Of a stretch of DNA of 64,000 nucleotides, positions 1-64,000 are shown piece after piece. The notes under the pieces are model-generated. The model was given only the letters and a program-made list of their open reading frames with translations. It did not search any database and had not been told where the DNA came from. The DNA is from a virus. Its lineage: Duplodnaviria; Caudoviricetes. Both the position numbers and the translations under genes were made by a program. Position 1 is the stretch's first letter; the number at the start of each line of letters is the position of its first letter. The stretch lies in the IMG/VR virus record IMGVR_UViG_3300028364_000013, one strand, 5' to 3'.

Positions 1-10
1 TTGTTCCATT

Positions 11-1552
11 TTACTTATTTAAAATTAATTCTTTCTCTTCTTCTGTTAATTCAAAATACTCAAACAACATCTCATTATTCCATTCTCTATCAAAAGGAAC
101 CATTGGAATAAATTTTGTTGTAGCTCCAGTTGTATGATGAGTTTTCTTTCTCAAACTAAGCATAAAATTACAAAATTTTGTATTCATGTAGGAAAGTAAG
201 CTTTTAGCCTCCTCTTCTGAATTTACATAAAAACAAATATATGAACCACTATAAGCCTCGCTTGGATAGCCAATAAACTTATTTCCAAACCCATCTCCTC
301 CTTTACCGCTTGCCTCAGTAACAATTACTTTGTAAGAATCAATGACTGGTTGATTTTTAATTAAAGTTCTGTCTACAAACTTTTCAAATCCTTTTGATTT
401 TGAAACATAACACTTTATGAAGTTTTCGTTTTCTTTAATATTTGATAATTTTTTGTCATTCGTTCTAATATTTAGGAAAACCTTTCCCTCAGGAAGATAT
501 AGGTTATATAAACTTTCATATTTTACAAGTTTTTTAATAATAGCGTGAAATATAGGTTCAACAAAAATATCAAACTCATTTAATTTACATTCAACTCCAT
601 TATACTTAGTTAATCCATTATGATTTTTATCAATCAAAAAATATTGAATTCCTCCCCTAATATCCACATGTTTTCCAAACACTTCTTGTGAATCATTCCA
701 ATGCTTAATAGATTTAATATCAGTTTTATTAAGCATCATTTTTCTAAATTTAGACAACCCCATTCCACCAGTCATCCAACGAGAAGGGTGAATAGAAATA
801 AGTTTATCAGAAATCTTAAGAGCCTTTTCAATAAATGTGTGATAAAGTGGTTTCATTATATTATTACCCTCAATAAGCTCTTGATATGGTGGGTTTTGGA
901 TTACATAGTCATATTTTTCAACACCCCAAACTTCTTTTGAATGTTCGTCAAATTCATCTAACAAAAATGAGCCATTAAATATATTCAACTCATAAATATC
1001 TTGTGGGTCCAAAGCTGCGAGAATCAAAAAAGCATTCTTAGCCTGCAGTTCTGCCATGTGAATCATATTTTCTACAATATGAGTATAACGTTCTTCCTCA
1101 TTTGTAAACACTTCAGAAAGGCCATTCATGAGACGCTCAATAATGACAGCAGGAAAATTGCCAGCTCCAGCGCAAGAATCCAAAAACTTTAAATTCGGAT
1201 TTGACCAATCTTCAGCGGGAATTAAATCCAACATTTCTGAAATTGTCCAATACTTTGTAAAAACTTCACCATACTGCTTCTGTTCTCTATCACCAACTTC
1301 CACATATGACCTTAACATAGAAACAACTTCTTTAATGTGCTCAGTCTTTGTTACATCATTATCGCCAACAATGCCTTTAATCTTAAGAAACATGTCTCTA
1401 TCCTTATCTAATATAGATAAAATTGCCATCCTCTTCTTATCAGTGTCAAGATTCTCAAGCGCTTCTCTAATATCTTGGTCAATCCCTGCGACTTCATCAA
1501 TCATCATTGCATCAATCAATTCCTCAAACTGATTCTTTCTAACTGTTGTCAT
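11..1552 (-). CDS. N6-adenine DNA methyltransferase, Eco57I-like, probably solitary
   Basis: Motif I DSCAGAGNF, motif IV IQNPPY, C-terminal TRD-like region; no adjacent restriction nuclease in the window. Confidence 0.85.
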   Translation of the reverse strand: MTTVRKNQFEELIDAMMIDEVAGIDQDIREALENLDTDKKRMAILSILDKDRDMFLKIKGIVGDNDVTKTEHIKEVVSMLRSYVEVGDREQKQYGEVFTKYWTISEMLDLIPAEDWSNPNLKFLDSCAGAGNFPAVIIERLMNGLSEVFTNEEERYTHIVENMIHMAELQAKNAFLILAALDPQDIYELNIFNGSFLLDEFDEHSKEVWGVEKYDYVIQNPPYQELIEGNNIMKPLYHTFIEKALKISDKLISIHPSRWMTGGMGLSKFRKMMLNKTDIKSIKHWNDSQEVFGKHVDIRGGIQYFLIDKNHNGLTKYNGVECKLNEFDIFVEPIFHAIIKKLVKYESLYNLYLPEGKVFLNIRTNDKKLSNIKENENFIKCYVSKSKGFEKFVDRTLIKNQPVIDSYKVIVTEASGKGGDGFGNKFIGYPSEAYSGSYICFYVNSEEEAKSLLSYMNTKFCNFMLSLRKKTHHTTGATTKFIPMVPFDREWNNEMLFEYFELTEEEKELILNK

Positions 1553-1579
1553 AACATATGTTTTATTGGTTCTATCTTA

Positions 1580-1605
1580 TTATACGCAAATATATAGATA
1601 ATGTT
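1580..1605 (-). promoter_or_regulatory. ECF-sigma-type phage promoter AAC-N16-CGTATAA
   Basis: Minus strand TGAAAC-N16-CGTATAA, 27 nt upstream of the MTase ATG; one of 16 copies. Confidence 0.75.
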
Positions 1606-1792
1606 TCATCAATCATAAAAGTTATTCAATATTAATATAATTATTTTTACAATCAAATTAACCCTCGAATTCCAATCTTTCTTTTTATTTTCTTTTTTCA
1701 TCTCTTTGTTTTTATATATTGGGCTTAATAAAAAAAACCACTATTATAAGTCAAGTATTTTGTTTTTCTTAAGCAAATTCTTACATTTCTAC

Positions 1793-1954
1793 ATGAGCAC
1801 AAAAAAGACATATAAGAGCATCAGCATCGTACTGGAGCCACAAATTCTAAAAAAACTTGAGGAAGGAAACTATAATAAATCCAAGCTAATTGACTCACTT
1901 CTAAGTGATTATTTTAGTAGTGAGGATAAATCTTCAGAAAAAAAGTCGTGTTGA
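1793..1954 (+). CDS. small ribbon-helix-helix-like DNA-binding protein
   Basis: MSTKKTYKSISIVL...NKSKLIDSLLSDYF; strand-helix-helix pattern; ATG at 1793 preferred over track start 1706. Confidence 0.5.
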   Translation: MSTKKTYKSISIVLEPQILKKLEEGNYNKSKLIDSLLSDYFSSEDKSSEKKSC

Positions 1955-2001
1955 CACGGTTTTTACTTTTTTATTCCTATTTATAATAAAACACACAAAC
2001 A

Positions 2002-2172
2002 ATGGGAAGAAAAAAAATAGACACAGAAGATAAAAAACAGAAATTATCAGTAACCATATCTCTTGAGAATGCTCTTAATTTCGATGAGCATGAAATCAAA
2101 AATAAATCTAAATTAATTAACTGTCTCCTGATGGAGCATTTCGGATTAAATAAAGGGGATGGTGTCAAATGA
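2002..2172 (+). CDS. small RHH-like protein (56 aa, not in ORF track)
   Basis: MGRKKIDTEDKKQKLSVTISLE...NKSKLINCLLMEHF; ATGA overlap with next ORF; TATTTATA upstream. Confidence 0.65.
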   Translation: MGRKKIDTEDKKQKLSVTISLENALNFDEHEIKNKSKLINCLLMEHFGLNKGDGVK

Positions 2173-3116
2173 TTATTACAAAAAATGTTAAAATAAAAAC
2201 AATAGGAAAATCAATTAAGTATTATAAAGATTTAGGGTATCCTGCTGAACATAAAAAAACAATAACCATAGATATTAAAGACTTAACTCTTGGTAGTGAC
2301 ATTTTAATAGAAGCTGCATGCGATTATTGTGGTGATTTAAAAGAACTTTCATACAATAGATATAATAATAGTTTAAAGACTTTGAATCTATTCAGCTGCT
2401 TGAATTGTAGGAAATTTAAAATAGAAGAAATATGCTTAGATAAATATGGAGTTAAAAATGTATCTCAAATAAACGAGGTTAAAATAAAAAAGGAAAATAC
2501 ATGTATGAAAAATTACTCTGTAAAGAATCCATCTCATTCTAAAGAAATTTTAAATAAAATAGGAGACTCATTAGAGAAAAAATTAGGAGTTAGACATGCT
2601 CTGCAAGATAAAAATATACTTAAAAAAGCACAATCAAAAACAGAAGAAAAATATGGAGTTAAACACGCTCTTAAAAATCCTCAACTATTAGAAAAAAGCA
2701 AGCAAACTTGCTTAAAAAATAATGGAGTAGAATTTTGTATGCAATCAGATGTTTTTACAAATAAAGCAAAAAACACAAGAATTGAAAATGGTACGCAAAT
2801 TCCTGATGAATTAGTTGACAAATGGGAATTATATAAAAGAAAAGTTAGAAACGAAACTAATAAGTATAAAAAATCTCTTTTTAAAGAATGGGATGGATAT
2901 GATTTTTATGATAATGAATACATAAAAGATAATTTAGATAACTTTAAACCAAGAAATCCAAACTACCCCTCAATAGACCACAAAATAAGCGTAAGCTATG
3001 GGTTTTTAAATGATATATCAGAAAAAACTATAGGAAATATAGAAAATCTATGTATTACAAAAACAATGATAAATTGTTCAAAAAAAGAACTAAACTATAA
3101 TGAGTTTATTTTATAA
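2169..3116 (+). CDS. putative free-standing homing endonuclease (KYGV repeats, C-terminal HNH-like domain)
   Basis: CDYC/CLNC pairs, repeated KYGV units, SIDHKIS...NLCIT...NCSK; antisense to neighbours. Confidence 0.6.
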   Translation: MIITKNVKIKTIGKSIKYYKDLGYPAEHKKTITIDIKDLTLGSDILIEAACDYCGDLKELSYNRYNNSLKTLNLFSCLNCRKFKIEEICLDKYGVKNVSQINEVKIKKENTCMKNYSVKNPSHSKEILNKIGDSLEKKLGVRHALQDKNILKKAQSKTEEKYGVKHALKNPQLLEKSKQTCLKNNGVEFCMQSDVFTNKAKNTRIENGTQIPDELVDKWELYKRKVRNETNKYKKSLFKEWDGYDFYDNEYIKDNLDNFKPRNPNYPSIDHKISVSYGFLNDISEKTIGNIENLCITKTMINCSKKELNYNEFIL

Positions 3117-4348
3117 CACTCCTTTCTAATTTTAATCAACATATTATTTATCAACTCTCTATCAATTTCATTAGGTAAATCAGAATTTACAAATAAATCA
3201 TCTATAATTAAAAGTTCTTTCTCAGCCCATTCAATTATATCTTGAAGGTTCTCTTCCCCTCTTCTTATTGATTTAAGATATTCTGCATCTGGTCTTCTAA
3301 TAACAAACTCTTTTCTTTCTGCTATTTCACGAGACATTCTAATAAGTCTAACTAAATGCATTATATTTTTAGAATCAATTTTCTGATTATGCCCTTTATT
3401 ATCAACATACCTTTGTTCATTCCTATTATTAATCCAATCTATGTATGACTTATAATCTTTACAATGTTGAGAATATCCATCTTTATTAAAGATTATATTA
3501 CAAATTGCTTCTTCTCCTTTTGGAATTGATGAAAGTCTAAGTTGGTTTGATACTCCTGCATTGTCAGATTCACCAACTTTTTGAATTCCTTTATACCCTA
3601 ATCCAACAGCATTACCCTTTTGTTTATAAATTAATTTATTGTGTTCCTTATTAGATTCTGATTCATCAATAGAAAAACAATTGGAGGCTATAGAATCAAA
3701 AAACAACGCATAAACATCACGAGCATTAGACACATTAACAACACCACAAAATTTTTGAACATCACTGTTATATCCATTATTTACAAACCAAGTATTCAAA
3801 GGTATTGTTTTTTGACCATTAATCACATAACAGAAATCAAATATATCTTTTCGAGTTACTTTATCTTTTTCCCAATTTTGTTTTTTATCAAGCCCTTTTG
3901 CTTTTTTACATTGAGCTACAGCATATCCTGCAAAACTATTTTTACACATCTTTGTAACAAAGTCTTCCTTTTTATTTAAAATAACATCAAAAATAGGGTG
4001 CTTATAAATTACACAGTCTTCAGGTGAAAACAAAATAGATAAAGTTGTTGGATTAGCTTTTTGCAAAAGCTGTAAAAATCTTTTAACTTCATAAAACACA
4101 GCGTCATCTTTTTCTTTATCTCCAAAGTCTGATTTACCCTTTTTTTCGTCTATTTGTTCAATATAATTGAATCCGAAAATATCTTCTTTTGATTGTAAAA
4201 ATACTCCAGCAATATCTAAATCTGAAGTCGGAAGATTTGTTCCATATGCTTGAGAACCAACAACAACTATAAATAAAGGTATTGCTCCATTACATTTTGA
4301 ATTAATTAAGTCAAAATATTTATTTTTAATTACTTCCTTATCTTTCAT
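3095..4348 (-). CDS. Pol-beta-superfamily nucleotidyltransferase (PF10127-like)
   Basis: GSQAYGTNLPTSDLDIAGV; C-terminal KNIMHLVRL...IRRG. Confidence 0.85.
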   Translation of the reverse strand: MKDKEVIKNKYFDLINSKCNGAIPLFIVVVGSQAYGTNLPTSDLDIAGVFLQSKEDIFGFNYIEQIDEKKGKSDFGDKEKDDAVFYEVKRFLQLLQKANPTTLSILFSPEDCVIYKHPIFDVILNKKEDFVTKMCKNSFAGYAVAQCKKAKGLDKKQNWEKDKVTRKDIFDFCYVINGQKTIPLNTWFVNNGYNSDVQKFCGVVNVSNARDVYALFFDSIASNCFSIDESESNKEHNKLIYKQKGNAVGLGYKGIQKVGESDNAGVSNQLRLSSIPKGEEAICNIIFNKDGYSQHCKDYKSYIDWINNRNEQRYVDNKGHNQKIDSKNIMHLVRLIRMSREIAERKEFVIRRPDAEYLKSIRRGEENLQDIIEWAEKELLIIDDLFVNSDLPNEIDRELINNMLIKIRKECYKINSL

Positions 4349-4455
4349 AGTGCTTGCTCTTTTAGGAAATGATAAAACTCAAGGGCTTTTTGCTCCTTGA
4401 GTTTCATCTCTTTTTCTTTATCTTTTAAATCTTTTTCAATATCAGTCATAGTAAC

Positions 4456-4481
4456 TTATACGAAATTGATTATAAAATGTT
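4456..4481 (-). promoter_or_regulatory. ECF-sigma-type promoter
   Basis: AGAAC-N16-CGTATAA, 6 nt above an ATG at 4449. Confidence 0.75.
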
Positions 4482-5906
4482 CTAATTATCAAGACCTTTT
4501 TCATGCATGTCGTCTCCTTCTCCCAAACCTATGTCTTCATTGAAGCCTTCGTTTGACCTTAAAGGCGCCTCGTCACAATCCTCTTCTATGCAATAATCTT
4601 CACTATCATCATAATTGTTAGGAACAAGACCCATTTTTTTAGATGAATCTTCACCCTTAAGTTGTCCGCTTTGTAAATAACGAGCATTTGTAATTGTCTT
4701 AACAGTTGTAAGCTCATCTTCAAGTTCTTCTAAAATCCAATTAGCATCATACTTAGTGATGTCAAGAGTTTCTATTTTACGCATAATTTGCTTAGTGTAA
4801 ATGTAAACGTGAGAACCAGTCAACTTAGAGTCATAGAAAAAGTCTACAACTTTTTTGTCAGTGAACTTAGATGTTGCTGGATGATTCTTTCCAAAACCAA
4901 AGTTACTTCTAAGAGATTTCAAAATAATATTTCTAATGTTATCTTGAGTGATTGTTTCGAATGACATAATCTTATCAAAACGACCAGGCCTTTGAGCTGC
5001 AAGGTCAAGAAGGTCAATAGAGTTTGTTGTTGCAATAATTCCAACACCAGCAGAAATCTTATCTGTACCATCAAGGGCATCTAAGAATGTTCCAAGAGAC
5101 CTTGAAACTCCACCCTTAGTTCTTGAACCAAGTGAAAGGTCAATATCATCAAAGATAATAAGCGAAGGCGCAAGTAATTCTGCAAGCTCTACCTTTTCTT
5201 TAAGAGCATCACAAACCACAGTCTTAATAATTGTAACTCCACCATCTTTAAGGATGTTAGAAATAGCAAGAGTAGACTCTGTTTTACCTGTTCCTGGTGT
5301 TCCAGCAAAAAGGTATCTCATTATTTCACCTTTCTTTTCATAAAGACCAGTGAACAATTGAAGGTCTTGCATTGTTTTTTCTGGAAGGTATATGTCTCCA
5401 TAATCTCTTCTCTCAAGAGTTCTTTTTTCCCAAGCCAAAGCATCTGGAGGCATTGTGAAGTAAGACCCTTTAAGGTTTGAATGCGCAATAGCACTATAGA
5501 TTATTTTCTTATAAAGAAACTCAGAACTTACATAAGAAGACTTGTTTGATGTAAATGAAACTTCACTCACCCAATTGTTATCAATTTGGTATCTTGACAA
5601 AACTAAAAGAAGAGTAAGGTCTTCTGATGAGCTTTTATATCCAAGATTGACTTTAAAGTTCAAACCTCCAGAAGCTCTTTCTGGAAGGTTTTCGCAGAAT
5701 GAATTGGAACCATTTACGAAACCATTTACGAACAATCCTTGTTCCTTCTGCATTTTAGGTTTATCATTCAATACATTAAAGTAATCAAACAATATTTTCA
5801 TCAAAGGAGAATTAATTCTCTCACCATGCGATACTCTCGCAATGTACTCATTTTTCACTTCAACCAAAGTGTCTTTCTTCAGTTGTTCAAAATTTAACTT
5901 TTCCAT
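4482..5906 (-). CDS. AAA+ ATPase
   Basis: Walker A GTPGTGKT, Walker B IIFDDID, ATTN sensor, RPGRFD Arg finger. Confidence 0.9.
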   Translation of the reverse strand: MEKLNFEQLKKDTLVEVKNEYIARVSHGERINSPLMKILFDYFNVLNDKPKMQKEQGLFVNGFVNGSNSFCENLPERASGGLNFKVNLGYKSSSEDLTLLLVLSRYQIDNNWVSEVSFTSNKSSYVSSEFLYKKIIYSAIAHSNLKGSYFTMPPDALAWEKRTLERRDYGDIYLPEKTMQDLQLFTGLYEKKGEIMRYLFAGTPGTGKTESTLAISNILKDGGVTIIKTVVCDALKEKVELAELLAPSLIIFDDIDLSLGSRTKGGVSRSLGTFLDALDGTDKISAGVGIIATTNSIDLLDLAAQRPGRFDKIMSFETITQDNIRNIILKSLRSNFGFGKNHPATSKFTDKKVVDFFYDSKLTGSHVYIYTKQIMRKIETLDITKYDANWILEELEDELTTVKTITNARYLQSGQLKGEDSSKKMGLVPNNYDDSEDYCIEEDCDEAPLRSNEGFNEDIGLGEGDDMHEKGLDN

Positions 5907-5973
5907 TATGTTATTTATTTTAGTTGTCTGTTAATTTAGAAGGTCTCTTCAATTCCCTTTCTAAATTTATAAT

Positions 5974-6369
5974 TTATAAAATTTCAGTCTTAGATGTTTC
6001 CATGTCCAGATTCATTCTATATGATTTTGTCTTTCCATTTCTGCTTTTCAGAACCTTGAGTGTAAAGTTATTCCTTTTTCTCCAGAACAGCAAAAAATTT
6101 ATCACTTTTTTCCAAAAACTTTTCTTTTCTCTCTTAATTCCTAATACAAAAGTTGATTCTTCTACCAACTTAGAAGATACCTCCATCATTTCTGCCATTG
6201 TAGTGTTAGCAAGCATCTTTGCTTCTTTTTCAGCTTGTTTTGGGTCTTTAATTGCTGTTACTAAAGGTGCCCCAGAAGTGTTTACAATTATTTTAGTAAA
6301 CATGCTCATAAAGCTAATGTCTCTTAATGTTTTTGTCAATCCCTCTTGATTGTTCTTGATGAAGTCCAT
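5974..6369 (-). CDS. hypothetical protein
   Basis: Probable start MDFIKNNQ at 6369; the longer track ORF runs into the antisense endonuclease fragment. Confidence 0.5.
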   Translation of the reverse strand: MDFIKNNQEGLTKTLRDISFMSMFTKIIVNTSGAPLVTAIKDPKQAEKEAKMLANTTMAEMMEVSSKLVEESTFVLGIKREKKSFWKKVINFLLFWRKRNNFTLKVLKSRNGKTKSYRMNLDMETSKTEIL

Positions 6370-6754
6370 TACACCAAGCAATATATTACAAGGAAAAGGT
6401 TGTCCATCATGTAAACTTTCTAAAGGAGAAAGATTAGTAGAAACATGTCTTAATAAAAATAACATAAAACACAAAAAACAACATAGATTTACAGGTTGTA
6501 AAAATATTTTACCATTACCATTTGATTTCTACTTACCAAAACACAATATATGCATAGAATTCAATGGAAGACATCACTACGAATCAGTAGCTGCTTTTGG
6601 AGGTAACAAATCTTTCAATGCTATTAAGGTAAATGATGAAATAAAAAAAGAATATTGTATTAAAAATAATATTAAACTACTTTCAATTCCATACTATAAA
6701 ATAAAAAACATTGATTCATTAATAAATCACTTTTTATTTGCCAATACCACGTAA
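6350..6754 (+). pseudogene. N-terminally truncated Vsr/DUF559-like PD-(D/E)XK homing endonuclease
   Basis: KGCPSC-SKGE...LPFDFYLP...CIEFNGRHHY; matches only the C-terminal third of 32866..33786. Confidence 0.65.
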
Positions 6755-8439
6755 TTATTTTCCCATATTACTAAGCCACAATTACTTTTTTGAATTACTG
6801 ATTGTGTTGAGATTAAATCAAAACATAAACTTCCTATTTTTTCAAAATCATTAGTGCGATATATATCTATTCTACCATCTTCTGGAGAAAATATCATTCC
6901 CTCAGTTTCATAATTGCCATTGTTATCAACATTTGGAACATAGGCAAAATTCCTCATGCCATCAATATCCAGTTGAGACACCTTAATATTCATTCCATCA
7001 ATCTTAAAGAATTTTTGCTTAATATTTTTCTTGTCTTCATACTGAAGTATACCAACGTTTTTACTTTGATAAATCCCTTTAAGCTTAACTGGAGATTGTA
7101 CAATTGAAGCGTCTTTACCAGAATTGTAGAATAGATTCTGCTTACCAGATGAATTGTGAATGAATCCATTGTGGTTTGTAAAGCTCCTTCCAAAAACAGA
7201 AGAAGTTTTCATAACAATCATTCCTGGACCAATTTCATCCAAAAATAGCTTATACATATCATCCTCTCCTATTACAATAAGAATGTTTCCCATTTGAGTT
7301 ATAATATGCTTGTCTGGAAATGTGAAATTATTCATCTTTTCAAACTTGCCACCACTTTTACATCTCCAAAGCTCACTACCTTTCTTTGCAAGAACCTCGC
7401 TGTTACCAATGAATACTTTATCCCAATCACTCTTGTTAATTCTATGTCTAAGATTAATAAATCCTTTATTTCTTGTATCATATACAATAAATTCAGACTT
7501 AGTTTCAATAAGACCTTGCTTTTCTAAGAAATGGATGTTAACTATTTGCTCACCTTGAATTACCATTGTAATTATAAGCTCATCCTGCTCATAACTCTTA
7601 ACAAGGCTTGGCTTAGCTAAAGGGCTAACAGCAACAATGTCACCATCTACTCCAGATAAAGTTAATATAAACCTTTCTCCATCAATATACATCCTCTTAA
7701 ACTGGGCCATAAAATTAGAATCCTGAATTGGCTCATAGCACTTAGGGGTCTTGATGTCGCTTCCAACAAATACTGGAAGCTTGTTTATCATTCTATCTGA
7801 CAACTTTTTGTATGTGTTATGCATTCCTTTAAAAGGGTGCAAAAATGCAAGCATATTAAATGACAGCACAGAAAGAGCAAAGAAATCACTATCTTTACCT
7901 ACCTTGCCTCCATAATAGTAATCTCTAATATCTTCAAGAAGTCTATCAGAGTGTAGTGAACCTGGAGTTTGATATGAATCTGTATCAATGAATTTAACAA
8001 CACCTCTGTCATTTACAAGGATGTTATAAGGATTAAGGTCTCCTATAACTACATTCTCTCTGTGAGCATAGTTTACAGCTGAAATTAATTTCTCAATAAT
8101 CTTCATCTTAACCTTTTTGTCTATACCATGATTACTGCAAAATTTCTTGCTGTAAATACTTGATAAAGGGAAAAATTCCTGCTGATTTATATAAGCCATT
8201 GTATATCCAATAACAAAACCTTTATCATCATATAAAAGCTCAATAGGAGCCACAAAGTAATTTGGGTCAAGACTACTCAGGAATCTAAATTTACTTGGGT
8301 CTATTGGTTTAATTCCAGCATGATAAATCTTAGCAACTGTATTTGGGTCTATTTCATAAACAACACCTTCACCACCTTGGTTAATTTCACGCTCGGTCCT
8401 GATTTGTATCTTACCCCTCTTTGTTACTGCTGTTATCAT
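6727..8439 (-). CDS. Ser/Thr protein kinase (YegI-like)
   Basis: GGEGVVY, VAKIY, IGDLNPYNILV, IDTDSY, SDFFALSVL. Confidence 0.85.
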   Translation of the reverse strand: MITAVTKRGKIQIRTEREINQGGEGVVYEIDPNTVAKIYHAGIKPIDPSKFRFLSSLDPNYFVAPIELLYDDKGFVIGYTMAYINQQEFFPLSSIYSKKFCSNHGIDKKVKMKIIEKLISAVNYAHRENVVIGDLNPYNILVNDRGVVKFIDTDSYQTPGSLHSDRLLEDIRDYYYGGKVGKDSDFFALSVLSFNMLAFLHPFKGMHNTYKKLSDRMINKLPVFVGSDIKTPKCYEPIQDSNFMAQFKRMYIDGERFILTLSGVDGDIVAVSPLAKPSLVKSYEQDELIITMVIQGEQIVNIHFLEKQGLIETKSEFIVYDTRNKGFINLRHRINKSDWDKVFIGNSEVLAKKGSELWRCKSGGKFEKMNNFTFPDKHIITQMGNILIVIGEDDMYKLFLDEIGPGMIVMKTSSVFGRSFTNHNGFIHNSSGKQNLFYNSGKDASIVQSPVKLKGIYQSKNVGILQYEDKKNIKQKFFKIDGMNIKVSQLDIDGMRNFAYVPNVDNNGNYETEGMIFSPEDGRIDIYRTNDFEKIGSLCFDLISTQSVIQKSNCGLVIWENNYVVLANKK

Positions 8440-9220
8440 CTTCTTCAGAATTAGGTATTATTAATCTTATTATGCTAATGTCATCTTTGTGAGTTGTCTT
8501 GTACTTAGAGCCAAGCACATTAACTTTCTTTGATAACATTATTTTGTTGTCTACCCAATTTTGGTCCACAAGCAAAAAAGTCAATGGGTCAACTTCTCCA
8601 ATCGGAGTGTTGAATGTTAACAGTCCATCTGTGGAAATACTGATGTCTTTTGGATTGTCATGTCTTGTTAAAGTTACGAACCTTTCAAACCATACATCGA
8701 AACCAGAAGGTTGAAGTCCGAGGTCTACAATATCGTATGCAATGTAATTTGGCATATCTCTATATCTAATTGGGTCAGCTAATTTAAACCTTTCATTCTC
8801 CAGGATTGTGAACTCTCCATCATGACAAATTATTCCATCACCAATTGTCATCGTCAGACACTCACCATGAACTTTATCATAAATAATCATCATGAAGGTG
8901 GCGAGCATGTCGTGGTCAAGCAATTCAAGAGTTACTTTTGATTGGAAAAGTTTTCTTACAAACTTTCTCATAAAGTCTTTCGACTTATCTTCTATGGTAT
9001 CTCCAGACATAGCACCTTCTCTAATAATCTGTTTAAATATCTTTCCAAACAATGAAGATGCGAAGTGTGAATCATTTCCACCACTGCAACCATCAAATAC
9101 TGCTCCTATAAAATACCTACCTGCGTCTTCAGTAGACAAGAAGTCTTCGCAAAACACTGGATGGTCACTTCCTTTTCTTATAACTGTTTGCACTTTCATT
9201 CTTCTTCGTTTAGTACCCAC
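8411..9220 (-). CDS. PP2C-like phosphatase (YegK-like)
   Basis: AVFDGCSGG, IGDG, ISTDGL, HKDDISII. Confidence 0.85.
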   Translation of the reverse strand: MGTKRRRMKVQTVIRKGSDHPVFCEDFLSTEDAGRYFIGAVFDGCSGGNDSHFASSLFGKIFKQIIREGAMSGDTIEDKSKDFMRKFVRKLFQSKVTLELLDHDMLATFMMIIYDKVHGECLTMTIGDGIICHDGEFTILENERFKLADPIRYRDMPNYIAYDIVDLGLQPSGFDVWFERFVTLTRHDNPKDISISTDGLLTFNTPIGEVDPLTFLLVDQNWVDNKIMLSKKVNVLGSKYKTTHKDDISIIRLIIPNSEEDDNSSNKEG

Positions 9221-9402
9221 TGAAGGGTTTCAATTTCTTTTTTGAGAATTTCATACTCTGATTCTATTTTTAGAAAATCAGATTCATTAATGCGACCACC
9301 AGTTTGCTTCTCATTAATCATAGAATAATAAGACTCTTCTGCTGCAAACACTTCTGGTTCAAGTGCATCAATTTTGTTTTGTATTTCTTGCTTATTTCTC
9401 AT
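9196..9402 (-). CDS. hypothetical protein
   Basis: 68-aa ORF in operon orientation. Confidence 0.55.
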   Translation of the reverse strand: MRNKQEIQNKIDALEPEVFAAEESYYSMINEKQTGGRINESDFLKIESEYEILKKEIETLQWVLNEEE

Positions 9403-9407
9403 AATAA

Positions 9408-9436
9408 AAAAGGGACCCCAGAAGGAGTCCCTTTCA
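9408..9436 (-). terminator. intrinsic terminator
   Basis: AAAGGGAC/GTCCCTTT stem followed by a U tract on the minus strand. Confidence 0.7.
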
Positions 9437-9460
9437 CCTTCTTAATGTATAAAAGTTATC

Positions 9461-10195
9461 TTAGAAGTTTACAACAGAAATTGCATTTCCGTTTCCACTT
9501 GCATTAGAAACTGAAGAAGAGATGAAGTTTATCATCTTTTTTATCTCGTCTGCCGTGTTGTCGATTGTAACTACGTTATCACCAAACCCCATATCTAAAG
9601 CAGCTTTCTTAAAAGTAGCCTCTTCAGATTTGTTGATTCCGAACAACATTGTTTCAAAAGATGCAAAGTTTCTTTCTTCAGTCAATAAGTCAACAATAAC
9701 TTTCTTAACATCAGCAGCAGTTCCTTTGTCTGGGCAGTTGTCATCACCATCGGTCATAACAAACACAAGAGTTTTGCAATTTACACCAGCATTCTCAAGA
9801 CCTTCTCTATAATTAAGAGCGTTATCAAGAGCTACCTTAGTTCCACCAAACAATGCAGTGCTTCCACCGACATATTTACCGAAATCAATAACTCCAACAC
9901 TTTTAATTGGTTGGTATCCTGAAATTGTTTCTATGTTGTGATTGAATACAACTACAGATACAAATATTTTACTTGCTGAGTGTGAAGTTTGCATTCTTGA
10001 TACAAATTCATTAAACCCTGCATTCAATTCAGCTACATATCCTCCTACTGAAGAAGATACATCTACTACGAATTGAACATTTATTGTGTCCTCTACATCT
10101 ACATCATCTGGGTTAAAATCCCCAAATCCATAGTTGAAATCCACATTTTCTAATCCGCTTTCGGATTTTTCTTGACTTGTCGTTGACGTGTCCAT
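9461..10195 (-). CDS. vWA-domain protein (TerY/YegL-like)
   Basis: MIDAS VVDVSSSV, GGSTALFG, VMTDGDDN. Confidence 0.85.
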   Translation of the reverse strand: MDTSTTSQEKSESGLENVDFNYGFGDFNPDDVDVEDTINVQFVVDVSSSVGGYVAELNAGFNEFVSRMQTSHSASKIFVSVVVFNHNIETISGYQPIKSVGVIDFGKYVGGSTALFGGTKVALDNALNYREGLENAGVNCKTLVFVMTDGDDNCPDKGTAADVKKVIVDLLTEERNFASFETMLFGINKSEEATFKKAALDMGFGDNVVTIDNTADEIKKMINFISSSVSNASGNGNAISVVNF

Positions 10196-10258
10196 AATAT
10201 ATGATTTTATTTGTGTTTAAAAAAGCCAGAGACCAATTGCCTCTGGCAATAAGTTTTC

Positions 10259-11104
10259 TTATGCTGGTTGACCAGCTGTTGAGTTAGAAGCAACCCCTTC
10301 TGCAACAGTTGTTGAGAATCGAACTCCAATCTTAGCTGCAGCATCATAGATAGGCTGAGCTAACTCATCAAACGTAGGAGTAGTTCCTGGTCCGTTTGGT
10401 CCACCTCCAACTGGAGACATCGTATCTTCAAGTACAACAACTTTTTTAGCTACATCTGGAGCCTTGTCAACTAATTGCTTCAAAGTGTTAGCAACACAGT
10501 GAGACTTAGCTTGTCCAGTCAAGTAAATTACATCATACTTCTCAAGAGTCTTTTGAAGACCTAAGTTGTATTGAGTAGCTGGCACATTTTTAATTGGCAC
10601 CTGCGCTTCGAATGCTCCAAAGTGCTCAGAAAAAGGATTTGCCCCCTTTGATACATATTGAACAAAGTGACCTTGTGATGCCCATGATAAAACAGCGTCA
10701 TTAACTTTTGGGTCTAATTGATTTCCCCAAGTTCCAATAACACAGTGTACTGGCCAAATTACGTGTGGGAATGAATTTGTAGCCTCAAGGTCTTGCAAAT
10801 ACTTAAGTGCCGTCTGAGGCTTAACTGCGCTCCAGGTTCCGTTCTCTACATCTGCAGCTGTAATAACTGAAAATGGGTTAGGGTGATTTCCATCTTTGTC
10901 AAACCAAAAATTTGGATGAGCGATGTCCATCATTTGATGACTGTCAAGTGTACAACCAATAAAGTTGATGTCCTCTTTGTTGTCAACAATGAATTTAGAT
11001 AATCTTTCATTATCCTCTACTGCTCCATCAACGAATAAAGAACCCTTTGGGTCACAAAAATCGTTCTGAGCATCAATAATAAGTAATGCTACTTTCTTTT
11101 TCAT
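10259..11104 (-). CDS. pncA: nicotinamidase / isochorismatase-family hydrolase
   Basis: LLIIDAQNDFC, TLDSH, WPVHC, GQAKSHCV. Confidence 0.85.
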   Translation of the reverse strand: MKKKVALLIIDAQNDFCDPKGSLFVDGAVEDNERLSKFIVDNKEDINFIGCTLDSHQMMDIAHPNFWFDKDGNHPNPFSVITAADVENGTWSAVKPQTALKYLQDLEATNSFPHVIWPVHCVIGTWGNQLDPKVNDAVLSWASQGHFVQYVSKGANPFSEHFGAFEAQVPIKNVPATQYNLGLQKTLEKYDVIYLTGQAKSHCVANTLKQLVDKAPDVAKKVVVLEDTMSPVGGGPNGPGTTPTFDELAQPIYDAAAKIGVRFSTTVAEGVASNSTAGQPA

Positions 11105-11139
11105 AATTGTTTATTTTATATTAATACAAATTTACTTCT

Positions 11140-12231
11140 TTATTTAACTTCATCCAAATTTTTCTTCAAATCTCTTAATTGTTCGATAAGGTGAATTTCA
11201 TCTTCAGAATATTCTTCTTGAATAATAAGGTCAAGCTCTACCATGTAATTTCCAAAAGCTCCTTCTGGGGCTGCAGATACACTAAAGTTCTTGCCCAAAT
11301 TCAACATTGGCATTCCATAACCTTTTAGTCTGAATACTTTGCGATTTTGAGTTCCAGGCTTAATTACAAGGTTTGTAACTTTGCCATGAATAGTTGGAAT
11401 CTCCATCTTTGTTCCTAATGCAAGGTCTTCAAAACTAACTTTATGTCTATAAACTAAGTCTTTTCCAAATCTCTCAAATTTATCATGAGCAATTTCCTGA
11501 ATAGTAAAAATAGCATCACCTCTCATTCCTCCTGGATATACTGAATAATGACCCTTTTGCTCTGTCATAAGACTCTCTCCATTTTGAACTCCTCTTGGAA
11601 ACGTTATGATAGCATTTTCAGTTTCAATTACAGTACCTTGTCCTTTGCAGTCCGAGCAGTTTTCGTCAATTATAACTTTTGCACCTTGGCACACATTGCA
11701 GGTAACTATATCTTGTCTTGTAAACGCCCCCATATTTTGAACTACAGCTCTATGCCCAGTTCCTCCACATGTAGTGCAAGAATGATAAGCAGTACCACCC
11801 TTAGCTCTGGTTCCATGACAACTTCCACAAACCTTTTTAACATTAAAAGGAACCTCTTTTGTACATCCAGTGTAACACTCTTCAAGAGTAAGCGCTATTT
11901 TTATAACAACATTATGACCCCTTTGTCTCATCATCTCCTGCTCTCTCCTAAGCTCTTCAAACATTTCTCTGGCAGAACTTCCAAATCCTCCTCCAAAACC
12001 TTGTTTGCTTGCGCCTTCCCAGTTGTGACCATACTGGTCATATAATTTTCTTTTCTCTGGGTCGCTAAGAACATCGTTTGCTTGGTTTAGTTCTTTAAAC
12101 TTTTCCTCTGCATCTGAGTCTCTAGGATTAACGTCTGGATGATACTTCTTAGCAAGTTTTCTGAATGCTTTTTTGATGTCAGCATCAGCAGCGCTTTTTT
12201 GAAGCCCTAATATTTCGTAATAATCTCTCAT
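11140..12231 (-). CDS. dnaJ: DnaJ co-chaperone
   Basis: J domain with HPD, four CxxCxGx repeats, C-terminal domain. Confidence 0.95.
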
Positions 12232-14171
12232 TATAATCTTGGGTCAATTTCTCGTTCGTTTCTTTCTTCAATTACCATCTCACCAAAAGCTTGCACATAA
12301 TGCGCATTTTCTTTGCTGATTTTGTTATATGGAATTTCAAGCAATCTTTTTCCTATTTCCCACTCGTTAACAGATGTTTCCAATTTTCTGAACACTTTTT
12401 TTCTGTTAATAAGCTTTTCAAGTTTTGTGGACATCAAGTAATCTGGTCCATAAATAATTGTCAAGTATCTTGGGTTTCTAACCTTCATTGCAGGAACTAC
12501 ACCTTTAACATAAACAGTCAATGGCTTAAGCATTATTCCCTCCATTTCTTCATCAATGGTAGTCGTATCATAAAACGCTTTAAGCTTCTTAAGGTCTTCT
12601 TCACTCTCAAGGTCAACAACAATATAGTTATCGCTATTTATGGCTTTGTAGATGTCTTCATTTGAAGCGTCAAAGAATAATTTCTCTGCTCCACCTGTGA
12701 ACACTTGCTTTAAGATAGAGAAAGGCTTAAAGTGAACTTCTCCTTCAGAACCGTAAAGCTCAATCTGACGAGAGTAAATCTTAATCATTGCATCAAAATC
12801 ATCTATGCTATCAAATTCTCTGATGTAATCTTTTATTGCTCTAAACGTTCTTTCGTTGTTAGAACCAACCTGATTGATTATATCTTTTCTTGATGTCTTG
12901 TGAGATATTGTTTCAAAATCACAATCTTTATAAGGGCCGTTAACAATTTCGTTAAGAGCTTCTTCAAAACCGTTTTCTTTAAGGAATTCTATCTCACTGG
13001 TAACAGCTTTGTCAACAGTTACAAAATTTCTTTCAATCAACCCTTTTCCAATTGAAGACCAAGGAAGAAGTTCTGCATCCAATATAAGAAGCTCAGTTTT
13101 ACCTTCAAATGCTTCTTTTATAAATGGAATCTCATAAAGAGGCTTGTACGCTTCAGTAAGGTCAAGATTCTCTGGCTTAACCATATAACCCTGTCTTGTT
13201 GTAGTATAATTCTTGCTTGAGTCTTTAAAAAGGTAGATATTAGCTCTTGAACCCATGTATTTAGGTTGTGCTATAATCTTGGTAACTCCATTTTTTCTGA
13301 AATATTCCACCCCTTTATCAAGAGACTCTAATTCACTTTCTTGAAGGTAAATATCTTTATTCTCGTCTCTAACAATGTTTTTATCCGCAGGACATATTGT
13401 TCCAGACACAAAGTTTACACTCTGCTCTGAAGCGTGGAAAATCCTCCCCCTCTCTTTGCCTTCCAGGTTATCCATAGAGATTCTTGGAGGAGGAGTAAAG
13501 AAGAAATCATTTAACTCTTTCTTAACAATGTTTTCATTTGTTGCAGGAGTTTTTCTTGAGATATTTCTACCAAACGGGTTGATAATAATAGAACTCAAGT
13601 GCCCACCGCTAACTGCACCGCTATCAAGGTTTACTTTGTTTGCTTTAATTGCAATCCCTCTTGTTGAAACGTGTCCAAACAAATGGTAAGGCAAAGAACG
13701 ACTTGCTTGCTTTCTAAAGAATCCGAAAAACTTAGACTTTGCAGCCAAGTAATCTTGCGGAGTATCAAACTCTGCTTGCTTAGGGTACACAATCGTTCTC
13801 TGATTTCTTTCTGAAACAGAGCCAAGTTTACCAAGGTACTTCTGGTCACAAGGAGCATGAGTAACAATAAAGTGGTCAGACTTCAAAAATGGCTTCATAA
13901 CTTCGTAGATGTCAAAAAACTTTTGCTTAAGCTCTTCGTCTGCTTCGAAAGTTTTAATGCTATCAAAGTAAGTGTCCATCACATCTTGTGGTGGCAAATC
14001 CTTGGCAGCCATATCATTCTTAAGAAATCTGTATACGAAATTCTCATGATTACCTCTAACCATGTAGAACATATCCATGTTATTGTGAATTAACTCAATA
14101 ACAGAACGAACATCATAACCTTTGTCTATAACGTCTCCACATAAAATGATGCGTTTTTCTTTTTTTTCCAT
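12231..14171 (-). CDS. pnkp: Pnkp C-terminal piece (rest of metallophosphatase plus adenylyltransferase/ligase domain)
   Basis: [20 protein letters not shown], then [34 protein letters not shown] end; lacks the GDIHG motif. Confidence 0.88.
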
Positions 14172-14195
14172 ATTTATTAATGTAACTTATAACAG

Positions 14196-14221
14196 TTATA
14201 CGCAAATTTAATAAAAATGTT
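14196..14221 (-). promoter_or_regulatory. ECF-sigma-type promoter dedicated to the Pnkp C-terminal piece
   Basis: TGAAAC-N16-CGTATAA, 24 nt above the ATG at 14171. Confidence 0.75.
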
Positions 14222-15263
14222 TCAAAATATGGGAAAAAAATGGACAAATAATGATTTTATTTTTTTAAAAGAAAATTATCCAAAAAAAGGCGCTCAGTAT
14301 TGCTCTGAAAAATTAAATAGAACTGTGCAGTCCATTCAAACTATGACTAATAAATTAAATATTAAATTATCTAAAGAAATTAAATCAAAAATACTAAAAC
14401 AAAGTCATATAAAAAAGTTTGACGAATACAAAATTAATCCACAACAATTTATACAAATAAACACCCCTGAAGTTGCATACTTTCTTGGATTTATTTGGGC
14501 AGATGGTAGTGTTTGCAAAAAAACGTACAAAATCACTTTGGAAATAATAAAAGATGATTTAGATACTATTTTACCTAATCTTAATAAACTTGGAGAGTGG
14601 AATATGTATGAAAGAGATAGGAATGATTGGAAGGCTCAAAAATCAATATCAACAAGTAATTATCACATACACTCTTTTTTATCTGAAAATGATTATTTAA
14701 TAAAATCTACAGCATCACCAGATAAAATTATTTCTAAAATTCCAAAAGAATTAAAACATTATTTTTTTAGAGGCTTAATTGATGGAGATGGACACTGGCA
14801 AAACAAAGGTGGAAATTATTATTTTTGCATAGCAGGTACTAACGAACAAAATTGGAATTCTTTTGAATTGATGTTAAAAGAAATAAAAATATCTAACTAT
14901 AAAAAAGAATTGCAAATAAACAAAAAAGGTGGTGGCTCTATTTTAAAAATAACCAACAAAAAAGATATTGCTAAACTTGGTGATTATATTTATAAAAACT
15001 ACGAAAATTACCAAATAGGATTGCCAAGAAAATATGAAATTTATAAATCTATAAAAGAAAAATCTTCAGTTAACAGACATTTAACAAAAGAACAGAGAAA
15101 AATTGCAAGAGAAAAAAACTTAGGAACAAAAAACCCAAACTACAAGCATGTTGATATTAATAAGATAAAAGAGTTAAGGAAAAATGATTATTCTCTTAAA
15201 AAAATAGCCATTGAATTAGGTGTTAGCACTACTATTGTTTCAGATAGATTAAAAAATAAATAA
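14217..15263 (+). CDS. LAGLIDADG homing endonuclease
   Basis: AYFLGFIWADGS and HYFFRGLIDGDGH; antisense, between the two Pnkp pieces; real start may be 14229. Confidence 0.85.
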   Translation: MFQNMGKKWTNNDFIFLKENYPKKGAQYCSEKLNRTVQSIQTMTNKLNIKLSKEIKSKILKQSHIKKFDEYKINPQQFIQINTPEVAYFLGFIWADGSVCKKTYKITLEIIKDDLDTILPNLNKLGEWNMYERDRNDWKAQKSISTSNYHIHSFLSENDYLIKSTASPDKIISKIPKELKHYFFRGLIDGDGHWQNKGGNYYFCIAGTNEQNWNSFELMLKEIKISNYKKELQINKKGGGSILKITNKKDIAKLGDYIYKNYENYQIGLPRKYEIYKSIKEKSSVNRHLTKEQRKIAREKNLGTKNPNYKHVDINKIKELRKNDYSLKKIAIELGVSTTIVSDRLKNK

Positions 15264-15268
15264 TTTAT

Positions 15269-15520
15269 TTAGTAATCATAATCATCTGGATAATGATAAC
15301 CCTCTCTATTACAATTTTCACAATGCAGAGTTCCGTCATCTCCACTATTTATGTGCTCATCATTTTTAAAATGTTCTTGATAATATGAATGTGTATCTAA
15401 TTTTGTTTTCTCTTTATCAGAACTCCACCCACAAGATTCATGATTATCAGAGAAAGGTTTATCACACAAGTCTGTCACTGAAAATTGTTTTTTACACACA
15501 CAACACAACACTATGTCCAT
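15269..15520 (-). CDS. small Cys-rich hypothetical protein
   Basis: CCVC...CENC; lies inside the Pnkp interruption. Confidence 0.55.
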   Translation of the reverse strand: MDIVLCCVCKKQFSVTDLCDKPFSDNHESCGWSSDKEKTKLDTHSYYQEHFKNDEHINSGDDGTLHCENCNREGYHYPDDYDY

Positions 15521-15579
15521 TACAACAAGAGCGCATTGTTATACCATTATCATCAGATTTATATAAACTTTTATTCACA

Positions 15580-16350
15580 TTAACCATCGTCTTTATGTCC
15601 TAATATTTTCTTATTTTCTTTATCAATTACAAACCCATTCTTTTCAAGAAGAGCAACAAATTCATCATAACACCCGTGGATGTCACCAATTGTTACGTAA
15701 TCAAAACCAGAAGGAAGAATACATTCTTGGTATTTATCGTAATCAATTATATCAATACTGTAATCATCAAGGTTATGAGATTTAATCTTTGTAATGTTGT
15801 TAAAAGTCTTTTTACTTACTTCTGACATTACACTTTCTCTCATGTATTTGATTTGACGAGAAGTAACAGCTTTGCTTTCCTCATCCTGAGAAAGGAACTC
15901 GTAGTATGGTTGTCTTCCTTTGTAGTCAAACATTACTACAGCAATGTTGTAGTTATTATCGTCAGCAATTCTTTTAATAGAATCTCTAAAATCTTTACTA
16001 AGACCAGTTGAGTCAACGACAACGAAATCAGCGTTAACTGGGTATGAAGTAAGAGCTCTCACTCTTGCATCAAGAAGTTCGAACGCTGGCTTACTTGCGT
16101 AAAGCATTTTTGCATCTTTCTTTGAAAGAGTTTGGTCTCCAAGAATTTCTCTACGAATTTCATCAGAAGCAATGTGATGAATTTTCACATCACCCTTAGC
16201 TTTTAATTCTGGAATTAATTTGTTTTCAGTAAAGTAAGTTTTACCACATCCAGAAGGCCCAATCAAAAAAACGATTGTATTCATTCTCAATTCAATCTGA
16301 GTAATATCAGACTTAGTTTTCGCTTTTATTTTAAGAGTTTCTTCTTGCAT
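15580..16350 (-). CDS. pnkp: Pnkp N-terminal piece (polynucleotide kinase plus first phosphatase motif)
   Basis: GPSGCGKT, ASDEIR, VVDST, then IGDIHGCYDEF before the stop. Confidence 0.88.
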   Translation of the reverse strand: MQEETLKIKAKTKSDITQIELRMNTIVFLIGPSGCGKTYFTENKLIPELKAKGDVKIHHIASDEIRREILGDQTLSKKDAKMLYASKPAFELLDARVRALTSYPVNADFVVVDSTGLSKDFRDSIKRIADDNNYNIAVVMFDYKGRQPYYEFLSQDEESKAVTSRQIKYMRESVMSEVSKKTFNNITKIKSHNLDDYSIDIIDYDKYQECILPSGFDYVTIGDIHGCYDEFVALLEKNGFVIDKENKKILGHKDDG

Positions 16351-16356
16351 ATTATA

Positions 16357-16382
16357 TTATACGTTATTTTTTAAAAAATGTT
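16357..16382 (-). promoter_or_regulatory. ECF-sigma-type promoter
   Basis: GAAAAC-N16-CGTATAA, 6 nt above the ATG at 16350. Confidence 0.75.
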
Positions 16383-16392
16383 TTCTGTTTTG

Positions 16393-17703
16393 TTACTTAA
16401 ATTTTACAATAAATCCTTGACTTGGTGTTACACCGTCAACAACATCTCCAATTCCAAACCATTCAGCTAACTCAATTCTGTTATTTGGCATTTCAAGAAC
16501 ATCGTTCATAAAATCCTCAAATTCTTCTCTTGTTGGCTCCCAATCATGGTCATCATGACGCATTCCTTCCATAAAGTAGTTATCATTAAATCTTGCATCT
16601 GGAGTTGTAACAATAAGAGTGCTAACGTTGCATCCAAGAATGTCATTCATTAACAACTTAGCATCTTCAATTGGCATGTGCTCAATAACCTCAGTGCAAA
16701 CAACATCAAGTTTTTTTTCTTCATCATAATTGTGATGCTCTGTTTTCATAAACCCCTTGACAGACTCAAAGAAATGAACATTCTTCATGCTCTTTTGCTT
16801 AACTCTCTTTTCGGCCTTAGCTCTCTCAACTGGGTCAATGTCCACAGCAAAATAATCTTTGTCCTTCATGAATCTATTGAACCTGGTGATGTACTTTCCT
16901 TCGCCACAACCAACATCAAGAATGTTGTTATTGAATTCAAGCCTATCTTGTATTGCCATTTGTCTGGCTTGCCATGTGTTACCAAGAGTCATAGTGATTT
17001 CATTCTTTCTATTTTTAGAAAGCTCTTCCTGCAGACCTCTGAATAACTTAAAGTTTTCAAGAAATCTAATCTTAAATAAGTATCTCACAAAGTAAGGAGC
17101 ATCCAAAATATTCATACACCTAATGTATTTAGACGCACTCTCTTCACTCACAAACATTGGTTCATTATTCACAATCGCTTGGAAGATAGAAAATAGACTT
17201 GCGAAATTTAATAATTCGTAAATAGATTTTTTAGTAGTGATTGTGATTTTATAGTTTTTTCCAGAAATTAATTCAGAATTAACCTCAAACCCTGGAAAGT
17301 AATCTTGAAATGCACTTATGTATCTTTCGTTTTTAACATATATCATGTTAATGAAAAATGTGCTCTCAAGTCCACCTTCATCTTTTTTATCTCCATCTGG
17401 AGCAGTGTATTCATCACTTTTAAATGCTGAACGAAACATTTCATCAATTGCGCTAACAACAAATGAAGCAGAATTATATCTACTTGTATTAAGGTATTCA
17501 AACGTTTCTCCTTCATAAGATGGGAATGAAACTTCATCACTACCATCTTTAAAGTAGATATTAAAACTTTGTTCATTGCCTTTGGTGAAAAACCCAAACA
17601 CAACTCCTTGTTTAATATTCTTTGCTACCAACCCTGTTCCAGGATTCTTTTTTATGATAAAGGAAAAATCCTTATTATCACTTTTCAATTGAACTATGCT
17701 CAT
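16393..17703 (-). CDS. hen1: Hen1-type RNA 2'-O-methyltransferase
   Basis: LDVGCGEG, EVIEH, VTTPDARFN, RHDDHDWE, TPSQ; directly upstream of pnkp. Confidence 0.85.
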   Translation of the reverse strand: MSIVQLKSDNKDFSFIIKKNPGTGLVAKNIKQGVVFGFFTKGNEQSFNIYFKDGSDEVSFPSYEGETFEYLNTSRYNSASFVVSAIDEMFRSAFKSDEYTAPDGDKKDEGGLESTFFINMIYVKNERYISAFQDYFPGFEVNSELISGKNYKITITTKKSIYELLNFASLFSIFQAIVNNEPMFVSEESASKYIRCMNILDAPYFVRYLFKIRFLENFKLFRGLQEELSKNRKNEITMTLGNTWQARQMAIQDRLEFNNNILDVGCGEGKYITRFNRFMKDKDYFAVDIDPVERAKAEKRVKQKSMKNVHFFESVKGFMKTEHHNYDEEKKLDVVCTEVIEHMPIEDAKLLMNDILGCNVSTLIVTTPDARFNDNYFMEGMRHDDHDWEPTREEFEDFMNDVLEMPNNRIELAEWFGIGDVVDGVTPSQGFIVKFK

Positions 17704-18448
17704 CAGCTATTGTTTTTTGTACATTTATCATATTCTACCATTACTCTATCATGTTCATCATTAATAAAGTCAGTGAAATACTTAATCTTCTGTGTAGGAG
17801 ATAGATTTTTTGATTTGTCCTTATGCTTATGGTTAACAATCTTTATTGCCTCTTTAAAAGCAACAATGCTTGCCATAGCAGTGTCTAACATGTAATCTTT
17901 TGATATATCGTCCATAAAAATCTCGTATAGTAGTTAGTTATACGATATTTTTTATAAAATGTTCTTAAAATTTAACAAGAACTGCAAGAACCATCATCAC
18001 AATCTGCATCTCCACCATTTCCAATGTTTTTTTGGATTAATTTGTTAATGTTTTGATTGATGTGGTTTTTTCCAAACTTCTTATCTAACTCTTCAGAAAG
18101 AATCTCGTGTGCTAACTTCTTTCTTGGTGCCAATCCAAACTCTACAGCAATCACCTTCTTAGCGTCATCAATTGCATTGTTAAATATGTCGTTAGCAACT
18201 TGTCTTGATTCTTTTTTTGCAAGAGCATCGTGTAGAGCAATCATGTCTTCATCATCTTCTAAAATTGCTTTTAGGTTGTCCCAGTTTAAAACTGCATACT
18301 TGATGAAACCTTTTTGAATTACTTTCTTTAGACCTTCTGCTCTTTCAATTCTTTCTCCTTCATCTTCTGGAGCTAACAATTGTGGTTGAACAAAATATTC
18401 TTGAATGAAACCTCTAAGGTCTTCATTAATTGTCATGTCTTCTTTCAT
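17703..18448 (-). CDS. two hypothetical proteins (17703..17915, 17972..18448)
   Basis: Co-oriented ORFs with normal composition. Confidence 0.6.
17938..17963 (-). promoter_or_regulatory. ECF-sigma-type promoter
   Basis: AGAAC-N16-CGTATAA. Confidence 0.75.
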
Positions 18449-18451
18449 AAT

Positions 18452-19165
18452 TTATCTATTTGATTTATCAGGGTTTTGTGGAGTTGTCTTATTTATAATT
18501 CTTGCAACATTACCCTTAAGTTCCTCTTTGTCGTATTTGTCAATGAGGTGTTCATGTAAAATCTCATGTTCTTTTTTGACTCTTTCTCCATAGTTTTCAT
18601 TACCCATTAGTGGTATAAACACCTTTTGAAGAATCCTTGCTATATTGTAGGCATCATCATCTCCTCTGTGTGGTGTCCCTTCAAATTCTAACCCAAGATG
18701 GTCTAAAGCTTGTCCAACACCAAGGTCTGTACCTATTCCATAGGCAATACTAAACAAAGGCTTCATGTTTATGTGAGTTCTACCAAATGGATACTTTACA
18801 CCCTTTGCTTCACAATCTCTTTCGAACTGCTTTCTATCATATTCACCCCAACTCATCCATATCCTATCGCTGGACTTAAATTTATCTTTAAGAATATTAC
18901 AAGCTTCTTCAAAACTAACACCATGCTCTTCGAGATACTCATCTGTAAGCGTAGTTAATTCGTTACAAAACTTTGATACAGTTGAATATTCTGGTTTAAC
19001 TATGATTGTATCCTTGAGTCTAATTTCTTTTGTCTTGTAATCAACAGCAGAAATTCCAATCTCAATTATCTCACTCTTCATCCCCTCTGGAGTTGGATGG
19101 TCCCAACAGGTAGCTTCCACATCAATCAACAGAACTACATCTCTTTTCATTTTTCTTCTTCCCAT
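18452..19165 (-). CDS. DEDDh 3'-5' exonuclease (ERI1/KapD-like)
   Basis: IDVEATC, EIIEIG, WGEYD, HRGDDDA. Confidence 0.9.
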   Translation of the reverse strand: MGRRKMKRDVVLLIDVEATCWDHPTPEGMKSEIIEIGISAVDYKTKEIRLKDTIIVKPEYSTVSKFCNELTTLTDEYLEEHGVSFEEACNILKDKFKSSDRIWMSWGEYDRKQFERDCEAKGVKYPFGRTHINMKPLFSIAYGIGTDLGVGQALDHLGLEFEGTPHRGDDDAYNIARILQKVFIPLMGNENYGERVKKEHEILHEHLIDKYDKEELKGNVARIINKTTPQNPDKSNR

Positions 19166-19166
19166 T

Positions 19167-19709
19167 TTAATTTCTTTTTATATATTCTGGTGGAACTTCA
19201 TCAGTCAGATAAACACCATTTTCAGAAATGTAAATTTTATGACCATCAGCTCTAAATCTCATGGCTTCAACTTCAAGAATTTCAAACTCACCCCTTCTTG
19301 AACCTACTTTTGCAGCAGTTTCTTTATCAATACTCAAGTGAACGTGATGCCTATTCATTTTCTTCAACCCCTCTTTCATTATTGCATCAATAACTCCCAC
19401 TGGAGCTCCATGATAAAGTGTTACTGGAGGCATAATTTCTGAAAGCTCCAAGTCAACTTTAACTGAGTGACCTTGGTTTGCTCTTATGCTACAAAAATCT
19501 CCACTCAAAGAAAATCTTTGTTTCTCATTATTTTGAACCACGTATTTAAGCTCATTAAAGTCGAACAATAAATTGCTACTCGCCTTTTCAATTAACTCTC
19601 TAACATCTGTCCAACCACTTGAGTTAAGCTTAATTCCAATGTCTTCTGGTTTGTGTCTCAACCAATATGACAATGCTTTGCTTATTTTTTTTTCTCTACT
19701 CTTTTCCAT
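19167..19709 (-). CDS. kptA: RNA 2'-phosphotransferase Tpt1/KptA
   Basis: SYWLRH, KQRF, IRANQGHS, LYHG, RHHVHLS. Confidence 0.95.
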   Translation of the reverse strand: MEKSREKKISKALSYWLRHKPEDIGIKLNSSGWTDVRELIEKASSNLLFDFNELKYVVQNNEKQRFSLSGDFCSIRANQGHSVKVDLELSEIMPPVTLYHGAPVGVIDAIMKEGLKKMNRHHVHLSIDKETAAKVGSRRGEFEILEVEAMRFRADGHKIYISENGVYLTDEVPPEYIKRN

Positions 19710-20244
19710 CTAATTTTTTAATTACATCATTAATAATAAAATCTAAACTTTCTTTACCAATTCCATTTACAGATGTAAAATCAATATTGTTAGATTTCAA
19801 GAAATCTTTTACATTATTATCAACCTCTTTTGCTCCATCAATATCTTGATACCTTCCCTCTTGCTCGTAAGCAACAGTCGTATCTCTTTCAATGAAGTAC
19901 GTCATGTTATCATATTTATTGAATTCCTTCATAATAATAGTTCTTAATTCGTCACAACCAGAAGTGTCATATATACTTGAAAGCACAAATGGAGAATCTG
20001 TAACAATTACATCAACCTCATCTTTCATTGTAAAAAGTTGATACTGTTGTTTTCCAAATATATAAATTTGACTCTGGACCGCTTTCATCGAGCCTTCTCT
20101 AAGTTTCTTTTTGATATACTCTGGAGAAATTTCAGCTGATATAAACTTTCTCTTTAATTCTACAAACACTTCTGATGTTAAAATTGACTTCCCAACTCCT
20201 GGGCCTCCAATTAGGTTTACTACGATACATTGTTCTTTATACAT
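19696..20244 (-). CDS. AAA_28/NadR-like P-loop NTPase
   Basis: GGPGVGKS, VTDSPF, QEGRYQ. Confidence 0.7.
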   Translation of the reverse strand: MYKEQCIVVNLIGGPGVGKSILTSEVFVELKRKFISAEISPEYIKKKLREGSMKAVQSQIYIFGKQQYQLFTMKDEVDVIVTDSPFVLSSIYDTSGCDELRTIIMKEFNKYDNMTYFIERDTTVAYEQEGRYQDIDGAKEVDNNVKDFLKSNNIDFTSVNGIGKESLDFIINDVIKKLDGKE

Positions 20245-20356
20245 ATTTTATCTACAAATAAAAAGAGCCCATATTAGAAGGCTCTTTGTGGTTATTAATT
20301 TACTCTTCTGGAGCAAATGTAGTGAAAATATTTTATGTGACAAACACAAATGTGCT

Positions 20357-20764
20357 TCAATTCTTTTTATCAAGTTCTTTTTTTAATTTTTCAGCTCTTT
20401 CATAATTCTCTTCAGCAACTGCTTTGTTTAATTCCTTTTTCAACCATTCAGCGCTGTCCTTGAAGTTTTCTAAATTTAGAGACTTAATTTCTTCTATGTT
20501 TGTGTCTGGAAAAACTCCAGATATAGAATCTCTATCTTTAAGCTCTATTAGAAGATAATGCTCTCCATCTCTCATGTTTAGTTTTTCATTTACACTTACC
20601 CAATCCATATTGGTTGTAAACAAAACGCCATACTCATTTACTCTTTCTGCTTTTTCAGCAATCTCATTAGAGATGTGAGCTTGTTTAACAGCAACATAGC
20701 TATTCGTCAACTTTTTATTATCTCCACCTTGAAATAATAATAGATATGTTTTTAAATTGCTCAT
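20357..20764 (-). CDS. protein with C-terminal UVR domain
   Basis: LNKAVAEENYERAEKLKKEL. Confidence 0.55.
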   Translation of the reverse strand: MSNLKTYLLLFQGGDNKKLTNSYVAVKQAHISNEIAEKAERVNEYGVLFTTNMDWVSVNEKLNMRDGEHYLLIELKDRDSISGVFPDTNIEEIKSLNLENFKDSAEWLKKELNKAVAEENYERAEKLKKELDKKN

Positions 20765-21273
20765 ATTGAAACCTCCTGTTTTACTGATAGGTTCTGATTG
20801 CTAAAAACTCTTTGACCAGTAACTTCAACAATAACTTCTTTTTCTATAATTTCTGGAATTGTTATGTCTTGATTAATATCATCCAACTCAACTTCCAGAG
20901 TTACCAATTTAACATCATGGTACTCATCAACCTCCCACTTCAAACCACCATGCTCATAAACGTATCTTGTTTTGATGATGTAAGTATGGTCTTCGTGGCA
21001 CATGTCTCTGAATTTCTCTTGAGTAATTTCTTTCTCAATTTCTTCAAACACTCCTGGAGATAAAACTTTCTTTACACATTGAATGTAGTGTCTTTCAACT
21101 TCTGGCTCCGAACCTTTTGTATTGAATTTCTCAGACATACGAAACCTGGTAATTACACCTTTGACATCAACATAGATTTGATGTATGAGATGCTTCTCAA
21201 TTTCTTTCCTATTAAAATTTGGAACATTCTTTAACAAGAACTTCCTTTCTATTTCTAAATTGTCTTTATTCAT
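20761..21273 (-). CDS. CYTH-domain triphosphatase
   Basis: EIERKFLL, IIKTRY, WEVDEY, LEVEL. Confidence 0.88.
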   Translation of the reverse strand: MNKDNLEIERKFLLKNVPNFNRKEIEKHLIHQIYVDVKGVITRFRMSEKFNTKGSEPEVERHYIQCVKKVLSPGVFEEIEKEITQEKFRDMCHEDHTYIIKTRYVYEHGGLKWEVDEYHDVKLVTLEVELDDINQDITIPEIIEKEVIVEVTGQRVFSNQNLSVKQEVSI

Positions 21274-21275
21274 AA

Positions 21276-22754
21276 TTAATTAAATTCGTTTTCAACTGGC
21301 GTTTTAGTGTAATCATAAACTTCGCCAAGCGTTTTTCTCATGTCACCTATATTCAAAACCACATCATTTGTTGTAAATTCACAAGGATGTTTATATCCAG
21401 CAGCATGTGTTACTTGAATTATATCTTTCTTTAAGGTATTAATAAAATTTCCAACTCTATCACCCTTCTCGCTAACATTAACCCCTTTTTCCAACCACCA
21501 CTTATGAGTTGCAATCCCAGCTGGACAATTTCCAGTATGACATATTTGCGCTTGAATGCATCCTGCCGAAATCATTACTTCTCTCGCAATGTTGATAACA
21601 TCAGCTCCCATTGCAAATGCTTTAGCAGCTCTTGTTGGATGCCCCAATTTTCCGCTGGCAATCCAAACCATATTATCCATTGCTCCTCTGAGTTGAAATA
21701 TCTTATAGACAGATGTGAATGCATCATCCAAAGGAAGACTCATGTTATCTGCAAACGCTGCAGGAGCAGCTCCAGTTCCACCCTCTCCGCCATCAATTGT
21801 TATAAAATCTGGACCGACACCTCTTGTCATTTTCTGAGCAAGCTCATGCCAAAATTCTAATTTACCGACAGCGGACTTGATTCCAACTGGCAGCCCTGTT
21901 AGCCTCGCAATGTCTTCAATTAAAGCAATCAGCTCATCAACATTTGAAAACGCACTGTGGTATGCGGGGGAATTAACATCTTTCCCCTTTTCAATACCTC
22001 TTATGTCTGCTATTTCTTTTGTTACCTTCTTCCCTGGCAACATTCCACCTTTTCCTGGCTTCGCACCTTGAGATAATTTAATCTCAATCATTTTGATGTT
22101 CTTGCCCGTGTCTATAAGGTGCAGTAATTTATCCATGCTAAATTGTCTGTTCCCATCCCTATCTGTAGTGCCGCATCCAAAATACCCAGTTCCAAAGTGA
22201 AATACAACATCTGCACCTCCTTTGTGATATTTAGAATATCCACCTTCGCCAGTATTGTGATAAGAATTTGATTTATATGCCCCTCTGTTATTTGCTTCAG
22301 TTGCTCTTTTGCCAAGAGAACCATAACTCATCGCTGAGATATTAATTACCGAATTAGGTCTGTATGGCTTTTCTCTTCTCATCCCAATTGTCTTAGCACA
22401 AGGAAGTACGTCTGGAGCAATTGCGTTAATTGTGTTGTTAATGTTCGTTGGAAACGCATTTGTTTTAATAAAGAAGTTTCCACTTTTATCGAAGTCCATG
22501 TCGGAACCAAATCCAGTCAGATTGTTCTGCTTCTTTGCGCTTGCATAAATATAGTTTCTCCAAACCCTATTAAAAGGTCCCTCCTCTCTATTGTTAGCAA
22601 CCCAGTACTGTCGAAGTTCTGGTCCAATCTTCTCAAGGAAATACCTTAACCTCCCAATCAATGGGAAATTGCTTTTGATTGTATGTTTTCTATTAAAGGT
22701 GTCGTAAACCACCAGCAACAATAACAATCCCAATATAGTGTATAATATGTTCAT
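21276..22754 (-). CDS. FMN-binding glutamate synthase family protein
   Basis: SAMSYGSL, NTGEGG, EIKLSQGAKPGKGG, IDGGEGGTGAAP, CHTGNCPAGIATH. Confidence 0.92.
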   Translation of the reverse strand: MNILYTILGLLLLLVVYDTFNRKHTIKSNFPLIGRLRYFLEKIGPELRQYWVANNREEGPFNRVWRNYIYASAKKQNNLTGFGSDMDFDKSGNFFIKTNAFPTNINNTINAIAPDVLPCAKTIGMRREKPYRPNSVINISAMSYGSLGKRATEANNRGAYKSNSYHNTGEGGYSKYHKGGADVVFHFGTGYFGCGTTDRDGNRQFSMDKLLHLIDTGKNIKMIEIKLSQGAKPGKGGMLPGKKVTKEIADIRGIEKGKDVNSPAYHSAFSNVDELIALIEDIARLTGLPVGIKSAVGKLEFWHELAQKMTRGVGPDFITIDGGEGGTGAAPAAFADNMSLPLDDAFTSVYKIFQLRGAMDNMVWIASGKLGHPTRAAKAFAMGADVINIAREVMISAGCIQAQICHTGNCPAGIATHKWWLEKGVNVSEKGDRVGNFINTLKKDIIQVTHAAGYKHPCEFTTNDVVLNIGDMRKTLGEVYDYTKTPVENEFN

Positions 22755-22790
22755 AAAAAACCCGTTTTCATTAGTTATACGAAAACGGGT
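22755..22790 (-). terminator. intrinsic terminator after gltX, overlapping a promoter
   Basis: CCCGTTTTC/GAAAACGGG stem plus U6. Confidence 0.7.
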
Positions 22791-22801
22791 CTATAAATGT
22801 T
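22775..22801 (-). promoter_or_regulatory. ECF-sigma-type promoter (spacer 17)
   Basis: AGAAC-N17-CGTATAA. Confidence 0.65.
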
Positions 22802-22810
22802 CTATTAAAT

Positions 22811-24352
22811 CTACGCTAATTCCTTAATTTTATTAAGTAGAGCTTCAATTCTTGCTTTAGTTTCTTTAGAACCAATTACATACATTACATCTGGCAGTTG
22901 TGGGCCAGAGGCACCTCCACAAATAGCCACTCTAAGCATTGGCATTATTTTACCAACACCAATGTTCATATTACCAGAGATGTGCTCAAGTTCATACCTA
23001 ATGTTCTTGGGTATCCAGTCGTATTCCTCGAAATTACTCATGAAGTCATCAGCTGCAAATACATTCATAACCTTTATAAACTCTTCAACGTTCTTCATCT
23101 TGATTTCACCTTCAAGAGTAGGAGTATTATAAATGTAGCTCAAGCTATCTTTTAGTTCGTGAGAAAATTCAACACGCTCAACAGCCATACTTGCAATTAA
23201 ATCAAGTTTGTCATGGTCCATAGACAAAAGGAAGTCTTCTGGCATATCAGTCATTTCCGACAGAATAGAGTCAGCATCCCTCGACCTTAAGTAATGAGAA
23301 TTGAAGTTCATCAATTTCTTCTTATCGAACATTGCACCAGCCTTATTAACACTTTCAAGACTAAATAAATCAATCATTTCTTTGATTGACATTATTTCTA
23401 CATTGTTCTTAGGATTCCAGCCAAGAAGAACTAAGAAGTTTAAAAGAGCATCTGGCTCGTAACCTTCATGCTTAAACCCAGTTACATGAGCTTTTTTGTC
23501 CTCATGAGTGATATAGTCCCAAGTCAACGGGAAAATAGGGTAGCCATACTTATCTCCATGTCTCTTGCTTAATTTCTTTCCATCATCTCCAAGAAGAAGT
23601 GGTAAGTGAGCAAAAATAGGAGCATCCCATCCAAAAGCTCTATAAATAAGAACATGAAGTGGCGTAGCAGATAACCACTCTTCACCACGAATAACATGAC
23701 TAATTTCCATTAACTTATCATCAACAATATTTGCAAGATGATAAGTAGGGAGTCCGTCAGAAGATTTCCAGATAACTTTGTCATCAAGGTCTTTCGTATT
23801 GAACTTAACCCATCCTCTAACTTCATCATGAAACTTAATATCTTCAGCTCTTGGCATTTTAAACCTAATTGTATACGCTTCTCCAGCATCAATCTTAGCT
23901 TTAGCATCACTGGCAGACATTGTTAGTGAGTTTTTCATTCTTTCTCTAACAACGCCAGTGTAACCACCTTTAACTCCAGCAGCCTCAAAGTCATCTCGCA
24001 TCTTTGTCAAGTCTTCTTTTGTATCAAATGCATAATAAGCATTTCCAGACTCAACAAGCATTTCAACATGCTCTTTGTAAATATCTTTTCTTTCAGATTG
24101 GATGTATGGCCCATGGTCACCACCTATGCCGTAACCTTCGTCTGGACTTATTCCAAGCCACTTAAGAGAGTCTGTTACATAATCAATTGCTCCATCAACC
24201 TCTCTGCTTGAGTCGGTATCTTCAATCCTTAAAATAAAATCGCCCCCATGCTTCTTGGCAAAGAGGTAATTAAATAAAGCAGTTCTCACGCCACCTATAT
24301 GCAAAGGTCCCGTGGGACTTGGTGCAAATCTTACTCTTATTTTCTTATCCAT
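22811..24352 (-). CDS. gltX: glutamyl-tRNA synthetase
   Basis: RFAPSPTG, HIGG, RIEDTD, IRGEEW, KLSKR. Confidence 0.97.
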   Translation of the reverse strand: MDKKIRVRFAPSPTGPLHIGGVRTALFNYLFAKKHGGDFILRIEDTDSSREVDGAIDYVTDSLKWLGISPDEGYGIGGDHGPYIQSERKDIYKEHVEMLVESGNAYYAFDTKEDLTKMRDDFEAAGVKGGYTGVVRERMKNSLTMSASDAKAKIDAGEAYTIRFKMPRAEDIKFHDEVRGWVKFNTKDLDDKVIWKSSDGLPTYHLANIVDDKLMEISHVIRGEEWLSATPLHVLIYRAFGWDAPIFAHLPLLLGDDGKKLSKRHGDKYGYPIFPLTWDYITHEDKKAHVTGFKHEGYEPDALLNFLVLLGWNPKNNVEIMSIKEMIDLFSLESVNKAGAMFDKKKLMNFNSHYLRSRDADSILSEMTDMPEDFLLSMDHDKLDLIASMAVERVEFSHELKDSLSYIYNTPTLEGEIKMKNVEEFIKVMNVFAADDFMSNFEEYDWIPKNIRYELEHISGNMNIGVGKIMPMLRVAICGGASGPQLPDVMYVIGSKETKARIEALLNKIKELA

Positions 24353-24358
24353 AATTTA

Positions 24359-24384
24359 TTATACGATATTTTGATTAAAATGTT
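24359..24384 (-). promoter_or_regulatory. ECF-sigma-type promoter
   Basis: AGAAC-N16-CGTATAA, 6 nt above the gltX ATG. Confidence 0.75.
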
Positions 24385-24791
24385 CTTGTAGAACCTGAAA
24401 AACTATTGAATATTCTCTTTCTCTCCATGAAATTCTCAAAGTACTCTTTAGATTCCTTAAATCCCATGCCAGTATTTTCCTTTACAAACTTAACCGCTGC
24501 AAGTTTAGATTTGCCACCATCAGATAGCCTAACCATGTTTCTTTCTAAGAATTTTCTGTCGCTGTCGTCTCTTATATCCAATTTCTTAACTCCAGCAGCA
24601 ACAAGATGAGGTTTTGAAGAAGGGAAAGCAGTCGCATACATTTCTTCAAGAATATCATGCTGCTCCTTTGTTACTTGGTGATTTGTTTTAAACCTTCTCC
24701 ACTCAACTCCGTTTTTCAAAACCAATCTCTTATATTTCTTTTTTCCAGTGAAGATAACTTCTCCAGATTCTATTTTTTCTGTTAATACCAT
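24375..24791 (-). CDS. protein with a ribosomal bL12 C-terminal-domain-like motif
   Basis: KLAAVKFVKENTGMGFKESKEY resembles bL12 [22 protein letters not shown]. Confidence 0.6.
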   Translation of the reverse strand: MVLTEKIESGEVIFTGKKKYKRLVLKNGVEWRRFKTNHQVTKEQHDILEEMYATAFPSSKPHLVAAGVKKLDIRDDSDRKFLERNMVRLSDGGKSKLAAVKFVKENTGMGFKESKEYFENFMERKRIFNSFSGSTRTF

Positions 24792-25135
24792 TACTTATGT
24801 TTTAAAGTTATTTCACCTTGCTTAATCTCAATGATTACAGCTATCGTGTTTAATGTGTTTGTGGGTGTCCAATCAATTCCTCTAAGAACTTTTTCTCTTT
24901 CAGCTCCTTCAAGACCAGGAAGTGTCTGTTCCATATACTCTTCTGGAGTCAGCTTTTTTACAAACTTCTTATTGAATTCAGCCTTAGTCATACCATAATG
25001 ATAATAACCATTCTCATCAACAATATCAGTCCTATCTCCGTTAGTAGGAGGTATGGCCATCATATTAGTTCTAACCAACTCTTGGCCTCCAACAGTATAG
25101 CTATCTCTTATATTTAATGTCCACTTATTCTTCAT
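24791..25135 (-). CDS. hypothetical protein
   Basis: Co-oriented 114-aa ORF. Confidence 0.6.
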   Translation of the reverse strand: MKNKWTLNIRDSYTVGGQELVRTNMMAIPPTNGDRTDIVDENGYYHYGMTKAEFNKKFVKKLTPEEYMEQTLPGLEGAEREKVLRGIDWTPTNTLNTIAVIIEIKQGEITLKHK

Positions 25136-25586
25136 ACTTCTTTAAATCTGTCAATAATCTAAGCTTGCCAACAACTGGCTCACAATCTTCAACGTAATTA
25201 GGACCAACTGCAATGCAGGTAAAATTCTCTCCCTCTAACCCATAAAGACCAGCGTCCTTTATCAAAGAAACATTAAGACCAGCCTCTTTAGCTTGGTTAT
25301 ATACTTTTAGAAGTTGACCTTCATTTTTTACTTTCTTGGCAATCTTTGTAAACTTACCCTTCATCCATTGCCTTTCTTCATGCGTACCTTCAAAAGAAAA
25401 AGTTCCAGCAATACCTTCTTCATCACTATTACCTGGAGCACCAGGACAAGTTCCTGTTTTTTCTCTAAAAGTCATTTTATCAAAAAACACTTTTAAGCAT
25501 GCATGAGCAGCTTGTGCCGCAACCTTTCCTGCATTCATTGGAAGGTCTGTTCTTACGATTATATATTGCTTAACCTGCTTTTCCAT
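25125..25586 (-). CDS. peptidyl-tRNA hydrolase, PTH2 family
   Basis: IIVRTDL, GKVAAQAAHA, IKDAG, TCIAVGP; start MEKQVK. Confidence 0.9.
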   Translation of the reverse strand: MEKQVKQYIIVRTDLPMNAGKVAAQAAHACLKVFFDKMTFREKTGTCPGAPGNSDEEGIAGTFSFEGTHEERQWMKGKFTKIAKKVKNEGQLLKVYNQAKEAGLNVSLIKDAGLYGLEGENFTCIAVGPNYVEDCEPVVGKLRLLTDLKKYEE

Positions 25587-26091
25587 CTTCAATTCTTTTG
25601 TTAACAACTTTCTCCCACTTAACATTCTTTACAGCAATCTTATCAACCACTTCCGATTCTTTAATACCATAATAACTTGCCAGGCTCAACACTTTTGAAA
25701 TGCATGTGTTGAATTGGTAAATCAACTCTGGATGATTCTTTTCGAACCTATAACAAATACCTCCAACATATTTATTAACCTTGATTAATAAGTTCTCTGG
25801 GCGAGTGCCATCTGGCTTGTGAGAACCATCTCTAAATTCATCTTTGAAATGGTCGTAGTCAAGCTCGTAAGTGTCAGCAAAAGAAAGCAAGCACTGAATT
25901 GTGTCTGCAGCCTCTTCTTTGATTTCCTCAAGAATCTCATCTGGAGTTAGATTTGTCGCTTTTCTTCCAAGCTTCATATTGACAGCACGAGAAAACTCTC
26001 CTGCCTCTTCAAAAAACTTACACAACCTAAGTTCTGAAGTTGCTGGGTCAAGAGCGTTAATTCTTTGAATATCTTTATAAACTTCTTTCAT
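25570..26091 (-). CDS. MazG-like NTP pyrophosphohydrolase
   Basis: EEAGEF...EEAAD motif. Confidence 0.7.
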   Translation of the reverse strand: MKEVYKDIQRINALDPATSELRLCKFFEEAGEFSRAVNMKLGRKATNLTPDEILEEIKEEAADTIQCLLSFADTYELDYDHFKDEFRDGSHKPDGTRPENLLIKVNKYVGGICYRFEKNHPELIYQFNTCISKVLSLASYYGIKESEVVDKIAVKNVKWEKVVNKRIEDGKAG

Positions 26092-26599
26092 TATTTTTGT
26101 TTAATGCGTATTTTTCTCTAAATTTCCAAACCGTCTCCTGCGCTCTATACAAAGCAACGCTTAATTCAGTCATTTCCTCAATGGTTTCAACCATATAAGC
26201 ATTTGGAAGGTCTAATTGTTTGAAATGTGCCAAAACAAGAGCTCTTGCTCTAATAGATTCCTTTGCAGCAACTTCATTGTCCATTAACTCTGGAGAAAGT
26301 TCTTTTTCAATCAAAAAGATAAAGTCTCTTGAACTATTGAACTTCATTGCTTGAGCAATTGAGAATCCAGTCTCAGCTAAACTACCAGTACCATAAGTTT
26401 CTCCTAACACTGGAAAAAGTACTATCTGGTCTGTAGCAAGATGCTCTGCTTCAATATCAGCAAGCTCTGGCTTCCAATCATCAACTTGAGGATTGAAAAA
26501 CTCAATATTTTCTTTTTCATATGCAGGAATTAACACCTCCTTTCTAAATGTAGAATTCCCACATGTACCAAACATTCCTATTACTAGCTTCTTTTTCAT
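26075..26599 (-). CDS. nucleoside 2-deoxyribosyltransferase-like protein
   Basis: FGTCG...FFNPQVDDW...SLAETG. Confidence 0.6.
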   Translation of the reverse strand: MKKKLVIGMFGTCGNSTFRKEVLIPAYEKENIEFFNPQVDDWKPELADIEAEHLATDQIVLFPVLGETYGTGSLAETGFSIAQAMKFNSSRDFIFLIEKELSPELMDNEVAAKESIRARALVLAHFKQLDLPNAYMVETIEEMTELSVALYRAQETVWKFREKYALNKNNERSL

Positions 26600-26602
26600 A
26601 TC

Positions 26603-28000
26603 TTATAATTTACCTGGTGTTCTTGGGAAAAGAGTCACATCTTTTATGTTCTTCATACCCGTTGCAAATTGAACCAATCTTTCAAACCCTAATCCGAAAC
26701 CAGAGTGAGGTGCTGAGCCAAATCGTCTTGTATCAAGATACCAACTCATTTCTTCATGAGATATTCCAAATGCAGTCATTTTATCTTCAAGCACACCAAG
26801 TCTTTCTTCTCTCTGACTTCCGCCAACTATTTCTCCAATTCCAGGAAAAAGAATATCCATTGCAGCAACAGTTTTTCCATCTTCGTTATCACGCATATAG
26901 AATGCTTTGATTTCTTTTGGATAATCTGTAACAATTACTGGAACCCCTTTGAAGTGTTTCTCAACAAGATACCTTTCATGCTCTGACTGGAAATCCATTC
27001 CCCAATCTTCTACTGGGAATTCAAATTTACCTTTCTTTGCTGGCTTTGAGTTCTTAAGAATATCAAAAGCTTCAGTATATGTAACTCTTTCAAACTTGGT
27101 AATAGCTACATCTTCGAGCTTATCTCTAAGAGGAATACTTCTATCCTCTTTTTTCATGTTCTTTTCCTCTTCTTGAATATACTCATCAAGATAATCAATT
27201 TCAGCAGAACACTTCTGCAAAACATATCCTATAACATTTCTAAGATATGCTTCAGCAAGCATTGCTGTATAGTCAAGGTCGGCAAATGAAATCTCTGGCT
27301 CAATCATCCAGAACTCAGCAAGATGTCTTGATGTCTGACTTTTCTCTGCCCTAAATGTTGGACCGAATGTATAAACTCTACCAAGCCCAAGAGCTGCAGT
27401 TTCAGCTTCAAGTTGTCCAGACACAGTTAGACCCGCATCCTTTCCAAAAAACTCAATAGCCTCATCTACTCTAAACATTTCTCCAGCTCCTTCACAATCA
27501 CTTCCGCTTATAATAGGTGTATCAACCTGAATGAAACCTCCTCTATCGAAAAACTCGTGAGTCGCCATCTTAAGTTGGTGTCTTATTCTGAATATTGCTT
27601 GAAATAACTTTGTTCTTGTTCTTAGATGTGGATGAGCTCTAAAAAACTCCATCGAGTGTCTTTTTGGTTGCATTGGATAATCTTCTCCAGCTGCCCCTAT
27701 CAACTCTACAAATGCAGCATCAAAATCAACAGCTTGTTCTGAACCTTTTGATTCAACAGCTGCTCCAACAACTCTAATTGACGCTCCAGATGAAAATCTA
27801 GTTAAGTCAATTCCAAGTTCAGCACTAACAACCACTTGTAGGTTTTCAAACGTAGAGCCATCATAAAATACAATAAAAGAAACATTCTTGCTACCTCTTA
27901 TCGTTCTTATCCATCCAAATAATTCTACTTCTTCTCCAAATTTAATTAGAGGCATCTGCTCTGATGCTGTCAATATTGAAAATACACTTGCTCGTTTCAT
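26603..28000 (-). CDS. asnS: asparaginyl-tRNA synthetase
   Basis: GWIRTIR OB fold, LTVSGQL, FRAEKSQTSRHLAEFWMIEPE, GGSQREER, GFGLGFER. Confidence 0.95.
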   Translation of the reverse strand: MKRASVFSILTASEQMPLIKFGEEVELFGWIRTIRGSKNVSFIVFYDGSTFENLQVVVSAELGIDLTRFSSGASIRVVGAAVESKGSEQAVDFDAAFVELIGAAGEDYPMQPKRHSMEFFRAHPHLRTRTKLFQAIFRIRHQLKMATHEFFDRGGFIQVDTPIISGSDCEGAGEMFRVDEAIEFFGKDAGLTVSGQLEAETAALGLGRVYTFGPTFRAEKSQTSRHLAEFWMIEPEISFADLDYTAMLAEAYLRNVIGYVLQKCSAEIDYLDEYIQEEEKNMKKEDRSIPLRDKLEDVAITKFERVTYTEAFDILKNSKPAKKGKFEFPVEDWGMDFQSEHERYLVEKHFKGVPVIVTDYPKEIKAFYMRDNEDGKTVAAMDILFPGIGEIVGGSQREERLGVLEDKMTAFGISHEEMSWYLDTRRFGSAPHSGFGLGFERLVQFATGMKNIKDVTLFPRTPGKL

Positions 28001-28029
28001 AATTTTTTTTATATTCTGTCCACAATACA

Positions 28030-28055
28030 TTATACGCAAAATATGAGCAAATGTT
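28030..28055 (-). promoter_or_regulatory. ECF-sigma-type promoter
   Basis: GTAAAC-N16-CGTATAA upstream of asnS. Confidence 0.75.
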
Positions 28056-28235
28056 TACTTGTTAGCCTTTTTTATTTTCTCAATGAAAATTTTATTAATT
28101 TTTGATGGCGACTTTCCACCTGGATAATCTTCCATAAAGTGATGATTTCTAACAAAGTGTTCAGCACCCCAAGGATAAGTATCAACTACTCCTATGTACC
28201 TTCCTTGTTCGTACCATTGCCCTTTTGTGTAAATG

Positions 28236-29216
28236 TCATTTTCCATCTCTTGATTCTTTGTTGAGTTTATATAAATCTTCCGCTAAGGTATGAATTTTTT
28301 CTGACCAAGTAATCTTTTCTCTCCAAGGAATTGCATTTAATCCATAATATGCTCCTGCAATCTGTCCATAGACAGCTCCAGTTGTATCTGTGTCATCTCC
28401 AAGAGAAACAACTTTTTTAAGACCTTCTTTGTATGAATCAGTATTCAAAAAAGCCCAAAGAGCAGCTTCCAATGTGAGCACACAATATCCATCACCACTA
28501 ATTTTGTCTGATAAATAACCAGAATACTTCATCTCCTTGATGTCTTCTATTTTTCCATTATTATGACAACCATACTTGGAATACATCTCTTGATAATAAT
28601 TCTTTCCATTTTCATCGAAAAGATATTCAAATTTCAAAATTCTCGTCTTATCTCTTTCTCCAGAAAGTATTTTGTCAATAATTGCCCCCATAAGCATGGT
28701 GCATTCTATTGATTGACTCGATGGGTGTGTCATTCTTGATTGCTCAGCGCATGATGCCAGGACCGAATTTACATTACCATGAAGAATCATTGGAATGGCT
28801 CCCATTCTCATAAGAACCCCATTTCCTGCAGCTTGAGTGTCTTTTACATATTCTCTACCTTGAGTCATGTTAAACCACCCAAGAGCTTTCCTTGTTGCTC
28901 CTCCAATGTCGAAGCACTCTCCAGTAACAGAATTATACCCTTGTTGCCACCAGTTGATGTATTTCTTCATCTGGTCACGAGGGTCCCAACCTTTCTCAAC
29001 TAATGATTCTGCAAGACAAAGAGCCATTGACGTGTCATCAGTCCAATCTCCTGGTTGAAGCTTAAACGGTCCGCCTCCAACAATTTCATCTGGCAGCTCG
29101 TTTTCATCTGGCATTTGATTTCTACCTCTAAATTCGTATGTGGTTCCATAGGCATCGCCTACAGCAAGACCAACCAAGCAGCCCATTACCATATCTTTCT
29201 TTCTATCTTCTGTCAT
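28236..29216 (-). CDS. ADP-ribosylglycohydrolase
   Basis: AVGDAYG, WTDDTSM, GNGVLMR, GDDTDTTGA. Confidence 0.95.
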   Translation of the reverse strand: MTEDRKKDMVMGCLVGLAVGDAYGTTYEFRGRNQMPDENELPDEIVGGGPFKLQPGDWTDDTSMALCLAESLVEKGWDPRDQMKKYINWWQQGYNSVTGECFDIGGATRKALGWFNMTQGREYVKDTQAAGNGVLMRMGAIPMILHGNVNSVLASCAEQSRMTHPSSQSIECTMLMGAIIDKILSGERDKTRILKFEYLFDENGKNYYQEMYSKYGCHNNGKIEDIKEMKYSGYLSDKISGDGYCVLTLEAALWAFLNTDSYKEGLKKVVSLGDDTDTTGAVYGQIAGAYYGLNAIPWREKITWSEKIHTLAEDLYKLNKESRDGK

Positions 29217-29222
29217 ATTGTT

Positions 29223-31146
29223 TTATTTTGATAGCTTGCAGTCTTCTAAATCCTTCACCTCTCCATAATAAGTTTTTCTGTATTCATGTAAAGTTTTTAT
29301 TGGAAATAAACCGAAAAAAAACACCTTAATTCTTACTACTGGGACTTTTAATCTTCCCATTTTTTTATGGTATCTATTTTCGTATTTAGTTTTTCTTTTT
29401 ATTTTTAAAAACATATTTTTATTTTTCAAGCGCTTTATGAGCTGACTCTAAATTATCAATTTTAACCCAAGATGTAGCAACAAAACAATTCACACACCTA
29501 TGGTCTCTGAAGAGTCTACCCCAAGTATACTCCATATTACCACCTCTTGCTTTTCGAGCATCAAGGTCAACAAAAGAATATGTTTTATTGTCTTTATTTA
29601 GTTGAAGCCGCTCTCCATCATCAACTCTATCTATGATAAATGGAACATATCCCATATTAAATTCAGCAACATCCACTACTTCGTCATCTTCAAAATCTTG
29701 AAGGAACTTATCAAAAAAATCTTTATTACGCTTCGGGGTCATATAATGTATATTTAGCAGTTAATTCTTCTCCAGCCTCAATGCCTCTTAGGGTCTCAAA
29801 GAAGATATATTTTTCTTCGTGGATTACAACGCAATTTGGGCCCTTAGAGTTGTGGTTGAAAAATCCTCCAATTGGAAGCCTTATTAGACCGTCTTCAAAA
29901 ATAGGGTCATCTGTCACAACATGCGTCATCCACCTTGTTCCCTTTAAAATTGCTATGTTTGCAAACAAGCCCAACTCGCTCCTGCCAGTTATGTCACTTA
30001 AATATTTGCTTTCTCTAATTCCAACTTCTGGAGGTAATGGTCTGTAATGGCTCATAATTTATTTTCTAATTCCTAAGCGCAAATTTAATACATATTCATG
30101 AGAACTCAAAATTCTTGACTCACAAACTTTATTTGAAATAAGAGTTGTTTGTCCTTGGAATCTGGAAGCTATGAATTTTCTTTGCTCTTCAAGCATTGTG
30201 TTAACTTCCTCAACTGTGTAAGAAGTTCTGTTCATAAATAACATAACCTCTGCTCTTTCGTTCTCTGTTAGAGAGCCCCAGGACTTCGGATTGCATACTT
30301 TCTCCCATTCTAAATTCATAATTTTTGTTTTAACTCTTTTCAAAAACTCTATTGCATTCTTCTCTTTTAATTGAGAACACAAAATCACTATTCAAATCTT
30401 TGCAAAATAATACTTCACCAAAATCGTTCTTAATTTCCACGTTCCACTTGCTTATTATATCAAAACCAATATAGTCTTCTCCAGTATTTGGAAATGTTAT
30501 TATTACTTTATCTTCCAATGTTTTTGTTCTTGGTATTCCACATTTATCCAACCACCTTCTCCAGTTTTACTGCTAAACCAATCATTAGCTCTCTTTCTAC
30601 ATAAAAAACTACTCATAGACCTCTTACCTGTCACAGTATCTCCACTACCATCATCTTTTTCCTCTTCACCAACTCCAACATATTTATCTATATAAATCTG
30701 GTATCTCTCTTCTGTAGTCAACTCAATCATATTTCTCTTTTATTAATTTCGTGCTGAATTCTGCTTGCTTCTTCATACTCCTCTTTTTCAATTGCGCTAT
30801 CAAGGTCGCATACAAGAGCAGTGTCAGACATGCTATCATATTTGCTTCTCGGCATTGCGTTAACTATGGTTATTGGGTCTATGTAGTGAGCCCATCCATT
30901 TTCAAATTTGTGAAGCGGAAGACTGACTGGTTTTCCTTTCTCCAACAGATAAGTAAATGAATCAGTCGGCTCAAAATAAGCACAACCGTTTGCTATTCCA
31001 ATGAATATCATTTTCTCACCAACATAGGCACCATCGTAATCAAGGCCGCCCATAAACATGACTTGGTTAATCTTAACCACTGGTTCAATCCTGGTAACTA
31101 TATCACCAGGCTTGAAATCATAAATTGATTTTGGTTCTTGTTTCAT
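29223..31146 (-). CDS. run of small hypothetical ORFs (29223..29429, 29419..29742, 30059..30388, 30330..30551, 30503..30730, 30727..31146)
   Basis: Tightly packed or overlapping co-oriented ORFs without recognisable motifs. Confidence 0.5.
29726..30055 (-). CDS. SET-domain protein
   Basis: GLFA, FFNHNSKGPN, ELTAKY. Confidence 0.8.
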   Translation of the reverse strand: MSHYRPLPPEVGIRESKYLSDITGRSELGLFANIAILKGTRWMTHVVTDDPIFEDGLIRLPIGGFFNHNSKGPNCVVIHEEKYIFFETLRGIEAGEELTAKYTLYDPEA

Positions 31147-31210
31147 AAAATATCTTTTTATAAATATAGAAATTCAATGGCACTAAATCAAAATTATTTC
31201 AATTTGTTAT

Positions 31211-31879
31211 TTATTTTTCATATGACTTGAGCCATTTTCTAATAGCATTATCAGACACGCCATACTTTCTGCCAGTGGCAGAATACCCTAATTCGTCTAT
31301 TTCCTGTTTAAGTTGTGCAAACGGAGGTCGTTTAACTATTCTTTTTTTAAAATCAGATTTTTCCCTAATACTTGGGTCTTTTTTTTGTTTTGGTTTTGCA
31401 TTATGTTTACCGCAGTGAGTTGGAAGTGTTGCATTACAATTTGCGCAAACAATTCTGAGATTTTCAAGTCGATTATCATTATAGACCCCATTGATATGGT
31501 CGATAATTAAACTCATCTTCTTTCCCATCCAAATCTCGCCCTGGCCACAACCTGACATCTCGCATTTTTTTTCCTTTAAGCCCTCTTCATATAATCTCTT
31601 TTTTAAATGAGTCCTTCCATATGTTGAATCTTCGATAAGTATTTCTGAAAGAGGTTTCTTTCTTCTTAAAGCATTAGCGCCTAATGACCTTTTATATATT
31701 TCATCTCTTGTCTCAAAATGAGATGTATCAATACAGTGCATTTTTACATATTTGTGAAATACTTTATAGTTTCCACCTGCAGCTCTTAAATCTAAGTTTT
31801 TTAGCGCCCCTTTTATTGACCTTGCACTCTTTATTGCTTTCTCAAAATTTTCTTTTGAGTATCTTTCTTGTCTATTCAT
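31211..31879 (-). CDS. HNH homing endonuclease
   Basis: IDHING...DNRLENLRIVCANCNA; C-terminal HTH (YGVSDNAIRKW). Confidence 0.88.
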   Translation of the reverse strand: MNRQERYSKENFEKAIKSARSIKGALKNLDLRAAGGNYKVFHKYVKMHCIDTSHFETRDEIYKRSLGANALRRKKPLSEILIEDSTYGRTHLKKRLYEEGLKEKKCEMSGCGQGEIWMGKKMSLIIDHINGVYNDNRLENLRIVCANCNATLPTHCGKHNAKPKQKKDPSIREKSDFKKRIVKRPPFAQLKQEIDELGYSATGRKYGVSDNAIRKWLKSYEK

Positions 31880-31944
31880 ATTTATAAATAGACAATAAAA
31901 AAGGAAACACTATTGTTCGAACCTAATAACGTGTTTCCTTCTTG

Positions 31945-32020
31945 CTGCTCAGGAAGGCTTCGAACCTCCAAAAACTCCACATTCAAAGTGTGGCGACTTT
32001 ACCAATTTGTCCACTGAGCA
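31945..32020 (-). tRNA. tRNA-Gln(UUG)
   Basis: TGCTCAG/CTGAGCA acceptor, CCACA-CTTTGAA-TGTGG, TTCGAAG T loop. Confidence 0.9.
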
Positions 32021-32026
32021 ATTTAG

Positions 32027-32100
32027 TTGTAAGAGAAGGCTTCGAACCCTCAAATTCTCGATTCAGAGTCGAGTGACTTTACCAGTTTGTCTATCCTACA
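32027..32100 (-). tRNA. tRNA-Gln(CUG)
   Basis: CTCGA-CTCTGAA-TCGAG anticodon arm, full cloverleaf. Confidence 0.9.
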
Positions 32101-32166
32101 ATATCGCACACATTACTAATATCCCAACCCCTGCAGAGGTTGTCGTTCATAAAGCATATGCATACT

Positions 32167-32252
32167 TGGTTGTACAGGTAGGGCTCGAACCTACACGCCT
32201 TTTGGGCACCCGCTTCAAAGGCGGGCGAATCTGCCAGTTTCTCCACTGTACA
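32167..32252 (-). tRNA. tRNA with Gln anticodon UUG and a Leu-like long variable arm
   Basis: CCCGC-CTTTGAA-GCGGG, variable arm TGCCCAAAAGGCGT, A73, encoded CCA. Confidence 0.85.
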
Positions 32253-32293
32253 ATATTACACTTTACTATCAATGGTCAATAGTAAAGTGTTTG

Positions 32294-32364
32294 TTTCGGG
32301 GAGAAGATTCGAACTTCTATGGTCACTGTCAAAAAGTGAAATCCTGCCATTAGACGACCCCGAA
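32294..32364 (-). tRNA. tRNA-Gln(UUG)
   Basis: TTCGGGG/CCCCGAA acceptor, TCACT-TTTTGAC-AGTGA. Confidence 0.85.
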
Positions 32365-32375
32365 ATATTAAACAC

Positions 32376-32407
32376 AAAAAAAAGCCTGAACGTTCAGTCC
32401 AGGCTTT
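32376..32407 (-). terminator. attenuator terminator of the Gln leader
   Basis: AAAGCCTGGAC-TGAAC-GTTCAGGCTTT, 8-U tract. Confidence 0.9.
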
Positions 32408-32436
32408 AAATATTTTTGTTTTATTAACTAAAATGT

Positions 32437-32517
32437 TCAGGCACCACCAGGACTGTCCTCTTTCGAAGATTGTTGCTGCTGTTGCTGCTGTACGTTTATG
32501 TTAATTACTGTTTTCAT
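32437..32517 (-). CDS. poly-Gln leader peptide MKTVININVQQQQQQQSSKEDSPGGA
   Basis: 26 codons with CAG CAG CAA CAG CAG CAA CAA; terminator 30 nt downstream, then four Gln-anticodon tRNAs. Confidence 0.9.
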   Translation of the reverse strand: MKTVININVQQQQQQQSSKEDSPGGA

Positions 32518-32577
32518 TACTTTTAAATAGTATTCTTTTTTTGTTTACCAATAATCAGCGTGGTAATCCGCTATTTG

Positions 32578-32659
32578 TGACCCAGGTCGGAGTCGAACCG
32601 ACACGTCTTGCGACACACGCCCCTTAAACGTGCGTGTCTACCAATTCCACCACTGGGCC
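32578..32659 (-). tRNA. tRNA-Leu(AAG)
   Basis: Class II cloverleaf, CACGT-TTAAGGG-GCGTG, A73. Confidence 0.88.
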
Positions 32660-32763
32660 AATTTAACCATAACTTAGTAAAGTGCCTCTACCGTTCTACT
32701 GTCGAAGTTTGTTCGGGTGTTTACTCGCCTTGATAAGGACTGTCGATTGTTATAATTAATTTC

Positions 32764-32789
32764 TTATACGCAAATGTAATACTTTTGTT
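32764..32789 (-). promoter_or_regulatory. ECF-type promoter of the Leu(AAG)-Gln tRNA unit
   Basis: TGAAAC-N16-CGTATAA with embedded TACATTTG. Confidence 0.8.
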
Positions 32790-32865
32790 TCAATTATTCA
32801 ACTCTTTTTTTAATTATTTTTGTCGTAAGCAATAGGGTTCAGAAATTTTTAATATATTTATTGAT

Positions 32866-33786
32866 ATGAACAAAGAATCTAAAACAGAAAAGTTTATTCA
32901 AAAAGCAATTTGTGCTCATGTAGATAGATATGACTATTCTCTATCTAAATATTCAAATTCTAAAATTAAAGTTATAATTATATGCTCAAAGCATGGTCAG
33001 TTTAGTGTAACTCCAGATAATCATATAAATAAAAAATCTGGGTGCCCTAAATGCAATGGTGGGGTTAGATTATCTATCAATGAATTCATTGAGCAATCTA
33101 ACAAATCTCACAATAGCAAGTATGATTATTCTTTAGTAGAATATAAAAATAACGCCACTAAAGTGACAATAATATGCCCAGAGCATGGAAAATTTAAACA
33201 GAGGCCTCAAGACCACATGAACAAACTTGGATGCTCTAAATGTGGCATTAAAAAAAGAGCTAATTCAAGAACTTCAAATGCAGAAGAATTTATTAAAAAA
33301 GCAATTTATACTCATGGAGACAAATATGATTATTCAAATGTTGAGTATAAAAAATCAAACTTAAATGTAACAATAATATGTAATCAACATGGTGAATTTC
33401 AACAAAAACCAAATGACCACCTTAGCAATAAAAATGGCTGTCCTATCTGTTGTGAATCTAAAGGAGAAATTGCAATAAGAAATTTCTTAACAGAAAATTC
33501 AATAAAATTTATACCTCAAAAAAGATTCAAAGATTGTAAAGACAAAAGAACACTTCCTTTTGATTTTTATTTGCCAAAATTAAATCTTTGCATAGAATAT
33601 GATGGCATTCAGCATTTTAATAAAAAAAACAGATACTATTCAGATGACAGAAAGAAAAAAGATGAAATCAAAAATCAATATTGCACAGGCATAAATGATA
33701 AACCTAAAATTTTAAGAATATCTTACCTTGAAATTGATGATATTAATCAAATTCTAACAAACTCTGTCAAACGACAAAAACAATAA
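32866..33786 (+). CDS. homing endonuclease with DUF723-like repeats and a Vsr/DUF559-like nuclease domain
   Basis: Three YDYS...ICxxHG.F repeats, SKGE, LPFDFYLP, CIEYDGIQH. Confidence 0.8.
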   Translation: MNKESKTEKFIQKAICAHVDRYDYSLSKYSNSKIKVIIICSKHGQFSVTPDNHINKKSGCPKCNGGVRLSINEFIEQSNKSHNSKYDYSLVEYKNNATKVTIICPEHGKFKQRPQDHMNKLGCSKCGIKKRANSRTSNAEEFIKKAIYTHGDKYDYSNVEYKKSNLNVTIICNQHGEFQQKPNDHLSNKNGCPICCESKGEIAIRNFLTENSIKFIPQKRFKDCKDKRTLPFDFYLPKLNLCIEYDGIQHFNKKNRYYSDDRKKKDEIKNQYCTGINDKPKILRISYLEIDDINQILTNSVKRQKQ

Positions 33787-33796
33787 ATCAAAGAAC

Positions 33797-34045
33797 TTAA
33801 AATAGATTTCTCAAAAAACTTTTTAGTGAGTTGAATCTATTCTTAATATATTTAAAAACGTTAATTTTAGCTACAAAGAAGTATGCTCCAAAAAACGAAG
33901 CTGACAATAGGTAGAAAATAGACATAGTAGTCCAATAATCTCCCGTCCATTTCATCACAACTGCCGTTGCAGCATCGAATCCTATTGGACAAAAGAACAT
34001 TCCCATCATTAGGAACATTATACCTATGTTCTTTCTGTTTCTCAT
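33797..34045 (-). CDS. small membrane protein
   Basis: Two hydrophobic segments. Confidence 0.55.
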   Translation of the reverse strand: MRNRKNIGIMFLMMGMFFCPIGFDAATAVVMKWTGDYWTTMSIFYLLSASFFGAYFFVAKINVFKYIKNRFNSLKSFLRNLF

Positions 34046-34124
34046 AATCCCCTATACTGTCTGATTCCATTTAATCAAGTTTTGTTAATAATTTTCCACC
34101 AAAAGTGGACTCTTCTATAAATAG

Positions 34125-34796
34125 TTTAAATTCCTTCAACAAGAATTTGATACAGCTAAAAGCGATGACAAACTACCTTGTCAATGCTCAGTTTGCAAAG
34201 AAACTTTTTATCTAACAAAACACCAAACACAAAGAGTATTAAATCCAAATCAACAAAAAAATGGAAATTTTTGTTCTAACAAATGTAGAGCAAAAAACAA
34301 CACTAAAAAAGAAACAATAAATTGCACAAACTGTGATGAAGAATTTGAAAAACAATATAGCCAAATTAAAAAATCAAAAAACCACTTTTGCTCTCTCTCT
34401 TGTAATGCAACCTACAACAACAAACACAAAACCCACGGCACTCGTAGGTCAAAACTTGAAGTTTGGCTGGAGGAGCAGTTAACCAAGCTTTATCCAAATA
34501 TCCAAATAGACTTCAACAAGAAAAATACTATAGAGTCTGAACTTGACATCTATATACCTTCATTAAACCTTGCTGTTGAGCTCAATGGAATCTTTCACTA
34601 TGAACCTATATACGGAGTTGATAAACTCCAGCAGATTCAAGAGAACGACATCTCCAAATCCAAGGCATGTCATGACTTAAAAATCGACTTATGCACCATC
34701 GACACAAGTGGTCAAAAATACTTCAAAGAATCTACTTCCAAAAAATATCTTGACATCATAAATAATATTATCAAAGAACGCATGTTAACCTCTTAG
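34125..34796 (+). pseudogene. start-less Zn-finger PD-(D/E)XK homing endonuclease (not in ORF track)
   Basis: 224-codon open frame after an in-frame TAG with no upstream ATG; CSVC, FCSNKC, CTNC, FCSLSC, ELDIYIP, VELNGIFHY. Confidence 0.75.
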
Positions 34797-34852
34797 CCAG
34801 CTTTACCTGTTTCCAACAACCGCTACGTGGAAGCGGGTTAACTTTGGTTGTC

Positions 34853-34943
34853 TACTCCTGGTCGGACTCGAACCGACAACGTTTACCTGCATGGGTATCA
34901 GATTTTAAGTCTGATGCGTTTCAACCAATTTCGCCACAGGAGC
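34853..34943 (-). tRNA. tRNA-Leu(UAA)
   Basis: TCAGA-CTTAAAA-TCTGA, long variable arm, A73. Confidence 0.9.
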
Positions 34944-34952
34944 ATTTGTTTG

Positions 34953-35033
34953 TACAGATAGCGAGAGTCGAACTCGCACGCCTCTCGGCCATAGCTTCTA
35001 AGGCTATTGTGTCTACCATTCCACCACATCTGC
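34953..35033 (-). tRNA. tRNA-Leu(UAG)
   Basis: ATAGC-CTTAGAA-GCTAT, long variable arm. Confidence 0.9.
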
Positions 35034-35046
35034 ATGGCGCTGTAGA

Positions 35047-35595
35047 TTAATCTACAGCTTTATATTTTCTAAAAGTCATACTCACTCTTGGGCCACAATC
35101 TCTATCGTGCTTAGGAATCCTGTGCAAATTTGTATCTTGGAATCCTGGAGGCATATAGAATAAAGAACCATTTTCTAACTTTCTCTTATTCTCTTCTGGA
35201 ACTACTCCTTTTTCTCCTTTTAACTTCCACCAAATTTCTCTTTCAGCCCCAAATGATACAACCGCTATCCCATCATTATGGTCAATTGAATGAGAGTCGT
35301 CAGCGTGCCATCCTAATCCATTTCTTGAGTTCATATATAAATTCAAGAAGCAAATATCCAAACTTGTTCCCAACTTTTTATTAACCTTTTCCATTATTTC
35401 CCTAATCGCAGGCAACATTGGTGTTGATTTATAAGTTGGAGCTCCACTGTGGTCTAAGTAAGAGTATTCAATGTCAGAATCTGCCATAAAACACTCTCTT
35501 CTCATCTTCGTCTCATCAATCCAACTAACATCCCTTACCAAGGTGTCAATAAAATCTTCATTGACCAAATCATTTATGTATACTAACTTTTTCAT
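35047..35595 (-). CDS. AlkB-like 2OG-Fe(II) dioxygenase
   Basis: NLY, GWHADD, HRIPK, RVSMTFR. Confidence 0.88.
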   Translation of the reverse strand: MKKLVYINDLVNEDFIDTLVRDVSWIDETKMRRECFMADSDIEYSYLDHSGAPTYKSTPMLPAIREIMEKVNKKLGTSLDICFLNLYMNSRNGLGWHADDSHSIDHNDGIAVVSFGAEREIWWKLKGEKGVVPEENKRKLENGSLFYMPPGFQDTNLHRIPKHDRDCGPRVSMTFRKYKAVD

Positions 35596-35609
35596 TTCAT
35601 TTTTATTTG

Positions 35610-35682
35610 TAACTCCACCCAGATTCGAACTGAGACTTTAACGTTCGTAGCGTTAGGTGCTAATCCATTACACCATGGAGCT
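35610..35682 (-). tRNA. tRNA-Arg(ACG)
   Basis: TAACG-CTACGAA-CGTTA. Confidence 0.9.
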
Positions 35683-35985
35683 ATGAATTTCAAAGTGACA
35701 ATTAGCACAAACCAACATACACTTATCTAATTCTTCTTTTATTTTTTTATCAAACTTATGCGACTTCATTTTACTTAAAGCAAAACCTTTTTCTTTTGGG
35801 TCAAGGTGATGAAACTGTAAAGCTCCAACATATTTATCATATCCACATTTTTCACAACAACCACCTTTGTATTCAACGCATTTAATTTTAAACTTTCTAC
35901 CACGTTCTCTACTCTCTTCTTTATATCCAAGAGCCTCTAAAATTATTGGAAGTGCTGATTCTGTGTAAAATATTCTCGGTTTCAT
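35668..35985 (-). CDS. HNH endonuclease
   Basis: YKGGCCEKCGY, LQFHHLDP, CMLVCANCHFEIH; probable start MKPRIF. Confidence 0.85.
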   Translation of the reverse strand: MKPRIFYTESALPIILEALGYKEESRERGRKFKIKCVEYKGGCCEKCGYDKYVGALQFHHLDPKEKGFALSKMKSHKFDKKIKEELDKCMLVCANCHFEIHSSMV

Positions 35986-36000
35986 ATTTAAAATTTTTTG

Positions 36001-36081
36001 TACAGATGACGAGAGTCGAACTCGCACGCCTTTCGGCACTGGTTTCTAAAACCAGCGTGTCTACCATTCCACCACATCTGC
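36001..36081 (-). tRNA. tRNA-Leu(UAG)
   Basis: CTGGT-TTTAGAA-ACCAG, variable arm TGCCGAAAGGCGT. Confidence 0.92.
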
Positions 36082-36141
36082 ATATTTTTGGATAGTTAGT
36101 CGGAATATTTCCGATTATCCTATCACAATTTTACATTTTTG

Positions 36142-36215
36142 TAGGAGTAGAGGAATTCGAATCCCCGACATCTGACATGTAAAATCAGCGCTCTAACCAA
36201 CTGAGCTATACTCCT
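36142..36215 (-). tRNA. tRNA-Val(UAC)
   Basis: CTGAT-TTTACAT-GTCAG. Confidence 0.9.
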
Positions 36216-36394
36216 ATTTTTTCTAAATTTATAAATTTCATCTTAGGTCAAACCAAGAAGGGCTCGAAATTTAATTTTTAATATATTTTTTAATAAAAAC
36301 TATTAAAAAATATCTTGACATCATAATCAATATTATCAAAGAACGAACATTAAATGCTAAAACCTAAATAATAATTATTTCAAAGAACTTATAG

Positions 36395-36468
36395 TGGAAT
36401 AGGGTGGATTCGAACCGCCAACGCTCACCGCTTCAAGATGACGCTCTACCAATTGGAGCTACTATTCC
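36395..36468 (-). tRNA. tRNA-Phe(GAA)
   Basis: TCATC-TTGAAGC-GGTGA. Confidence 0.88.
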
Positions 36469-36521
36469 ATTTATTTCAATAATTTTCCTTTCGAATACCA
36501 ATGGACGTTTCCATAGGGCAC

Positions 36522-36554
36522 AAAAAAAGCCCGAACAATTATGTTCGGGCTTTT
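36522..36554 (-). terminator. attenuator terminator of the Leu/Phe leader
   Basis: AAAAGCCCGAACA-TAAT-TGTTCGGGC followed by 7 U. Confidence 0.9.
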
Positions 36555-36584
36555 AAAATATCTTGTGTTATATAATTTACATCA

Positions 36585-36689
36585 TCACACTAAAGACATA
36601 TCACGTCCGAACTTTTGTCTACTAAAGACAAACAGTAACTGCAAGAATTGCAGTGATAACTGACGTAATATGTTGTTAATGTTTTTCAT
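36585..36689 (-). CDS. Leu/Phe-rich leader peptide MKNINNILRQLSLQFLQLLFVFSRQKFGRDMSLV
   Basis: 7 Leu, 4 Phe, 3 Arg, 2 Val in 34 codons; between promoter 36730 and the terminator. Confidence 0.8.
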   Translation of the reverse strand: MKNINNILRQLSLQFLQLLFVFSRQKFGRDMSLV

Positions 36690-36729
36690 GTTATTTCTAA
36701 ATATACTAAAATTTTGTTTTCTCGTTTTA

Positions 36730-36755
36730 TTATACGCAAATATAATACTTTTGTT
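36730..36755 (-). promoter_or_regulatory. ECF-type promoter of the Phe/Val/Leu/Arg tRNA unit
   Basis: TGAAAC-N16-CGTATAA with embedded TATATTTG; nearly identical to 32764..32789. Confidence 0.8.
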
Positions 36756-36821
36756 TCAATAAAACCTAATCTTTTTTAGATAAAATTAAAATTAATTTAT
36801 AATCACTTGATTGTTAGCGCT

Positions 36822-37304
36822 TTATTCTATACTAATTTTTCCTTCATCATCCCAGAAAACATTTCTCTCTCCCATTTTTGAAGCTATTTGTGATAATTTT
36901 TCTCCGACATCTCCAAGTCCTCTATCCCAAAAACCAGCACCATGACCATTTCTTGTAAGCCAAAGGTCATGTCCAATTTGAGAAGGGTCTATATTATTAA
37001 GAAGACTTCCTGCAGCATTAACAAAATCTCTAATATCTGTATAGGCATCAATTTTTGAATCGTTGTTTATATAAGATTCAAGGTCACCTTCTGAACCAAG
37101 CTCTTCTTCTGCTGTGAAAATAGCAGCTTCAATATAACTATCCAGCATGCTTATTGTATCTTTGCTTGCTACTTCATTTTCTATCATTAGAAATTCATCT
37201 TGAAGCTTTTTTTTCTCATTCTCAAGAATTGACTTTTTTGTAACTTTATTTGTTCCTTCAGATATAATAGAACTTAATTTTGATATGATTTCTTTTTTTT
37301 TCAT
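36822..37304 (-). CDS. phage protein of unknown function, possibly virion-associated
   Basis: IGHDLWLTRNGHGAGFWDRG; N-terminal IISE; TATTTA upstream. Confidence 0.6.
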   Translation of the reverse strand: MKKKEIISKLSSIISEGTNKVTKKSILENEKKKLQDEFLMIENEVASKDTISMLDSYIEAAIFTAEEELGSEGDLESYINNDSKIDAYTDIRDFVNAAGSLLNNIDPSQIGHDLWLTRNGHGAGFWDRGLGDVGEKLSQIASKMGERNVFWDDEGKISIE

Positions 37305-37370
37305 GATAAAAGTACCTTTTCTATAAATACAAAAAAAAACCCGACACTTATGTACCAGGTTTTTAAAATT

Positions 37371-38696
37371 TTACCACCAATCCCAAAGGCAACTGTGCTT
37401 GTGGTTGTATCTGAATTCTACGAAGTCATCGCAGTAATCAGAAAGCCAACATCCCCAGTCATCGTTGATGTCATCATACTTCGCAAACATCATGCTCATG
37501 TTCTTTTTGAGCGCTTGCTTGTTGTGATGTCTATCGGCTCTGTTGTAGAGTTGAACCATGTCTTTGCTTGGTCCACTTCTCCATCCGTGCTTTTTCTTTT
37601 CATTAAAAAATGTAGTTTCTAAAGCAGCGTCAATTTCAGCCTCTTCTTGCTTAAGCACTTCATCAATCACTTTGTAGTGAGTCTTGTAGTGCTTAGACTT
37701 TTTTAGCTTAAAGTAGTACTCAGGTAAATTAACCTTGTAAAACTTTTTAACACTTCCCCAGTAAACTCTGTCTTCTGATGGGGCGTATACGAAGAATCTT
37801 TTGCACCACGGAAGAAGTCTTTCATAAGTACCTTCGTCAATTAATTTGAAGTAAGGCTTAATGTCAACTTCTCTTTTTTGCTTATAATCATATATGGTAA
37901 AAGACTTGTCTCTGCACCAAACTGATTTACCAAAGTGATAAATTAGATTCTCAATATCCTCTCCATCTTTACTTCTGGCAATGTCTGCTCTAAGCTTCCA
38001 TTCGCCATCGTAACCATCGTGGATTGGTTTATCAAGTGGTTTGTAACCAAGAGCTCTTTGAGCTTCCCAGTTTTCGTTTAACTCATTTTCCTTTCGGAGA
38101 TAAGCCTTGAACTTTTCAGTTCTCTCATTTCTTTTCATGCTCTGTGTTTTTCTAAGTGAATACTTAGAACACGGAGCCCTTTCTTGAAATTTTTGTCATT
38201 TTTTTGTCGCTTGTTTATATATACGTAAAATTATGTAAAATGTTGCCTTTAATCTAAATAAATTTCATATTTATTTATCATATTGAAATCATGAGCATAA
38301 CCTTTTGCTATCCAGAAGTTAATTTCCCACTCAGTTGTAGACTCTTCTAACCTTGTGATAATCATATCAGCATACCACTGGGCCCACTTGTGAATTTTAC
38401 TTAATCTCCACTTTTTAAACTGTTCTATCTTCTTTTTCATCTTCTTTTTCATCTTCTTTTATAAATACTGTTTTACTTGGGTCAACCCACACTGGAGGTT
38501 GGCTCTGTCCAGATACAACCCCAAGCCATACCTTCCCATAGAATAAAGTTTTTAACCTTTCTTTCCACGTCATCTTCCAGCAAGATATGCATTGTTGACC
38601 ATCACTATAGACCCACATTGAATTACATTCTTCGTCAGTCATTGACGCTGGCTTGGCCAAGTTCTTTGTCGCCTCTTCAAATTTAATTGGTTTCAT
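37371..38696 (-). CDS. three hypothetical proteins (37371..38138, 38249..38452, 38415..38696)
   Basis: Co-oriented ORFs. Confidence 0.6.
38219..38244 (-). promoter_or_regulatory. ECF-sigma-type promoter
   Basis: GCAAC-N16-CGTATAT. Confidence 0.65.
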
Positions 38697-38846
38697 CTTC
38701 TTTGATATTTAATTTTTCTTTTATGTCTGTCTCAATCTTCTCTGCTATAGCTGCACAAAATTCAGCCTCCCAATCCATGACACACAAAACTCCTCATAAA
38801 ACTCCATTCTATTTTGAAGTTATGTAAGGATTTTTTTGAAATATAC

Positions 38847-39161
38847 TTATCGTACATAGCTCTTTTTGTAATCGTCATAATCCTTGTGTTCTCTATCTCG
38901 ATGATATGAGCTCCACTTTGGAAGTACGACATCATACAAATACTTCATATACCTTTCCTCTCCAGTATAAATAGCTTTTGCCAGAGGAGAATTGTAATGT
39001 TTCTTACAAGTGTTTATTATCTCTGGAATGTAGTCTGCAGCTTCAGGTGTTTTTGAAACTATCCTTCTAATTATAGGAAAAATAACTGTATCTAACTTTT
39101 CATTTATTTCGATAACACGGCCAGTTATTTCGTGAACCATATCAAAATGCTTATAGTCCAT
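38847..39161 (-). pseudogene. 3' part of a gene interrupted by the IS605-type element
   Basis: Rejoins in frame with 40952..41119 when 39164..40953 is removed. Confidence 0.75.
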
Positions 39162-39218
39162 TAGTGAACTACCCACAAACGTAAAAACGATTTGTGGGCT
39201 TCGTAATCAAAGCGTGTA

Positions 39219-40337
39219 CTAATGTACTACTTTAGCGATTGCAGGATTGTTCCTAATCCCGAAATTCATTATATTTTTACCTGCATTAACATCTCTATCT
39301 TCCGAATGTCCACACTTATCACAATTATATGTCCTATCTGAAAGTTTAAGGTCTTTCTTGATATTCCCACAAACATTGCACAATTTACTACTTGGTTCAA
39401 ATCTTCCGATTACAACAAGGTTTTTACCTTGCCATTCAGATTTATATTCAAGCATTGTTCTTAATTGCCCCCAACCCATATCAGATATAGCCTTTGCTAA
39501 ACAATGGTTTTTAACCATATTAGAAACTGCTAAATCCTCAATACAAATTGTTTCATAAGTATCCACTAATTCAGTAGATATTTTATGCAAATAGTCAGTC
39601 CTTTGGTTACGGATTTTCTCTTGCAATAATGCTACTTTTAATTTTTGTTTTTCTCTATTACTACTTCCTTTTACTTTTCTTGCTAAACTTCTTTGTTCAA
39701 CTCTCAGCCTTATTTGTTGTGATTTGAAAAAGTTTTTATTTTCATACACAACTCCATCAGAAGTGATAGCTAAATCTTTAATCCCAAAATCAATTCCTAC
39801 ACTTGTACTTGTTGTAATTATTTTCTTTTTAGGTATTTCTTTATCATTATCAACTAAAATAGATACAAAATATTTACCTGTTACAGTCTTAGTTAATGTT
39901 ACTCTTTTTGGTATTCCTTTAAATTCTCTATGATAATCAATAGCAACTTCTTTTAATTTAGGAAGTTTAATAACATTGTCCTTAAATGATATTTCAAAAC
40001 CTTGCGGAAATGTAATTGATTGTTTAGAATATCTATTTTTATATTTAGGAAATTGCCCCCTGCCTTTAAAAAAGTTTTGATATGCAGTATCTAAATTAAT
40101 TAAACTATGTTGCAAAATTTGGCTTGGGCATTCCTTTATGTAATCAAATTCTTTTTTTAATTCGGGTAATTGTTTAATTAAATCATACTTAGATATTGAT
40201 TTTTTGTTTGAAGCATACGCAGTAGTCTTAGTTTCTAACCCTAAGTTAAAAACCAATCTATTAACTCCAAAGTACCGTTGTAATTGGTCTTTTTGAGTTT
40301 CCGTTGGGAAAATTCTGTATTTATATCCTTTTAACAT
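39219..40337 (-). CDS. tnpB: TnpB RNA-guided nuclease
   Basis: YKYRIFPT HTH, VGIDFGI, ICIEDL, SSKLCNVCG, CDKCG, DRDVNAGKNI. Confidence 0.93.
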   Translation of the reverse strand: MLKGYKYRIFPTETQKDQLQRYFGVNRLVFNLGLETKTTAYASNKKSISKYDLIKQLPELKKEFDYIKECPSQILQHSLINLDTAYQNFFKGRGQFPKYKNRYSKQSITFPQGFEISFKDNVIKLPKLKEVAIDYHREFKGIPKRVTLTKTVTGKYFVSILVDNDKEIPKKKIITTSTSVGIDFGIKDLAITSDGVVYENKNFFKSQQIRLRVEQRSLARKVKGSSNREKQKLKVALLQEKIRNQRTDYLHKISTELVDTYETICIEDLAVSNMVKNHCLAKAISDMGWGQLRTMLEYKSEWQGKNLVVIGRFEPSSKLCNVCGNIKKDLKLSDRTYNCDKCGHSEDRDVNAGKNIMNFGIRNNPAIAKVVH

Positions 40338-40483
40338 CTATTATTAAATAGTCTAATTTTTTGTAAAGATACATAATTTTTAATTAAAACTTGTGTTTTG
40401 GTTAAATTATATTTAATTAATACCGTATTTAGTTTAAATCATTCCGTCTTTGGTTGTAAATAATTTAAACTAAATACTACATT

Positions 40484-40888
40484 ATGCAATCAAATTACAT
40501 TTCTACAAATCATTCAAAACATTACTTAAAAGCTCATATTATTATAGTTTGCAAGTATCGTAAGCCATTATTAGTTGGTCAACTCAAACAAGATATGCAC
40601 AATATTCTACAAAATATTATCTCTAATTCAGATTTTAGTGTAGAAGTATATGAGTCAGATTTAGACCACTATCATTTTCTTATTCGTTACATACCCCGTC
40701 TTTCAATCTCTCAAATAGTTCGTAGGTTAAAACAAGAATCCACTAAACACATTTGGCTACTACACCCAGCATTACTTCGTAGAGAATACTGGTACAAAAA
40801 TACATTTTGGAGTGATGGTTATTTCGTTTGTTCAATAGGCAAAGCAAGTCCTGATACTATTCGTCAATATATTTTAAGTCAAGGTTAA
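40484..40888 (+). CDS. tnpA: IS200-type Y1 HUH transposase
   Basis: AHIIIVCKYR, DHYHFL, LKQES, FWSDGYF, IRQYI. Confidence 0.93.
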   Translation: MQSNYISTNHSKHYLKAHIIIVCKYRKPLLVGQLKQDMHNILQNIISNSDFSVEVYESDLDHYHFLIRYIPRLSISQIVRRLKQESTKHIWLLHPALLRREYWYKNTFWSDGYFVCSIGKASPDTIRQYILSQG

Positions 40889-40951
40889 TCGTTACCTTTG
40901 TCGCTTACATCTCACCCACGCAAAAGCGATGAGTGAGTTTTACGCTCCGTT

Positions 40952-41119
40952 TTATAAAAAATGTGATGTTATCTCATAAGATAACGCTACTTTCATTGCA
41001 ACCTCTTTATCAAGACCTTCTAAAAAACCATACTCATCCCATCTATTAAAGATGTAGTGATTGGAAATTCTGTCTTTATCAAGGATTCCAAACCTTCCGC
41101 TGTTTAATAATTCACTCAT
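40952..41119 (-). pseudogene. 5' part of the IS-interrupted gene (MSELLNSGRFG...RWDEYGFLEGL...)
   Basis: 55 codons; its TAA is created by the element junction. Confidence 0.75.
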
Positions 41120-41246
41120 GAGGAAATATACAAAAGATAATTCATAAAATCAAAAAAAGCCCTTAGAATAATCCAAGAGCTTTTTATATTATTCAGCGCA
41201 AAACCTAATCATCACCGTTGGTGTGACTGGGAGGATTGGGGGTTTT

Positions 41247-42275
41247 TTATTTAATCAAAAATTCTTGGAGAACCTCACTCCCAAACTCTCCTTTGGTTAA
41301 ATTAATTATTTCTGTAACTGAATATTTTTCTTTCTTATTTATTTTATTTCTCTCAACAAAATCTTTAACACCAAAACTGCAAGCTCCAGTTATAGCTCGA
41401 TAACAAGAAACTGCTTGCTCAAAACTTAACTTATCTGTTAGCTTTAAGTTTTTAAAATCATCTTTGTTTACATCAGAATTTAACTTATAAATCAAATCTT
41501 CTCTTGCTTCTGAAAGAGAGTCTCCATGAGCATATCTGCCATTCCCATCTGTAACCAAATAAAAAACCTTCTCTTTAAATAGCTCTTTAACTCTGAAAAC
41601 ACCGCCTCTCACAGAAATAATCTCTGTAAATATACCATCTGCCTTTATGTATTTATCGCCCCACATAACTGGTCCAATTAATTTCGTGTAATCACAAGTC
41701 AAACCTCCCAAGTCCAAACCTCCTCCAACGGTTGGGTTAAATCCCTCTGGAATCGAAGTCAAGTTGTTCAAGTACAAACCTTCTCCAACAGTTGGGTTAA
41801 ATCCCTCTGGAATCGAAGTCAAGTTGTTCAAGTACAAACCTTCTCCAACAGTTGGGTTAAATCCATCTGGAATCGAGGTCAAACTGTTCAAGTCCAAACC
41901 TCCTCCAACGGTTGGGTTAAATCCCTCTGGAATCGAAGTCAAGTTGTTCAAGTACAAACCTTCTCCAACAGTTGGGTTAAATCCATCTGGAATCGAAGTC
42001 AAACTGTTCAAGTCCAAATATCCTCCAACGGTTGGGTTAAATCCCTGTGGAATCGAGGTCAAACCGCTCAAGTCCAAACCTCCTCCAACGGTTGGGTTAA
42101 ATCCCTCTGGAATCGAAGTCAAGTTGTTCAAGTACAAACCTTCTCCAACAGTTGGGTTAAATCCATCTGGAATCGAAGTCAACCCTCTCAAGTGCAAGCT
42201 TCCATTTATTTTAACTTCACCAGTAAACTGCTCTTCAGTTAAATTGTATTCCTTGCAAAATTCTTTTTTATTCAT
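41247..42275 (-). CDS. 20-aa LRR-like repeat protein, copy 1
   Basis: 8 tandem LTSIPEGFNPTVGxxLxLxx units; 342 aa. Confidence 0.85.
   Translation of the reverse strand: MNKKEFCKEYNLTEEQFTGEVKINGSLHLRGLTSIPDGFNPTVGEGLYLNNLTSIPEGFNPTVGGGLDLSGLTSIPQGFNPTVGGYLDLNSLTSIPDGFNPTVGEGLYLNNLTSIPEGFNPTVGGGLDLNSLTSIPDGFNPTVGEGLYLNNLTSIPEGFNPTVGEGLYLNNLTSIPEGFNPTVGGGLDLGGLTCDYTKLIGPVMWGDKYIKADGIFTEIISVRGGVFRVKELFKEKVFYLVTDGNGRYAHGDSLSEAREDLIYKLNSDVNKDDFKNLKLTDKLSFEQAVSCYRAITGACSFGVKDFVERNKINKKEKYSVTEIINLTKGEFGSEVLQEFLIK
41700..42195. repeat. 60-bp coding tandem repeat x8
   Basis: GTTGGGTTAAATCC recurs every 60 nt. Confidence 0.95.
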
Positions 42276-42283
42276 AATGTTTT

Positions 42284-43831
42284 TTATTTTGTTTCTAATT
42301 TTATAAATGGTTTAATCTTTTCACACTGTTTTAGTGCGACTCTAATTTCTTCAAATTTTCCAGGAATTACTGGATAGTAGAGTTCATTTATTTTCGTAAT
42401 GGCATAGTGAATCTCTAGGACTAGCGGCCAACCTTTCTCAAGGTCTTTCCAAGGTTCTGCATCACCAATTCTCTTATTAAGTTCTTTTACAAGCTTGTTT
42501 GTCTCTTGAAGGGCGTCTGAAATTAGATAGTTGTTCCAAAGTGTTTTTATATTGTCAATTCTCTGGTCAAGTCCAACACACCATTTTTCTTCAGACACAT
42601 AAGAGTGGTCTAATTCAATATTTGGGTCATCCACGAACTTGTCGAGAGTCTTACTAGCCAATACGGTGACTCTGGTGACTAAATTACCATAATCATCAGC
42701 AAGGTCATTGTTGTATTTAGCTACAAGCAACTCTTCATCCCAAGATGAGTTTCCATAAGTTCTTAAACCCGCAAGCGCATAGTAACGAACTGCATCAACT
42801 CCATATTTTTTAACTTGGTCAATAGGGTCAACAACATTTCCAACAGACTTACTCATCTTACGTCCATCTTTATCCAAAATAGTTCCATGAACAAGTAATT
42901 TATCTGTTTTTTTGATTCCTGCAGACATTAATAGTCCCTGAAATATTACAGACTGGAATTTAAGGTTATCTGGGCCACAAATCTGAATTACTTCAGACTC
43001 ATTCCACCTTTCTTCAAAGTCATGGTCGTCATGAAGGTCATTAGGGTAGTATCCTGCAGCAAATATGTAGTTTAACAAAGCATCAAACCATACATATATG
43101 ATTTGGTCTTCATCTCCTGGAACTGGGATTCCCCAACTAACAGTTTCTTTAACTCTGGATATAGAAATGTCCTGAAGATTCTCTATAATCTTATCGAATT
43201 CTCCAATCTTATTCTTTGGTTCAAAAAATTTGTCATTTACATGCAGCCACTGAAGAAACCTTTCTCTATATTTAGAAAGTTTGAAGAAATAGTTTTCTTC
43301 TTCAACTTCTTGAAGCTCTGTTGTTGGGTGGTCTGGACAAACTTTTCTTTTGTGTATATGCACCTTAGGATATTCAAGAGCAGGGTCAACTCCTCCAATA
43401 ATTCTATCCTCAAGTTCTCTATCGCTTTTGAATGACTCGCATCCAACACAATAGGTTCCAGTGTATTTCTTTTTGTAGATGTCGCCTCTATTGAAGGCTT
43501 CAACCCAGAACTGCTGAACATTCACATAATGCTCTGAGTCAGATGTTCTGTAAAATGAATCCCAGCTATCAATCTTAAGTTCTTTAATGAAATCTTCCCA
43601 ACTGTAAAGAAGGTCATCAACATATGCTTGAGGAGAAATACCCTTAGCTTCAGCTGCTTGCTGAATCTTTAAGCCATGTTCATCAAGACCAATATTGAAA
43701 AATACATTATCACCACGATATTTGAAATATCTCACCAAAGCATCAGCTATGATAAATTCAAAAGCGTGTCCTATGTGCGGATTTGAGTTCGCATATGGCA
43801 ATGTGGTCGTTATGTATTTATTTTTATTCAT
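42284..43831 (-). CDS. metG: methionyl-tRNA synthetase
   Basis: YITTTLPY, HIGH, YCVGCE, YVWFDAL, KMSKS. Confidence 0.95.
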   Translation of the reverse strand: MNKNKYITTTLPYANSNPHIGHAFEFIIADALVRYFKYRGDNVFFNIGLDEHGLKIQQAAEAKGISPQAYVDDLLYSWEDFIKELKIDSWDSFYRTSDSEHYVNVQQFWVEAFNRGDIYKKKYTGTYCVGCESFKSDRELEDRIIGGVDPALEYPKVHIHKRKVCPDHPTTELQEVEEENYFFKLSKYRERFLQWLHVNDKFFEPKNKIGEFDKIIENLQDISISRVKETVSWGIPVPGDEDQIIYVWFDALLNYIFAAGYYPNDLHDDHDFEERWNESEVIQICGPDNLKFQSVIFQGLLMSAGIKKTDKLLVHGTILDKDGRKMSKSVGNVVDPIDQVKKYGVDAVRYYALAGLRTYGNSSWDEELLVAKYNNDLADDYGNLVTRVTVLASKTLDKFVDDPNIELDHSYVSEEKWCVGLDQRIDNIKTLWNNYLISDALQETNKLVKELNKRIGDAEPWKDLEKGWPLVLEIHYAITKINELYYPVIPGKFEEIRVALKQCEKIKPFIKLETK

Positions 43832-45613
43832 ATTAATACGTCAAAATTTTCAAGTAATTCTTTTAATGTTCTATGTTGTAATACTTTTGGATTTTTTGCT
43901 ATCATCTCTATTACCGACAACTGGTCAATCCTAACCTTATGGGTGTCATCTAAGTCTTTTTTTTCTACATGAAATAAAGCACATTGAACATCTACAACCC
44001 ATTCTTCAAACTCTTCTTTATTCATTATCTTGTACAAAATTTAAAGGGTTTAATGGGTCTCTACTTTTCTTCCATTGATTATTCATGTCTGTCCAGAATT
44101 CAATTGCCTGGCTGTATGTCAAACCATACTTCTCAGCAATCTCTTCAACTTCCTTGAAGTTTTGAGAATTCTTTTTATCAATTGAGTGATGGCTGTAATC
44201 TGATTTCTTATTCTCAGTGTTGTTGAAGCTGTATTCACCAGAGTGAATGCTTACATTTACTCCATACTTATCAAGTTGCTCTGCAAACTTTTCGTAAATA
44301 ACCTCAGTATAGTTTTCAGCCCTAAATGTTGACTCTTGCCAATCATAAAAAGCATCAGATAATTTTTCATCAATTAGAAGCCTCCTCATCTCATCTTTTT
44401 CAGACCAACCATTTGGAAAGGTCATAGCATCCTTGGTGAAGTCATCCACCATCTTTCCAAACCTATACCAGAACATGAATTTAATCATCTCGTCTCTGGT
44501 AAGCCATTCATCATTAATCCAACCATCAGCAACAGAAGTCCAGAATTTATATCTTTTCCCATGCTTCTTAGTTTCTTGTATTTTTAAGCTCCAACCCATT
44601 ATTCTTCTATTTTAAGACTACTGTAAGCAACATCCATTTCTGCGCCATTGTCAAATTTAACAGCCACAAAATGGTCAAATTTACCAAAAGTTCCAAATGC
44701 TTTATTTGGTATTGTTTTGCCCTCAGAGCCAACCACACATTTACTATTGTATTTGGTCAAACCTGATTTTAATGTTACCTTCTGAGGTTCTCCGCCTAAC
44801 TGCATAATATAAATTTTTAATAGTTTACAATTCGTGGAGAATCAACTTTAAGTCGAAGTTCAAGCCACTGAAGCAATCTTTTAGAATCATCTTCAGCACC
44901 TTTGTAGCCTTCTTCCCACTTGACAATAAAAGTTGGAATCGTGTCCACCTTTCCATCAAAATTGAGCTCCACACTTTCGTTATACGATAATTTCTCAACT
45001 TTGTTGTAATTTATTTGAATTTCTTTTTCGATTTCCAAAAGAGGAACACTTGTTTTGTTTAAATTAGACAATTGTGACTCAAGGAATTTAATCTTTTCAT
45101 CCTTGTCATGAATTTGAATATCCTTCTCCTTATAAAGGTCTTCAATAAAGTCTGCACTCAAGTGGTCTTCAGCAATTTCTCCAGTCATATTCTTAGCCTG
45201 GCTTACTGTAAACTTTGCACCTTCAAGACCGTGCTCATCTAACTGTTGCCTCCAAGCTTCTCAAACATTGTGACAGCTCCGTATATGCCACCAATTTCAT
45301 TACAGAAATCCATCATCCACTTTCCAGTTGGAGATGTTGTTCCTCTTAATCTAATTACAGCCCCTTGAAGCTGGCTTCTTTCTATGCCATCCTTGCCTTT
45401 GACTTTAATAGCACTTTTCTCTTCCCAAATCTTGTCACTATCTTCTTTTGATAGGATGTCAACTTCATCAATACTTTTAAGGTGCTCTAACTTCTCTTTA
45501 TCGAAATTCAGAAAAATATATGAATCATTAAACCCCCAATATTGAGTTGTTCCAAATTGTCCTTTTTTAAGAGCAGTTTTTCTATGTCCTGGTTTTTCTA
45601 TTATTTCTTCCAT
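43828..45613 (-). CDS. run of hypothetical ORFs (43828..44037, 44018..44599, 44599..44805, 44817..45188, 45239..45613)
   Basis: Tightly packed co-oriented ORFs. Confidence 0.55.
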
Positions 45614-45638
45614 TAATAAAATTATTGGTTCACTTAGT

Positions 45639-45663
45639 TTATACGAAAAAAAAGAGGAATGTT
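45639..45663 (-). promoter_or_regulatory. ECF-sigma-type promoter (spacer 15)
   Basis: AGAAC-N15-CGTATAA. Confidence 0.6.
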
Positions 45664-46077
45664 CTAATTCCTCTTCTTATTTTTATTATTTCTATATGTA
45701 ATGTGGTCTACAAAACCTTTTTCAGTATGATAACCCCACTCTTTTTCTTTTCTCTTTCCGACAATTGCCAACGTGATTACTTTCTTTGACACAACCTGTC
45801 TGATGCAGTGGAATCTATCCGAATTTCGGTATCCCATGTTTAAAAACGTTCTAACCTTATGAGTTTTATCCTTCCCGTTCTTCATCAAGAGCTCCTCTAC
45901 ATAAGAGCCCCACAATATCATCGTCCAAATACTCCAAGGATGATTGTGAAGATGGTCATCCTGGTCTTCCTTGTAAATACCATGGATGTACACACAAAAC
46001 CATAGAGTCTTTAACAACTGCCATCTCCTGAAGTGCAATTCTCCAGATTTGCTTATTATTTCTTTTACTAAATTCAT
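45664..46077 (-). CDS. cupin-fold protein
   Basis: HLHNHPW...GSYVEE...FHCI. Confidence 0.6.
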   Translation of the reverse strand: MNLVKEIISKSGELHFRRWQLLKTLWFCVYIHGIYKEDQDDHLHNHPWSIWTMILWGSYVEELLMKNGKDKTHKVRTFLNMGYRNSDRFHCIRQVVSKKVITLAIVGKRKEKEWGYHTEKGFVDHITYRNNKNKKRN

Positions 46078-46093
46078 AATTCAAATATTAAAA

Positions 46094-46334
46094 ATAAATA
46101 AAGGCTCATAACCAGGTTCCTGTCGTGGGTTATCATTTGTCTATTGTCCTCTACCCGTACCTCACTGGAGCAGCTCACCCTCCTAAGTACTGTTTGAGTT
46201 TCATCTCGGCAGGAATTACACTTATGGTGGTACAATAACGCTTTTCAGCTCCCACACCGCCTAAACTGTGATGGCCTGAGTTTGTCCTCTCATCCCAACA
46301 AGTGGGGTAGAGCGATAACCTCGCCTTTATTTAT
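46094..46334 (-). ncRNA. rnpB: RNase P RNA-like ribozyme, reduced (about 240 nt)
   Basis: P1 ATAAATAAAGGC/GCCTTTATTTAT, P2 GGTTATC/GATAACC, P4 AAC-U-CAGG/CCTGGTT with bulged U, CR-like GAGGACAAA, GGGTAG, AGACAAATGAT, ACAGGAACC. Confidence 0.75.
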
Positions 46335-47133
46335 ATTCTTTCAACACTGGATACATTGCAAAAGCTTCTGCATCTGTTGTTGGCATCTTGTGGTAACGAA
46401 TGTAAATCTTTTTCTTATAATTCTCTTCATAAGCTTCATGACCCTCTTCATCCTCTTTAACATATCTCAAATTAGGGTCGTAATCTGGAGCAGTAAACTC
46501 AAGACTATACTCACACCCTCTATACTTGTATTTTTTCCAACCAAGTTCTTCAAGCAAATTTAAGAAAAATTCTTGATTAAGAAAATTCTCTTTTGATTTC
46601 ATCGCTTCTTCATGCTTTTTTTTGCTCCAGTGTCCACCTTCTGTACTCCAAATGTGTCCACCATTATGTTTGATGTCGCTGTTGAAGTCTTCTTTAATTT
46701 CATATAAATACCAAGCAACTGGAACTGATTCATGCGAAAGTGTTTTGAATATAGCGAAGTTTCCAAGTTCGTCTACCCAATGTAATTTCTTCATGTGAGA
46801 AGTGGTGTATCCAGAATAAAATTCACAAAACATGTCAACAAGGTCTTGGTTGTAATCGTTTACATCCAAACCTCTCTTCATGTCATCAAGCATATCTTGC
46901 AGATATGATATTTCTCCTTTTTTAAATTTTATTTCATCTCTAACTTCCTCTTTATAGTCAACAACAATCTCTGTCTGCTTTCTCTCAGCAAGAGTAAGCT
47001 CCTGGCGAAGTCTTTTGACCTCATCAGTAGCATCCTGATATTCAGGCAAGAATTTATAACCATCAAGAATCTCTTTCAAGTCTTCTCTCTCCTTGGCTAT
47101 CATTCTTTTTATTTCTGCTTGAGTATGTGACAT
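46327..47133 (-). CDS. hypothetical coiled-coil protein
   Basis: Probable start MSHTQ (or TTG at 47151); stop overlaps the 5' end of the RNase P-like RNA. Confidence 0.65.
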   Translation of the reverse strand: MSHTQAEIKRMIAKEREDLKEILDGYKFLPEYQDATDEVKRLRQELTLAERKQTEIVVDYKEEVRDEIKFKKGEISYLQDMLDDMKRGLDVNDYNQDLVDMFCEFYSGYTTSHMKKLHWVDELGNFAIFKTLSHESVPVAWYLYEIKEDFNSDIKHNGGHIWSTEGGHWSKKKHEEAMKSKENFLNQEFFLNLLEELGWKKYKYRGCEYSLEFTAPDYDPNLRYVKEDEEGHEAYEENYKKKIYIRYHKMPTTDAEAFAMYPVLKEYK

Positions 47134-47156
47134 TTTAATATATTGGTTCAATTTAG

Positions 47157-47182
47157 TTATACGTCAAAATAAGAAAAATGTT
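47157..47182 (-). promoter_or_regulatory. ECF-sigma-type promoter
   Basis: GGAAC-N16-CGTATAA. Confidence 0.75.
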
Positions 47183-47287
47183 CCAAAAAAAATAATTATC
47201 CAATTATAATGTTATTAAATTGAAAAGTTTTGTATATTTGCGCCTGGTTTCAAAATCTTAGTATATTTACTTTAGAAGATAAACAAG

Positions 47288-47491
47288 ATGAACACAGAGA
47301 TAATAGAGATGAAAGAAAAGAAAGAGACGTTCAACGTTCCATTGTTACCAGTTACAACTAAAGTTCCTGCTAAATTATTGGGTCCTGATATTTTGACCCT
47401 GGAGCAGCAGGCAAAAAACTACAGAACTTCAAGAATAGAAAGGGTTATCAAAAGCTTCATCGCAGTAAAATACATTGGAGAGTTAAAATAG
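47288..47491 (+). CDS. hypothetical protein
   Basis: Preceded by Bacteroidota-like TATATTTG (47233..47240), followed by a hairpin terminator. Confidence 0.5.
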   Translation: MNTEIIEMKEKKETFNVPLLPVTTKVPAKLLGPDILTLEQQAKNYRTSRIERVIKSFIAVKYIGELK

Positions 47492-47769
47492 TGACCATAA
47501 AAAAGGGCGAACTCCAAAGAATCCGCCCTTAAAAAATAAACAACCCAATCACATCGGCATGCCCTTATTCAAATGGGAAACTCCGATAAACTCAGGAAAC
47601 ACTCCTGGCAGTGATGGTTCGCAACTAATCAACATAATCAAACTTTTATTATTAAACTTAATAGTAGTAAGTCAAATCATGTGCCATAGCAATTTATATG
47701 ACATAATGACAAAAAAGACCTAAAATTTAAAAATTTAGGTCTGCCATATTATTCATTATATTTCAATTT

Positions 47770-48441
47770 CTATAAATATTGGTCATACCAATAATTTTCT
47801 GCAACATCAATCGCTTTTTGTATGTCAAAGCCATTTCTAATAAACTTACTTGCTCTTGTCAATAGTTCTTTATATTGTTCGTCTTTATTTAGATAATAAG
47901 CAGTATTAAATATTTCAATGGTTTTAATTTCTTCTTGACTTGCTTCCTGAAACCATTCTTGTTTTTCTTCTTCTGAACCAAAATCATCTTCACTAAATAA
48001 GATGTCAAACTTAAAATATGGACTATCTGGTGAAAGCGTCTTTTTCTTGATGTCAGCTCTATCATAAAACTGTTTCCAAACACCCCACGCTTCGCCTCTA
48101 ACATCTCCATCTCTTGACGGCATAAGTCCTTTACCATTTCTTCCAGCATGCATCATTGCAAGTTCATATATAAATGGCCCAAACCCTTTTTCTGCAGCAA
48201 CACCAGTTACAAAATAATCTGGACCAAACTCATTTCTATAAACCACTGTTATTGTTCCATAAATCTTTTTATTAGTTGGGTCATAAATAACAAGGTCATA
48301 ACCTTGGTTTATATCTCTTACAAATAGCGCTGCTGTTTCTGGAAGGTCTTTTGTTCTTAGTGCGCTCTCTTTAAAAAAAACTTCATCAACAACTTCTCTT
48401 ATTATTTTTATAATATACATATTGTCATTTAATTTTCTCAA
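47770..48441 (-). CDS. putative virion-packaged protein, GNAT-like
   Basis: IIREVVDE N-terminal motif; VAAEKGFGPFIYELAM resembles GNAT motif A. Confidence 0.5.
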   Translation of the reverse strand: MRKLNDNMYIIKIIREVVDEVFFKESALRTKDLPETAALFVRDINQGYDLVIYDPTNKKIYGTITVVYRNEFGPDYFVTGVAAEKGFGPFIYELAMMHAGRNGKGLMPSRDGDVRGEAWGVWKQFYDRADIKKKTLSPDSPYFKFDILFSEDDFGSEEEKQEWFQEASQEEIKTIEIFNTAYYLNKDEQYKELLTRASKFIRNGFDIQKAIDVAENYWYDQYL

Positions 48442-49012
48442 TAAATTCTATAGCTCCTGGATTAAATACTATAATATGCTTATCTCCAGACACTCCAGAT
48501 GGAGCATCTACAATTATTCCATCATAACCAAGCTTAACCATATTTCTAACATAATCAACAGAATTATATCTGTAAAAATCTGCCTCTATTTGTTGAAAGG
48601 CTTCAGCTTCATCGTTATTATATTTAATTGCCATGTTAGCTGCTTCGTAAGCGCCAGTTTCTGGGTCTTCAGAATAATCTTGAGCATCCATCTCCCATTC
48701 ATCCTTCATTTTAATAAGCCTAACAAGCTCTTCTGGGTCAACACTGTCAATTGGAGCGTTTCTATCAAGAAACTTTCCCTTTATAAGAACTTTGTAAATG
48801 TGGTCACCATAATAAGAAGCATCTTCAGCGTTAGTTGCAAAATATATCCCAGCACCTTGTGCGTCATTAGCTTTTTCTCCTCCAACAAAGTCATCTGTAA
48901 ATCTTTCAATCTCATTTGGACTACCATGATATGCTTCAAACGAATCTTCTATTATTTCATTAATAAATGATTCTTTTAAAACTTCTCTTATTATGTTTCT
49001 TACCTCTTTCAT
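48425..49012 (-). CDS. putative ADP-ribosyltransferase-fold protein
   Basis: Start MKEVRNIIREVLKE; AYHGS...QGAGIYFAT...GYDGII. Confidence 0.65.
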   Translation of the reverse strand: MKEVRNIIREVLKESFINEIIEDSFEAYHGSPNEIERFTDDFVGGEKANDAQGAGIYFATNAEDASYYGDHIYKVLIKGKFLDRNAPIDSVDPEELVRLIKMKDEWEMDAQDYSEDPETGAYEAANMAIKYNNDEAEAFQQIEADFYRYNSVDYVRNMVKLGYDGIIVDAPSGVSGDKHIIVFNPGAIEFIEKIK

Positions 49013-49842
49013 TAAACTTTTTGATAACGTCCTTTGAATTTTGGAATGTCTTCTTTTGCTAAGTTCAAGCACACATATTCTTCACCAGCTTTAATGGCTC
49101 CCATAATTCTATGGTGACCATCTCTCAATTGAACTACGAACTTATTGAAGTCTCCTTCTTCATTTACTTTGGCTGATTTTAATGCTATTTCTAAATTTAT
49201 AAACTCGCCAAATGCTTCAACTTCATCTTCATCTGGACCAATGGCCATAAATCCTTCTTTAAGTTGTTCTGGAGTATATCTTTCACCAATAACATCAAAT
49301 TTATGATTTTCAAAAAACTCTAAAGCTTCTGGTCCAACGCTATATGCAAAATCCATGTCTTCAATATTTTTCCCCGCATATTGGTCAAGCTCTTCGCTTC
49401 CAGTTGATGCTGCCTCTATCTTTCCATCATAATCACTATCAAACCTATCTTCGGCTACAGCGTTCTGCTCTTCCTTGATGTCTATAATATCTATGATTCC
49501 ACCAATTCCATAAGAACACTCAAGTTCTATTTTCTCTGGATAATCTGAAATAAGTTTTACAATGTATCTCATTTTGGCTGGGTCATATATATTTCCAAAC
49601 ATACCCTCAATCTGGTCTTTATGGATTACAATCATTTGGTCTGGGTCTCCATACCAAACAACGTTACGGCCTTCATATTTGTGGCTCCACCCTTTTATTT
49701 CATTTGAAATTGTTGGAGTAAAATATTGTTCACCCTCATCTTCCATATAGTGCTCATCATCACCATATTCTTCCTCATCTTCGTAATACTCTTTAAGAAT
49801 TACTTCACGAATAATCTTCCTTATTTCTAATATAATATCCAT
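49012..49842 (-). CDS. acidic protein with C-terminal ParB/Srx-like motif
   Basis: IRKIIREVILKE; LRDGHHRIMGA. Confidence 0.55.
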   Translation of the reverse strand: MDIILEIRKIIREVILKEYYEDEEEYGDDEHYMEDEGEQYFTPTISNEIKGWSHKYEGRNVVWYGDPDQMIVIHKDQIEGMFGNIYDPAKMRYIVKLISDYPEKIELECSYGIGGIIDIIDIKEEQNAVAEDRFDSDYDGKIEAASTGSEELDQYAGKNIEDMDFAYSVGPEALEFFENHKFDVIGERYTPEQLKEGFMAIGPDEDEVEAFGEFINLEIALKSAKVNEEGDFNKFVVQLRDGHHRIMGAIKAGEEYVCLNLAKEDIPKFKGRYQKV

Positions 49843-49853
49843 TCCAAAGTCAT

Positions 49854-50642
49854 TTAGTTAATCATATTTTTACCTAACAAACCTTCACGATACATTCTTT
49901 TTAGCAAATCCCTCTTCCATTTAGTCTTAATATCACCAACTAATTGACTGTTTACAATATTCAATGTAGTAGATAATTTTAACAAATCTTCAAACGTCAA
50001 TGAATCCCATATATCAGAATATTCTTTTTTAAGTTGGACTATATTATGTATCTGTCCTTGTATCTCCATTTTGTCTGCATTAATTGGCAAACCTCTTTTA
50101 GTCATTCCGCCACCAGTCTCAAGAGCTTTATTTGCTCTTAATTTTATATGACCATTATGAAGTGTATCATCAATCCAGTGTGCAAGCTCATGATGAATAC
50201 TTCCTTTTATTTTAGACTCTGAAAACTCATTGCTTAAATTTATAGACTGCTCCTTATTTCCACTAAGTTTTAATTCTAAAATTGCCTTATTTAAGTTTCC
50301 ATTAAAATTTTCTAAAACAAAATCAACTGCATTATCTGACACACCCAACGCAATCACAGATGCTTTTGGATTGTAATGATTAGCTCCTATATTTATAAAT
50401 ATTTTACACCTATTTAGCTTATCCGCTTTCTTTGCAAGGGAAGAATTTAAGAAACTTGTATTATATTCTTTTTTTTCAAAATCAACATCATATAAAGAAT
50501 TTGTGCTTTTTACCTTTTCAATATCATCTCTGAAGTAATAATCATATATCATATCAACATCGCTGTCAACATCCATCAACCTCTCATTGATTAGTTCGAC
50601 ATCTTCACTCAACACTTCTCTTATAATTCTTCTAATATCCAT
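49854..50642 (-). CDS. putative zincin-like metallopeptidase
   Basis: IRRIIREVLSE; HHELAHWID. Confidence 0.55.
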   Translation of the reverse strand: MDIRRIIREVLSEDVELINERLMDVDSDVDMIYDYYFRDDIEKVKSTNSLYDVDFEKKEYNTSFLNSSLAKKADKLNRCKIFINIGANHYNPKASVIALGVSDNAVDFVLENFNGNLNKAILELKLSGNKEQSINLSNEFSESKIKGSIHHELAHWIDDTLHNGHIKLRANKALETGGGMTKRGLPINADKMEIQGQIHNIVQLKKEYSDIWDSLTFEDLLKLSTTLNIVNSQLVGDIKTKWKRDLLKRMYREGLLGKNMIN

Positions 50643-50644
50643 TT

Positions 50645-51712
50645 TTAATGTTGTGTAAGTAAGATGCTCTTAACATCACCTCTAAATGCTGCGTCATCTC
50701 CATCATTAGGAGTTACTATAACATTCCACTTAGCAGGACCATCTTTTGGAGTAGACATAAGGTCATCATAAGTTATGACATCCTTTGGGTCAAGTTTAAA
50801 AAACTCTGCAACTCTTGCTTTAAGTTTCTTCTCATCATCAACTCTCATTAAATCTAAATCCTTAAAAAGAGCCTTTGGAACTACAAGCGCAGACTTGTGA
50901 CCTGCTCCCATTTGAGAAGACTGTCTCTTATTTGCTCCAGACGAAAATGTAGTATCAAGGTTAGAATCATTTGCAACACCAGCAACTTTTGTATAAGCGT
51001 AGCTATCTACATTATAACCTTCCGCCTTTAGCCTTGACATAACATTTTCAGCTATGTCTGTATATTTTTTTGCAAAGAAATCTCCAGAATCATTCCATCT
51101 TAGAATAACTCTTGACTTATAGCCTTCAAGCGCTTTGTACTCTTTAGCTTTAGCTTTAAGCTCGTTGTACATTTGCATTTCATATTCTTCTGGGTGATTA
51201 AGAAGAAAGTTTAACCTTCTGGTCATTGAATCGTGAGATGCTGGATATTGAATATATCTGCCTTTTAAAGCGTAGCATATTACAGCACAACTTCCTGCCC
51301 CTGGGCAAGTGTTGATGTAATGGAACTTGCCTGTACTTTCATCATAAGCAATTCCTCTAAAAGCTGGGATACCAGTTTTATAAACATATTCATGAGGTCC
51401 ACCAGACTTTAAAATCTTCTCATTTGTATTAATTACATTAAGTGGTGGCTGCGTCATCTTTGCGATAAAGTGGTCGATGTCAACGACATCTTGCTTTGAA
51501 TCGAAGAATGAAGACTTAGCGTGAACAAATGGTTTGTCTGCTTTAAATTTCTCTCTATCCTTTGTTTTAAGAGGAGCATTGGCTCTAACTCTATTGAGAT
51601 AGTCAACAACATCTTTAGGTGCAATGCAGCTTTGCTTAACGTCACCAAAAGTGTCTTCCCAGTCAATTTCGTTTAATACCTCGCTAATGATTTTTCTTAT
51701 ATCTTTACCCAT
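50645..51712 (-). CDS. Gp88-like protein
   Basis: IRKIISEVLNE; CPGAGSCAVICYA, LRWNDSGDF, YAYTK. Confidence 0.65.
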   Translation of the reverse strand: MGKDIRKIISEVLNEIDWEDTFGDVKQSCIAPKDVVDYLNRVRANAPLKTKDREKFKADKPFVHAKSSFFDSKQDVVDIDHFIAKMTQPPLNVINTNEKILKSGGPHEYVYKTGIPAFRGIAYDESTGKFHYINTCPGAGSCAVICYALKGRYIQYPASHDSMTRRLNFLLNHPEEYEMQMYNELKAKAKEYKALEGYKSRVILRWNDSGDFFAKKYTDIAENVMSRLKAEGYNVDSYAYTKVAGVANDSNLDTTFSSGANKRQSSQMGAGHKSALVVPKALFKDLDLMRVDDEKKLKARVAEFFKLDPKDVITYDDLMSTPKDGPAKWNVIVTPNDGDDAAFRGDVKSILLTQH

Positions 51713-51791
51713 GACTATAAATAGCCATAAAAAATATGATTTTTAACCTATAAACAACAAAAAAGGCGAGAATTTCTTCCCACCTTATTAT

Positions 51792-53219
51792 TTAGTATTT
51801 CCTTTTTGAAGGGTCGTCATCAGCCATCCTAACCACTTGTGGTGTGAATGTACCAAGAATATCAATCAAGTTGTTTTGCGCTTCCATTACTTTCGTAATA
51901 TCTTTATAAGCATATGGAGCCTCATCGAGACCGCCACCAACAAGTGTTACCTTGTTATCTTTAAGAAGCTTAGTAACTGAGCTTTGAGTAAACGAGTTTC
52001 TCGCCACCTTTCTTGACATAGCTCTACCAGCACCGTGAGAAGCTGAAGATATTGAGTCAACAACACCTCTTCCTCTAACAATGAACCCTGGAGAAACCAT
52101 AGAACCTGGGATTATACCAAGGACACCTTTTCCAGCAGGAGTTGCTCCCTTACGGTGAACAATAACCTCTTTACCATCAATGATTTCCTTCCAAGCAAAG
52201 TTGTGGTGATTTTCAATCTTAGCCACTGGGTTTAACTTTAGCTCTTTGGTAATTCTTCTGTGAATCTCGTTGTGACAAGCTTGCGCATAATCACCAGCCA
52301 TATTCATAGCTATCCAGTATTCCACACCAGCTTCCGAATTCATATCAAGCCACGCAAGGTGTTGAGCTGCCTTTGGAAGAGGTGTTGTGTTCATAGCAAT
52401 TTCATGATACTTGTTGGCAAGTGTAGCACCGAACCCTCTTGAACCAGAGTGAGTTAATACACCAACATATTCTCCAACCTCAAGACCGAAGTCGTTAGTT
52501 GGGTCAGTTATCTTAACTATACCAAAGTCCACAAAGTGATTTCCACCTCCTGAAGTTCCAAGTTGTTTCCAAGCTTTGTCCTTAAGAGCTTTTATGTTTG
52601 GTATTTCATTGAACTCTTTCCTATCAAGGAATTCGTGTTCAGTTAATTTACCATCATTCTCAACTCCCATTCCGAAGAATGACTCAGACTTAAGAATGTT
52701 TTCAATCTTATCTCTATTTCCATCAATGTATGAACCACCTTTATCGTAGATGGTCATGTGCATTCTACAACCTATGTCAACACCAACTGCATATGGAATA
52801 ATAGCATTATCTGTAGCAAGGACACCTCCAATTGGAAGTCCATAACCTTGGTGAGCATCTGGCATAAGAGCTGCAGCAACAGAGATTGGCAATCTTGCAG
52901 CAAGTTTTATTTGCTCGTGAGCGCCTTCTTCTATGTTGTCTCCACCATATACAGTATATGGCACACCAACTTCTTTAAGTGGGATTTCAATCACTTCCTC
53001 TTCTACAGCTGGAATCAATAATTCAGCGATTGGCCCAAGAACAATGTCTTCAACATAATCTTCTGGAGTCAAAAGTACAGCCTTTAAAATATCACGTACA
53101 GTATCAAGGTCACTGTGCTTGTAAGCTTTTGTTACAATCTTCAATGTTACACCCATAACTTTACCTGGCTCCATTCCGAACGCCATAAGGTCTTTGCCTG
53201 TTATCTTTAACTTTACCAT
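51792..53219 (-). CDS. rtcB: RtcB RNA ligase
   Basis: MPDAHQGYG, GVDIGC, GTSGGGNHF, HSGSRG, HHN, VHRKGA, SHGAGR, DEAPYAYK. Confidence 0.95.
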   Translation of the reverse strand: MVKLKITGKDLMAFGMEPGKVMGVTLKIVTKAYKHSDLDTVRDILKAVLLTPEDYVEDIVLGPIAELLIPAVEEEVIEIPLKEVGVPYTVYGGDNIEEGAHEQIKLAARLPISVAAALMPDAHQGYGLPIGGVLATDNAIIPYAVGVDIGCRMHMTIYDKGGSYIDGNRDKIENILKSESFFGMGVENDGKLTEHEFLDRKEFNEIPNIKALKDKAWKQLGTSGGGNHFVDFGIVKITDPTNDFGLEVGEYVGVLTHSGSRGFGATLANKYHEIAMNTTPLPKAAQHLAWLDMNSEAGVEYWIAMNMAGDYAQACHNEIHRRITKELKLNPVAKIENHHNFAWKEIIDGKEVIVHRKGATPAGKGVLGIIPGSMVSPGFIVRGRGVVDSISSASHGAGRAMSRKVARNSFTQSSVTKLLKDNKVTLVGGGLDEAPYAYKDITKVMEAQNNLIDILGTFTPQVVRMADDDPSKRKY

Positions 53220-53222
53220 ACT

Positions 53223-54170
53223 TTAATTTTTTTTCAAATCCTCTACTTTAATAGGGAAAATATTTTTATTTTCACAAGCCTCATTAAACAGAGGCTCATA
53301 CTTATCTTCTATTTCATAATCTAAAAGATAATAAGAATTATTACTAAAATAGTAATCTGATTTTTCTTGCCAATAATTCTGTAGTTTTATATATTGAACT
53401 AACAATTTTCTTAGCCTAATTTGTTTTCTCATTTCTCAAACACATCTTCAAACCAACATTCAAAAGCTGTTTCTCTACCTTTTGTTTCTAATTCTAACTC
53501 ATCATCACTATAAAGTTTTCCCATCTTCAAACGCCCTCTTAAGGTCTACTTGTGAATACTCTATCTTTGTATCCATTGGAATTGTTTCTGGGAAATGCTC
53601 CACAATCTTCTTTACTGCACCAGCGGTTCCTGCAAGACTTCCTGCTCCCATAGAAACTGCAGAGATAATATTACTCTGCACAAGAGGCCTAAGCCTTTCA
53701 AGTGCTTGTTTTTTTGTTTGAACTTTTTCACTTTCCAGCCACTTAATTACTGGTTCTGTGCTATGCATATAAAGGTATAACTCTAATGCTTTCGAATTCA
53801 TAATTTATTTTTTTGGTATTTTACTTAGGTCAATTTTGCCAACCACTTTGAAGTTTGCATTTTCAATATCAAGAGCTCTCTCTCTTCTTTTTCTTATTGC
53901 AATTTCCTCTGGAGTTGGCACATGCTGCTTCACATTAAGCTTGTCTCTGTACTTGTCGGTTATGGTTTTGCCATTTCTACCAATGTGGTACTTGTGACAA
54001 CACTTACACTTGTAAGATACAACCTTGCTAATCCTATGAGCTTGCGCATTTAATTTTTTACAAGCCTCAATAGCCTCGTCAAGAGAGTGAAACTTCTTTT
54101 TATCCTTATATACTTTTGTGCCATCACTTTCTTCTCTGACTAAAGTATTACAAAATTTTTTTTTATTCAT
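53223..54170 (-). CDS. three hypothetical proteins (53223..53432, 53508..53801, 53805..54170)
   Basis: Last has YKCKCCHKYHIG and begins MNKKKFC like the repeat proteins. Confidence 0.6.
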
Positions 54171-54233
54171 AATGTTTTTTGTCTGCGGAAACCAAATCAT
54201 CACCTTATGTGTGACTGGAATTAGCAGAGCTTT

Positions 54234-55262
54234 TTATTTAATCAAAAATTCTTGAAGAGCTTTACTTCCGAACTCTCCTTTGGTTAAATTAATTATTTCT
54301 TTAACTGAATATTTTTCTTTCTTATTTATTTTCTCTCTCTCAACAAAGCCTTTAACACCAAAACCGCAGGCTCCAGTTATAGCTCGATAACAAGAAATTG
54401 CTTGCTCAAAACTTAACTCATCTGTTAGTTTTAAGCCTTTAAAATCATCTTTATTTACATCAGAATTTAACTTGTAAATTAAATCCTCTCTGGCTTCAGA
54501 AAGAGAGTCTCCATGAGCATATTTGCCACCCCCATTTGTAACCAAATAAAAAACCTTCTCTTCACATAACTTCTTAACTCTGAAAACACCGCCTCTCACA
54601 GAAATAATCTCTGTAAATATACCATCTGCCTTTATATATTTATCGCCCCACATAACTGGCCCAACCAATTTCGTGAAATCACAAGTCAAACCTCCCAAGT
54701 GCAAACTTCCTCCAACGGTTGGGTTAAATCCCTCTGGAATCGAAGTCAAACTGTTCAAGTCCAAAGTTCCTCCAACGGTTGGGTTAAATCCCTGTGGAAT
54801 CGAGGTCAAACCGCTCAAGTCCAAATATCCTCCAACGGTTGGGTTAAATCCCTCTGGAATCGAAGTCAACCTGTTCAAGTACAAACCTTCTCCAACAGTT
54901 GGGTTAAATCCCTCTGGAATCGAAGTCAACCTGTTCAAGTACAAACCTTCTCCAACAGTTGGGTTAAATCCCTCTGGAATCGAAGTCAACCTGTTCAAGT
55001 ACAAATATCCTCCAACGGTTGGGTTAAATCCCTCTGGAATCGAGGTCAACCTGTTCAAGTACAAACTTCCTCCAACGGTTGGGTTAAATCCCTCTGGAAT
55101 CGAAGTCAAGCTGTCCAAGTACAAACTTCCTCCAACGGTTGGGTTAAATCCCTCTGGAATCGAAGTCAAGCTGTCCAAGTCCAAAGTTCCATTTATTTTA
55201 ACTTCACCAGTAAACTGCTCTTCAGTTAAATTGTATTCCTTGCAAAATTCTTTTTTATTCAT
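54234..55262 (-). CDS. 20-aa LRR-like repeat protein, copy 2
   Basis: 342 aa, 8 repeats, termini nearly identical to copy 1. Confidence 0.85.
   Translation of the reverse strand: MNKKEFCKEYNLTEEQFTGEVKINGTLDLDSLTSIPEGFNPTVGGSLYLDSLTSIPEGFNPTVGGSLYLNRLTSIPEGFNPTVGGYLYLNRLTSIPEGFNPTVGEGLYLNRLTSIPEGFNPTVGEGLYLNRLTSIPEGFNPTVGGYLDLSGLTSIPQGFNPTVGGTLDLNSLTSIPEGFNPTVGGSLHLGGLTCDFTKLVGPVMWGDKYIKADGIFTEIISVRGGVFRVKKLCEEKVFYLVTNGGGKYAHGDSLSEAREDLIYKLNSDVNKDDFKGLKLTDELSFEQAISCYRAITGACGFGVKGFVEREKINKKEKYSVKEIINLTKGEFGSKALQEFLIK
54690..55190. repeat. 60-bp coding tandem repeat x8
   Basis: GGGTTAAATCCCT recurs every 60 nt. Confidence 0.95.
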
Positions 55263-55319
55263 AATGTTTTTTTCTTCAGAAACCCAATCATCACCGCATG
55301 TGTGGTTGGGTTATTGACA

Positions 55320-55345
55320 TTATACGCAGTAAATCAAAAAATGTT
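55320..55345 (-). promoter_or_regulatory. ECF-sigma-type promoter
   Basis: AGAAC-N16-CGTATAA. Confidence 0.75.
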
Positions 55346-55346
55346 C

Positions 55347-55616
55347 TTAATCTTCAGAAGCATTTTTCTGCATCTCTTCCACAAAGTTTCCAAAATGCAA
55401 CACCAAAGCGGGTTCATAACCAAACATTTTAAATGGATGCTCTGAAGCAAGTATCACATCCATCGGAGATTTAGGATACCAACTTTCAGCTTTTTCATCA
55501 CCCACTATTTTTCTCAAATACTTATCAAACTCAGGCCACATTTCATCGAGACCATCATTACTCAACTCAACACCTGGGTATTGAATTCTTACAAAATGTC
55601 TAAAACAATCTTTCAT
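55347..55616 (-). CDS. hypothetical protein
   Basis: 89-aa ORF directly below a promoter. Confidence 0.6.
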   Translation of the reverse strand: MKDCFRHFVRIQYPGVELSNDGLDEMWPEFDKYLRKIVGDEKAESWYPKSPMDVILASEHPFKMFGYEPALVLHFGNFVEEMQKNASED

Positions 55617-55622
55617 TCTACT

Positions 55623-55648
55623 TTATACGTAAAATAATTAAAAATGTT
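55623..55648 (-). promoter_or_regulatory. ECF-sigma-type promoter
   Basis: TGAAAC-N16-CGTATAA, 6 nt above the ATG. Confidence 0.75.
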
Positions 55649-55661
55649 TCAGAGATAGCGG

Positions 55662-56468
55662 TCAGATTGTATAATTTTCATCCCACTCCCTAATTTTCTC
55701 TTTCAATTCTTCTAACGTTATTGAACTATCGTAGTTCTTGACATTATTATCACTATGTTTCATCAACCCGCAGTTTGCTGGGTGAGCTATTATCTCTGGA
55801 GCAACCTTATTAATAAAACCATCTCTTACACTATACGAATGGTCTCTACTGACCCCGTTAATATTATTTCCTTTATTTGATGGGCTGTACCAACCATGTT
55901 GTTCAATCAATGTGAAATTAAATTCTTCTTTAAAATCTCTAACATCAAACTTAAACTCACACGCAGGCCGATAAGCCTCGTAATATTCCATCCTACAATC
56001 GTCACAAATCAACTTATGCTTCTTGGATACTTTAAATTCATCACAATATCTACACTTCTTTTTTCCATTCACTTTTTTGGTTCTTTTTTCTATACTAATT
56101 CCACCTTTCCATCTTGAATTATTTTCTCCACTATTCTTTTTTATTGTTTCATCACTTACTACATGCCCAAAAAGACTTTCTCCTATCTTTTTTTTAGTTT
56201 CATTACTATGAGTACTTCCAAAATTATTAAATGAAGCAGAACAAGAACTTGAACAGAATTTTCTTTTTGATTTAATTAAATCAAAAAAACTTACACCGCA
56301 GTTATTACAACTATATTCTTTATGATTAATGATATTCAACCCTAATCTATAACACCTATTTCTAACACTACTTTTAGTGACCCCTATAACTTGAGCAATA
56401 TCTTCATGTTTTTTACCAATAAGAATTAATTTCCTTAACTCTTCATCCAAATTTTTACTCCATCTCAT
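55662..56468 (-). CDS. putative homing endonuclease (HTH, Zn finger, NUMOD3-like, HNH-like)
   Basis: FCSSSC, HSNETKKKI, NSRWKGG, SRDHSYS...HPANC. Confidence 0.7.
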   Translation of the reverse strand: MRWSKNLDEELRKLILIGKKHEDIAQVIGVTKSSVRNRCYRLGLNIINHKEYSCNNCGVSFFDLIKSKRKFCSSSCSASFNNFGSTHSNETKKKIGESLFGHVVSDETIKKNSGENNSRWKGGISIEKRTKKVNGKKKCRYCDEFKVSKKHKLICDDCRMEYYEAYRPACEFKFDVRDFKEEFNFTLIEQHGWYSPSNKGNNINGVSRDHSYSVRDGFINKVAPEIIAHPANCGLMKHSDNNVKNYDSSITLEELKEKIREWDENYTI

Positions 56469-56523
56469 ATTAATAAATATGATAAAAAAAGCAAAAACAA
56501 GATTTCGAGCCAGTATGATTTTG

Positions 56524-56595
56524 AGACAGCGAAGGGATTCAAACCCTTATAACCACACTTTGCAGGTGCGTACCTTATCAATCGGCCACGCTGTC
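56524..56595 (-). tRNA. tRNA-Cys(GCA)
   Basis: CGCAC-CTGCAAA-GTGTG, U73; D loop TGAT and T loop TTTGAAT. Confidence 0.85.
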
Positions 56596-56608
56596 TTATA
56601 TTTTATTG

Positions 56609-56693
56609 AGGTCAGGGAGGGATTCAAACCCCCGATGGGCTTGCGCCTACAGATTTGCAGTCTGTCGTCTTCAATCACTCGAACCACCCGACC
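56609..56693 (-). tRNA. tRNA-Cys(GCA) with long variable arm
   Basis: ACAGA-CTGCAAA-TCTGT, variable arm GGC-GCAA-GCC, U73. Confidence 0.82.
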
Positions 56694-56712
56694 TTATAAA
56701 GGGGAAAGTCAA

Positions 56713-57384
56713 TTAAGACCTTCCACCTTTACAGATTATATCAGCTGCACAAGTTGCAGCCCAAGAGTTAGGCTTAAACCTTACTCTGTATCCTAATCCC
56801 TCAAGATGCGCTTTTGCAGCAGCATAAACAATGTGGGACCTGTTCTTTGGAATACCTGGAGACTTACCTGCTCTGATAAGTTCTTTTTGCCAAGAAGTCC
56901 AACCAGCATCTGGGTTAATGTCAATATCAATATCAACTAACTTGGTTTGGTTTGACTTGTAACCTTTAGCAACAGCTTCTTCTGGTGTCATCCTCTTGTA
57001 CTTCCCTTCAAGCTCTCTCTCAAAGTATTCTCCAAGTTCGAAAAGCCTTTCGGTTTCATGCCAGATTCTTTGGAAAATAGATGAAGTCAAATTCTTTCTG
57101 TGAAGCTCTTTGTCTTTAACTTTGTTTCCAGTCTTGCTGAATTTAACTTGGTTACCAGAAATAAGCTCTCTATTGAAAATGTAGTGTACACCGTCATTTC
57201 TGTCGTTATCGTAAAACGCTACAACATCTGCATACATAATTTTTCTACCATTTCTTCTTACATCAGAGTCGCATCCAATGTAAACAGTTTCTCCTGGAAA
57301 TTTCTCAATGTGTCCTCTAACGTACTCACCAAGGTCAGCAATTATTTCACCTCCAAATTTCTTAAATACTCTTTCTTCCATCAT
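56713..57384 (-). CDS. RNase H-like protein (DUF458-like)
   Basis: VYIGCDS, IWHET, IDIDIN, KPNSWAATCAAD. Confidence 0.75.
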   Translation of the reverse strand: MMEERVFKKFGGEIIADLGEYVRGHIEKFPGETVYIGCDSDVRRNGRKIMYADVVAFYDNDRNDGVHYIFNRELISGNQVKFSKTGNKVKDKELHRKNLTSSIFQRIWHETERLFELGEYFERELEGKYKRMTPEEAVAKGYKSNQTKLVDIDIDINPDAGWTSWQKELIRAGKSPGIPKNRSHIVYAAAKAHLEGLGYRVRFKPNSWAATCAADIICKGGRS

Positions 57385-57475
57385 TTCTTCTTTTTTTAGT
57401 AGTCCTAAAAAGTTGTCAGTTTTTTCCAGTCTAATTCATCATTATTACTTGTTTTTTGTTTTTAAATTTGCGCAT

Positions 57476-57512
57476 AAAAAAAAGCCCAAACTATTCGAGA
57501 TAGCTTGAGCTT
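57476..57512 (-). terminator. attenuator terminator of the Cys leader
   Basis: AAGCTCAAGCTAT-CTCGA-ATAGTTTGGGCTT, 8-U tract. Confidence 0.85.
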
Positions 57513-57536
57513 AAAATTTCTTTTATTATTATAAAT

Positions 57537-57647
57537 CTACTTCATAACACTCAAACTAACGTTTTTTTTGCAAAACGGACATACCCCTTCCAGGCCGCAA
57601 TCAATCGCTTGCGAAGTTGGTCTCCAATATGTCATGTTAGTTTTCAT
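57537..57647 (-). CDS. Cys-containing leader peptide MKTNMTYWRPTSQAIDCGLEGVCPFCKKNVSLSVMK
   Basis: 36 codons, 3 Cys; terminator 24 nt downstream, then an RNase H-like gene and two tRNA-Cys. Confidence 0.7.
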   Translation of the reverse strand: MKTNMTYWRPTSQAIDCGLEGVCPFCKKNVSLSVMK

Positions 57648-57669
57648 CTGTTTATAAATATATTATTTT

Positions 57670-57945
57670 TTATCCAAGCAGCAATCCGCTCTTTTTTTCT
57701 TGTTTTTTTGCATCTTTCCATTTCCATCCGAGGAAGAATCTGGTACACGCTCTATGAAACCAATTTGGCTTCTTTGTATAGTTGAAGACGATTGAACCTT
57801 CTACTTGGTTGCTTCCTGTTATATCATATCCTCCAACAACTGGTGGTGGAGTGTATATTTTAACATCTGCAACATCAATTGCTTCATCAATTTCTGGCTT
57901 TTTTCTTTCACCAGAATATTCTTGTTCTTCCCAATATATATTCAT
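57670..57945 (-). CDS. hypothetical protein
   Basis: KKPNWFHR...FFLGWKW. Confidence 0.6.
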   Translation of the reverse strand: MNIYWEEQEYSGERKKPEIDEAIDVADVKIYTPPPVVGGYDITGSNQVEGSIVFNYTKKPNWFHRACTRFFLGWKWKDAKKQEKKSGLLLG

Positions 57946-58022
57946 ATTGTAAATATATAAAAATAATATTTAATATCAAATTAATAACCTTTTATTTACG
58001 CAGGGACTTATATTATTAATTG

Positions 58023-58096
58023 TGGGCCCCATCAGACTCGAACTGATAACCTTTTCATTATGAGTGAAATACACTAACCAATTGTGTTAGAGGCCC
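58023..58096 (-). tRNA. tRNA-Ile2(CAU) (or elongator Met)
   Basis: TTTCA-CTCATAA-TGAAA; C4-G69 and C5-G68 (TilS determinants) favour Ile2. Confidence 0.8.
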
Positions 58097-58105
58097 TTAA
58101 ATTTT

Positions 58106-58184
58106 GTCGGGAAGGTGAGATTCGAACTCACATGTAACCAATTACCCTTTCTACAAGATATAAGCTTGAGGGGATACAACCCGA
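58106..58184 (-). ncRNA. rearranged tRNA-like RNA with a UAU anticodon-like loop
   Basis: TCGGG/CCCGA acceptor, canonical T arm, hairpin CAAG-CTTATAT-CTTG, no normal D arm. Confidence 0.65.
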
Positions 58185-58225
58185 TACATATGTCTATTTC
58201 ACTTTCCATTTTATTTATTTTTTTG

Positions 58226-58323
58226 TGGACAATACGAGAATCGAACTCGTATCTCCAGTTTGCGCTATCCTGTGTGGTTGCACTTCATAGCCTTCACCGA
58301 TTTACCAATTAATCTAATTGCCC
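58226..58323 (-). ncRNA. tRNA-Ala-like RNA with an extended anticodon region
   Basis: G3:U70, A73, normal D and T arms, 47 nt instead of about 22 between them. Confidence 0.75.
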
Positions 58324-58328
58324 TTTTG

Positions 58329-58398
58329 TTGGTGTAGAGGGACTCAAACCCCCGACCCCCTGAATTACAGGTGCTCTAATCAACTGAGCTATACACCG
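58329..58398 (-). ncRNA. tRNA-like RNA with a shortened anticodon arm
   Basis: CCTG-TAATT-CAGG (4 bp, 5-nt loop), C1:A72, TGAT/TTTGAG elbow. Confidence 0.7.
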
Positions 58399-58442
58399 AA
58401 CTCTTCAATCGCCTTAAGTCGATTTCCGAGCTACTTAAGTAG

Positions 58443-58525
58443 TAGTGACGGTGGGAATTGAACCCACTTTGTACTTACGTACCCACGTTATCAGCGTGGT
58501 GCCTAAACCATCCAGCCCCGTCACT
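58443..58525 (-). tRNA. tRNA-Ile(GAU) with long variable arm
   Basis: CCACG-CTGATAA-CGTGG, variable arm GTAC-GTAA-GTAC, A73. Confidence 0.82.
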
Positions 58526-58536
58526 ATAAAAACTCT

Positions 58537-58773
58537 TTAGAAGAGTCTTTCTATTTCAATCCAAGTATAGGAATAAACTCCATTTTGAACTGGTATTCTT
58601 TTGCTAATATCCGCTCTTAACACTTTGAACATTGGATACTCTACCAAAAATCTTTCAAGCGCCTCGCTTGGCGTTATCATGTCTCCATCAAAATCAACAA
58701 GCCCGCCAACTACTTCCCACTTGTGTGATTGCCTCCATGTAGTGCAAATACTAAATAAAATATACTCTTCCAT
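58537..58773 (-). CDS. hypothetical protein
   Basis: 78-aa ORF inside the tRNA array. Confidence 0.5.
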   Translation of the reverse strand: MEEYILFSICTTWRQSHKWEVVGGLVDFDGDMITPSEALERFLVEYPMFKVLRADISKRIPVQNGVYSYTWIEIERLF

Positions 58774-58780
58774 TGCTCTA

Positions 58781-59551
58781 TTAATTCTTTACTTCATCTA
58801 AAATATTATATTTTAAACACCATTTTCTAACTGTATTATCAGAAACTGCATACTTATTTCCAACCCTTGTAAAATATTTAAATTTTTTAAAATCATCCAA
58901 TAGAACCATTTTGTTTGGTATTCTGCTTTTTCTTTTACAATTATATTCTTTGCACCACTTTTTAATTACACCCAATGAAACCCCTAAGTGTTTAGATAAT
59001 TCTAAATCACTTTTAAATTTCGAAAATACCAACACAAATTCTTCTTTATTTATTTTTGGTAAAATATTTATTTCACTAATTACCTTTCCAAGTTTTTCAT
59101 ATTCTCTTTTTATTTTATGACATCTTTTATAATTACCACCTTTAGGGGTTAATCCAGTTTGTATTAATGACTTTCTCATATTCCAGTCATTAATCAACAA
59201 ATATTCTAATAATTTTTCATTACTAATTTTTTCTTTTTTTATTTTATTTCTACCCCTCCAATTACTTGTTAAACCATGGCAGTTTGGACATAGACACTCA
59301 AGGTTTGTTTTTTTATTATTTGTATTATCCCCATCAATGTGATTAATTTCCAAAGGTATATTACACCCTTGCCATTTATTTAATTTACATTTTTTACAAG
59401 TTCTTTTATTTTCATATATAATATATTCTCTAATCATATCCCAAGATAAATCATCAAAATTTTTACTTAAAATATATTCTTCACGTTTTTTTCTTTCTTC
59501 TAAATTATATAACTCCTTTTTTTCACTAATTCTTAACCACTGACTTGACAT
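58781..59551 (-). CDS. HNH homing endonuclease
   Basis: LEINHIDGDNTNNKKTNLECLCPNCH; C-terminal HTHs. Confidence 0.88.
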   Translation of the reverse strand: MSSQWLRISEKKELYNLEERKKREEYILSKNFDDLSWDMIREYIIYENKRTCKKCKLNKWQGCNIPLEINHIDGDNTNNKKTNLECLCPNCHGLTSNWRGRNKIKKEKISNEKLLEYLLINDWNMRKSLIQTGLTPKGGNYKRCHKIKREYEKLGKVISEINILPKINKEEFVLVFSKFKSDLELSKHLGVSLGVIKKWCKEYNCKRKSRIPNKMVLLDDFKKFKYFTRVGNKYAVSDNTVRKWCLKYNILDEVKN

Positions 59552-59637
59552 AATATTTGTTTTTTATTATAAATATTATGAAAAAAGTAAAAGTTCGATT
59601 TTTTGTTAAATTAATTCGAACTTTTACTTTAAATTAG

Positions 59638-59710
59638 TCTCCCCGATAGGACTTGAACCTATTCTCTTTCGATTAAAAGTCGAAGGCTTCCCCTGTTAAG
59701 CTACGAGGAG
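59638..59710 (-). tRNA. tRNA-Lys(UUU)
   Basis: TTCGA-CTTTTAA-TCGAA. Confidence 0.88.
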
Positions 59711-59726
59711 GTTTTTAATTCTTTCG

Positions 59727-59798
59727 TGAACCCACCGAGAGTCGAACTCGGTTCCATAGATTAAGAGTCTATAGCATCACCACTAATGCTTTGGGTCC
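59727..59798 (-). tRNA. tRNA-Lys(CUU)
   Basis: ATAGA-CTCTTAA-TCTAT. Confidence 0.88.
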
Positions 59799-59899
59799 AG
59801 AATATGTTTATTATCAAGGCCTGCAACTCTATTGCTTGAGCAAGCCTCTTAACGTTTCTTATATTTCATCTTTTTATATTTCATTTTCTTTCTTTTTTG

Positions 59900-59972
59900 A
59901 GCTGTTGACAGGGGTCGAACCTGCGACATCTTCATTACAAGTGAAGTGCTCTACCAACTGAGCTACAACAGC
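59900..59972 (-). tRNA. tRNA-Thr(UGU)
   Basis: CTTCA-CTTGTAA-TGAAG. Confidence 0.93.
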
Positions 59973-59990
59973 ATATTATTATTTTTCTTG

Positions 59991-60063
59991 AGCTGGAGAT
60001 GGGTCTCGAACCCACAGCCTACTGCTTACAAAACAGTCGCACAACCAATCGTGCTCCTCCAGC
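59991..60063 (-). tRNA. tRNA-Thr(UGU)
   Basis: ACTGT-TTTGTAA-GCAGT. Confidence 0.88.
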
Positions 60064-60069
60064 ATTTTA

Positions 60070-60750
60070 TTACCAAGATTTTCCTTCTTTATAATTTTTT
60101 CTTCTTCTCTTTCTTCTTCTACTATACCTACCATCCCCTTCTGATATAGCTTTCCAACTTTTAGTTAATGCATGATGATTTGGGCATAAAATCTGCAAAT
60201 TATCTACTTTATTATTATCTGGATTACAATCTACATGATGCAACTCCAGCGGTATTTTACCTGAATATTTATTTACCTCTTTCCATCCGCACTCCATGCA
60301 TTTTTCTCCATGTATAGATATAAGATAAGTCTTATAAATTTTGGTATGCTCAGTAGTATATTCTCCTTTTTCTATTTTATCAAAAATCTCTTTTCTTTGA
60401 AATTCTTGTTGACACTTATTATTACAATATTTCTTATTTCCATCTATCTGCTCTTTACAGTTTGTACAATTATTAAACTTTTTTCTTTTTCTATTGTTAT
60501 AACTCACCCCACATGATTTGCAACAAAACTTTTTTGGATTAGACTTATTAACTTCAAACCCACATTTACACTCTAAACAACTCCTATCCTCACTACTTGA
60601 ATTATGTTCTGAAAATTTAACTCCAGATTTATTCATTTTATTCCTAACAGAATCAACACTCCTATTTAATTCTTCAGCTATATGATGAAATCTAAACCCA
60701 TCTATAACAAGCTTTTTAGCTTTTTCAAACTCTTCTTTGCTCCATTTCAT
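60070..60750 (-). CDS. HNH homing endonuclease
   Basis: LELHHVDCNPDNNKVDNLQILCPNHH. Confidence 0.88.
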   Translation of the reverse strand: MKWSKEEFEKAKKLVIDGFRFHHIAEELNRSVDSVRNKMNKSGVKFSEHNSSSEDRSCLECKCGFEVNKSNPKKFCCKSCGVSYNNRKRKKFNNCTNCKEQIDGNKKYCNNKCQQEFQRKEIFDKIEKGEYTTEHTKIYKTYLISIHGEKCMECGWKEVNKYSGKIPLELHHVDCNPDNNKVDNLQILCPNHHALTKSWKAISEGDGRYSRRRKRRRKNYKEGKSW

Positions 60751-60830
60751 ATCTATCTATTTTATAATAAATAGTTAAAAATAATGAGCTTTCAAAATTA
60801 TTCGAAAACTATACCACTTTCATATACCAG

Positions 60831-60904
60831 AGCCTTGTATGGGACTCGAACCCATCTTTCAGACTTACCGAATCTGTACATCAATCCAACAATGCTTACA
60901 AGGC
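60831..60904 (-). tRNA. tRNA-Thr(GGU), atypical C33
   Basis: CAGAT-TCGGTAA-GTCTG. Confidence 0.8.
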
Positions 60905-60930
60905 ATATTTCAAATAACTTTTACTTTTTG

Positions 60931-61016
60931 GGTGAAAGATGGGTTCTGACCCCACGACCTCCCGATTCACAGTCGGGCGCTCTACGACTTTCGTCTCCAG
61001 CTGAGCTACAATCACC
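60931..61016 (-). tRNA. tRNA-His(GUG) with an extra hairpin in the D loop
   Basis: G-1:C73, CCCGA-CTGTGAA-TCGGG, GAC-GAAA-GTC insertion, T loop GTCAGAA. Confidence 0.75.
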
Positions 61017-61053
61017 ATATTAAATTAAAAAGAACTTTTTCTTTTTTTTGTTG

Positions 61054-61126
61054 AGGACCCACCGAGACTCGAACTCGAAATCGCAGATTAACAGTCTGAA
61101 GTGATAACCAATTTCACCATAGGTCC
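61054..61126 (-). tRNA. tRNA-Asn(GUU), atypical U73
   Basis: TCAGA-CTGTTAA-TCTGC. Confidence 0.82.
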
Positions 61127-61136
61127 TTAATTTATT

Positions 61137-61595
61137 TTATTTACTCTTTTCTATTTCTTCATGTATTTCAGCATGACAATTAGAACACACTAAAATACAT
61201 TTATCTAATTCTTTTTTTACTTTTTCCCAAGACCTCGTATAACCTTTGTGACCTATACCAAATTCTTTTTCATTTGGGTTTAAATGATGAAACTCTAAAG
61301 CTCTACTACATTTATTATACCCACACCTTTCACAACAACCACCTTTATACTCAATTGACAATTGCTTAACCTTTTTCCTTCTATTTTGAACTGCTTCAAC
61401 ATTTTTCTTTCTTTTATCTTCTTTTTGAAGGGGTGATAAAGTTCTTTTACTTACATATTCTAACACTGTAGTTTTACTCACTCCAAACTCTTTAGCTACA
61501 ATCCTTGATGATTTTCCAGAATTATACTCTTTTTTAATTAATTTAATTAGTTCTTCACTAATTTTTTTTCCTTTTTTACTTTTTAATTCGTCCAT
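61137..61595 (-). CDS. HNH endonuclease
   Basis: YKGGCCERCGY, LEFHHL, CILVCSNCHAEIH; same family as 35668..35985. Confidence 0.88.
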   Translation of the reverse strand: MDELKSKKGKKISEELIKLIKKEYNSGKSSRIVAKEFGVSKTTVLEYVSKRTLSPLQKEDKRKKNVEAVQNRRKKVKQLSIEYKGGCCERCGYNKCSRALEFHHLNPNEKEFGIGHKGYTRSWEKVKKELDKCILVCSNCHAEIHEEIEKSK

Positions 61596-61649
61596 AATAT
61601 TAACTTTGTTTGTTAAAAAATAGGACTAAATTTTTCAAAGCATCACTTG

Positions 61650-61721
61650 CGACTCCAACGGGGCTCGAACCCATAACAAATGATTAACAGTCAAACGTGA
61701 TACCAATTTCACCATAGAGTC
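61650..61721 (-). tRNA. tRNA-Asn(GUU)
   Basis: Loop CTGTTAA, G73, weak anticodon stem. Confidence 0.8.
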
Positions 61722-61770
61722 ATATTTCAAATTTTAAGATTCTGAACGTTTCTCAAAAACCTTTGGACAC

Positions 61771-61799
61771 AAAAAAAGCCCGACCTATTGGCCGAGCTT
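61771..61799 (-). terminator. attenuator terminator of the Asn/Ile/Thr/Lys/His leader
   Basis: AAGCTCGGCC-AATA-GGTCGGGC followed by 7 U. Confidence 0.9.
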
Positions 61800-61825
61800 C
61801 TGTATATTTTAAATTGTACTTGTGA

Positions 61826-61936
61826 TTAAATTAGTTCATCACTTCCATTTTTGCTTATACATAGCTCGACCATACCATTTTGCTTTTTATTGCAAATCGT
61901 ATTATTAATCGTTGTATGTATATTTAATGAGTACAT
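61826..61936 (-). CDS. leader peptide MYSLNIHTTINNTICNKKQNGMVELCISKNGSDELI
   Basis: 14 of codons 5-20 are N/I/H/T/K; between promoter 61985 and the terminator. Confidence 0.85.
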   Translation of the reverse strand: MYSLNIHTTINNTICNKKQNGMVELCISKNGSDELI

Positions 61937-61984
61937 TGTGTTTCTTTTTTCTAAATAGTAATTAAAAATTCTTTTTTTGTTTTC

Positions 61985-62010
61985 TTCTACGCAAATATAT
62001 AACTTTTGTT
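61985..62010 (-). promoter_or_regulatory. ECF-type promoter of the Asn/His/Thr/Lys/Ile tRNA unit
   Basis: AGAAC-N16-CGTAGAA with embedded TATATTTG. Confidence 0.7.
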
Positions 62011-62115
62011 CTATTAAATCCAAATCTTTTTTAAAGAAATATTGAAAATAATTCGTAACTGCTTGATAATCAAATAAAAAGGGAGTAAACTTTTTTTCAC
62101 TCCCTTTCAATTATT

Positions 62116-62415
62116 TTACCTGTTTGGCTGTGGTCTACGTGTCCACGTTCCATTTTCAAGTCTGTAAACTCCTTGTTTAACCCATTTCTCCCAGCCGTTA
62201 GATTTGATTTTGAAGTGGTCCTCCAAGTGTGATACAGTAAAATTCCAGGATTCGAATCGACCTAAGCCTGATTCATCTCTCGCTATCCTGATAGCCTCTT
62301 GTTCCGATTTCTCTCTTGTCCAAGCTTCTGGTGTAGAAGTTTCGATGTAGAAAGAGGGGGCACGATGGCCAGCGCTGTGCTGGGTATCCACCCTCCATAA
62401 TCTTAGTTTATTCAT
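62116..62415 (-). CDS. hypothetical protein
   Basis: 99-aa ORF followed by a hairpin terminator near 62077..62108. Confidence 0.6.
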   Translation of the reverse strand: MNKLRLWRVDTQHSAGHRAPSFYIETSTPEAWTREKSEQEAIRIARDESGLGRFESWNFTVSHLEDHFKIKSNGWEKWVKQGVYRLENGTWTRRPQPNR

Positions 62416-62492
62416 AATATGAATTTAATCCATTGACTAAATCCAAGTTATGTGCTATCGAGGTAATATGTTTTTGTGTTCTTCATGCGTTT

Positions 62493-63227
62493 TTAAATAA
62501 GTATTTTTTTTGTAATCTCATCCCAACGTGCCTCAAGCATTTTGCAATAAGCAATTTTATTTAGTCCATATGCACTAAGACCAAATGCGTCATTCATTTC
62601 TATAAGAAGCGTTTTTCCATCTGCAGTAACTCCGAAATCAATTGAGTAAGCCATTGGCTGAACTGCATAATCTCTTATTGCAGACTCAATAATACTATAA
62701 TCTGGAGATATAGTAAAGTCCCCAGTATAATTCTTGCTCCCTATAAGACCTCCATTTAATACAAAACATCTATACTCTGTGACAAAATCAACACATTCTG
62801 ACACTATCAAAGGAGTGTTCGGATTGCATCTAAGCTTCGCTTGCAACAAGTCATGCTTTGATTTAACTACATAACCAGTAAACAACTTATGCTGATATAG
62901 CGGCTTTATAAAGAAAGGAAAAGCTCCTTCTGTTTTAGAATATTCTTCAACATCTTTAAATTCCATTTCAAAAACTTTTCTTCCCATATATTCTGGAAGG
63001 TGGTGATGCGGATTATCTATCCTTGGCTGAAGTATGTGAAGCTCATCAAATATTTTTCTGATTGTATTGATTCCTCCTACAACAATTGGGTTTGTACTAT
63101 GATTAATTTCCTCTGAATTTTCAAAACCAATCACTCTATATCCCATTTGCCCAAAACCAGCAGCGGCTTCATAACAGTTAACGCTTAAGAATTTATTCCC
63201 AGCTCTTTGTATATAGACTTCTCTCAT
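62493..63227 (-). CDS. ATP-grasp protein (DUF4343/R2K-like)
   Basis: FFIKP...KLFTG, EYRCFV, SIDFG, LIEMND. Confidence 0.8.
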   Translation of the reverse strand: MREVYIQRAGNKFLSVNCYEAAAGFGQMGYRVIGFENSEEINHSTNPIVVGGINTIRKIFDELHILQPRIDNPHHHLPEYMGRKVFEMEFKDVEEYSKTEGAFPFFIKPLYQHKLFTGYVVKSKHDLLQAKLRCNPNTPLIVSECVDFVTEYRCFVLNGGLIGSKNYTGDFTISPDYSIIESAIRDYAVQPMAYSIDFGVTADGKTLLIEMNDAFGLSAYGLNKIAYCKMLEARWDEITKKILI

Positions 63228-63295
63228 TATTCAAATTTAGTAAAAAAAGGGGGAAACTAAAATATTAATTTCCCCTTTCTCTTATAAGATGGTTT

Positions 63296-63676
63296 TTAGA
63301 ACGGTAAATCATCCGCAGCTTGAGCTCCTGGAGCTGCTACTGGCGTTTGGTTTACTGGGGCCTCTGTTGGCGCAGAAGCTGCCGCAGGAACACCTGCTTC
63401 AATTCTCCACATGTCAAGAGAGTTCCAATATCTTACGTTACCTTGAGCATCAGGTTTCCCTTCTCTACCTCTAAGGTTGTAGTGTACTGTTACATCACTT
63501 CCTACTGTGAATGTGCTCAACGCATCGCACTTATCGTTTGTTGCTTGAACTGTGATATGTTGTGGGTATTGACTATCTGCATCAATAGTTACAACAAATT
63601 CTCTTACTTTAAAAGTATCAGAAATGTTTTTCACTTCGTTTAATACTTTAATTTTTCCTGTTAATTCATTAGACAT
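63296..63676 (-). CDS. DUF3127-like OB-fold ssDNA-binding protein
   Basis: ELTGKI, REFVV, YPQ, YNLRGRE, acidic DDLPF tail. Confidence 0.8.
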   Translation of the reverse strand: MSNELTGKIKVLNEVKNISDTFKVREFVVTIDADSQYPQHITVQATNDKCDALSTFTVGSDVTVHYNLRGREGKPDAQGNVRYWNSLDMWRIEAGVPAAASAPTEAPVNQTPVAAPGAQAADDLPF

Positions 63677-63750
63677 AATCTTTCTTTTTTATTTTCTTTA
63701 AATTATTATATTTTAATATACAGAATTCCAGTACTAAAATCAAGTATTTT

Positions 63751-63981
63751 TTACTTTTTTTTCACTTTTTTTTCTATTCCAAAATCATAATTATACCACG
63801 CCCTCTCGTGAAGGTAATATAAAACAAATTTTATGATTACATCTGCAGCTCCAATAGACAAACCAGCCTTAATATCTCCCGTAACTCCCCAAGCAAGAAA
63901 AAAACTTGTCAAGGATGCAATTATTCTCCAAGTTATAGCTTTGAATAAATGTCTTTTCCTATCTATATTTGGTTTAGTCAT
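63751..63981 (-). CDS. DUF2061-like membrane protein
   Basis: RHLFKAITWR...LYYLHERAW. Confidence 0.85.
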   Translation of the reverse strand: MTKPNIDRKRHLFKAITWRIIASLTSFFLAWGVTGDIKAGLSIGAADVIIKFVLYYLHERAWYNYDFGIEKKVKKK

Positions 63982-64000
63982 TGATTAAGTATTTTGCCAC

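What the first reader, a model, noticed from the sequence alone, without database searches (positions are those of the whole stretch)
32376..32517. Poly-Gln attenuator directly upstream of four Gln-anticodon tRNAs
Seen: seven consecutive Gln codons using both CAG and CAA. Leader CAGTCCTGG (32447..32455, codons 20-24) can pair with CCTGGACTG (32395..32403) of the terminator, 8 of 9 pairs. The next four tRNAs are UUG, UUG, CUG, UUG. Inference: a ribosome stalled at codons 10-16 leaves the antiterminator free, while one reaching the stop masks it. This is the clearest of the four cases.
Basis: partly seen in the sequence, partly recalled or inferred. Interest (0 to 1): 0.93.

Follow-up and report, generated by a model that had tools for sequence, protein, structure and literature searches.

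The report
Poly-Gln leader attenuator gating phage tRNA-Gln
A large uncultured lake phage places a 26-codon mini-gene with seven glutamine codons in a row, plus a switchable transcription stop, directly in front of its four glutamine tRNA genes. It therefore probably makes these tRNAs only when ribosomes read glutamine codons slowly, a control known for amino-acid genes that I could not find described for tRNA genes.

Summary
On the minus strand, a 26-codon ORF (32437-32517, MKTVININVQQQQQQQSSKEDSPGGA) is followed 29 nt later by an 11-bp terminator with U8. Eleven nt after that come four tRNA-Gln genes (UUG, UUG, CUG, UUG).

The Q7 run is the only run of 5 or more Gln in any frame of the 195-kb phage genome. 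The leader folds as a classic attenuator:
- The Gln codons pair with the distal leader.
- The distal leader (CAGUCCUGGU) can instead pair with the terminator's 5' arm.
- The stop codon lies 7 nt past that segment.

The genome holds five sister modules. Their leaders match their own tRNA clusters, and their distal segments match their own terminators. Each true assignment is the best of 720 permutations.

Eight further sequences from other metagenomes (seven of them distinct) keep the Q6-7 run, the switch segment, the stop and the terminator arms. The spacer, the terminator loop and the N-terminal codons drift. Two lineages carry in-frame, stop-free insertions.

My reading is leader-peptide attenuation that senses decoding of CAA/CAG and gates tRNA-Gln transcription (confidence 0.75; no expression data). 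I found no publication of this design. Earlier notes of this scan report the same design in at least 20 other phage genomes, so it is not unique to this DNA.

The parts
32767..32778 (-). Promoter-like element TACATTTGCGTA. It fits the Bacteroidota -7 box TAnnTTTG plus CGTA and heads the unit tRNA-Leu / leader / tRNA-Gln x4.
   Evidence: TAnnTTTGCGTA occurs 10 times in the genome, all on this strand, with a conserved upstream block. Five copies precede leader/tRNA units. The -7 consensus is from PMC9723704.
32577..32659 (-). tRNA-Leu(AAG). It lies upstream of the leader, probably on the same primary transcript, and is not gated by the attenuator.
   Evidence: ARAGORN. Rfam tRNA hit of 44.7 bits in the permissive scan.
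32518..32531 (-). Conserved A/U-rich start context ACTATTTAAAAGTA directly 5' of the leader ATG. There is no Shine-Dalgarno sequence.
   Evidence: The CTAT(A)TTTA[GA]AAA motif lies just 5' of the leader ATG in modules A, B, C, E and F, but not D. It is also present in relatives, and it moves with the new ATG where insertions occurred. Phage genes in general lack SD: 4% against a 10.6% background.
32437..32517 (-). Leader ORF of 26 codons plus UGA: MKTVININVQQQQQQQSSKEDSPGGA.
   Evidence: The ORF is kept in all 8 related sequences with the same stop codon.
32470..32490 (-). Regulatory codons (region 1): seven consecutive Gln codons, CAG CAG CAA CAG CAG CAA CAA.
   Evidence: It is the only run of 5 or more Gln in six frames of the genome. 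Relatives have Q6-Q7, with CAG/CAA exchanges and single-codon deletions.
32456..32469 (-). Apical hairpin of the leader stem: UCUUC GAAA GAGGA.
   Evidence: One pair changes from U-A to C-G in L014, a compensatory change.
32446..32455 (-). Region 2, CAGUCCUGGU. It pairs either with the Gln codons (leader hairpin) or with the terminator 5' arm (antiterminator).
   Evidence: It is paired in 100% of cells in 8 distinct sequences, with one A-U to G-U change.
32437..32439 (-). Leader stop codon UGA, 7 nt 3' of the CAGUCCUGG core of region 2. A terminating ribosome would cover region 2.
   Evidence: Read from the sequence. Footprint model. The stop position is invariant in relatives.
32376..32407 (-). 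Intrinsic terminator (regions 3 and 4): AAAGCCUGGAC UGAAC GUUCAGGCUUU followed by five more U (eight U in all). The 5' arm and loop segment CCUGGACUG (32395-32403) is the antiterminator partner.
   Evidence: 11 pairs, loop of 5; -15.1 kcal/mol. The arms are near-invariant and the loop is variable in relatives.
32293..32364 (-). tRNA-Gln(UUG) number 1. It starts 11 nt after the U-run.
32167..32252 (-). tRNA-Gln(UUG) number 2, 86 nt, with an extra arm.
32026..32100 (-). tRNA-Gln(CUG) number 3.
31944..32020 (-). tRNA-Gln(UUG) number 4.
31897..31941 (-). Terminator-like hairpin plus U-run that closes the tRNA-Gln unit.
   Evidence: My own terminator scan, genome coordinates 140101-140145.

Best explanation
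This is a ribosome-mediated (leader-peptide) transcription attenuator that controls four phage tRNA-Gln genes.

Proposed sequence of events:
1. Transcription starts at a Bacteroidota-type promoter (about 32767-32778) and runs through tRNA-Leu(AAG) into a 26-codon leader.
2. A ribosome translates the leader while RNA polymerase moves towards the terminator.
3. If Gln-tRNA(Gln) able to read CAA/CAG is plentiful, the ribosome reaches the UGA stop. It then covers region 2 (CAGUCCUGGU), the terminator hairpin forms, and transcription ends 11 nt before the first tRNA-Gln.
4. If decoding of CAA/CAG is slow, the ribosome stalls in the Q7 run. Region 1 is occupied and region 2 is free to pair with the terminator's 5' arm (CCUGGACUG). 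The terminator cannot form and the four tRNA-Gln genes are transcribed.
5. Without translation, the Gln codons pair with region 2 and termination follows.

The output (tRNA-Gln) feeds back on the signal (decoding rate of Gln codons), so the loop is homeostatic. Slow decoding could arise because host tRNA-Gln is scarce, damaged or poorly matched to phage codon use.

What is shown: the sequence elements, their geometry, their conservation, the codon-to-tRNA match and the leader-to-terminator match.

What is inferred: translation of the ORF, conditional termination, the sign of the response, and that tRNA supply rather than glutamine supply is the relevant signal.
For: (1) Elements and coordinates are confirmed.

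(2) The Q7 run is the only run of 5 or more Gln in the genome, and it sits 106 nt 5' of the only tRNA-Gln cluster.

(3) The fold is a leader hairpin with the Gln codons paired to the distal leader, plus the terminator; z = -3.85.

(4) Footprint-constrained folds:
- A stall at Gln codon 10, 13 or 16 puts the antiterminator in the minimum-energy fold of the nascent RNA.
- A ribosome at the stop codon excludes it.

(5) Only 11 nt separate the U-run from tRNA-Gln number 1, which leaves no room for a promoter.

(6) Six paralogous modules share the layout promoter (five of the six units), start motif (not in module D), leader of 26-39 codons, gap of 23-31 nt, terminator, tRNAs:
- Leader composition against tRNA cluster: the true assignment is the best of 720 permutations, at both amino-acid and codon level.
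- Distal leader against terminator arm: the true assignment is again the best of 720. The diagonal sum is -78.7 kcal/mol, against a best fully mismatched sum of -55.3.
- Fisher combination of the shuffle tests gives 7e-6.

(7) Eight related sequences from other metagenomes, seven of them distinct:
- They keep Q6-7, region 2, the stop codon and the terminator arms.
- The spacer, the terminator loop and codons 2-9 vary.
- Two pairs in the leader hairpin show compensatory changes.
- Two independent N-terminal insertions, of 33 and 26 codons, are in frame and stop-free. The conserved start motif has moved to the new ATG.

(8) Host-type signals fit. The -7 box is TAnnTTTG, there is no SD, and leader-peptide attenuation is reported as likely in Flavobacterium (PMC9723704).

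(9) Context: the window also encodes GluRS, AsnRS, MetRS, RtcB, Pnkp and Hen1. The phage therefore invests heavily in tRNA supply and repair.
Against: - There is no expression, ribosome-profiling or 3'-end data of any kind.
- The antiterminator duplex of this module alone is only marginally better than shuffles (p = 0.05), and it has an internal U-U mismatch.
- The antiterminator bases are almost invariant among relatives, so there is no covariation for that helix.
- The relatives are close (88% mean column identity). Conservation of the ORF could therefore partly reflect short divergence time.
- At equilibrium the terminator is more stable than the antiterminator, so the switch rests on kinetics. 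That is normal for attenuators but untested here.
- Transcription-translation coupling in the unknown host is assumed.
- A weak sigma-70-like match lies before tRNA-Gln number 2 (32279-32252, 9 of 12). If it is active, genes 2-4 would not depend wholly on read-through.
- In most relatives an 84-89 aa ORF lies between the attenuator and the tRNA-Gln genes, so there the switch may primarily gate that ORF.
Confidence: 0.75

Rival explanations
1. The attenuator works as described, but the relevant signal is glutamine starvation or general translation stress of the host cell, as in amino-acid operons, and not the supply of tRNA-Gln. The tRNA genes would then simply be co-opted cargo, or in relatives the 84-89 aa ORF would be the real target.
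For: - A stalled ribosome cannot tell missing tRNA from uncharged tRNA (established knowledge of trp/his attenuation).
- In 7 of the 8 related sequences an ORF of 84-89 aa lies between the terminator and the tRNA-Gln genes.
Against: - All six modules of the genome gate tRNA clusters, and each leader is written in the codons of its own cluster. That makes sense as a supply sensor and not as a starvation sensor, because more tRNA does not cure amino-acid starvation.
- In this genome, and in L014, there is no ORF between the terminator and the tRNAs.
Confidence: 0.12
2. This is an ordinary constitutive terminator ending the tRNA-Leu(AAG) unit, next to a chance or non-regulatory small ORF. The tRNA-Gln genes would be transcribed from an unrecognised promoter or by leaky read-through.
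For: - Terminators after tRNA genes are common.
- The antiterminator of this module alone is only marginally significant.
- There is a weak sigma-70-like match before tRNA-Gln number 2.
Against: - The unique Q7 run lies next to the unique tRNA-Gln cluster.
- There are two independent best-of-720 matches across the six modules.
- The start, the Q-run, the stop codon and region 2 are conserved while the spacer drifts.
- The insertions in relatives are in frame.
- An 11-nt gap leaves no room for a promoter before tRNA-Gln number 1.
Confidence: 0.04
3. This is a ribosome-independent RNA switch. The CAG/CAA run would bind tRNA-Gln anticodons or a protein directly, in the manner of a T-box or TRAP, and so set terminator against antiterminator.
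For: - The Q-run and the distal leader are conserved at synonymous positions too, which shows RNA-level constraint.
- tRNA-sensing leaders (T-boxes) exist.
Against: - No T-box match appears even at E up to 10.
- The reading frame, the start context and the stop position are conserved, and insertions are in frame and stop-free.
- The sister leaders use mixed codons for several amino acids, arranged as a reading frame.
- Nucleotide-level conservation is also expected if the codons must form the leader hairpin.
Confidence: 0.05
4. The ORF encodes a functional Gln-rich micropeptide, and its position before the tRNA-Gln genes is incidental.
For: The ORF is conserved in nine sequences.
Against: - Codons 2-9 and the C-terminal residues vary, while the RNA-pairing segments do not.
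- The peptide tolerates 26-40 extra N-terminal residues of unrelated sequence.
- The five sister ORFs encode unrelated cores that track their tRNAs.
Confidence: 0.03

Closest known systems
hisL / pheL / leuL / trpL leader-peptide attenuators of enterobacterial amino-acid operons (the his leader has seven consecutive His codons; textbook knowledge; modelled in PMC1183508)
   Same: - A short leader ORF with a run of cognate codons (Q7 here).
- An intrinsic terminator, and mutually exclusive 1:2, 2:3 and 3:4 pairings.
- A stop codon placed so that a terminating ribosome masks region 2.
- The permissive Rfam scan even aligns Trp, Thr and His leader models over the full element, but far below threshold.
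   Different: - The regulated genes are tRNA genes and not biosynthetic enzymes, so output and sensed molecule are the same species and the feedback loop is direct.
- It is encoded by a phage.
- It has Bacteroidota-type signals without Shine-Dalgarno.
- The leader follows a tRNA gene on the same transcript.
- There is no sequence-family membership.
pheM leader of the pheST operon and thrS/other translation-gene leaders (own knowledge: attenuation by a Phe-rich leader controls phenylalanyl-tRNA synthetase in E. coli)
   Same: A leader-peptide attenuator controls a component of the decoding apparatus for the same amino acid.
   Different: The target there is a synthetase (a protein). Here the targets are the tRNAs themselves, in a virus.
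T-box riboswitches
   Same: They sense tRNA status and decide between a terminator and an antiterminator upstream of translation-related genes.
   Different: T-boxes bind uncharged tRNA directly through a specifier codon and the T-box sequence, without a ribosome. No T-box match is found here, and the element is an ORF.
Multivalent leaders ilvL and thrL (own knowledge)
   Same: The sister modules of this genome mix codons for several amino acids in one leader, as ilvL (Ile/Leu/Val) and thrL (Thr/Ile) do.
   Different: The Gln module is monovalent. In the sister modules the mixture mirrors the tRNA genes downstream and not a shared pathway.

Membership tests
Ribosome-mediated (leader-peptide) transcription attenuators | A short translatable ORF in the 5' leader of the regulated genes | tested here: met
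   A 26-codon ATG ORF at 32437-32517. It is kept in 8 related sequences with the same stop. In-frame, stop-free insertions of 26 and 33 codons occur with the start motif relocated. Translation itself is not shown.
Ribosome-mediated (leader-peptide) transcription attenuators | Clustered regulatory codons cognate to the regulated function | tested here: met
   Seven consecutive CAG/CAA codons. This is the only run of 5 or more Gln in six frames of 195 kb. The downstream anticodons UUG x3 and CUG x1 read exactly these codons.
Ribosome-mediated (leader-peptide) transcription attenuators | An intrinsic terminator between the leader and the regulated genes | tested here: met
   An 11-bp stem, 5-nt loop and U8 at 32376-32407, with energy -15.1 kcal/mol. 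It lies 11 nt before tRNA-Gln number 1.
Ribosome-mediated (leader-peptide) transcription attenuators | Antiterminator: the distal leader pairs with the 5' arm of the terminator | tested here: met
   - CAGUCCUGGU pairs with GCCUGGACUG at -14.5 kcal/mol.
- p = 0.05 against shuffles for this module alone.
- The pairing is specific for the module's own terminator, and the matched assignment is the best of 720 across the six modules.
- It is 100% paired in 8 distinct sequences, but without covariation.
Ribosome-mediated (leader-peptide) transcription attenuators | Anti-antiterminator: the regulatory codons pair with the same distal segment | tested here: met
   The minimum-energy fold pairs the Gln codons with GUCCUGGUGGUGCCUG. 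The same architecture appears in all 9 sequences, with 92% of cells paired and 2 compensatory pairs.
Ribosome-mediated (leader-peptide) transcription attenuators | Geometry: a stalled ribosome frees the switch segment and a terminating ribosome masks it | tested here: met
   Footprint-constrained folds. The stop codon lies 7 nt after the CAGUCCUGG core of region 2. The last Gln codon lies 14 nt before it.
Ribosome-mediated (leader-peptide) transcription attenuators | Read-through rises when the cognate charged tRNA is limiting | not testable with these tools
   This needs in vitro or in vivo assays. No RNA run holds this phage.
Ribosome-mediated (leader-peptide) transcription attenuators | The regulated genes are amino-acid biosynthesis, transport or synthetase genes (the classical scope) | tested here: not met
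   The genes behind the terminator are four tRNA-Gln genes. This is the respect in which it is a new variant.
Rfam leader families Trp_leader RF00513, Thr_leader RF00506, His_leader RF00514 | A score at or above the family's gathering threshold | tested here: not met
   Scores are 19.6, 19.3 and 18.6 bits, against gathering scores of 41, 55 and 49. There are no hits at gathering level.
T-box riboswitch | A match to the T-box covariance model (stem I specifier, T-box sequence) | tested here: not met
   There is no T-box hit at gathering level in the window, nor at E up to 10 in 32280-32800.

The most novel reading that the evidence does not exclude
The phage carries a set of modular, codon-addressed sensors. 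Each tRNA cluster sits behind a mini-gene written in the codons that the cluster reads. The virus can therefore measure, codon family by codon family, how well the infected cell decodes, and switch on only the replacement tRNAs that are needed. One trigger could be cleavage or depletion of particular tRNAs by host anticodon nucleases or by host shut-off. The Gln unit would be the simplest, monovalent example of a direct tRNA-supply feedback loop. This regulatory principle is not described for tRNA genes in cells or viruses.
Probability: 0.5. Interest if true: 0.9.

Novelty: new variant of a known kind. Interest (0 to 1): 0.85.

Why it matters
tRNA genes are generally regarded as growth-rate controlled or constitutive. 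Phage tRNA arrays are usually discussed only in terms of codon usage or escape from tRNA-targeting defences.

A leader-peptide attenuator in front of tRNA genes would be different. It would be gene-specific, demand-driven control of tRNA synthesis, in which the ribosome itself reports the shortage. That gives a testable mechanism for how large phages tune or rescue translation.

It would extend classical attenuation to a new class of targets and to Bacteroidota-type expression signals. It would also offer compact, codon-addressable sensors for synthetic biology. The Q7 unit is the cleanest case to test because one amino acid, two codons and four target genes are involved.

Tried and rejected
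- **RNA evidence.** The look-up of sequencing runs listed no RNA holder. Read laying on four lake-water DNA runs gave only identical short contigs, with no variants and no information on transcripts.
- **Phage collection.** A megablast of 5.5 kb against the phage collection found only an HNH endonuclease fragment in Klebsiella phages, so no cultured relative was identified.
- **Viral contigs.**
  - A search with the 255-aa neighbour protein found nothing.
  - Two DNA patterns from the Gln module found only the one relative already known.
- **Genome contigs.** A 17-base pattern gave 65 hits in unrelated bacteria. None has a Gln run together with a U-run nearby, so they are chance matches.
- **Antiterminator covariation.** It could not be assessed because the bases are near-invariant.
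- **Rfam.** Sub-threshold hits to the Trp, Thr and His leader models are not membership.
- **Sigma-70 scan.** It is of little use for a phage with Bacteroidota-type signals.
- **More distant phage loci with tRNA arrays (L024, L029, L030, L039).** My simple scan found no convincing leader. L030 has a 46-aa ORF plus terminator 489 nt before an array that serves nearly all amino acids, which is uninformative.
- **Literature.** Seven searches for leader peptides or attenuators before tRNA genes or phage tRNAs found nothing relevant. The library lacks most subscription journals.

Full report
**Where the window lies.** The window is the minus strand of bases 108042-172041 of a 195,333-base IMG/VR virus record. 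The record has 34% G+C and is estimated 78% complete. Near-identical DNA occurs in lake-water metagenomes. The genome carries about 45 tRNA genes in clusters, all on one strand. The window also encodes GluRS, AsnRS, MetRS, RtcB, a Pnkp-type ligase and Hen1. The promoter-like element TAnnTTTGCGTA occurs ten times, always on the coding strand. Phage genes lack Shine-Dalgarno cores: 4% against a 10.6% background. Both features fit Bacteroidota expression signals as described for Flavobacterium (PMC9723704). The host assignment is an inference.

**The observation.**
- The minus-strand ORF 32517..32437 reads MKTVININVQQQQQQQSSKEDSPGGA.
- Codons 10-16 are CAG CAG CAA CAG CAG CAA CAA.
- Twenty-nine nt after the UGA comes AAAGCCUGGAC-UGAAC-GUUCAGGCUUU followed by five more U, eight U in all (11 pairs, -15.1 kcal/mol).
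- Eleven nt after the U-run starts the first of four tRNA-Gln genes with anticodons UUG, UUG, CUG, UUG.
- CAGUCCUGG (32447-32455) pairs with CCUGGACUG (32395-32403) at 8 of 9 positions.
- The Q7 run is the only run of five or more Gln in any of the six frames of the whole genome, and the four Gln tRNAs are the only ones.

**Anatomy of the switch.**
- Leader hairpin: the 212-nt interval folds into a long imperfect hairpin in which the Gln codons pair with GUCCUGGUGGUGCCUG of the distal leader, plus the terminator (z = -3.85).
- Before the terminator's 3' arm is made: the distal leader can instead pair with the 5' arm and loop of the terminator.
- Stalled ribosome: with a 30-nt footprint placed on Gln codon 10, 13 or 16, this antiterminator is in the minimum-energy fold of the nascent RNA.
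- Terminating ribosome: with the footprint at the stop codon, the antiterminator cannot form.
- No ribosome: the leader hairpin and the antiterminator are nearly isoenergetic, but the hairpin is transcribed first.

This is the classical 1:2 / 2:3 / 3:4 logic. Taken alone, the 2:3 duplex is only marginally better than shuffles: -14.5 against -10.2 +/- 2.3 kcal/mol, p = 0.05.

**Internal replication.** The layout recurs six times in the genome. Each unit has a leader of 26-39 codons, a gap of 23-31 nt, a terminator with U7-8 and then tRNAs. The promoter-like element heads five of the units (module D has none of its own). A conserved CTAT(A)TTTA[GA]AAA start context lies just before the leader ATG in five of the six leaders. 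The leaders of the Gln and Ser/Arg modules begin with almost the same 20 nt, so the modules are paralogues. Two tests used whole leader ORFs and only confidently called tRNAs.
- Codon match: the fraction of leader codons served by a cluster's tRNAs is highest for the true leader-cluster assignment among all 720 permutations. This holds at both amino-acid and codon level.
- Terminator match: the duplex energy between each distal leader and each terminator 5' arm is best for the true assignment among all 720. The diagonal sum is -78.7 kcal/mol, against -55.3 for the best fully mismatched arrangement. The Gln leader gives -14.5 with its own arm and -5.0 to -10.2 with the others.

The terminators differ in sequence, so this amounts to covariation across paralogues. 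The combined shuffle test gives 7e-6.

**Relatives.** A neighbouring 2OG-oxygenase gene and an ORF found next to the attenuator in relatives led to eight further sequences from other metagenomes, seven of them distinct. All have a Q6-Q7 leader, the same stop, the same terminator arms and two to four tRNA-Gln(UUG) genes.
- Conserved in the nine-sequence alignment: the Gln run, the distal leader through the stop codon, and the terminator arms are almost invariant.
- Variable: codons 2-9, the spacer (which has indels) and the terminator loop.
- Gln run: two lineages have lost exactly one Gln codon, and CAG/CAA exchanges occur.
- Leader hairpin: 92% of cells are paired, with two compensatory pairs.
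- Antiterminator: it is paired in every sequence, but shows only an A-U to G-U change, which neither supports nor contradicts it.
- Insertions: in L011 and in L107/L108, unrelated insertions of 33 and 26 codons follow the start codon. Both are in frame and stop-free, and the conserved start-context motif sits before the new ATG. This is the best sequence evidence that the frame is read.
- Sister leader: the Phe/Leu/Val leader is likewise conserved in two relatives.

**Interpretation.** I conclude that this is a leader-peptide attenuator gating tRNA-Gln transcription, with confidence 0.75. Slow decoding of CAA/CAG gives read-through, and efficient decoding gives termination. The product of the gated genes relieves the stall, so the circuit is a negative feedback on tRNA-Gln supply. 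The phage's synthetase and tRNA-repair genes fit a lifestyle in which tRNA supply is contested, but that link is inference. Rivals are given separately. The main open point is what is sensed, tRNA supply or glutamine. In most relatives an 84-89 aa ORF is also behind the switch.

**Comparison with what is known.** The element works like hisL, pheL or trpL. It is not a member of the Rfam leader families, where it scores far below threshold, nor is it a T-box. It departs from the classical class in its targets, which are tRNA genes, and in being viral. Seven literature searches found no description of leader-peptide control of tRNA genes. The library is incomplete, so this is absence of evidence only. 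Earlier notes of this same scan report the design in at least 20 other phage genomes and, for this genome, list the six modules. I verified the claims for this genome but not those for other genomes.

**Verdict.** This is a new variant of a known kind of regulation, apparently unpublished, and the Gln unit is its simplest test case.

Noticed in passing
L003:15621-16047 (genome 105621-106047, about 2 kb beyond the window's end): A GOLLD RNA (RF02032, 169 bits, above the gathering score) lies between tRNA clusters of the same phage.
   Followed up: no
window 32167-32252 (-); also 56608-56693 and 58442-58525: One of the four tRNA-Gln(UUG) genes is 86 nt long, with a class-II-like extra arm and a 6-bp anticodon stem. 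A tRNA-Cys (86 nt) and a tRNA-Ile (84 nt) are similarly long. The long Gln copy is kept in the relative (L012:13587-13671). Which synthetase charges such a tRNA is unclear.
   Followed up: partly
window 12231-14171, 16393-17703, 22811-24352, 26603-28039, 42284-43831, 51792-53219 (all -): The window holds a dense set of translation and tRNA-repair genes. They are a Pnkp-type ligase, Hen1, GluRS (gltX equivalog), AsnRS, MetRS and RtcB. A glutamate-synthase-like domain protein lies at 21276-22754.
   Followed up: partly
window 59849-59884 (-): A mini-ORF, MKYKKMKYKKR (6 Lys in 11 codons), is followed by a stable hairpin without a U-run. It lies directly 5' of tRNA-Lys(CUU) and tRNA-Lys(UUU), inside the Asn/Thr/Lys/Ile cluster. 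It may be a second-tier, Lys-specific control element.
   Followed up: partly
window, 5' flank of nearly every tRNA gene (for example 32365-32369, 32253-32257, 32101-32105): Almost every tRNA gene is directly preceded by (A)ATAT. This may be a processing or spacing signal.
   Followed up: no
window 32767-32778, 36733-36744, 61988-61999 (-), and seven more copies in the genome: A promoter family TAnnTTTGCGTA, with a conserved upstream block (AAAGATTTGGATTTAATAGAAC-like), has ten copies. All are on one strand, and five head leader/tRNA units.
   Followed up: partly
L012:13073-13327, L011:2348-2611, L107:419-682, L109:6001-6270, L111:1114-1371, L112:2457-2720: In relatives a conserved 84-89 aa ORF of no known family lies between the Gln attenuator and the tRNA-Gln genes. 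It is absent from this genome.
   Followed up: partly
window 60931-61015 and 58226-58323 (-); HNH genes at 31211-31879 and 35668-36039: tRNA-like genes with insertions are found by Rfam but not by ARAGORN. One is probably tRNA-His(GUG) with an enlarged D-loop. Several HNH homing-endonuclease genes are interspersed among the tRNA genes.
   Followed up: no

What the first reader, a model, noticed from the sequence alone, without database searches (positions are those of the whole stretch)
36522..36689. Leu/Phe-rich leader attenuator upstream of Phe, Val, Leu, Arg, Leu, Leu tRNAs
Seen: LRQLSLQFLQLLFVFSR with six Leu in codons 8-19 (TTA, CTG, TTG), plus Phe, Val and Arg(CGT). GTTCGG (36607..36612) can pair with terminator arm GCCCGAAC (36543..36550). 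A TTTGTC/GACAAA hairpin lies just upstream, giving a 1:2, 2:3, 3:4-type layout. The three interspersed Gln codons might couple it to the Gln block further downstream (inference).
Basis: partly seen in the sequence, partly recalled or inferred. Interest (0 to 1): 0.82.

Follow-up and report, generated by a model that had tools for sequence, protein, structure and literature searches.

The report
Leader-peptide switch gating phage tRNA genes
A 34-codon mini-gene written mostly in Leu, Phe, Val and Arg codons, followed by a switchable transcription stop, lies between the only recognisable promoter and a giant phage's Phe-Val-Leu-Arg tRNA genes, so the phage probably makes these tRNAs only when ribosomes read those codons slowly; this control is textbook for amino-acid genes, but I found no published case for tRNA genes.

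Summary
On the minus strand there is a 34-codon ORF (36689..36585), a strong intrinsic terminator (36554..36522) and then tRNA-Phe, Val, Leu, Arg, Leu, Leu. GTTCGG does pair with the terminator's 5' arm.

Each has a Bacteroidota-type promoter, a short ORF, a terminator 48-56 nt after the stop codon, and a tRNA cluster. Each ORF is enriched only for codons read by its own cluster's tRNAs, and only in the ORF frame (Fisher p about 2e-6; the true pairing ranks 1 of 720). One sister leader has seven consecutive Gln codons ahead of four tRNA-Gln genes.

In all six, folding with a ribosome mask keeps the antiterminator available only while the A site is at or before the last cognate codon. Seven divergent relatives keep the ORF (in-frame indels only), the terminator and a tRNA-Phe-first cluster. 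I also confirmed the same design in the cultured Caulobacter phage CcrBL9.

There are no expression data, so the mechanism is inferred. Earlier notes of this scan report the same design on this genome and in at least 13 others. I found no publication describing it.

The parts
36731..36780 (-). Promoter of a family repeated at least 10 times in the genome. It has an A-tract, TTGAAACA (36759..36752) and a Bacteroidota-type -7 box TATATTTG (36744..36737) inside the invariant ATTTGCGTA. The inferred transcription start is near 36732.
   Evidence: The -7 consensus TAnnTTTG is from PMC9723704. It is the only promoter of this family upstream of the cluster down to 34852.
36690..36732 (-). 5' UTR with the conserved TATTTAGAAATAA motif, A-rich and without a Shine-Dalgarno sequence.
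   Evidence: Only 13 of 177 long ORFs of this phage have an SD-like motif. A is enriched at -3 and at -10..-13, as in the leaders.
36585..36689 (-). Leader ORF of 34 codons plus TGA.
   Evidence: The ORF is kept in 7 divergent relatives with only in-frame 3-nt or multiple-of-3 indels.
36624..36668 (-). Regulatory run, codons 8-22 (LRQLSLQFLQLLFVF). 11 of 15 residues are Leu, Phe, Val or Arg, using TTA, TTG, CTG, CGT, TTC, TTT and GTC.
   Evidence: CGT and CTG are rare codons in this phage (0.24% and 0.26%) and match tRNA-Arg(ACG) and tRNA-Leu(UAG).
36638..36654 (-). Hairpin 1 (ACTGCAA TTC TTGCAGT), built from Leu and Gln codons. Possible pause hairpin.
   Evidence: At least 4-5 bp are kept in relatives, with one compensatory C-G to U-A change.
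36614..36632 (-). Hairpin 2 (TTTGTCT TTAGT AGACAAA).
   Evidence: 100% paired in 6 relatives.
36607..36612 (-). GTTCGG, the 5' strand of the antiterminator. It pairs with CCGAAC at 36548..36543.
   Evidence: It is present in every relative, including L113, which was found through the peptide rather than the DNA pattern.
36596..36673 (-). Long-range helix 36673..36662 : 36607..36596 (12 bp). Predicted anti-antiterminator of the ribosome-free RNA.
   Evidence: ORF region alone -35.3 kcal/mol, z = -4.9; 93% of cells paired in relatives, no compensatory change.
36556..36604 (-). Intervening hairpin that spans the stop codon and brings GTTCGG next to the terminator arm.
   Evidence: -9.9 kcal/mol alone, -18.9 with the closing GTTCGG:CCGAAC helix; 88% paired in relatives.
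36522..36554 (-). Intrinsic terminator: stem 36550..36542 / 36537..36529 with an A/U extension, then U7 at 36528..36522.
   Evidence: L113 shows a compensatory G-C to A-U change at the base of the stem.
36469..36521 (-). Spacer with two small conserved hairpins (ATGGA-AACG-TCCAT, then TTCGAAAGGAA). Role unknown, perhaps processing.
   Evidence: (4 of 5 pairs show changes on both sides).
34852..36468 (-). Gated tRNA cluster: Phe(GAA), Val(UAC), Leu(UAG), Arg(ACG), Leu(UAG), Leu(UAA), with an HNH endonuclease gene and an AlkB-like oxygenase gene embedded.
32381..32517 (-). Sister cassette G: a leader with seven consecutive Gln codons plus a terminator, ahead of four tRNA-Gln genes.
   Evidence: It is conserved in L105 and L089.
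61771..61936 (-). Sister cassette E: an Asn/Thr/Ile/Lys-rich leader plus a terminator, ahead of the Asn, Thr, Lys, Ile and Met tRNAs.
   Evidence: (9-bp antiterminator, -16.1 kcal/mol, 0 of 500 shuffles).
57480..57647 (-). Sister cassette H: a leader with three Cys codons plus a terminator, ahead of an ORF and two tRNA-Cys genes.

Best explanation
This is a ribosome-mediated (leader-peptide) transcription attenuator that gates a phage tRNA operon. Transcription starts at the Bacteroidota-type promoter near 36732. A ribosome then translates the 34-codon leader.

If decoding of Leu (TTA/TTG/CTG), Phe, Val or Arg (CGT) codons at positions 8-22 is slow, the ribosome stalls there. It then covers or separates the 5' strand of the long-range helix and leaves GTTCGG free. 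GTTCGG pairs with the terminator's 5' arm as that arm emerges, closing an intervening hairpin. The terminator cannot form, and RNA polymerase runs on into tRNA-Phe, Val, Leu, Arg, Leu, Leu.

If decoding is fast, the ribosome moves past codon 23 and masks GTTCGG and the intervening hairpin, so the terminator forms. With no ribosome at all, the 12-bp long-range helix sequesters that segment and the terminator also forms.

The result would be negative feedback: the phage tops up exactly those tRNAs whose codons are being read slowly.

Shown: the sequence features, the codon statistics, the predicted alternative folds and the conservation. Inferred: translation of the leader, stalling, read-through, and what limits decoding (tRNA abundance or charging).
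For: (1) Layout. The only family promoter feeding the cluster lies upstream of the leader, and a strong terminator stands between the leader and the tRNAs.

(2) Codon match. F has 14 of 33 codons readable by its cluster's tRNAs against 3.9 expected. Six cassettes in one genome each match only their own cluster. Diagonal empirical p values are 0.002-0.065, the Fisher combination is 1.8e-6, and the true assignment ranks 1 of 720. All off-diagonal pairs are unremarkable.

(3) The match exists only in the ORF frame.

(4) Rare codons CGT x2 and CTG x2 match Arg(ACG) and Leu(UAG).

(5) Sister leader G has seven consecutive Gln codons before four tRNA-Gln genes, the classical signature.

(6) The antiterminator is more than chance. 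It adds -9 kcal/mol to the intervening hairpin, against -15.8 for the terminator.

(7) Nascent-RNA folding with a ribosome mask: the 5' arm is pre-paired (P about 0.7) while the A site is at or before codon 22, and about 0 from codon 24 on. The same boundary, at the last cognate codon, appears in all six cassettes. For cassettes B and E even equilibrium folding switches.

(8) The distance from stop codon to U-tract is 48-56 nt in all six.

(9) Seven relatives keep ATG, stop and frame (indels of 3 nt or multiples). They exchange mainly L/V/F in the run, keep 14-17 F/L/V/R residues, keep the terminator (one compensatory pair) and always have tRNA-Phe first.

(10) The phage's translation signals fit: no SD, A-rich upstream regions. 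Hosts of this type show signs of leader-peptide attenuation upstream of amino-acid biosynthesis operons (PMC9723704).

(11) An independent lineage shows the same design. In Caulobacter phage CcrBL9 a 39-aa ORF has 33 of 38 cognate residues before 12 tRNAs (p=9e-8). A 32-aa ORF plus terminator precedes 7 tRNAs (17 of 31, p=0.0035).
Against: There are no transcript, 3'-end or ribosome data for this phage. The closing antiterminator helix is only 6 bp, and at equilibrium the terminator is predicted to form at every ribosome position for F and C, so F must work kinetically. The long-range helix has mismatches in some relatives and no compensatory change. Alone, leader F is only at p=0.017 among small ORFs of this T-rich genome. 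Cognate codons also occur after the boundary (F27, R29, L33, V34). Part of the invariant block in the relatives was imposed by my search pattern. Phage-specific promoter classes that bypass the terminator cannot be excluded. L/V/F exchanges are also what any hydrophobic peptide would show.
Confidence: 0.75

Rival explanations
1. It is a stand-alone small early phage gene. A 34-aa hydrophobic peptide with a function of its own is transcribed as a monocistronic promoter-ORF-terminator unit, and the tRNAs are made by constitutive leak-through or from an unrecognised promoter.
For: The promoter-small ORF-terminator module recurs. The peptide's N-terminus (MKNINNI) and C-terminal half are conserved in relatives. 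Small early genes with their own terminators are common in large phages (general knowledge).
Against: It does not explain why each of six peptides is enriched for just the amino acids and codons of the tRNAs behind it, nor the poly-Gln leader. It does not explain the antiterminator placed one ribosome-width behind the last cognate codon in all six. The conserved C-terminal half is invariant at the nucleotide level, synonymous sites included, which points to RNA constraint. No other promoter of the family lies before the tRNAs.
Confidence: 0.12
2. It is an untranslated structured RNA, such as a small RNA or a processing or stability element ending in its own terminator, and the reading frame is incidental.
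For: The fold is strong: 191 nt at -62.7 kcal/mol with z=-6.9, and the ORF part alone has z=-4.9. Nucleotide-level invariance extends to third positions in codons 20-29. The Leu/Gln alternation follows from an in-frame palindrome.
Against: ATG, stop and frame are kept in all relatives, with indels only in multiples of three. Cognate-codon enrichment is seen only in frame 0. The translation-initiation context is like that of the phage's real genes. There is no Rfam family at gathering score, and the sub-threshold hits are driven by the terminator.
Confidence: 0.06
3. It is chance. A T-rich spurious ORF that happens to be Leu/Phe-rich lies next to an ordinary terminator, and the 6-bp complementarity is coincidental.
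For: Random small ORFs of this genome average 21% F-set codons and some reach 50%. A 6-mer match is weak evidence by itself.
Against: The six-fold repetition carries cluster-specific matches (Fisher 1.8e-6, rank 1 of 720). The cassette is conserved in relatives. The same design appears in CcrBL9.
Confidence: 0.03

Closest known systems
Leader-peptide attenuators of enterobacterial amino-acid operons (trpL, hisL, leuL, pheL; mechanism reviewed and modelled in PMC1183508)
   Same: A short translated leader carries a run of regulatory codons. An antiterminator and a terminator compete for the same strand. A stalled ribosome frees the antiterminator. A helix forms in untranslated RNA and favours termination. 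The energies are of similar order, with the terminator stronger than the antiterminator.
   Different: The regulated genes are tRNAs, not biosynthetic enzymes. The element is in a phage. The context is a Bacteroidota-type promoter and SD-less initiation. There is no sequence or Rfam relationship. The output would relieve the stall directly by supplying the decoder, not the amino acid.
Multivalent leaders (ilvGMEDA leader for Ile/Leu/Val; thrL for Thr/Ile)
   Same: One leader mixes codons for several amino acids, as here (Leu, Phe, Val, Arg).
   Different: There the mix mirrors a shared biosynthetic pathway. Here it mirrors the list of tRNA genes in the operon, down to isoacceptor-specific codons (CGT for ACG, CTG for UAG, TTA/TTG for UAA).
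pheM leader of the E. coli pheST operon (from my own knowledge)
   Same: Leader-peptide attenuation is applied to a translation-apparatus gene, a tRNA synthetase, and responds to tRNA-Phe charging.
   Different: It controls a protein enzyme, uses a single amino acid, and is cellular.
T-box riboswitches
   Same: The logic is similar: transcription read-through is set by the state of a specific tRNA, and translation-related genes are controlled.
   Different: A T-box binds uncharged tRNA directly through a specifier codon and needs no ribosome. No T-box model matches here. T-boxes are not known to gate tRNA genes in this manner.
Phage T4 tRNA gene cluster (from my own knowledge)
   Same: It is a cluster of phage tRNA genes transcribed as precursors from upstream promoters, with homing endonuclease genes nearby.
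   Different: To my knowledge no leader ORF with cognate codons or attenuator has been described there.

Membership tests
Ribosome-mediated (leader-peptide) transcription attenuator | Short ORF with start, stop and a plausible initiation context directly downstream of a promoter | tested here: met
   The ORF is conserved in relatives.
Ribosome-mediated (leader-peptide) transcription attenuator | Leader enriched in codons cognate to what the operon supplies | tested here: met
   F: 14 of 33 against 3.9 expected, empirical p 0.017. Six cassettes combined give 1.8e-6 and rank 1 of 720. The enrichment is frame-specific.
Ribosome-mediated (leader-peptide) transcription attenuator | Intrinsic terminator between the leader and the regulated genes | tested here: met
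   -15.6 kcal/mol stem plus U7 at 36554..36522. It is conserved, with a compensatory pair in L113.
Ribosome-mediated (leader-peptide) transcription attenuator | Antiterminator that uses the terminator's 5' arm and excludes the terminator | tested here: met
   GTTCGG:CCGAAC closes an intervening hairpin. It is short (6 bp), so a kinetic mechanism is required.
Ribosome-mediated (leader-peptide) transcription attenuator | Regulatory codons placed so that a stalled ribosome frees the antiterminator and a ribosome further on blocks it | tested here: met
   In silico only. The boundary lies at codon 22/23 for F and at the last cognate codon in all six cassettes.
Ribosome-mediated (leader-peptide) transcription attenuator | Anti-antiterminator (1:2) helix in ribosome-free RNA | tested here: inconclusive
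   A 12-bp helix is predicted. It is 93% paired in relatives but has mismatches and no covariation.
Ribosome-mediated (leader-peptide) transcription attenuator | Read-through responds to supply of the cognate charged tRNA | not testable with these tools
   No RNA run holds this DNA. An experiment is needed.
Ribosome-mediated (leader-peptide) transcription attenuator | Regulated genes are amino-acid biosynthesis or related protein genes (as in all described members) | tested here: not met
   The downstream genes are tRNAs. For this reason I class it as a new variant, not a new member.
Rfam leader families (Thr_leader RF00506, Phe_leader RF01859, Trp_leader RF00513 and others) | Score at or above the family's gathering threshold | tested here: not met
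   Thr_leader scores 25.5 against 55, Phe_leader 17.3 against 55, Trp_leader 14.6 against 41. All matches lie over the terminator. Nothing passes at gathering level.
T-box riboswitch | Match to the T-box covariance model (specifier loop, T-box sequence) | tested here: not met
   No T-box hit appears at gathering score or at E<=10.

The most novel reading that the evidence does not exclude
Large phages of unrelated lineages (this Bacteroidota-type lake phage and its relatives, and Caulobacter phage CcrBL9) regulate their tRNA genes by demand. Each tRNA cluster sits behind a translated 'test strip' of the very codons its tRNAs read, so the phage measures decoding speed codon by codon and transcribes a tRNA set only when the cell's supply falls short. 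Such a shortfall could follow host tRNA turnover or attack by tRNA-cleaving defence nucleases. This would be the first case of leader-peptide attenuation controlling tRNA genes. It would give a built-in sensor of host tRNA supply.
Probability: 0.6. Interest if true: 0.9.

Novelty: new variant of a known kind. Interest (0 to 1): 0.8.

Why it matters
Why phages carry tRNA genes, and how they use them, is an open question. Proposed answers include codon-usage compensation, replacement of degraded host tRNAs and escape from anticodon nucleases. A leader that reads out decoding speed for exactly the codons served by the downstream tRNAs would show that the phage treats tRNA supply as a regulated quantity. 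It would also identify which codons it monitors.

It would extend a textbook mechanism, leader-peptide attenuation, to a new class of target (RNA genes) and to viruses. It would also give a simple sequence signature for finding such control in metagenomic phages. Because the same design is present in the cultured phage CcrBL9 with a tractable host, the idea is directly testable.

Tried and rejected
- **RNA evidence:** no RNA holder is listed for window:34800-37400. I did not use read laying because only DNA contigs are available.
- **Exhaustive phmmer search of the peptide:** one true relative (P0001, a miscalled 58-aa ORF that runs through the promoter) and one low-complexity hit that I ignored.
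- **Neighbour genes as handles for relatives:** the 160-aa gene gave only distant homologues (at most 45% identity). The 255-aa gene gave none. The AlkB-like gene inside the cluster gave the one IMG/VR relative.
- **L102** from the metagenome pattern scan is a GC-rich chance match and was dropped.
- **A megablast-like search of phage GenBank records** found nothing syntenic.
- **Equilibrium folding with a ribosome mask** does not switch for cassettes F and C. Only the nascent-RNA (kinetic) model does.
- **A simple duplex search** found no significant antiterminator for B and C. For B the full fold pairs CGGAAAGAAC with the arm plus the loop.
- **The G001 contig** holds only the F and G clusters, so it yielded no further leader types.
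- **Covariation tests** on six sequences have too little variation to be decisive.
- **Rfam E-value hits** (MicC, Thr_leader and others) are terminator look-alikes below threshold.
- **Literature:** seven full-text searches found no paper on leader-peptide control of tRNA genes. The library lacks many subscription journals, so absence is not proof.

Full report
**Context**

The window is the reverse strand of an IMG/VR virus record of 195 kb, with completeness estimated at 78%. It is held mainly by lake-water metagenomes. The DNA is AT-rich. In this window it carries 22-23 tRNA genes on the minus strand, a Glu/Gln-tRNA-synthetase-like gene and an RtcB ligase. An HNH endonuclease gene and an AlkB-like oxygenase gene are embedded in the tRNA cluster.

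The phage's genes lack Shine-Dalgarno sequences and have A-rich upstream regions. Its repeated promoter contains TAnnTTTG, the -7 box of Bacteroidota sigma-A (PMC9723704). A Bacteroidota host is therefore likely, though this is inferred.

**The observation**

- the 34-codon ORF at 36689..36585;
- six Leu codons at positions 8-19;
- Phe, Val and Arg(CGT) codons;
- GTTCGG at 36612..36607, complementary to the terminator arm at 36548..36543;
- the TTTGTCT/AGACAAA hairpin;
- a strong terminator (-15.6 kcal/mol, U7) ending at 36522;
- tRNA-Phe 53 nt further on.

The whole leader is far more structured than shuffled sequence (z = -6.9, and -4.9 for the ORF part alone).

**What surrounds it**

The 150 nt upstream of the ORF belong to a promoter module that recurs at least ten times in the genome. 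Six copies share one architecture: promoter or transcript, a conserved A-rich 5' UTR, a short ORF of 26-39 codons, a terminator whose U-tract begins 48-56 nt after the stop codon, and then tRNA genes. I found four of these myself. An earlier first-reader note of this scan (e1-5402871) pointed me to the poly-Gln and Cys leaders, which I then checked.

No other promoter of the family lies between the F leader and the end of its cluster.

**Codon matching**

I asked what fraction of each leader's codons can be read by the tRNAs of each cluster, allowing standard wobble.

Against the phage's own codon usage, every leader is enriched for its own cluster:

| Leader | p |
|---|---|
| B | 9e-4 |
| C | 0.045 |
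| E | 0.005-0.02 |
| H | 0.009 |
| F | 1e-5 |
| G | 4e-6 |

Leaders are not enriched for other clusters, apart from a weak Gln signal in F. In the two other reading frames the diagonal signal vanishes.

Spurious ORFs in T-rich DNA are Leu/Phe-rich, so I also used 901 small ORFs of the same genome as a null. The diagonal p values become 0.002-0.065 (F: 0.017). The Fisher combination is 1.8e-6. The true leader-cluster pairing is the best of all 720 permutations.

The leaders also use codons that are rare in this phage but match the local anticodons. F has CGT x2 and CTG x2, B has TCG and TCC, C has CCG and E has ACG. Leader G has seven consecutive Gln codons before four tRNA-Gln genes.

**Structure and mechanism**

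In ribosome-free RNA, a 12-bp helix (36673..36662 with 36607..36596) encloses hairpins 1 and 2 and takes in the last G of GTTCGG, and the terminator forms.

I then folded only the RNA ahead of a ribosome, stopping before the terminator's 3' arm is made. In that model GTTCGG pairs with the 5' arm and closes an intervening hairpin. This state is -18.9 kcal/mol, against -9.9 without the closing helix. The terminator state is -25.7. These proportions resemble classical attenuators, where the antiterminator wins by forming first.

The 5' arm is pre-paired (P about 0.7) while the A site is at or before codon 22, the last Phe of the run. It is free from codon 24 onwards. The same step, placed at the last cognate codon, appears in all six cassettes: after Ser16-Arg18 in B, Asp26 in C, Lys18 in E, Cys26 in H and Gln16 in G. 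For B and E the switch is also seen at equilibrium. For F and C it is not, so these two must rely on kinetics. That is a weakness of this particular cassette.

**Relatives**

A 66-kb IMG/VR contig (found through the AlkB-like gene, 86% amino-acid identity), five distinct metagenomic variants and one further variant found through the peptide all carry the cassette.
- All keep ATG, stop and frame. Length changes are in multiples of 3 nt.
- Substitutions in the run are mostly among Leu, Val and Phe, and the F/L/V/R count stays at 14-17.
- The terminator is kept, with a compensatory G-C to A-U pair in L113.
- Hairpin 1 shows one compensatory change. The small hairpin after the terminator covaries at four of its five pairs.
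- The first tRNA is always Phe(GAA), followed by Val, Leu and Arg(ACG).
- The poly-Gln leader is also conserved.

One caveat applies. The 20-nt block containing GTTCGG was my search pattern for the metagenome scan. L113, however, was found independently of that pattern.

**Independent lineage**

Earlier notes of this scan report the same design in at least 13 other genomes. To test that claim I examined the cultured Caulobacter phage CcrBL9.
- An annotated 39-aa 'hypothetical protein' lies 120 nt before twelve tRNAs (Pro, Thr, Lys, Leu x3, His, Ala, Ser x3, Trp). It has 33 of 38 residues from those eight amino acids (p=9e-8).
- An unannotated 32-aa ORF with a terminator, and a near copy of the terminator's 3' arm, precedes Val, Ile, Val, Gln, Asn, Arg and Phe tRNAs (17 of 31, p=0.0035).

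**Comparison with what is known**

The mechanism is that of trpL, hisL, leuL and pheL, and in its mixed codon content that of the ilv and thr leaders (PMC1183508 for the mechanism). Flavobacteria show signs of leader-peptide attenuation upstream of amino-acid biosynthesis operons (PMC9723704). The element is not a member of any Rfam leader family and is not a T-box.

What differs is the target: tRNA genes, in a virus, with leaders that list the cluster's isoacceptors. Seven literature searches found no description of this.

**Verdict**

Two details are corrected: which helix acts as the anti-antiterminator, and the origin of the Gln codons.

I put 0.75 on a working attenuator. The main rival is a stand-alone small gene with its own terminator (0.12). 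I class it as a new variant of a known kind, and of high interest because the idea is testable in a cultured system.

Noticed in passing
window 36469-36521 (-); also after the terminators of cassettes C and E (genome 95890-95935, 110272-110310): After the terminators of cassettes C, E and F comes a small hairpin with an (A)AACG loop. In F and its relatives a second mini-hairpin follows (TTCCGAAAGGAA). The first hairpin covaries among relatives. Its role is unknown, possibly a processing or protein-binding site ahead of the first tRNA.
   Followed up: partly
L089:1008-1150 (also L100, L101, L106 just after the terminator): In some relatives the first gene after the terminator looks like a tRNA-Phe(GAA) interrupted by an insertion of about 70 nt between the D arm and the anticodon stem. 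ARAGORN does not call it. It may be an intron-containing or disrupted tRNA.
   Followed up: no
window 32660-32790 (-): A promoter of the same family drives tRNA-Leu(AAG) directly, without any leader ORF. The poly-Gln leader then follows that tRNA on the same transcript, so a leader can be translated from an RNA that begins with a tRNA.
   Followed up: partly
window 35047-36039 (-), 51792-53219 (-), 22811-24352 (-): An HNH endonuclease gene and an AlkB-like 2OG-Fe(II) oxygenase gene sit inside the tRNA cluster. An RtcB-type RNA ligase and a Glu/Gln-tRNA-synthetase-like gene lie nearby. Together they look like a tRNA supply and repair island.
   Followed up: partly
genome G000:C1:80325-80415 (outside the window): Directly after the terminator of cassette B there is a tRNA-like sequence with a long variable arm that ARAGORN did not call. 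An earlier scan note lists extra Ser tRNAs and a Trp tRNA in that cluster, which would also fit the two Trp codons of leader B.
   Followed up: no
window 42003-42063: The window and the stored genome record differ at 24 positions, the first ten of them within about 60 nt starting near 42003. The cause was not examined; it could be a variable or masked stretch.
   Followed up: no
L112:3708-3827 and L112:11199-11297 (Caulobacter phage CcrBL9, NC_048047.1 81307-81426 and about 88798-88896): A cultured phage with a tractable host has the same codon-matched leader ORFs in front of its 12-tRNA and 7-tRNA clusters. One of them is annotated only as a hypothetical protein.
   Followed up: partly
all six leaders (N-termini): The leaders begin alike (MKN.., MKT.., A-rich codons). 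This may be an initiation-efficiency feature of SD-less translation rather than part of the sensing run.
   Followed up: no

Follow-up and report, generated by a model that had tools for sequence, protein, structure and literature searches.

RNase P RNA is textbook cellular machinery, and among its bacterial representatives the E. coli M1 RNA and the Thermotoga maritima P RNA are of type A, the hallmarks of which are the P6 pseudoknot and the L15 GGU loop; in type A enzymes the latter motif binds the 3'-CCA of the tRNA. The typical length of a bacterial RNase P RNA is 340-420 nt (PMC4919922). Reduced cellular versions have been described from Mycoplasma fermentans and the Candidate Phyla Radiation (CPR), both of which have lost peripheral helices, with the CPR forms being devoid of P12-P14 and P18 and many of them also of the GGU motif; P18 is likewise absent in some cellular bacteria (PMC8172020). 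According to the passages of PMC4919922 and PMC8172020 that present Lai et al. 2010, the type T (P) RNA of Pyrobaculum/Thermoproteaceae is mostly catalytic domain with almost no specificity domain. Extra RPR copies combining aberrant specificity domains with conserved catalytic residues are found in Mycobacterium austroafricanum and M. sp. YC-RL4 (Behra et al. 2022, PMC9569102), and their horizontal acquisition is suspected (PMC9569102). The RNase P-like RNA of camelpox virus and other orthopoxviruses is eukaryotic-like and is reported not to process pre-tRNA in vitro (PMC3001073). In the searchable literature we found no virus-encoded RNase P-like RNA other than this one, and a full-text literature search, with most subscription journals outside its scope, did not turn up any report of an RNase P RNA encoded by a phage.

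The RNA described here shares with the type A bacterial RNAs the helices P1-P5, the P15-P16-P17 arm with its GGU motif, the P6 and P4 pseudoknots, the bulged U and the joining regions CR-I, CR-IV and CR-V. It differs from them in being without P8, P9, P13, P14 and P18, in having no alignable CR-II/CR-III, in a J3/4 region longer by 2 nt, in two flipped pairs of P4 and in being encoded by a phage. Type T RNAs join an archaeal core to archaeal proteins, whereas the core of the phage RNA is of the bacterial type A and includes P6 and the L15 GGU, and the RNA also keeps a conserved 54-nt remnant of the specificity domain with a P12-like hairpin; the resemblance between the two is one of outcome and not of descent. 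The reduced cellular P RNAs are each the sole chromosomal copy of their cell, whereas the phage family travels with tRNA arrays, and unlike those forms it has kept the GGU, P16/P17 and P6 while additionally losing P8 and P9. The mycobacterial extra RPRs, compared here by their description, reside on bacterial chromosomes, with neither a link to phages nor a description as a family being reported. The camelpox RNA, in contrast to the phage RNA, belongs to a virus of eukaryotes and is without a tRNA-gene context. From the analyses presented below, we favor, with a probability of roughly 70%, the reading that the locus is a real gene for a miniature, type A-derived RNase P RNA of a jumbo phage, which would cleave the leaders of phage pre-tRNAs together with the host RnpA protein.

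The window, by which we mean the whole stretch of 64,000 nucleotides that was analysed, is part of the IMG/VR virus record IMGVR_UViG_3300028364_000013, which is 195,333 bp in length and estimated to be 78% complete; the sequencing runs containing its DNA are lake-water metagenomes (DNA runs only). The original prediction had placed a compact phage-encoded RNase P RNA in the window and had its boundaries exactly right. The features of the locus are as follows:

46094-46334, minus strand: compact RNase P RNA gene, 241 nt, running exactly from P1 to P1, with an end-to-end match to RF00010
46327-47133, minus strand: upstream ORF, 268 aa, no Pfam family, with its stop codon within P1
45664-46077, minus strand: downstream ORF, 137 aa, HNHPW motif, no Pfam family, beginning 16 nt past the RNA
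31944-36468, minus strand: first tRNA array, on the same strand as the RNA, likely substrates
56523-61721, minus strand: second tRNA array, on the same strand as the RNA, likely substrates
3095-4348: RlaP nucleotidyltransferase
12231-14171: Pnkp-like phosphatase/ligase
16393-17703: Hen1 methyltransferase
39219-40337: TnpB/OrfB_IS605-type gene with a Cas12f-like TNB domain, within the phage tRNA region
42284-43831: MetRS
51792-53219: RtcB ligase

The region is an island of a jumbo phage given over to supplying tRNAs and repairing RNA. Its 25 tRNA genes all lie on the minus strand; a scan of the window at Rfam gathering thresholds shows 23 tRNAs. The Pnkp-like, Hen1, RtcB, RlaP and MetRS proteins make up a toolkit for RNA repair and translation, which suggests defence against tRNA-cleaving nucleases of the host. 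The RNA gene is wedged between the upstream and downstream ORFs, and a promoter/terminator scan detected no promoter directly upstream of it; we count both of these points against the favored reading.

A permissive cmscan of positions 45900-46500 recovered RF00010 (RNaseP_bact_a) on the minus strand at 46093-46331, spanning model positions 1-367, with 52.2 bits and an E-value of 3.5e-15, as the best and sole significant Rfam match of the RNA; in the clan competition it was this bacterial model that was retained as best match and not an archaeal-type core. The Infernal/Rfam check called for by the original prediction thus returned the expected model, but at a score about half of the curated gathering threshold of 100 bits, and this shortfall, too, has to be counted against the favored reading. 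As the score lies below this cut-off, the RNA is missed by standard annotation: a scan of the window at gathering thresholds reported tRNAs only and no RNase P RNA. An RF00010 search of the whole record also missed the RNA that the regional cmscan detects, which we take as a sensitivity limit of this first look. A covariance model of our own (R1, see below) scores the window RNA, its top match, at 321 bits and finds it as a single copy in the 195-kb record. The cmscan alignment covers CR-I, P5, the P15-P17 arm with CGGGUAG, J18/2 (AUAGACAAAUG) and CR-V (ACAGGAACCUGGUUA). The minimum-free-energy fold recovers P1 and P2 but does not surpass that of shuffled sequence (z = -0.28); this counts against the favored reading, though the measure is uninformative for an RNA with pseudoknots. 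When written out from 5' to 3', the structure comprises the following elements:

46323-46334, minus strand: P1 5' strand AUAAAUAAAGGC, forming 12 perfect pairs with 46094-46105 and including the TAA of the upstream ORF
46314-46320, minus strand: P2 5' strand GGUUAUC, 7 bp with 46128-46134
46289-46312, minus strand: P3 hairpin
46283-46288, minus strand: J3/4 (CR-I), AGGA plus a subtype-specific 2-nt CA insertion, placed by the cmscan alignment and column counts
46275-46282, minus strand: P4 5' strand AAC(U)CAGG with the bulged U, pairing with 46110-46116
46270-46273, minus strand: P5 5' strand CAUC, pairing with GAUG at 46202-46205
46264-46268, minus strand: 5' strand of the P6 pseudoknot, CAGUU, pairing with AGCUG in the P17 loop
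46208-46261, minus strand: 54-nt remnant of the specificity domain, filling the interval from P5/P6 to the 3' strand of P5
46202-46205, minus strand: P5 3' strand GAUG
46196-46198, minus strand: P15 5' strand CUC
46157-46190, minus strand: P16/P17 hairpin, two helices in the pair count
46171-46175, minus strand: 3' strand of the P6 pseudoknot, AGCUG, within the loop GGUGAGCUG
46152-46157, minus strand: J16/15, CGGGUA (the L15 GGU motif), invariant in the subfamily
46149-46151, minus strand: P15 3' strand GAG
46134-46147, minus strand: J18/2 (CR-IV) ACAAUAGACAAAUG, P18 being absent
46128-46134, minus strand: P2 3' strand GAUAACC
46117-46127, minus strand: J2/4 (CR-V) CACGACAGGAA, placed by the cmscan alignment and column counts
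46110-46116, minus strand: P4 3' strand CCUGGUU, outside the search pattern described below, yet paired in 99.7% of cells
46094-46105, minus strand: P1 3' strand GCCUUUAUUUAU, followed by a U-rich tail

The 12-bp P1, the 7-bp P2 and the P3 hairpin proposed in the original prediction are all present in this structure, along with a P6 pseudoknot that it had not named, and at 241 nt the RNA is indeed far shorter than the bacterial RNAs it was compared with. P4 had been called off-consensus on both strands while still pairing, and this holds: relative to the Rfam consensus AAGUCCGG/CCGGCUU, two pairs are swapped in AAC(U)CAGG/CCUGGUU and the bulged U is kept. With respect to the features that define type A, P4 with its bulged U lies between CR-I and CR-V, with 99.7% of the cells pairing in 51 sequences, and both P6 and the P15-P16-P17 arm, including its internal GGU loop, are in place, with compensatory changes in P15, P16, P17 and P6. 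The full specificity domain P7-P14 with CR-II/CR-III is absent, as is the P18 hairpin, in place of which there are 3 nt as against 25 model positions; altogether the covariance-model alignment omits these 25 positions and about 140 positions of the specificity domain, for which it has about 57 unaligned nt instead. The statement of the original prediction that no CR-II/CR-III could be found is in keeping with this omission, though a conserved 54-nt remnant persists. The RNA is homologous to bacterial RNase P RNA and has a complete catalytic-domain fold, with the helices P1-P5 and P15-P17 and two pseudoknots, P4 and P6. It has kept the joining regions CR-I, CR-IV and CR-V, the L15 GGU and the bulged U of P4, and has lost P8, P9, P13, P14 and P18. 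The 2-nt insertion in J3/4, a 1-nt insertion in J2/4 and the loss of the eighth P4 pair could each affect catalysis, which weighs against the favored reading.

To what extent the RNA is maintained by selection can be judged from its close relatives. A contig linked through its MetRS (68% aa identity), and hence reached without any RNA pattern, contains a homolog of the RNA scoring 50.5 bits with RF00010, and a degenerate pattern of the core motifs gathered another seven distinct sequences of this subtype from metagenomes. In these eight distinct close relatives the RNA lies between orthologs of the same two ORFs, with the stop codon of the upstream one inside P1; upstream-ORF orthologs of 71-72% aa identity adjoin the RNA in three of the contigs (L059, L084 and L067), and downstream-ORF orthologs follow it in all relatives with sufficient flank. 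Exact and near-exact patterns of the RNA retrieved only the one sister contig from IMG/VR, locus searches that used either flanking ORF as the single protein found nothing, and blastn/megablast of the RNA and the surrounding 12 kb gave no match among 50,697 GenBank phage records. Identity among the close relatives is 83-95% for the RNA and 37-79% aa for the flanking proteins. In an alignment of nine sequences 98.4% of the cells are paired, versus 37-45% when the partners are slid, and 18 pairs have changed on both sides; 0/500 shuffles do as well. Compensatory changes occur in P1, P3, P5, P15, P16, P17, the specificity-domain remnant and P6, and insertions and deletions are restricted to the tips of hairpins. 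In P1 there are double changes at three pairs; in P5 a U-A pair becomes C-G in 3 relatives; in P15 CUC/GAG is replaced by CGC/GCG in 4/9; and in P6 four of the five pairs show double changes with 100% of the cells pairing. The P3 hairpin is kept despite its sequence being replaced in five contigs (L003, L025, L061, L067 and L073), while P2, which is invariant within the subfamily, covaries in 6/7 of its pairs across the wider family. These patterns show strong purifying selection on the RNA. They also bear on the suggestion that it is a functionless, decaying remnant of a captured host rnpB, or host contamination, for which the sub-threshold Rfam score and the large deletions could be cited. 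The occurrence of the RNA at the same position between phage genes in eight distinct contigs from different samples, its conservation far beyond that of the neighboring genes, and the compensatory changes through every helix with indels only at hairpin tips effectively refute this suggestion.

The degenerate pattern retrieved 10 stretches from IMG/VR, 74 from JGI metagenomes and 21 from GTDB species genomes. The model R1, built from the nine-sequence subfamily, was used to define the compact family, and it matched end to end 66 viral/metagenome loci, which reduce to 53 distinct sequences (median 258 nt), as well as 13 loci in genome assemblies (the GTDB set). The contigs L010 and L011 and about 12 metagenome pattern matches had no R1 match and represent chance or coding sequence. 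Members of the family, the definition of which fits the window RNA, are about 245-305 nt in length from end to end, lack P18, and combine a core of type A with a mini specificity domain that has the motif UUA(A)GG...GGGAG-hairpin-...CCACC. In the alignment of 53 sequences 94.7% of the cells are paired, as opposed to 34-45% when slid, and both sides have changed in 56/65 pairs. The third pair of P4 is G-C in 25, C-G in 23 and U-A in 3 sequences, and the fifth is A-U in 35, G-C in 11 and C-G in 4. As the 3' strand of P4 covaries though it lay outside the pattern, the seemingly unusual P4 of the window RNA is one of several interchangeable variants, three of which occur in the 53-sequence family. 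Since the pattern had fixed GAGGA, AA.UC.GG (including the bulged U), AGA..AAUG and ACAG, the invariance of these positions among the members collected with it is by construction. Two members are independent of the pattern, namely the MetRS-linked contig and L136, a complete 374-kb phage in which a whole-record search gave an R1 match of 114 bits; the P4 of L136, AAU(U)CGCG/CGCGAUU, adds a fourth variant and keeps the bulged U, and its specificity-domain remnant is nearly identical. Outside the pattern, the AAA run of J5/15, the L15 GGU and the A after P4 are conserved, with the G, G and U of the GGU being present in 40/41, 36/41 and 37/42 of the non-gap cells of the wide family. Loci of distant downstream-ORF homologs had no RNase P RNA within 2.5 kb, except for the known sister contig, and three further members of the family gave no blastn match among the 50,697 GenBank phage records.

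Many members of the family are located within, or directly adjoin, dense tRNA arrays on the same strand. In the isolate Achromobacter anxifer LMG 26857 a compact copy of 224 nt (82.7 bits) at L101:6076-6299 is situated 12 nt past one tRNA and 15 nt ahead of the next, and the array around it is:

L101:1460-7859, contig NZ_CAHLAR010000005.1: A. anxifer tRNA array, 32 tRNA genes within 8 kb

A normal RNase P RNA of 405 nt (202 bits) is encoded elsewhere in this genome. Seven further family matches come from Gemmataceae/Planctomycetia MAG contigs, several of them adjoining tRNA arrays. This is a widespread phage-borne family for which we found no description in the literature. We think it reasonably probable, if with more reserve than for the window RNA itself, that these RNAs of 240-300 nt constitute an undescribed phage-borne structural class of minimal active ribozymes, with a conserved module of about 55 nt taking the place of the whole P7-P14 specificity domain, and that they spread with tRNA arrays between phages and bacteria.

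A few RNase P RNAs of comparable size are, or may be, outside the family. In Pseudomonas sp. NPDC096917 the RNA at L107:1169-1417 (187 bits) is a canonical type A RNase P RNA but for the clean loss of some 100 nt spanning P10-P14; it is the sole RF00010 match in that assembly, is either an assembly artefact or a natural deletion of the specificity domain, and does not belong to the phage family. Two metagenome RNase P RNAs of about 257 nt (L014:2234-2492 and L044:7028-7283) have a P2/P4 3' end (ACUGUCCACGACAGAACCCGGCUUAUCG) that looks enterobacterial by comparison with the M1 RNA sequence, and may be deletion variants like the L107 RNA and not members of the phage family.

The absence of the canonical specificity domain, which reads the T-loop, weighs against the favored reading. 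The remnant in its place contains a helix of 5 bp with a bulge (GGC-GG/CC-U-GCC), a second helix of 4 bp (GUGG/CCAC) and, in the position of P12, a GNRA-capped P12-like hairpin at 46240-46249; a 2-bp tetraloop hairpin covaries from CA-UAAG-UG to CG-UAAA-CG. Its support from the alignment consists solely of three short helices and this 2-bp hairpin. T-loop pentamers (U...A) sought by eye in the remnant had no consistently conserved position. The segment GUGGGAG...GUACCACC is invariant across the 9 relatives and the independently found L136, placing the remnant among the most conserved parts of the RNA, which argues that it is still used and is not dispensable. Furthermore, the motif UUA(A)GG...GGGAG-hairpin-...CCACC...GAG recurs in both GC-rich and AT-rich members, which argues for a functional remnant and suggests that the compact RNA family had a single origin.

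The presence of a conserved new module in place of the specificity domain raises the possibility that the RNA is a specialised RNase P, which through its altered domain acts on non-standard substrates such as over-long tRNA-like genes, the spacers of the arrays or phage mRNAs. This comes near to a proposal of the original prediction, that a catalytic-domain-dominated enzyme would serve phage tRNAs devoid of the elbow contact. The tRNA genes offer little to sustain the latter: 22/25 in the window have a G18G19 D-loop and a TTCRA T-loop, and the other three (56524, 56609 and 58329) have U56 to match A19, so that the elbow pair is compensated and not missing. The phage tRNAs are hence not elbow-less, and the elbow proposal is left unsupported. 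As regards specialised substrates more generally, the window does contain several tRNA-like genes of 83-98 nt besides the three A19/U56 tRNAs; but given the ordinary elbows of the 22 and the fact that the same RNA architecture adjoins ordinary tRNA arrays in many other contigs, we regard such a specialisation as unlikely. The over-long genes (58226-58323, 60931-61015, 32167-32252, 56608-56693 and 58442-58525) are assigned to Gln, Cys or Ile or are seen by Rfam only, and 60931-61015 is without a recognisable T-loop; possible explanations for their length are introns, long variable arms or functions other than that of a tRNA. The tRNA genes are followed by CAA in 15/25 cases, by CTA in 4 and by CCA in one (32170-32252). 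That 24/25 of them do not encode the CCA, though the RNA keeps the CCA-binding GGU, is a further point against the favored reading.

The mode of action that we propose on this reading is the following. The RNA would be cut out of a long minus-strand transcript, fold, and most likely borrow the host RnpA protein; this borrowing is proposed because no phage copy of the protein was found, rnpA (PF00825) not being detected in six viral records that carry an RNA of the family, the window's own among them, all of which are incomplete. The missing rnpA is also to be counted against the favored reading. The resulting enzyme would then remove the 5' leaders of the phage's own pre-tRNAs, numbering at least 25, with the 54-nt remnant probably standing in for the normal specificity domain in positioning the tRNA. 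The phage would thereby possess a tRNA-maturation capacity of its own beside its MetRS, RtcB, Pnkp/Hen1 and nucleotidyltransferase genes. It is conceivable that the RNA acts instead as a decoy or regulator, whose RnpA-binding core soaks up the host RnpA or competes for pre-tRNA and so re-routes or stops the tRNA maturation of the host. The loss of the specificity domain and P18, the insertions in J3/4 and J2/4 and the lack of a detectable rnpA in the six incomplete viral records would all be compatible with such a role, for which the camelpox virus RNA, reported as inactive in vitro (PMC3001073), provides a precedent. However, elements that serve substrate binding and chemistry rather than the binding of protein have been conserved (the bulged U of P4, the adenines of J5/15 and the L15 GGU), members of the family lie in tRNA operons, a setting that suits a processing enzyme, and a phage with 25 tRNAs needs more RNase P activity rather than less; a decoy function accordingly appears improbable to us. 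We hence retain the reading of a pre-tRNA-processing ribozyme, by which the phage-borne RNA, a genuine and selected miniature RNase P RNA and a novel structural form of this known ribozyme, is presumably catalytic.

If active, the RNA would add a ribozyme to the translation-related genes known from large phages, and would represent a natural 'mini-P', about 100 nt below the typical bacterial enzymes, in which tRNA recognition without a canonical specificity domain could be studied. If the reading is true, it would also explain how 5' maturation is accomplished in phages with dozens of tRNA genes. The family as a whole falls under the Rfam threshold and is thereby invisible to routine annotation; the copy in A. 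anxifer LMG 26857, being that of a cultured strain, opens it to bench testing.

Two further observations concern the neighborhood of the RNA. A match to the ART-PolyVal ADP-ribosyltransferase domain lies in the ORF at 48425-49072, and related contigs have paralogs and orthologs of this ORF near the RNase P RNA. A paralogous pair of 342-aa proteins, encoded at 41247-42275 and 54234-55262, is built with repeats of about 20 residues of the form LTSIP-GFNPTVGG.

Follow-up and report, generated by a model that had tools for sequence, protein, structure and literature searches.

A candidate cysteine-codon leader attenuator upstream of an RNase H-like gene and tRNA-Cys genes in a giant lake phage

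Attenuation through a leader peptide is textbook knowledge for genes of amino-acid biosynthesis. Our searches of the full-text literature turned up no account of it in phages or at tRNA genes. In mycobacteria, Cys codons at the 5' end of a leaderless small ORF (sORF) sense cysteine via ribosome stalling and control the downstream operon (Canestrari et al. 2020, 10.1101/834739). Besides these polycysteine sORFs, we found no Cys-codon sensor described in the literature.

Here, we analyzed a leader element of about 170 nt upstream of an RNase H-like gene and tRNA-Cys genes of a giant lake phage. The element lies in a stretch of 64,000 nucleotides, referred to as the window. We regard it as reasonably likely that this element is a leader-peptide (ribosome-mediated) transcription attenuator which senses the decoding of Cys codons, and which gates the RNase H-like gene and the tRNA-Cys genes, possibly as far as an RtcB gene. 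The earlier note on this DNA had already read the locus as a Cys leader attenuator, a reading now supported by two invariant Cys codons and by the two to three Cys codons in each of nine unrelated distant leaders.

Layout of the locus and the genes behind the terminator

Relatives were gathered via a search for homologous proteins and their encoding contigs, and by alignment-based scans. A blastn search of positions 56400-58000 against a phage collection gave no match, and a single-protein scan of IMG/VR returned no relative. The close-relative set comprises 22 distinct leaders which, together with nine distant leaders, make 31 related metagenomic leaders. The features are listed in Table 1.

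Table 1 Features of the leader unit in the window and positions of the distant leaders.
Feature	Position	Strand	Remark
Promoter-like motif ATATTTATA	57653..57661	-	Ends 5 nt upstream of the leader AUG
Leader ORF	57537..57647	-	36 codons plus UAG stop
Segment 1, AAACUAAC, codons 2-4	57636..57643	-	Pairs with segment 2; proposed anti-antiterminator, default OFF
Cys codon 17 (UGC)	57597..57599	-	Proposed sensing codon
Cys codon 23 (UGU)	57579..57581	-	Proposed main sensing codon
Cys codon 26 (UGC)	57570..57572	-	Window-specific
Segment 2, GUUAGUUUGAGU, codons 30-33	57549..57560	-	Alternative partners: segment 1 or segment 3
Spacer hairpin, UAG stop in loop	57528..57548	-	ViennaRNA folds; stacks inside the antiterminator fold
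Segment 3, terminator 5' arm	57500..57512	-	
Segment 4 and U8 tract	57476..57494	-	3' arm 57494..57482; U8 57483..57476
Conserved spacer element	57393..57442	-	Mini-ORF, box and A/U hairpin before DUF458
DUF458 / PF04308 RNase H-like protein, 223 aa	56713..57384	-	First gated gene
Two tRNA-Cys(GCA) genes	56523..56693	-	ARAGORN and Rfam
RtcB RNA ligase gene and next intrinsic terminator	51763..53219	-	RtcB 53219..51792; terminator 51786..51763
Distant leaders (1)	L033:282-383, L034:406-507, L038:715-816, L040:781-894, L041:1717-1818		
Distant leaders (2)	L042:2142-2252, L044:2070-2186, L045:2745-2834, L046:1544-1651		

The motif before the leader ORF is kept in 22/22 close relatives. In the 195-kb contig, motifs of this 9-mer class start 12-29 nt before the ATG of dozens of coding-strand genes. 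We infer that the motif acts as a promoter, and its position implies that the 5' UTR of the leader transcript is probably very short or absent; the leader ORF has no Shine-Dalgarno sequence. A scan of the contig for the promoter motif, a short ORF and a terminator yielded six units, each with this 9-mer class and each before tRNA genes (6/6). Cys codons also occur in other leaders of the contig, two in the Asn/Ile/His/Thr/Lys leader and one in the Pro/Asp leader. Upstream of the terminator (57512..57476) lie an array of 13 tRNA genes and an ORF of 91 aa.

The first gene behind the terminator matched Pfam PF04308 (DUF458, YkuK) at 31.8 bits, against a gathering cutoff of 25. The AlphaFold2 prediction has a mean pLDDT of 91 and gave weak Foldseek matches to RNase HI and EndoV (TM 0.28 or below), while a sequence search against the PDB found no match. 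The two tRNA-Cys(GCA) genes which follow differ in size, the first (56693..56608) being 86 nt long with a class-II-like variable arm and the second (56595..56523) being 73 nt; both have discriminator U73 and do not encode CCA. A tRNA-Cys gene lies behind DUF458 in every close relative, mostly 17-24 nt apart (117 nt in L016), and still follows DUF458 in relatives down to 45% protein identity. Thus, the downstream DUF458-like gene and pair of GCA tRNAs reported in the earlier note were recovered, as was its 36-codon ORF with Cys at codons 17, 23 and 26. Its remark that a protein gene is co-regulated also stands: in L013 and L021, a gap of just 14-18 nt separates the terminator from the start of DUF458, too little for a DUF458 promoter of its own.

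Further downstream, the RtcB RNA ligase gene (Pfam match, E 5e-77) starts 35 nt after tRNA-Cys in L003. In the window, the stretch from 57661 to 51724 has no strict promoter motif, and that from 57482 to 51786 no strong terminator. The gated transcription unit may possibly reach as far as RtcB, by co-transcription.

Coding constraint and alternative helices of the leader

The leader ORF is open in 22/22 close relatives, whereas the other two frames contain 1-6 stops. The start codon is ATG in 20 of the 22 and GTG in two. All indel classes within the ORF are multiples of three, against spacer indels of 1-7 nt, and the mean column entropy at codon positions 1, 2 and 3 is 0.41, 0.56 and 0.66. This pattern points to coding constraint on the leader in the 22 close relatives, and in the model proposed below the ORF would be translated.

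The same observations bear on an RNA-only, T-box-like sensor of tRNA-Cys, in which a Cys codon would serve as the specifier and UGGA (57626..57623) would pair with the UCCA at the tRNA-Cys 3' end, with no translation. UGGA is found in 18/22 relatives, the tRNA-Cys discriminator is U73 and the leader folds well (z-score -2.8). However, the in-frame-only indels, ATG/GTG start and constrained stop argue for translation. Unlike the arrangement in a T-box, UGGA is 5' of the codons and forms no part of the antiterminator; a T-box is also much larger than the ~170-nt element. The T-box family (RF00230) gave no gathering-score match in the window, nor any up to E of 10 within 57380..57700. Rfam at gathering score identified only tRNAs in the window, and relaxing the threshold to E of 10 gave only chance-level matches in the leader region, for example Trp_leader (14.4 bits, cutoff 41). 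We consider such a T-box-like sensor barely credible.

Three mutually exclusive helices (1:2, 2:3 and 3:4) are predicted for the leader transcript and are conserved in the 22 close relatives. Helix 3:4 is the intrinsic terminator (57512..57482), a 13-bp stem of -15.1 kcal/mol followed by U8 ending at 57476, with 98.6% of cells paired in the 22 relatives and compensatory changes at the two top pairs. The pairing of UAGUUUGAG (57558..57550) with CUCAAGCUA (57509..57501) on the minus strand, 9 bp as the earlier note gave it and including one G-U, extends to 10 contiguous bp (57558..57549 with 57510..57501) and forms a conserved antiterminator (2:3) on the terminator 5' arm. This helix has 93% of cells paired in the 22 relatives, against 10-40% with the partner slid. 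When the upstream 135 nt were shuffled 3000 times, a 10-bp complement to the terminator arm arose in ~0.6% of cases. Double-sided changes were sought in the 2:3 helix of the 22 relatives and none were found, because the core is invariant. The antiterminator, at ~-14 kcal/mol, is close in energy to the terminator at ~-15.

A third segment at codons 2-4, missed by the earlier note, pairs and covaries with segment 2. Helix 1:2 (57643..57636 with 57560..57553) comprises 8 bp with 94% of cells paired in the RNAalifold consensus of the 22 relatives, and shows compensatory changes in two pairs, AU to UA in six sequences and CG to UA in two. Two inner helices of the leader, P2 and P3, are conserved with no covariation in the alignment of relatives. 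The spacer hairpin at the stop codon (57548..57528) has 84% of cells paired across relatives, in an alignment without covariation. In nine representative close relatives, the stop codon lies 3-15 nt after segment 2 (9 nt in the window) and the last conserved Cys codon 14-17 nt before it.

We propose that transcription would start at the phage promoter motif, which ends 5 nt upstream of the leader AUG, and that the 36-codon leader would be translated as RNA polymerase moves on. With no ribosome, segment 1 would pair with segment 2, allowing the terminator 3:4 to form and transcription to stop at U8. An unhindered ribosome would reach the UAG and cover segment 2, and the terminator would again form. 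A ribosome waiting at Cys17 or Cys23 for charged tRNA-Cys would instead leave segment 2 free to pair with segment 3 once this has been made, blocking the terminator. Since segment 1 is far upstream of the Cys codons, its masking during the stall would need a second ribosome, and we assume that trailing or initiating ribosomes provide it. With the terminator blocked, the polymerase would continue into DUF458 and the pair of tRNA-Cys genes, and might go on to RtcB. New tRNA-Cys would relieve the stall, closing a negative feedback loop. By this scheme, the phage probably makes the RNase H-like protein and tRNA-Cys only when ribosomes read Cys codons slowly.

The spacer between the terminator and DUF458 carries a conserved element in 19/22 close relatives. 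A mini-ORF (57442..57431) comprises ATG, one to three further sense codons (often one a second ATG) and TAG, and is joined by a box, TAGACU..UGACAAC, at 57433..57412. A weak A/U hairpin (57411..57393) follows, the 3' arm of which is the A-rich stretch before the AUG of DUF458, and the distance from TAG to hairpin is fixed at 16-18 nt. Changes in the hairpin arms are compensatory between lineages in single-sequence folds, which alone show the hairpin; RNAalifold on this spacer gave no consensus. L013 and L021 lack the element, and in L031 the terminator is followed by a different gene. The mini-ORF and hairpin may add control beyond the attenuator model.

This spacer could alternatively hold a promoter for DUF458 and tRNA-Cys within its 90 nt, with the leader being an ordinary small gene and the terminator an ordinary one ending the upstream tRNA array. 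The position of the terminator downstream of the 13 tRNA genes and the 91-aa ORF would suit this arrangement, as would the TTGACA-like word in the conserved box of most relatives and the promoter motif directly before DUF458 in distant relatives. It would leave aside the promoter motif immediately before the small ORF, the complementarity of the ORF 3' end to the terminator arm in every relative, the covariation of segment 1 with that 3' end and the constrained position of the stop codon. Moreover, L013 and L021 have no such spacer at all, and tRNA genes follow each of the six units of this type in the contig. We judge an arrangement with no switch to be very improbable.

Cysteine codons in close and distant leaders

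Conservation of the Cys codons had been set beforehand as a test of the attenuator reading. Codon 17 is Cys in 22/22 close relatives (TGC in 15, TGT in 7), as is codon 23, while Cys26 did not pass: 20 of the 21 other close relatives lack it, and in L011 the neighbouring codon 28 is Cys. With a phage Cys usage of 1.18%, the chance of at least three Cys in 36 codons is p ~0.009. The chance of at least two in 35 codons is p ~0.064, which is not significant by itself, and the weight of the Cys evidence therefore comes from conservation. The two conserved codons are 5-6 codons apart and form no tandem run, and both fall within 3' strands of conserved helices, P3 (CGCAA:UUGCG) and P2 (ACAUAUU:GGUAUGU). 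Thus, the Cys signal is weaker than in classical attenuators, and its conservation in close relatives could be partly structural. We did not adopt a purely structural explanation, since Cys17 outlasts the loss of the enclosing helix P3 in lineages L011 and L030 and Cys codons recur in unrelated leaders.

The three loci with three downstream tRNA-Cys genes are three of the four whose leaders have a third Cys codon (Fisher p 0.0035). The comparison is post hoc with at most two independent events, and the correlation between third codon and third gene is only a hint.

The nine distant leaders have peptides and flanking nucleotides unrelated to those of the close relatives, and share with them only Cys residues and the S-L-G/S end encoded by segment 2. 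All nine contain 2-3 Cys codons (~6% against a background of 1.18%) and also 3-7 Leu UUR codons (~15% against 3.9%). The unit behind their terminators consists of tRNA-Leu(UAA), DUF458 and tRNA-Cys. Leaders before units with tRNA-Leu(UAA) average ~5 Leu UUR codons, against 1.5 in the close relatives, which have no tRNA-Leu in the unit. This tracking of Leu UUR content with tRNA-Leu(UAA) argues for codon-specific sensing in this leader family. The apparent gain of Leu codons where tRNA-Leu joins, with Cys kept, would be among the clearest comparative arguments for a functional codon match. A promoter motif lies directly before DUF458 in distant relatives, so tRNA-Cys need not depend on the leader there. 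We considered L054, with tRNA-Leu and DUF458 and no tRNA-Cys, as a control and dropped it, as it has no leader ORF at all. In L036 and L043, which have DUF458 without tRNA-Cys, there is no Cys leader; these loci are very distant and carry little weight.

The distant leaders bear on whether the same ribosome-dependent attenuator reads general elongation speed, or transcription-translation coupling, with Cys incidental or structural. Rare codons (UCG, CCG, CUG) and the folded leader would then set the timing. Rare NCG codons are six-fold enriched in the leaders (7.9% against 1.3%), just two spaced Cys codons are conserved, both in conserved helices, and other leaders of the phage hold one or two Cys codons. 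The earlier note had raised a general translation-rate sensor on the grounds of peptide composition. The composition stands, with 19/20 amino acids used and His alone missing, but the sensor fits less well than codon matching as seen for Leu UUR. Against a general-speed reading, Cys is common to the nine unrelated leaders, which otherwise share only the antiterminator-encoded end, Leu UUR content follows the presence of tRNA-Leu(UAA), and Cys17 is kept with P3 broken. We consider it unlikely, though the NCG enrichment and the conserved peptide residues beyond Cys make other inputs to the switch possible.

Those residues (T-Y-W, S-Q, D-C, C-P-F and S-L-S in the 22 close relatives) extend well beyond Cys and would also be expected of a nascent-chain arrest peptide of the TnaC/ErmCL kind, where a stall on a small molecule or on the state of a translation factor would open the antiterminator. 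However, helices 1:2, P2, P3 and 2:3 contain the nucleotides that specify most of these residues, which accounts for them with no peptide function, and the distant leaders before the same gene set share only the Cys residues and the S-L-G/S end. An arrest peptide thus appears highly improbable.

A further possibility concerns the purpose of a Cys-sensing attenuator. RtcB ligase reseals cut tRNAs. The unit could be a damage sensor in a counter-defence circuit, in which Cys stalling reports the depletion or cleavage of host tRNA-Cys, caused for instance by an anticodon nuclease of the host or through shut-off by the phage itself. One remedial transcript would then supply replacement tRNA-Cys, including the long-arm form, an RNase H-like nuclease and the RtcB ligase. 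A tRNA-Cys-specific toxin is known in mycobacteria (PMC13096801). The run from 57482 to the terminator behind RtcB, clear of promoter motifs and strong terminators, is compatible with this role, as is the adjoining of RtcB and tRNA-Cys in L003. We regard it as distinctly unlikely.

If the Cys-sensing attenuator is real, a giant phage would meter the tRNAs it supplies one codon at a time, with the host ribosome serving as sensor. The unit would sense a rare amino acid through just two codons, with a protein gene, and perhaps an RNA-repair ligase, under the same gate as tRNA-Cys. The question of why phages carry tRNAs could then be tested directly with a 170-nt element.

Comparison with known leader systems

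We compared the Cys unit to the other leader units of the contig, T-boxes and described leader-peptide attenuators. The contig units share the promoter motif, an ORF of 26-39 codons, an AU-rich spacer, the type of terminator and the matching of codons to tRNAs. Only in the Cys unit does a protein gene separate the terminator from the tRNAs, and this unit has the lowest density of matched codons. It would be a single-amino-acid sensor for a rare amino acid, with the extra mini-ORF and hairpin.

As in a T-box, the state of one tRNA species would be linked to translation-supply genes via a choice between terminator and antiterminator. A T-box binds uncharged tRNA directly with no ribosome, whereas the ORF in the window is under apparent coding constraint. 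The mycobacterial polycysteine sORFs are reported to contain runs of consecutive Cys codons and to unmask a downstream ribosome-binding site (10.1101/834739). In contrast, the window has spaced Cys codons at 17, 23 and 26, a terminator/antiterminator switch and, as the proposed output, tRNA-Cys.

The distant leaders, mixing Leu UUR and Cys codons, resemble multivalent leaders such as thrL (Thr and Ile) and ilvL/ivbL (Ile, Leu and Val). Their codons match the two tRNA species of the gated unit, as those of thrL-type leaders match amino acids of a shared pathway. Unlike thrL, the match is to tRNA genes and at the level of codons (UUR with anticodon UAA). In the window, the Leu component of the leader appears to have disappeared together with the tRNA-Leu gene.

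The closest likeness is to trpL, hisL, pheL and leuL, in which a short 5' ORF contains codons of the sensed amino acid. In common with trpL-type attenuators, the element has four segments forming helices 1:2, 2:3 and 3:4, a terminator before the regulated genes, a stop codon just past segment 2 and sensing codons ~15 nt before segment 2. Judged by sequence, the coding-constrained ORF, Cys enrichment, terminator, antiterminator, 1:2 segment and stop/codon geometry are all present. The sensing codons are two, conserved and non-adjacent, rather than a tandem run as in trpL and hisL; segment 1 is at codons 2-4, not around the sensing codons; and the leader lacks a Shine-Dalgarno sequence and probably has little or no 5' UTR. 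Whereas attenuator-regulated genes make the sensed amino acid, here they would be DUF458, two tRNA-Cys genes and perhaps RtcB. The output, more tRNA, would be of use where the shortage is of tRNA and not of the amino acid. We propose that the unit works like the leader-peptide attenuators, but with a new kind of output: phage tRNA genes, an RNase H-like gene and perhaps RtcB in place of biosynthetic enzymes.

The leader and its reading frame

The window comes from a large uncultured phage, is AT-rich (about 34% GC) and belongs to an assembly that is a 195-kb contig. Almost all of its genes, 22-23 tRNA genes included, are on the minus strand. The Cys codons proposed in the earlier note are present, in a predicted leader peptide of 19 amino acid types, only His being missing. 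The 9-bp pairing it described also holds, becoming 10 bp if one more G-U is counted, and its partner is the 5' arm of an intrinsic terminator. The downstream DUF458-like gene and two GCA tRNAs are likewise present, as a PF04308 member and two tRNA-Cys(GCA) genes. A 10-bp complement to the terminator arm is expected in about 0.6% of shuffles, and at least three Cys among 36 codons has p about 0.009 at the phage Cys usage of 1.18%. Taken on its own, the leader observation is thus moderately unlikely to have occurred by chance.

Features of the leader and the genes behind it
Feature	Position	Strand	Details
Promoter-like 9-mer ATATTTATA	57661..57653	-	3' end 5 nt before leader AUG
Leader ORF	57647..57537	-	36 codons; Cys at 17, 23, 26
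Helix 1:2	57643..57636 with 57560..57553	-	codons 2-4 with 30-32; 8 bp; 94% of cells paired
Antiterminator pairing	57558..57550 with 57509..57501	-	9 bp
Helix 2:3, antiterminator	57558..57549 with 57510..57501	-	10 bp; 93% of cells paired
Helix 3:4, terminator	57512..57500 with 57494..57482	-	13 bp; 98.6% of cells paired
Intrinsic terminator	57512..57482	-	strong; 13-bp stem, then U8 tract to 57476
Conserved spacer element	57442..57393	-	between terminator and DUF458
DUF458 / PF04308 RNase H-like gene	57384..56713	-	downstream of terminator
Two tRNA-Cys(GCA) genes	56693..56608 and 56595..56523	-	downstream of DUF458
RtcB gene	53219..51792	-	possible distal gated gene
Hairpin terminator	51786..51763	-	just after RtcB

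Words of the ATATTTATA class precede dozens of coding-strand genes of the contig, at 12-29 nt from motif start to ATG, and also the window's three other leader units. Scanning the contig for such a motif with an ORF of 15-50 codons and then a terminator behind it gave six units, 6/6 upstream of tRNA genes. The leader probably has its own transcription start and at most a very short 5' UTR.

The DUF458 protein has about 60 metagenomic relatives (36-91% identity), and 56 loci (handles beginning with L) were collected for comparison. An HMM of the leader matched in every close relative (67-91% DUF458 identity) for which upstream DNA was available, yielding 22 distinct sequences. The leader frame is open in all 22, the other two frames holding 1-6 stops, and starts with ATG in 20 and GTG in two. 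All nine classes of indel within the ORF are multiples of three, and the one that is not sits past its own sequence's stop codon; spacer and terminator-loop indels are of 1-7 nt. Together, the open frame, the start codons and the in-frame indels make a good case for translation of this frame.

Alternative helices of the leader RNA

RNAalifold and direct pair counts gave three conserved, mutually exclusive helices among four leader segments, of which 3 and 4 are the terminator arms. In helix 1:2 two pairs have changed in a compensatory way, six sequences having UA in place of AU and two having UA in place of CG; the top of the terminator stem shows compensatory changes as well. Helix 2:3 shows no double changes because its core is invariant; sliding its partner leaves 10-40% of cells paired versus 93%. 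The geometry is conserved too: in all nine representative close relatives measured, the ORF stops 3-15 nt beyond segment 2, and 14-17 nt separate that segment from the last conserved Cys codon upstream. The untranslated ORF fold that 1:2 closes has a computed stability of -25.6 kcal/mol, compared with -14.1 kcal/mol for the antiterminator and -15.1 kcal/mol for the terminator. Judged by sequence, the leader is built like a trp-type attenuator.

Cysteine codons and the amino acid probably sensed

The earlier note read the leader as a Cys sensor, with a general translation-rate sensor as the alternative given the broad composition of the peptide. Conservation of the Cys codons stands for two of the three: Cys17 (TGC 15, TGT 7) and Cys23 (TGT) are invariant in the 22 close relatives, while Cys26 is confined to the window, L011 having a Cys nearby at codon 28. 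From close relatives alone, the case for Cys sensing is ambiguous. Both conserved codons form part of the 3' strand of a small conserved helix, P2 (ACAUAUU:GGUAUGU) or P3 (CGCAA:UUGCG), and the conserved T-Y-W of the peptide is explained by its encoding within P2. No covariation in P2 or P3 was found in the relatives' alignment. In L011 and L030 an altered 5' strand prevents P3 from forming and the Cys codon is retained, which speaks for the codons themselves.

Weightier evidence comes from nine distant loci (L033, L034, L038, L040, L041, L042, L044, L045 and L046; DUF458 identity 42-52%, or some 79% relative to the distant subgroup). Their leaders are missed by the HMM and encode unrelated peptides, and each has 2-3 Cys codons, a terminator and an ORF-end segment complementary to the terminator arm; Cys codons recurring in unrelated peptides again favour the codons. 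Behind the terminator these units carry tRNA-Leu(UAA), then DUF458, then tRNA-Cys, and the leaders hold 3-7 Leu UUR codons, often interleaved with Cys codons (L-C-L-C-A-P-L-C-L in L040, G-L-C-G-L-L-C in L046). Close-relative leaders, with no tRNA-Leu in the unit, have 2.1 Cys and 1.5 Leu UUR codons per leader, against 2.1 and 5.0 in eight distant leaders with tRNA-Leu(UAA), L046 not among them (proteome background, 1.18% and 3.9% of codons). Because the sequences are related, the evidence is weaker than the nominal p of 1.5e-5 suggests. Such a match between codons and tRNAs is what codon-matched sensing would predict, and a general speed sensor would not.

A weaker hint, post hoc and from at most two independent events, comes from copy number: of the four loci with a third leader Cys codon, three are those that have three tRNA-Cys genes downstream. 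Compared with classical attenuators, the Cys signal here is thin. These leaders are also enriched in rare NCG codons, and Cys codons, one or two per leader, occur in other leaders of this phage.

The Asn/Ile/His/Thr/Lys leader (61832-61936, minus strand) has two Cys codons, conserved in one available homologue (L045:78-179); its read-through transcript would enter the Cys unit, and the L005 array contains tRNA-Cys. Several leader classes that are otherwise unrelated share a conserved Trp codon close to the start, mostly as UGGA (57623-57626, minus strand, in the window; within codons 8-11 in L034, L040, L044 and L046); the gated unit is without tRNA-Trp.

Probable gated genes and relation to known attenuators

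Wherever a close relative has DNA downstream of DUF458, tRNA-Cys follows the gene, mostly at 17-24 nt (117 nt in L016). Among L001-L046, the same order holds in all relatives with at least 45% protein identity, and tRNA-Cys is lacking only in far more distant homologues (25-42% identity). This persistent adjacency points to a functional tie between the uncharacterised RNase H-like protein and tRNA-Cys. The predicted fold of DUF458 is confident (pLDDT 91), with only weak matches to RNase HI and EndoV.

In L013 and L021 DUF458 starts 14-18 nt past the terminator U tract, so that there it could be transcribed by read-through only; in distant relatives the promoter motif directly precedes DUF458. 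Three parts make up the conserved spacer, which is 80-95 nt long in the window and most relatives: a mini-ORF in which one to three more sense codons separate the ATG from the TAG, the invariant box TAGACU..UGACAAC, and a weak A/U hairpin placed 16-18 nt beyond that TAG. The hairpin arms change compensatorily between lineages, and the 3' arm is formed by the A-rich sequence that precedes the DUF458 AUG. Found in 19 of the 22 relatives (missing from L013 and L021; L031 has another gene after the terminator), this element may be a second, translational control layer.

RtcB is next or nearby in most DUF458 loci, starting 35 nt after tRNA-Cys in L003. Since no strict promoter motif or strong terminator was found from the tRNA-Cys genes to 51786, the gate may, with the L003 adjacency, also include RtcB. 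The possible operon contains a gene for a 342-aa protein (54234-55262, minus strand) in which a 19-aa unit (..LTSIPEGFNPTVGG.LYL..) is repeated in tandem about eight times and which matches nothing in Pfam or PHROG.

The tRNA region has further peculiarities, all on the minus strand. The tRNA-Cys(GCA) at 56608-56693 has a class-II-like variable arm with a 4-bp stem and retains U73 and GCA. One such long form per set, 83-88 nt and unusual for tRNA-Cys, occurs also at L011:3675-3759, L013:3676-3758, L025 and L040:3001-3088, and relatives pair short and long tRNAs for Lys, His, Ile, Gln and Thr as well. Three tRNA-like genes (58329-58398; 58226-58323, 98 nt long; 60931-61015) have Rfam matches and no ARAGORN call; in the first the anticodon loop is odd, and the L003 homologue of this gene is labelled 'tRNA-???' by ARAGORN, with an anticodon of two bases. 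HNH or homing-endonuclease-like genes (55662-56468, 58781-59551, 60070-60750) are inserted among the tRNA genes and immediately behind the tRNA-Cys pair; missing or placed elsewhere in relatives (e.g. L040, L044, L046), they look like mobile insertions.

Given the parts and their conservation, the coding constraint, the alternative pairings and the codon-tRNA correspondence across lineages, all evident at the sequence level, we infer a mechanism in which the leader, transcribed from its own start, would be translated and the ribosome would stall at Cys codons, a trailing or initiating ribosome would mask segment 1, and read-through into the tRNAs would provide feedback. Weaker-looking as it is, this leader appears comparatively well supported.

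No T-box or other Rfam family matched in the leader, and full-text literature searches returned no description of leader peptides controlling tRNA genes or acting in phages. The only Cys-codon sensors found described are the mycobacterial polycysteine leaderless ORFs, which, by that account, have runs of Cys and act on translation (10.1101/834739). The output of the phage unit, tRNAs and RNA-handling proteins, sets it apart from the classical leader-peptide attenuator family. In its predicted working, however, the unit is like trpL and hisL, and the leader forms of the distant relatives resemble the multivalent thrL and ilvL.
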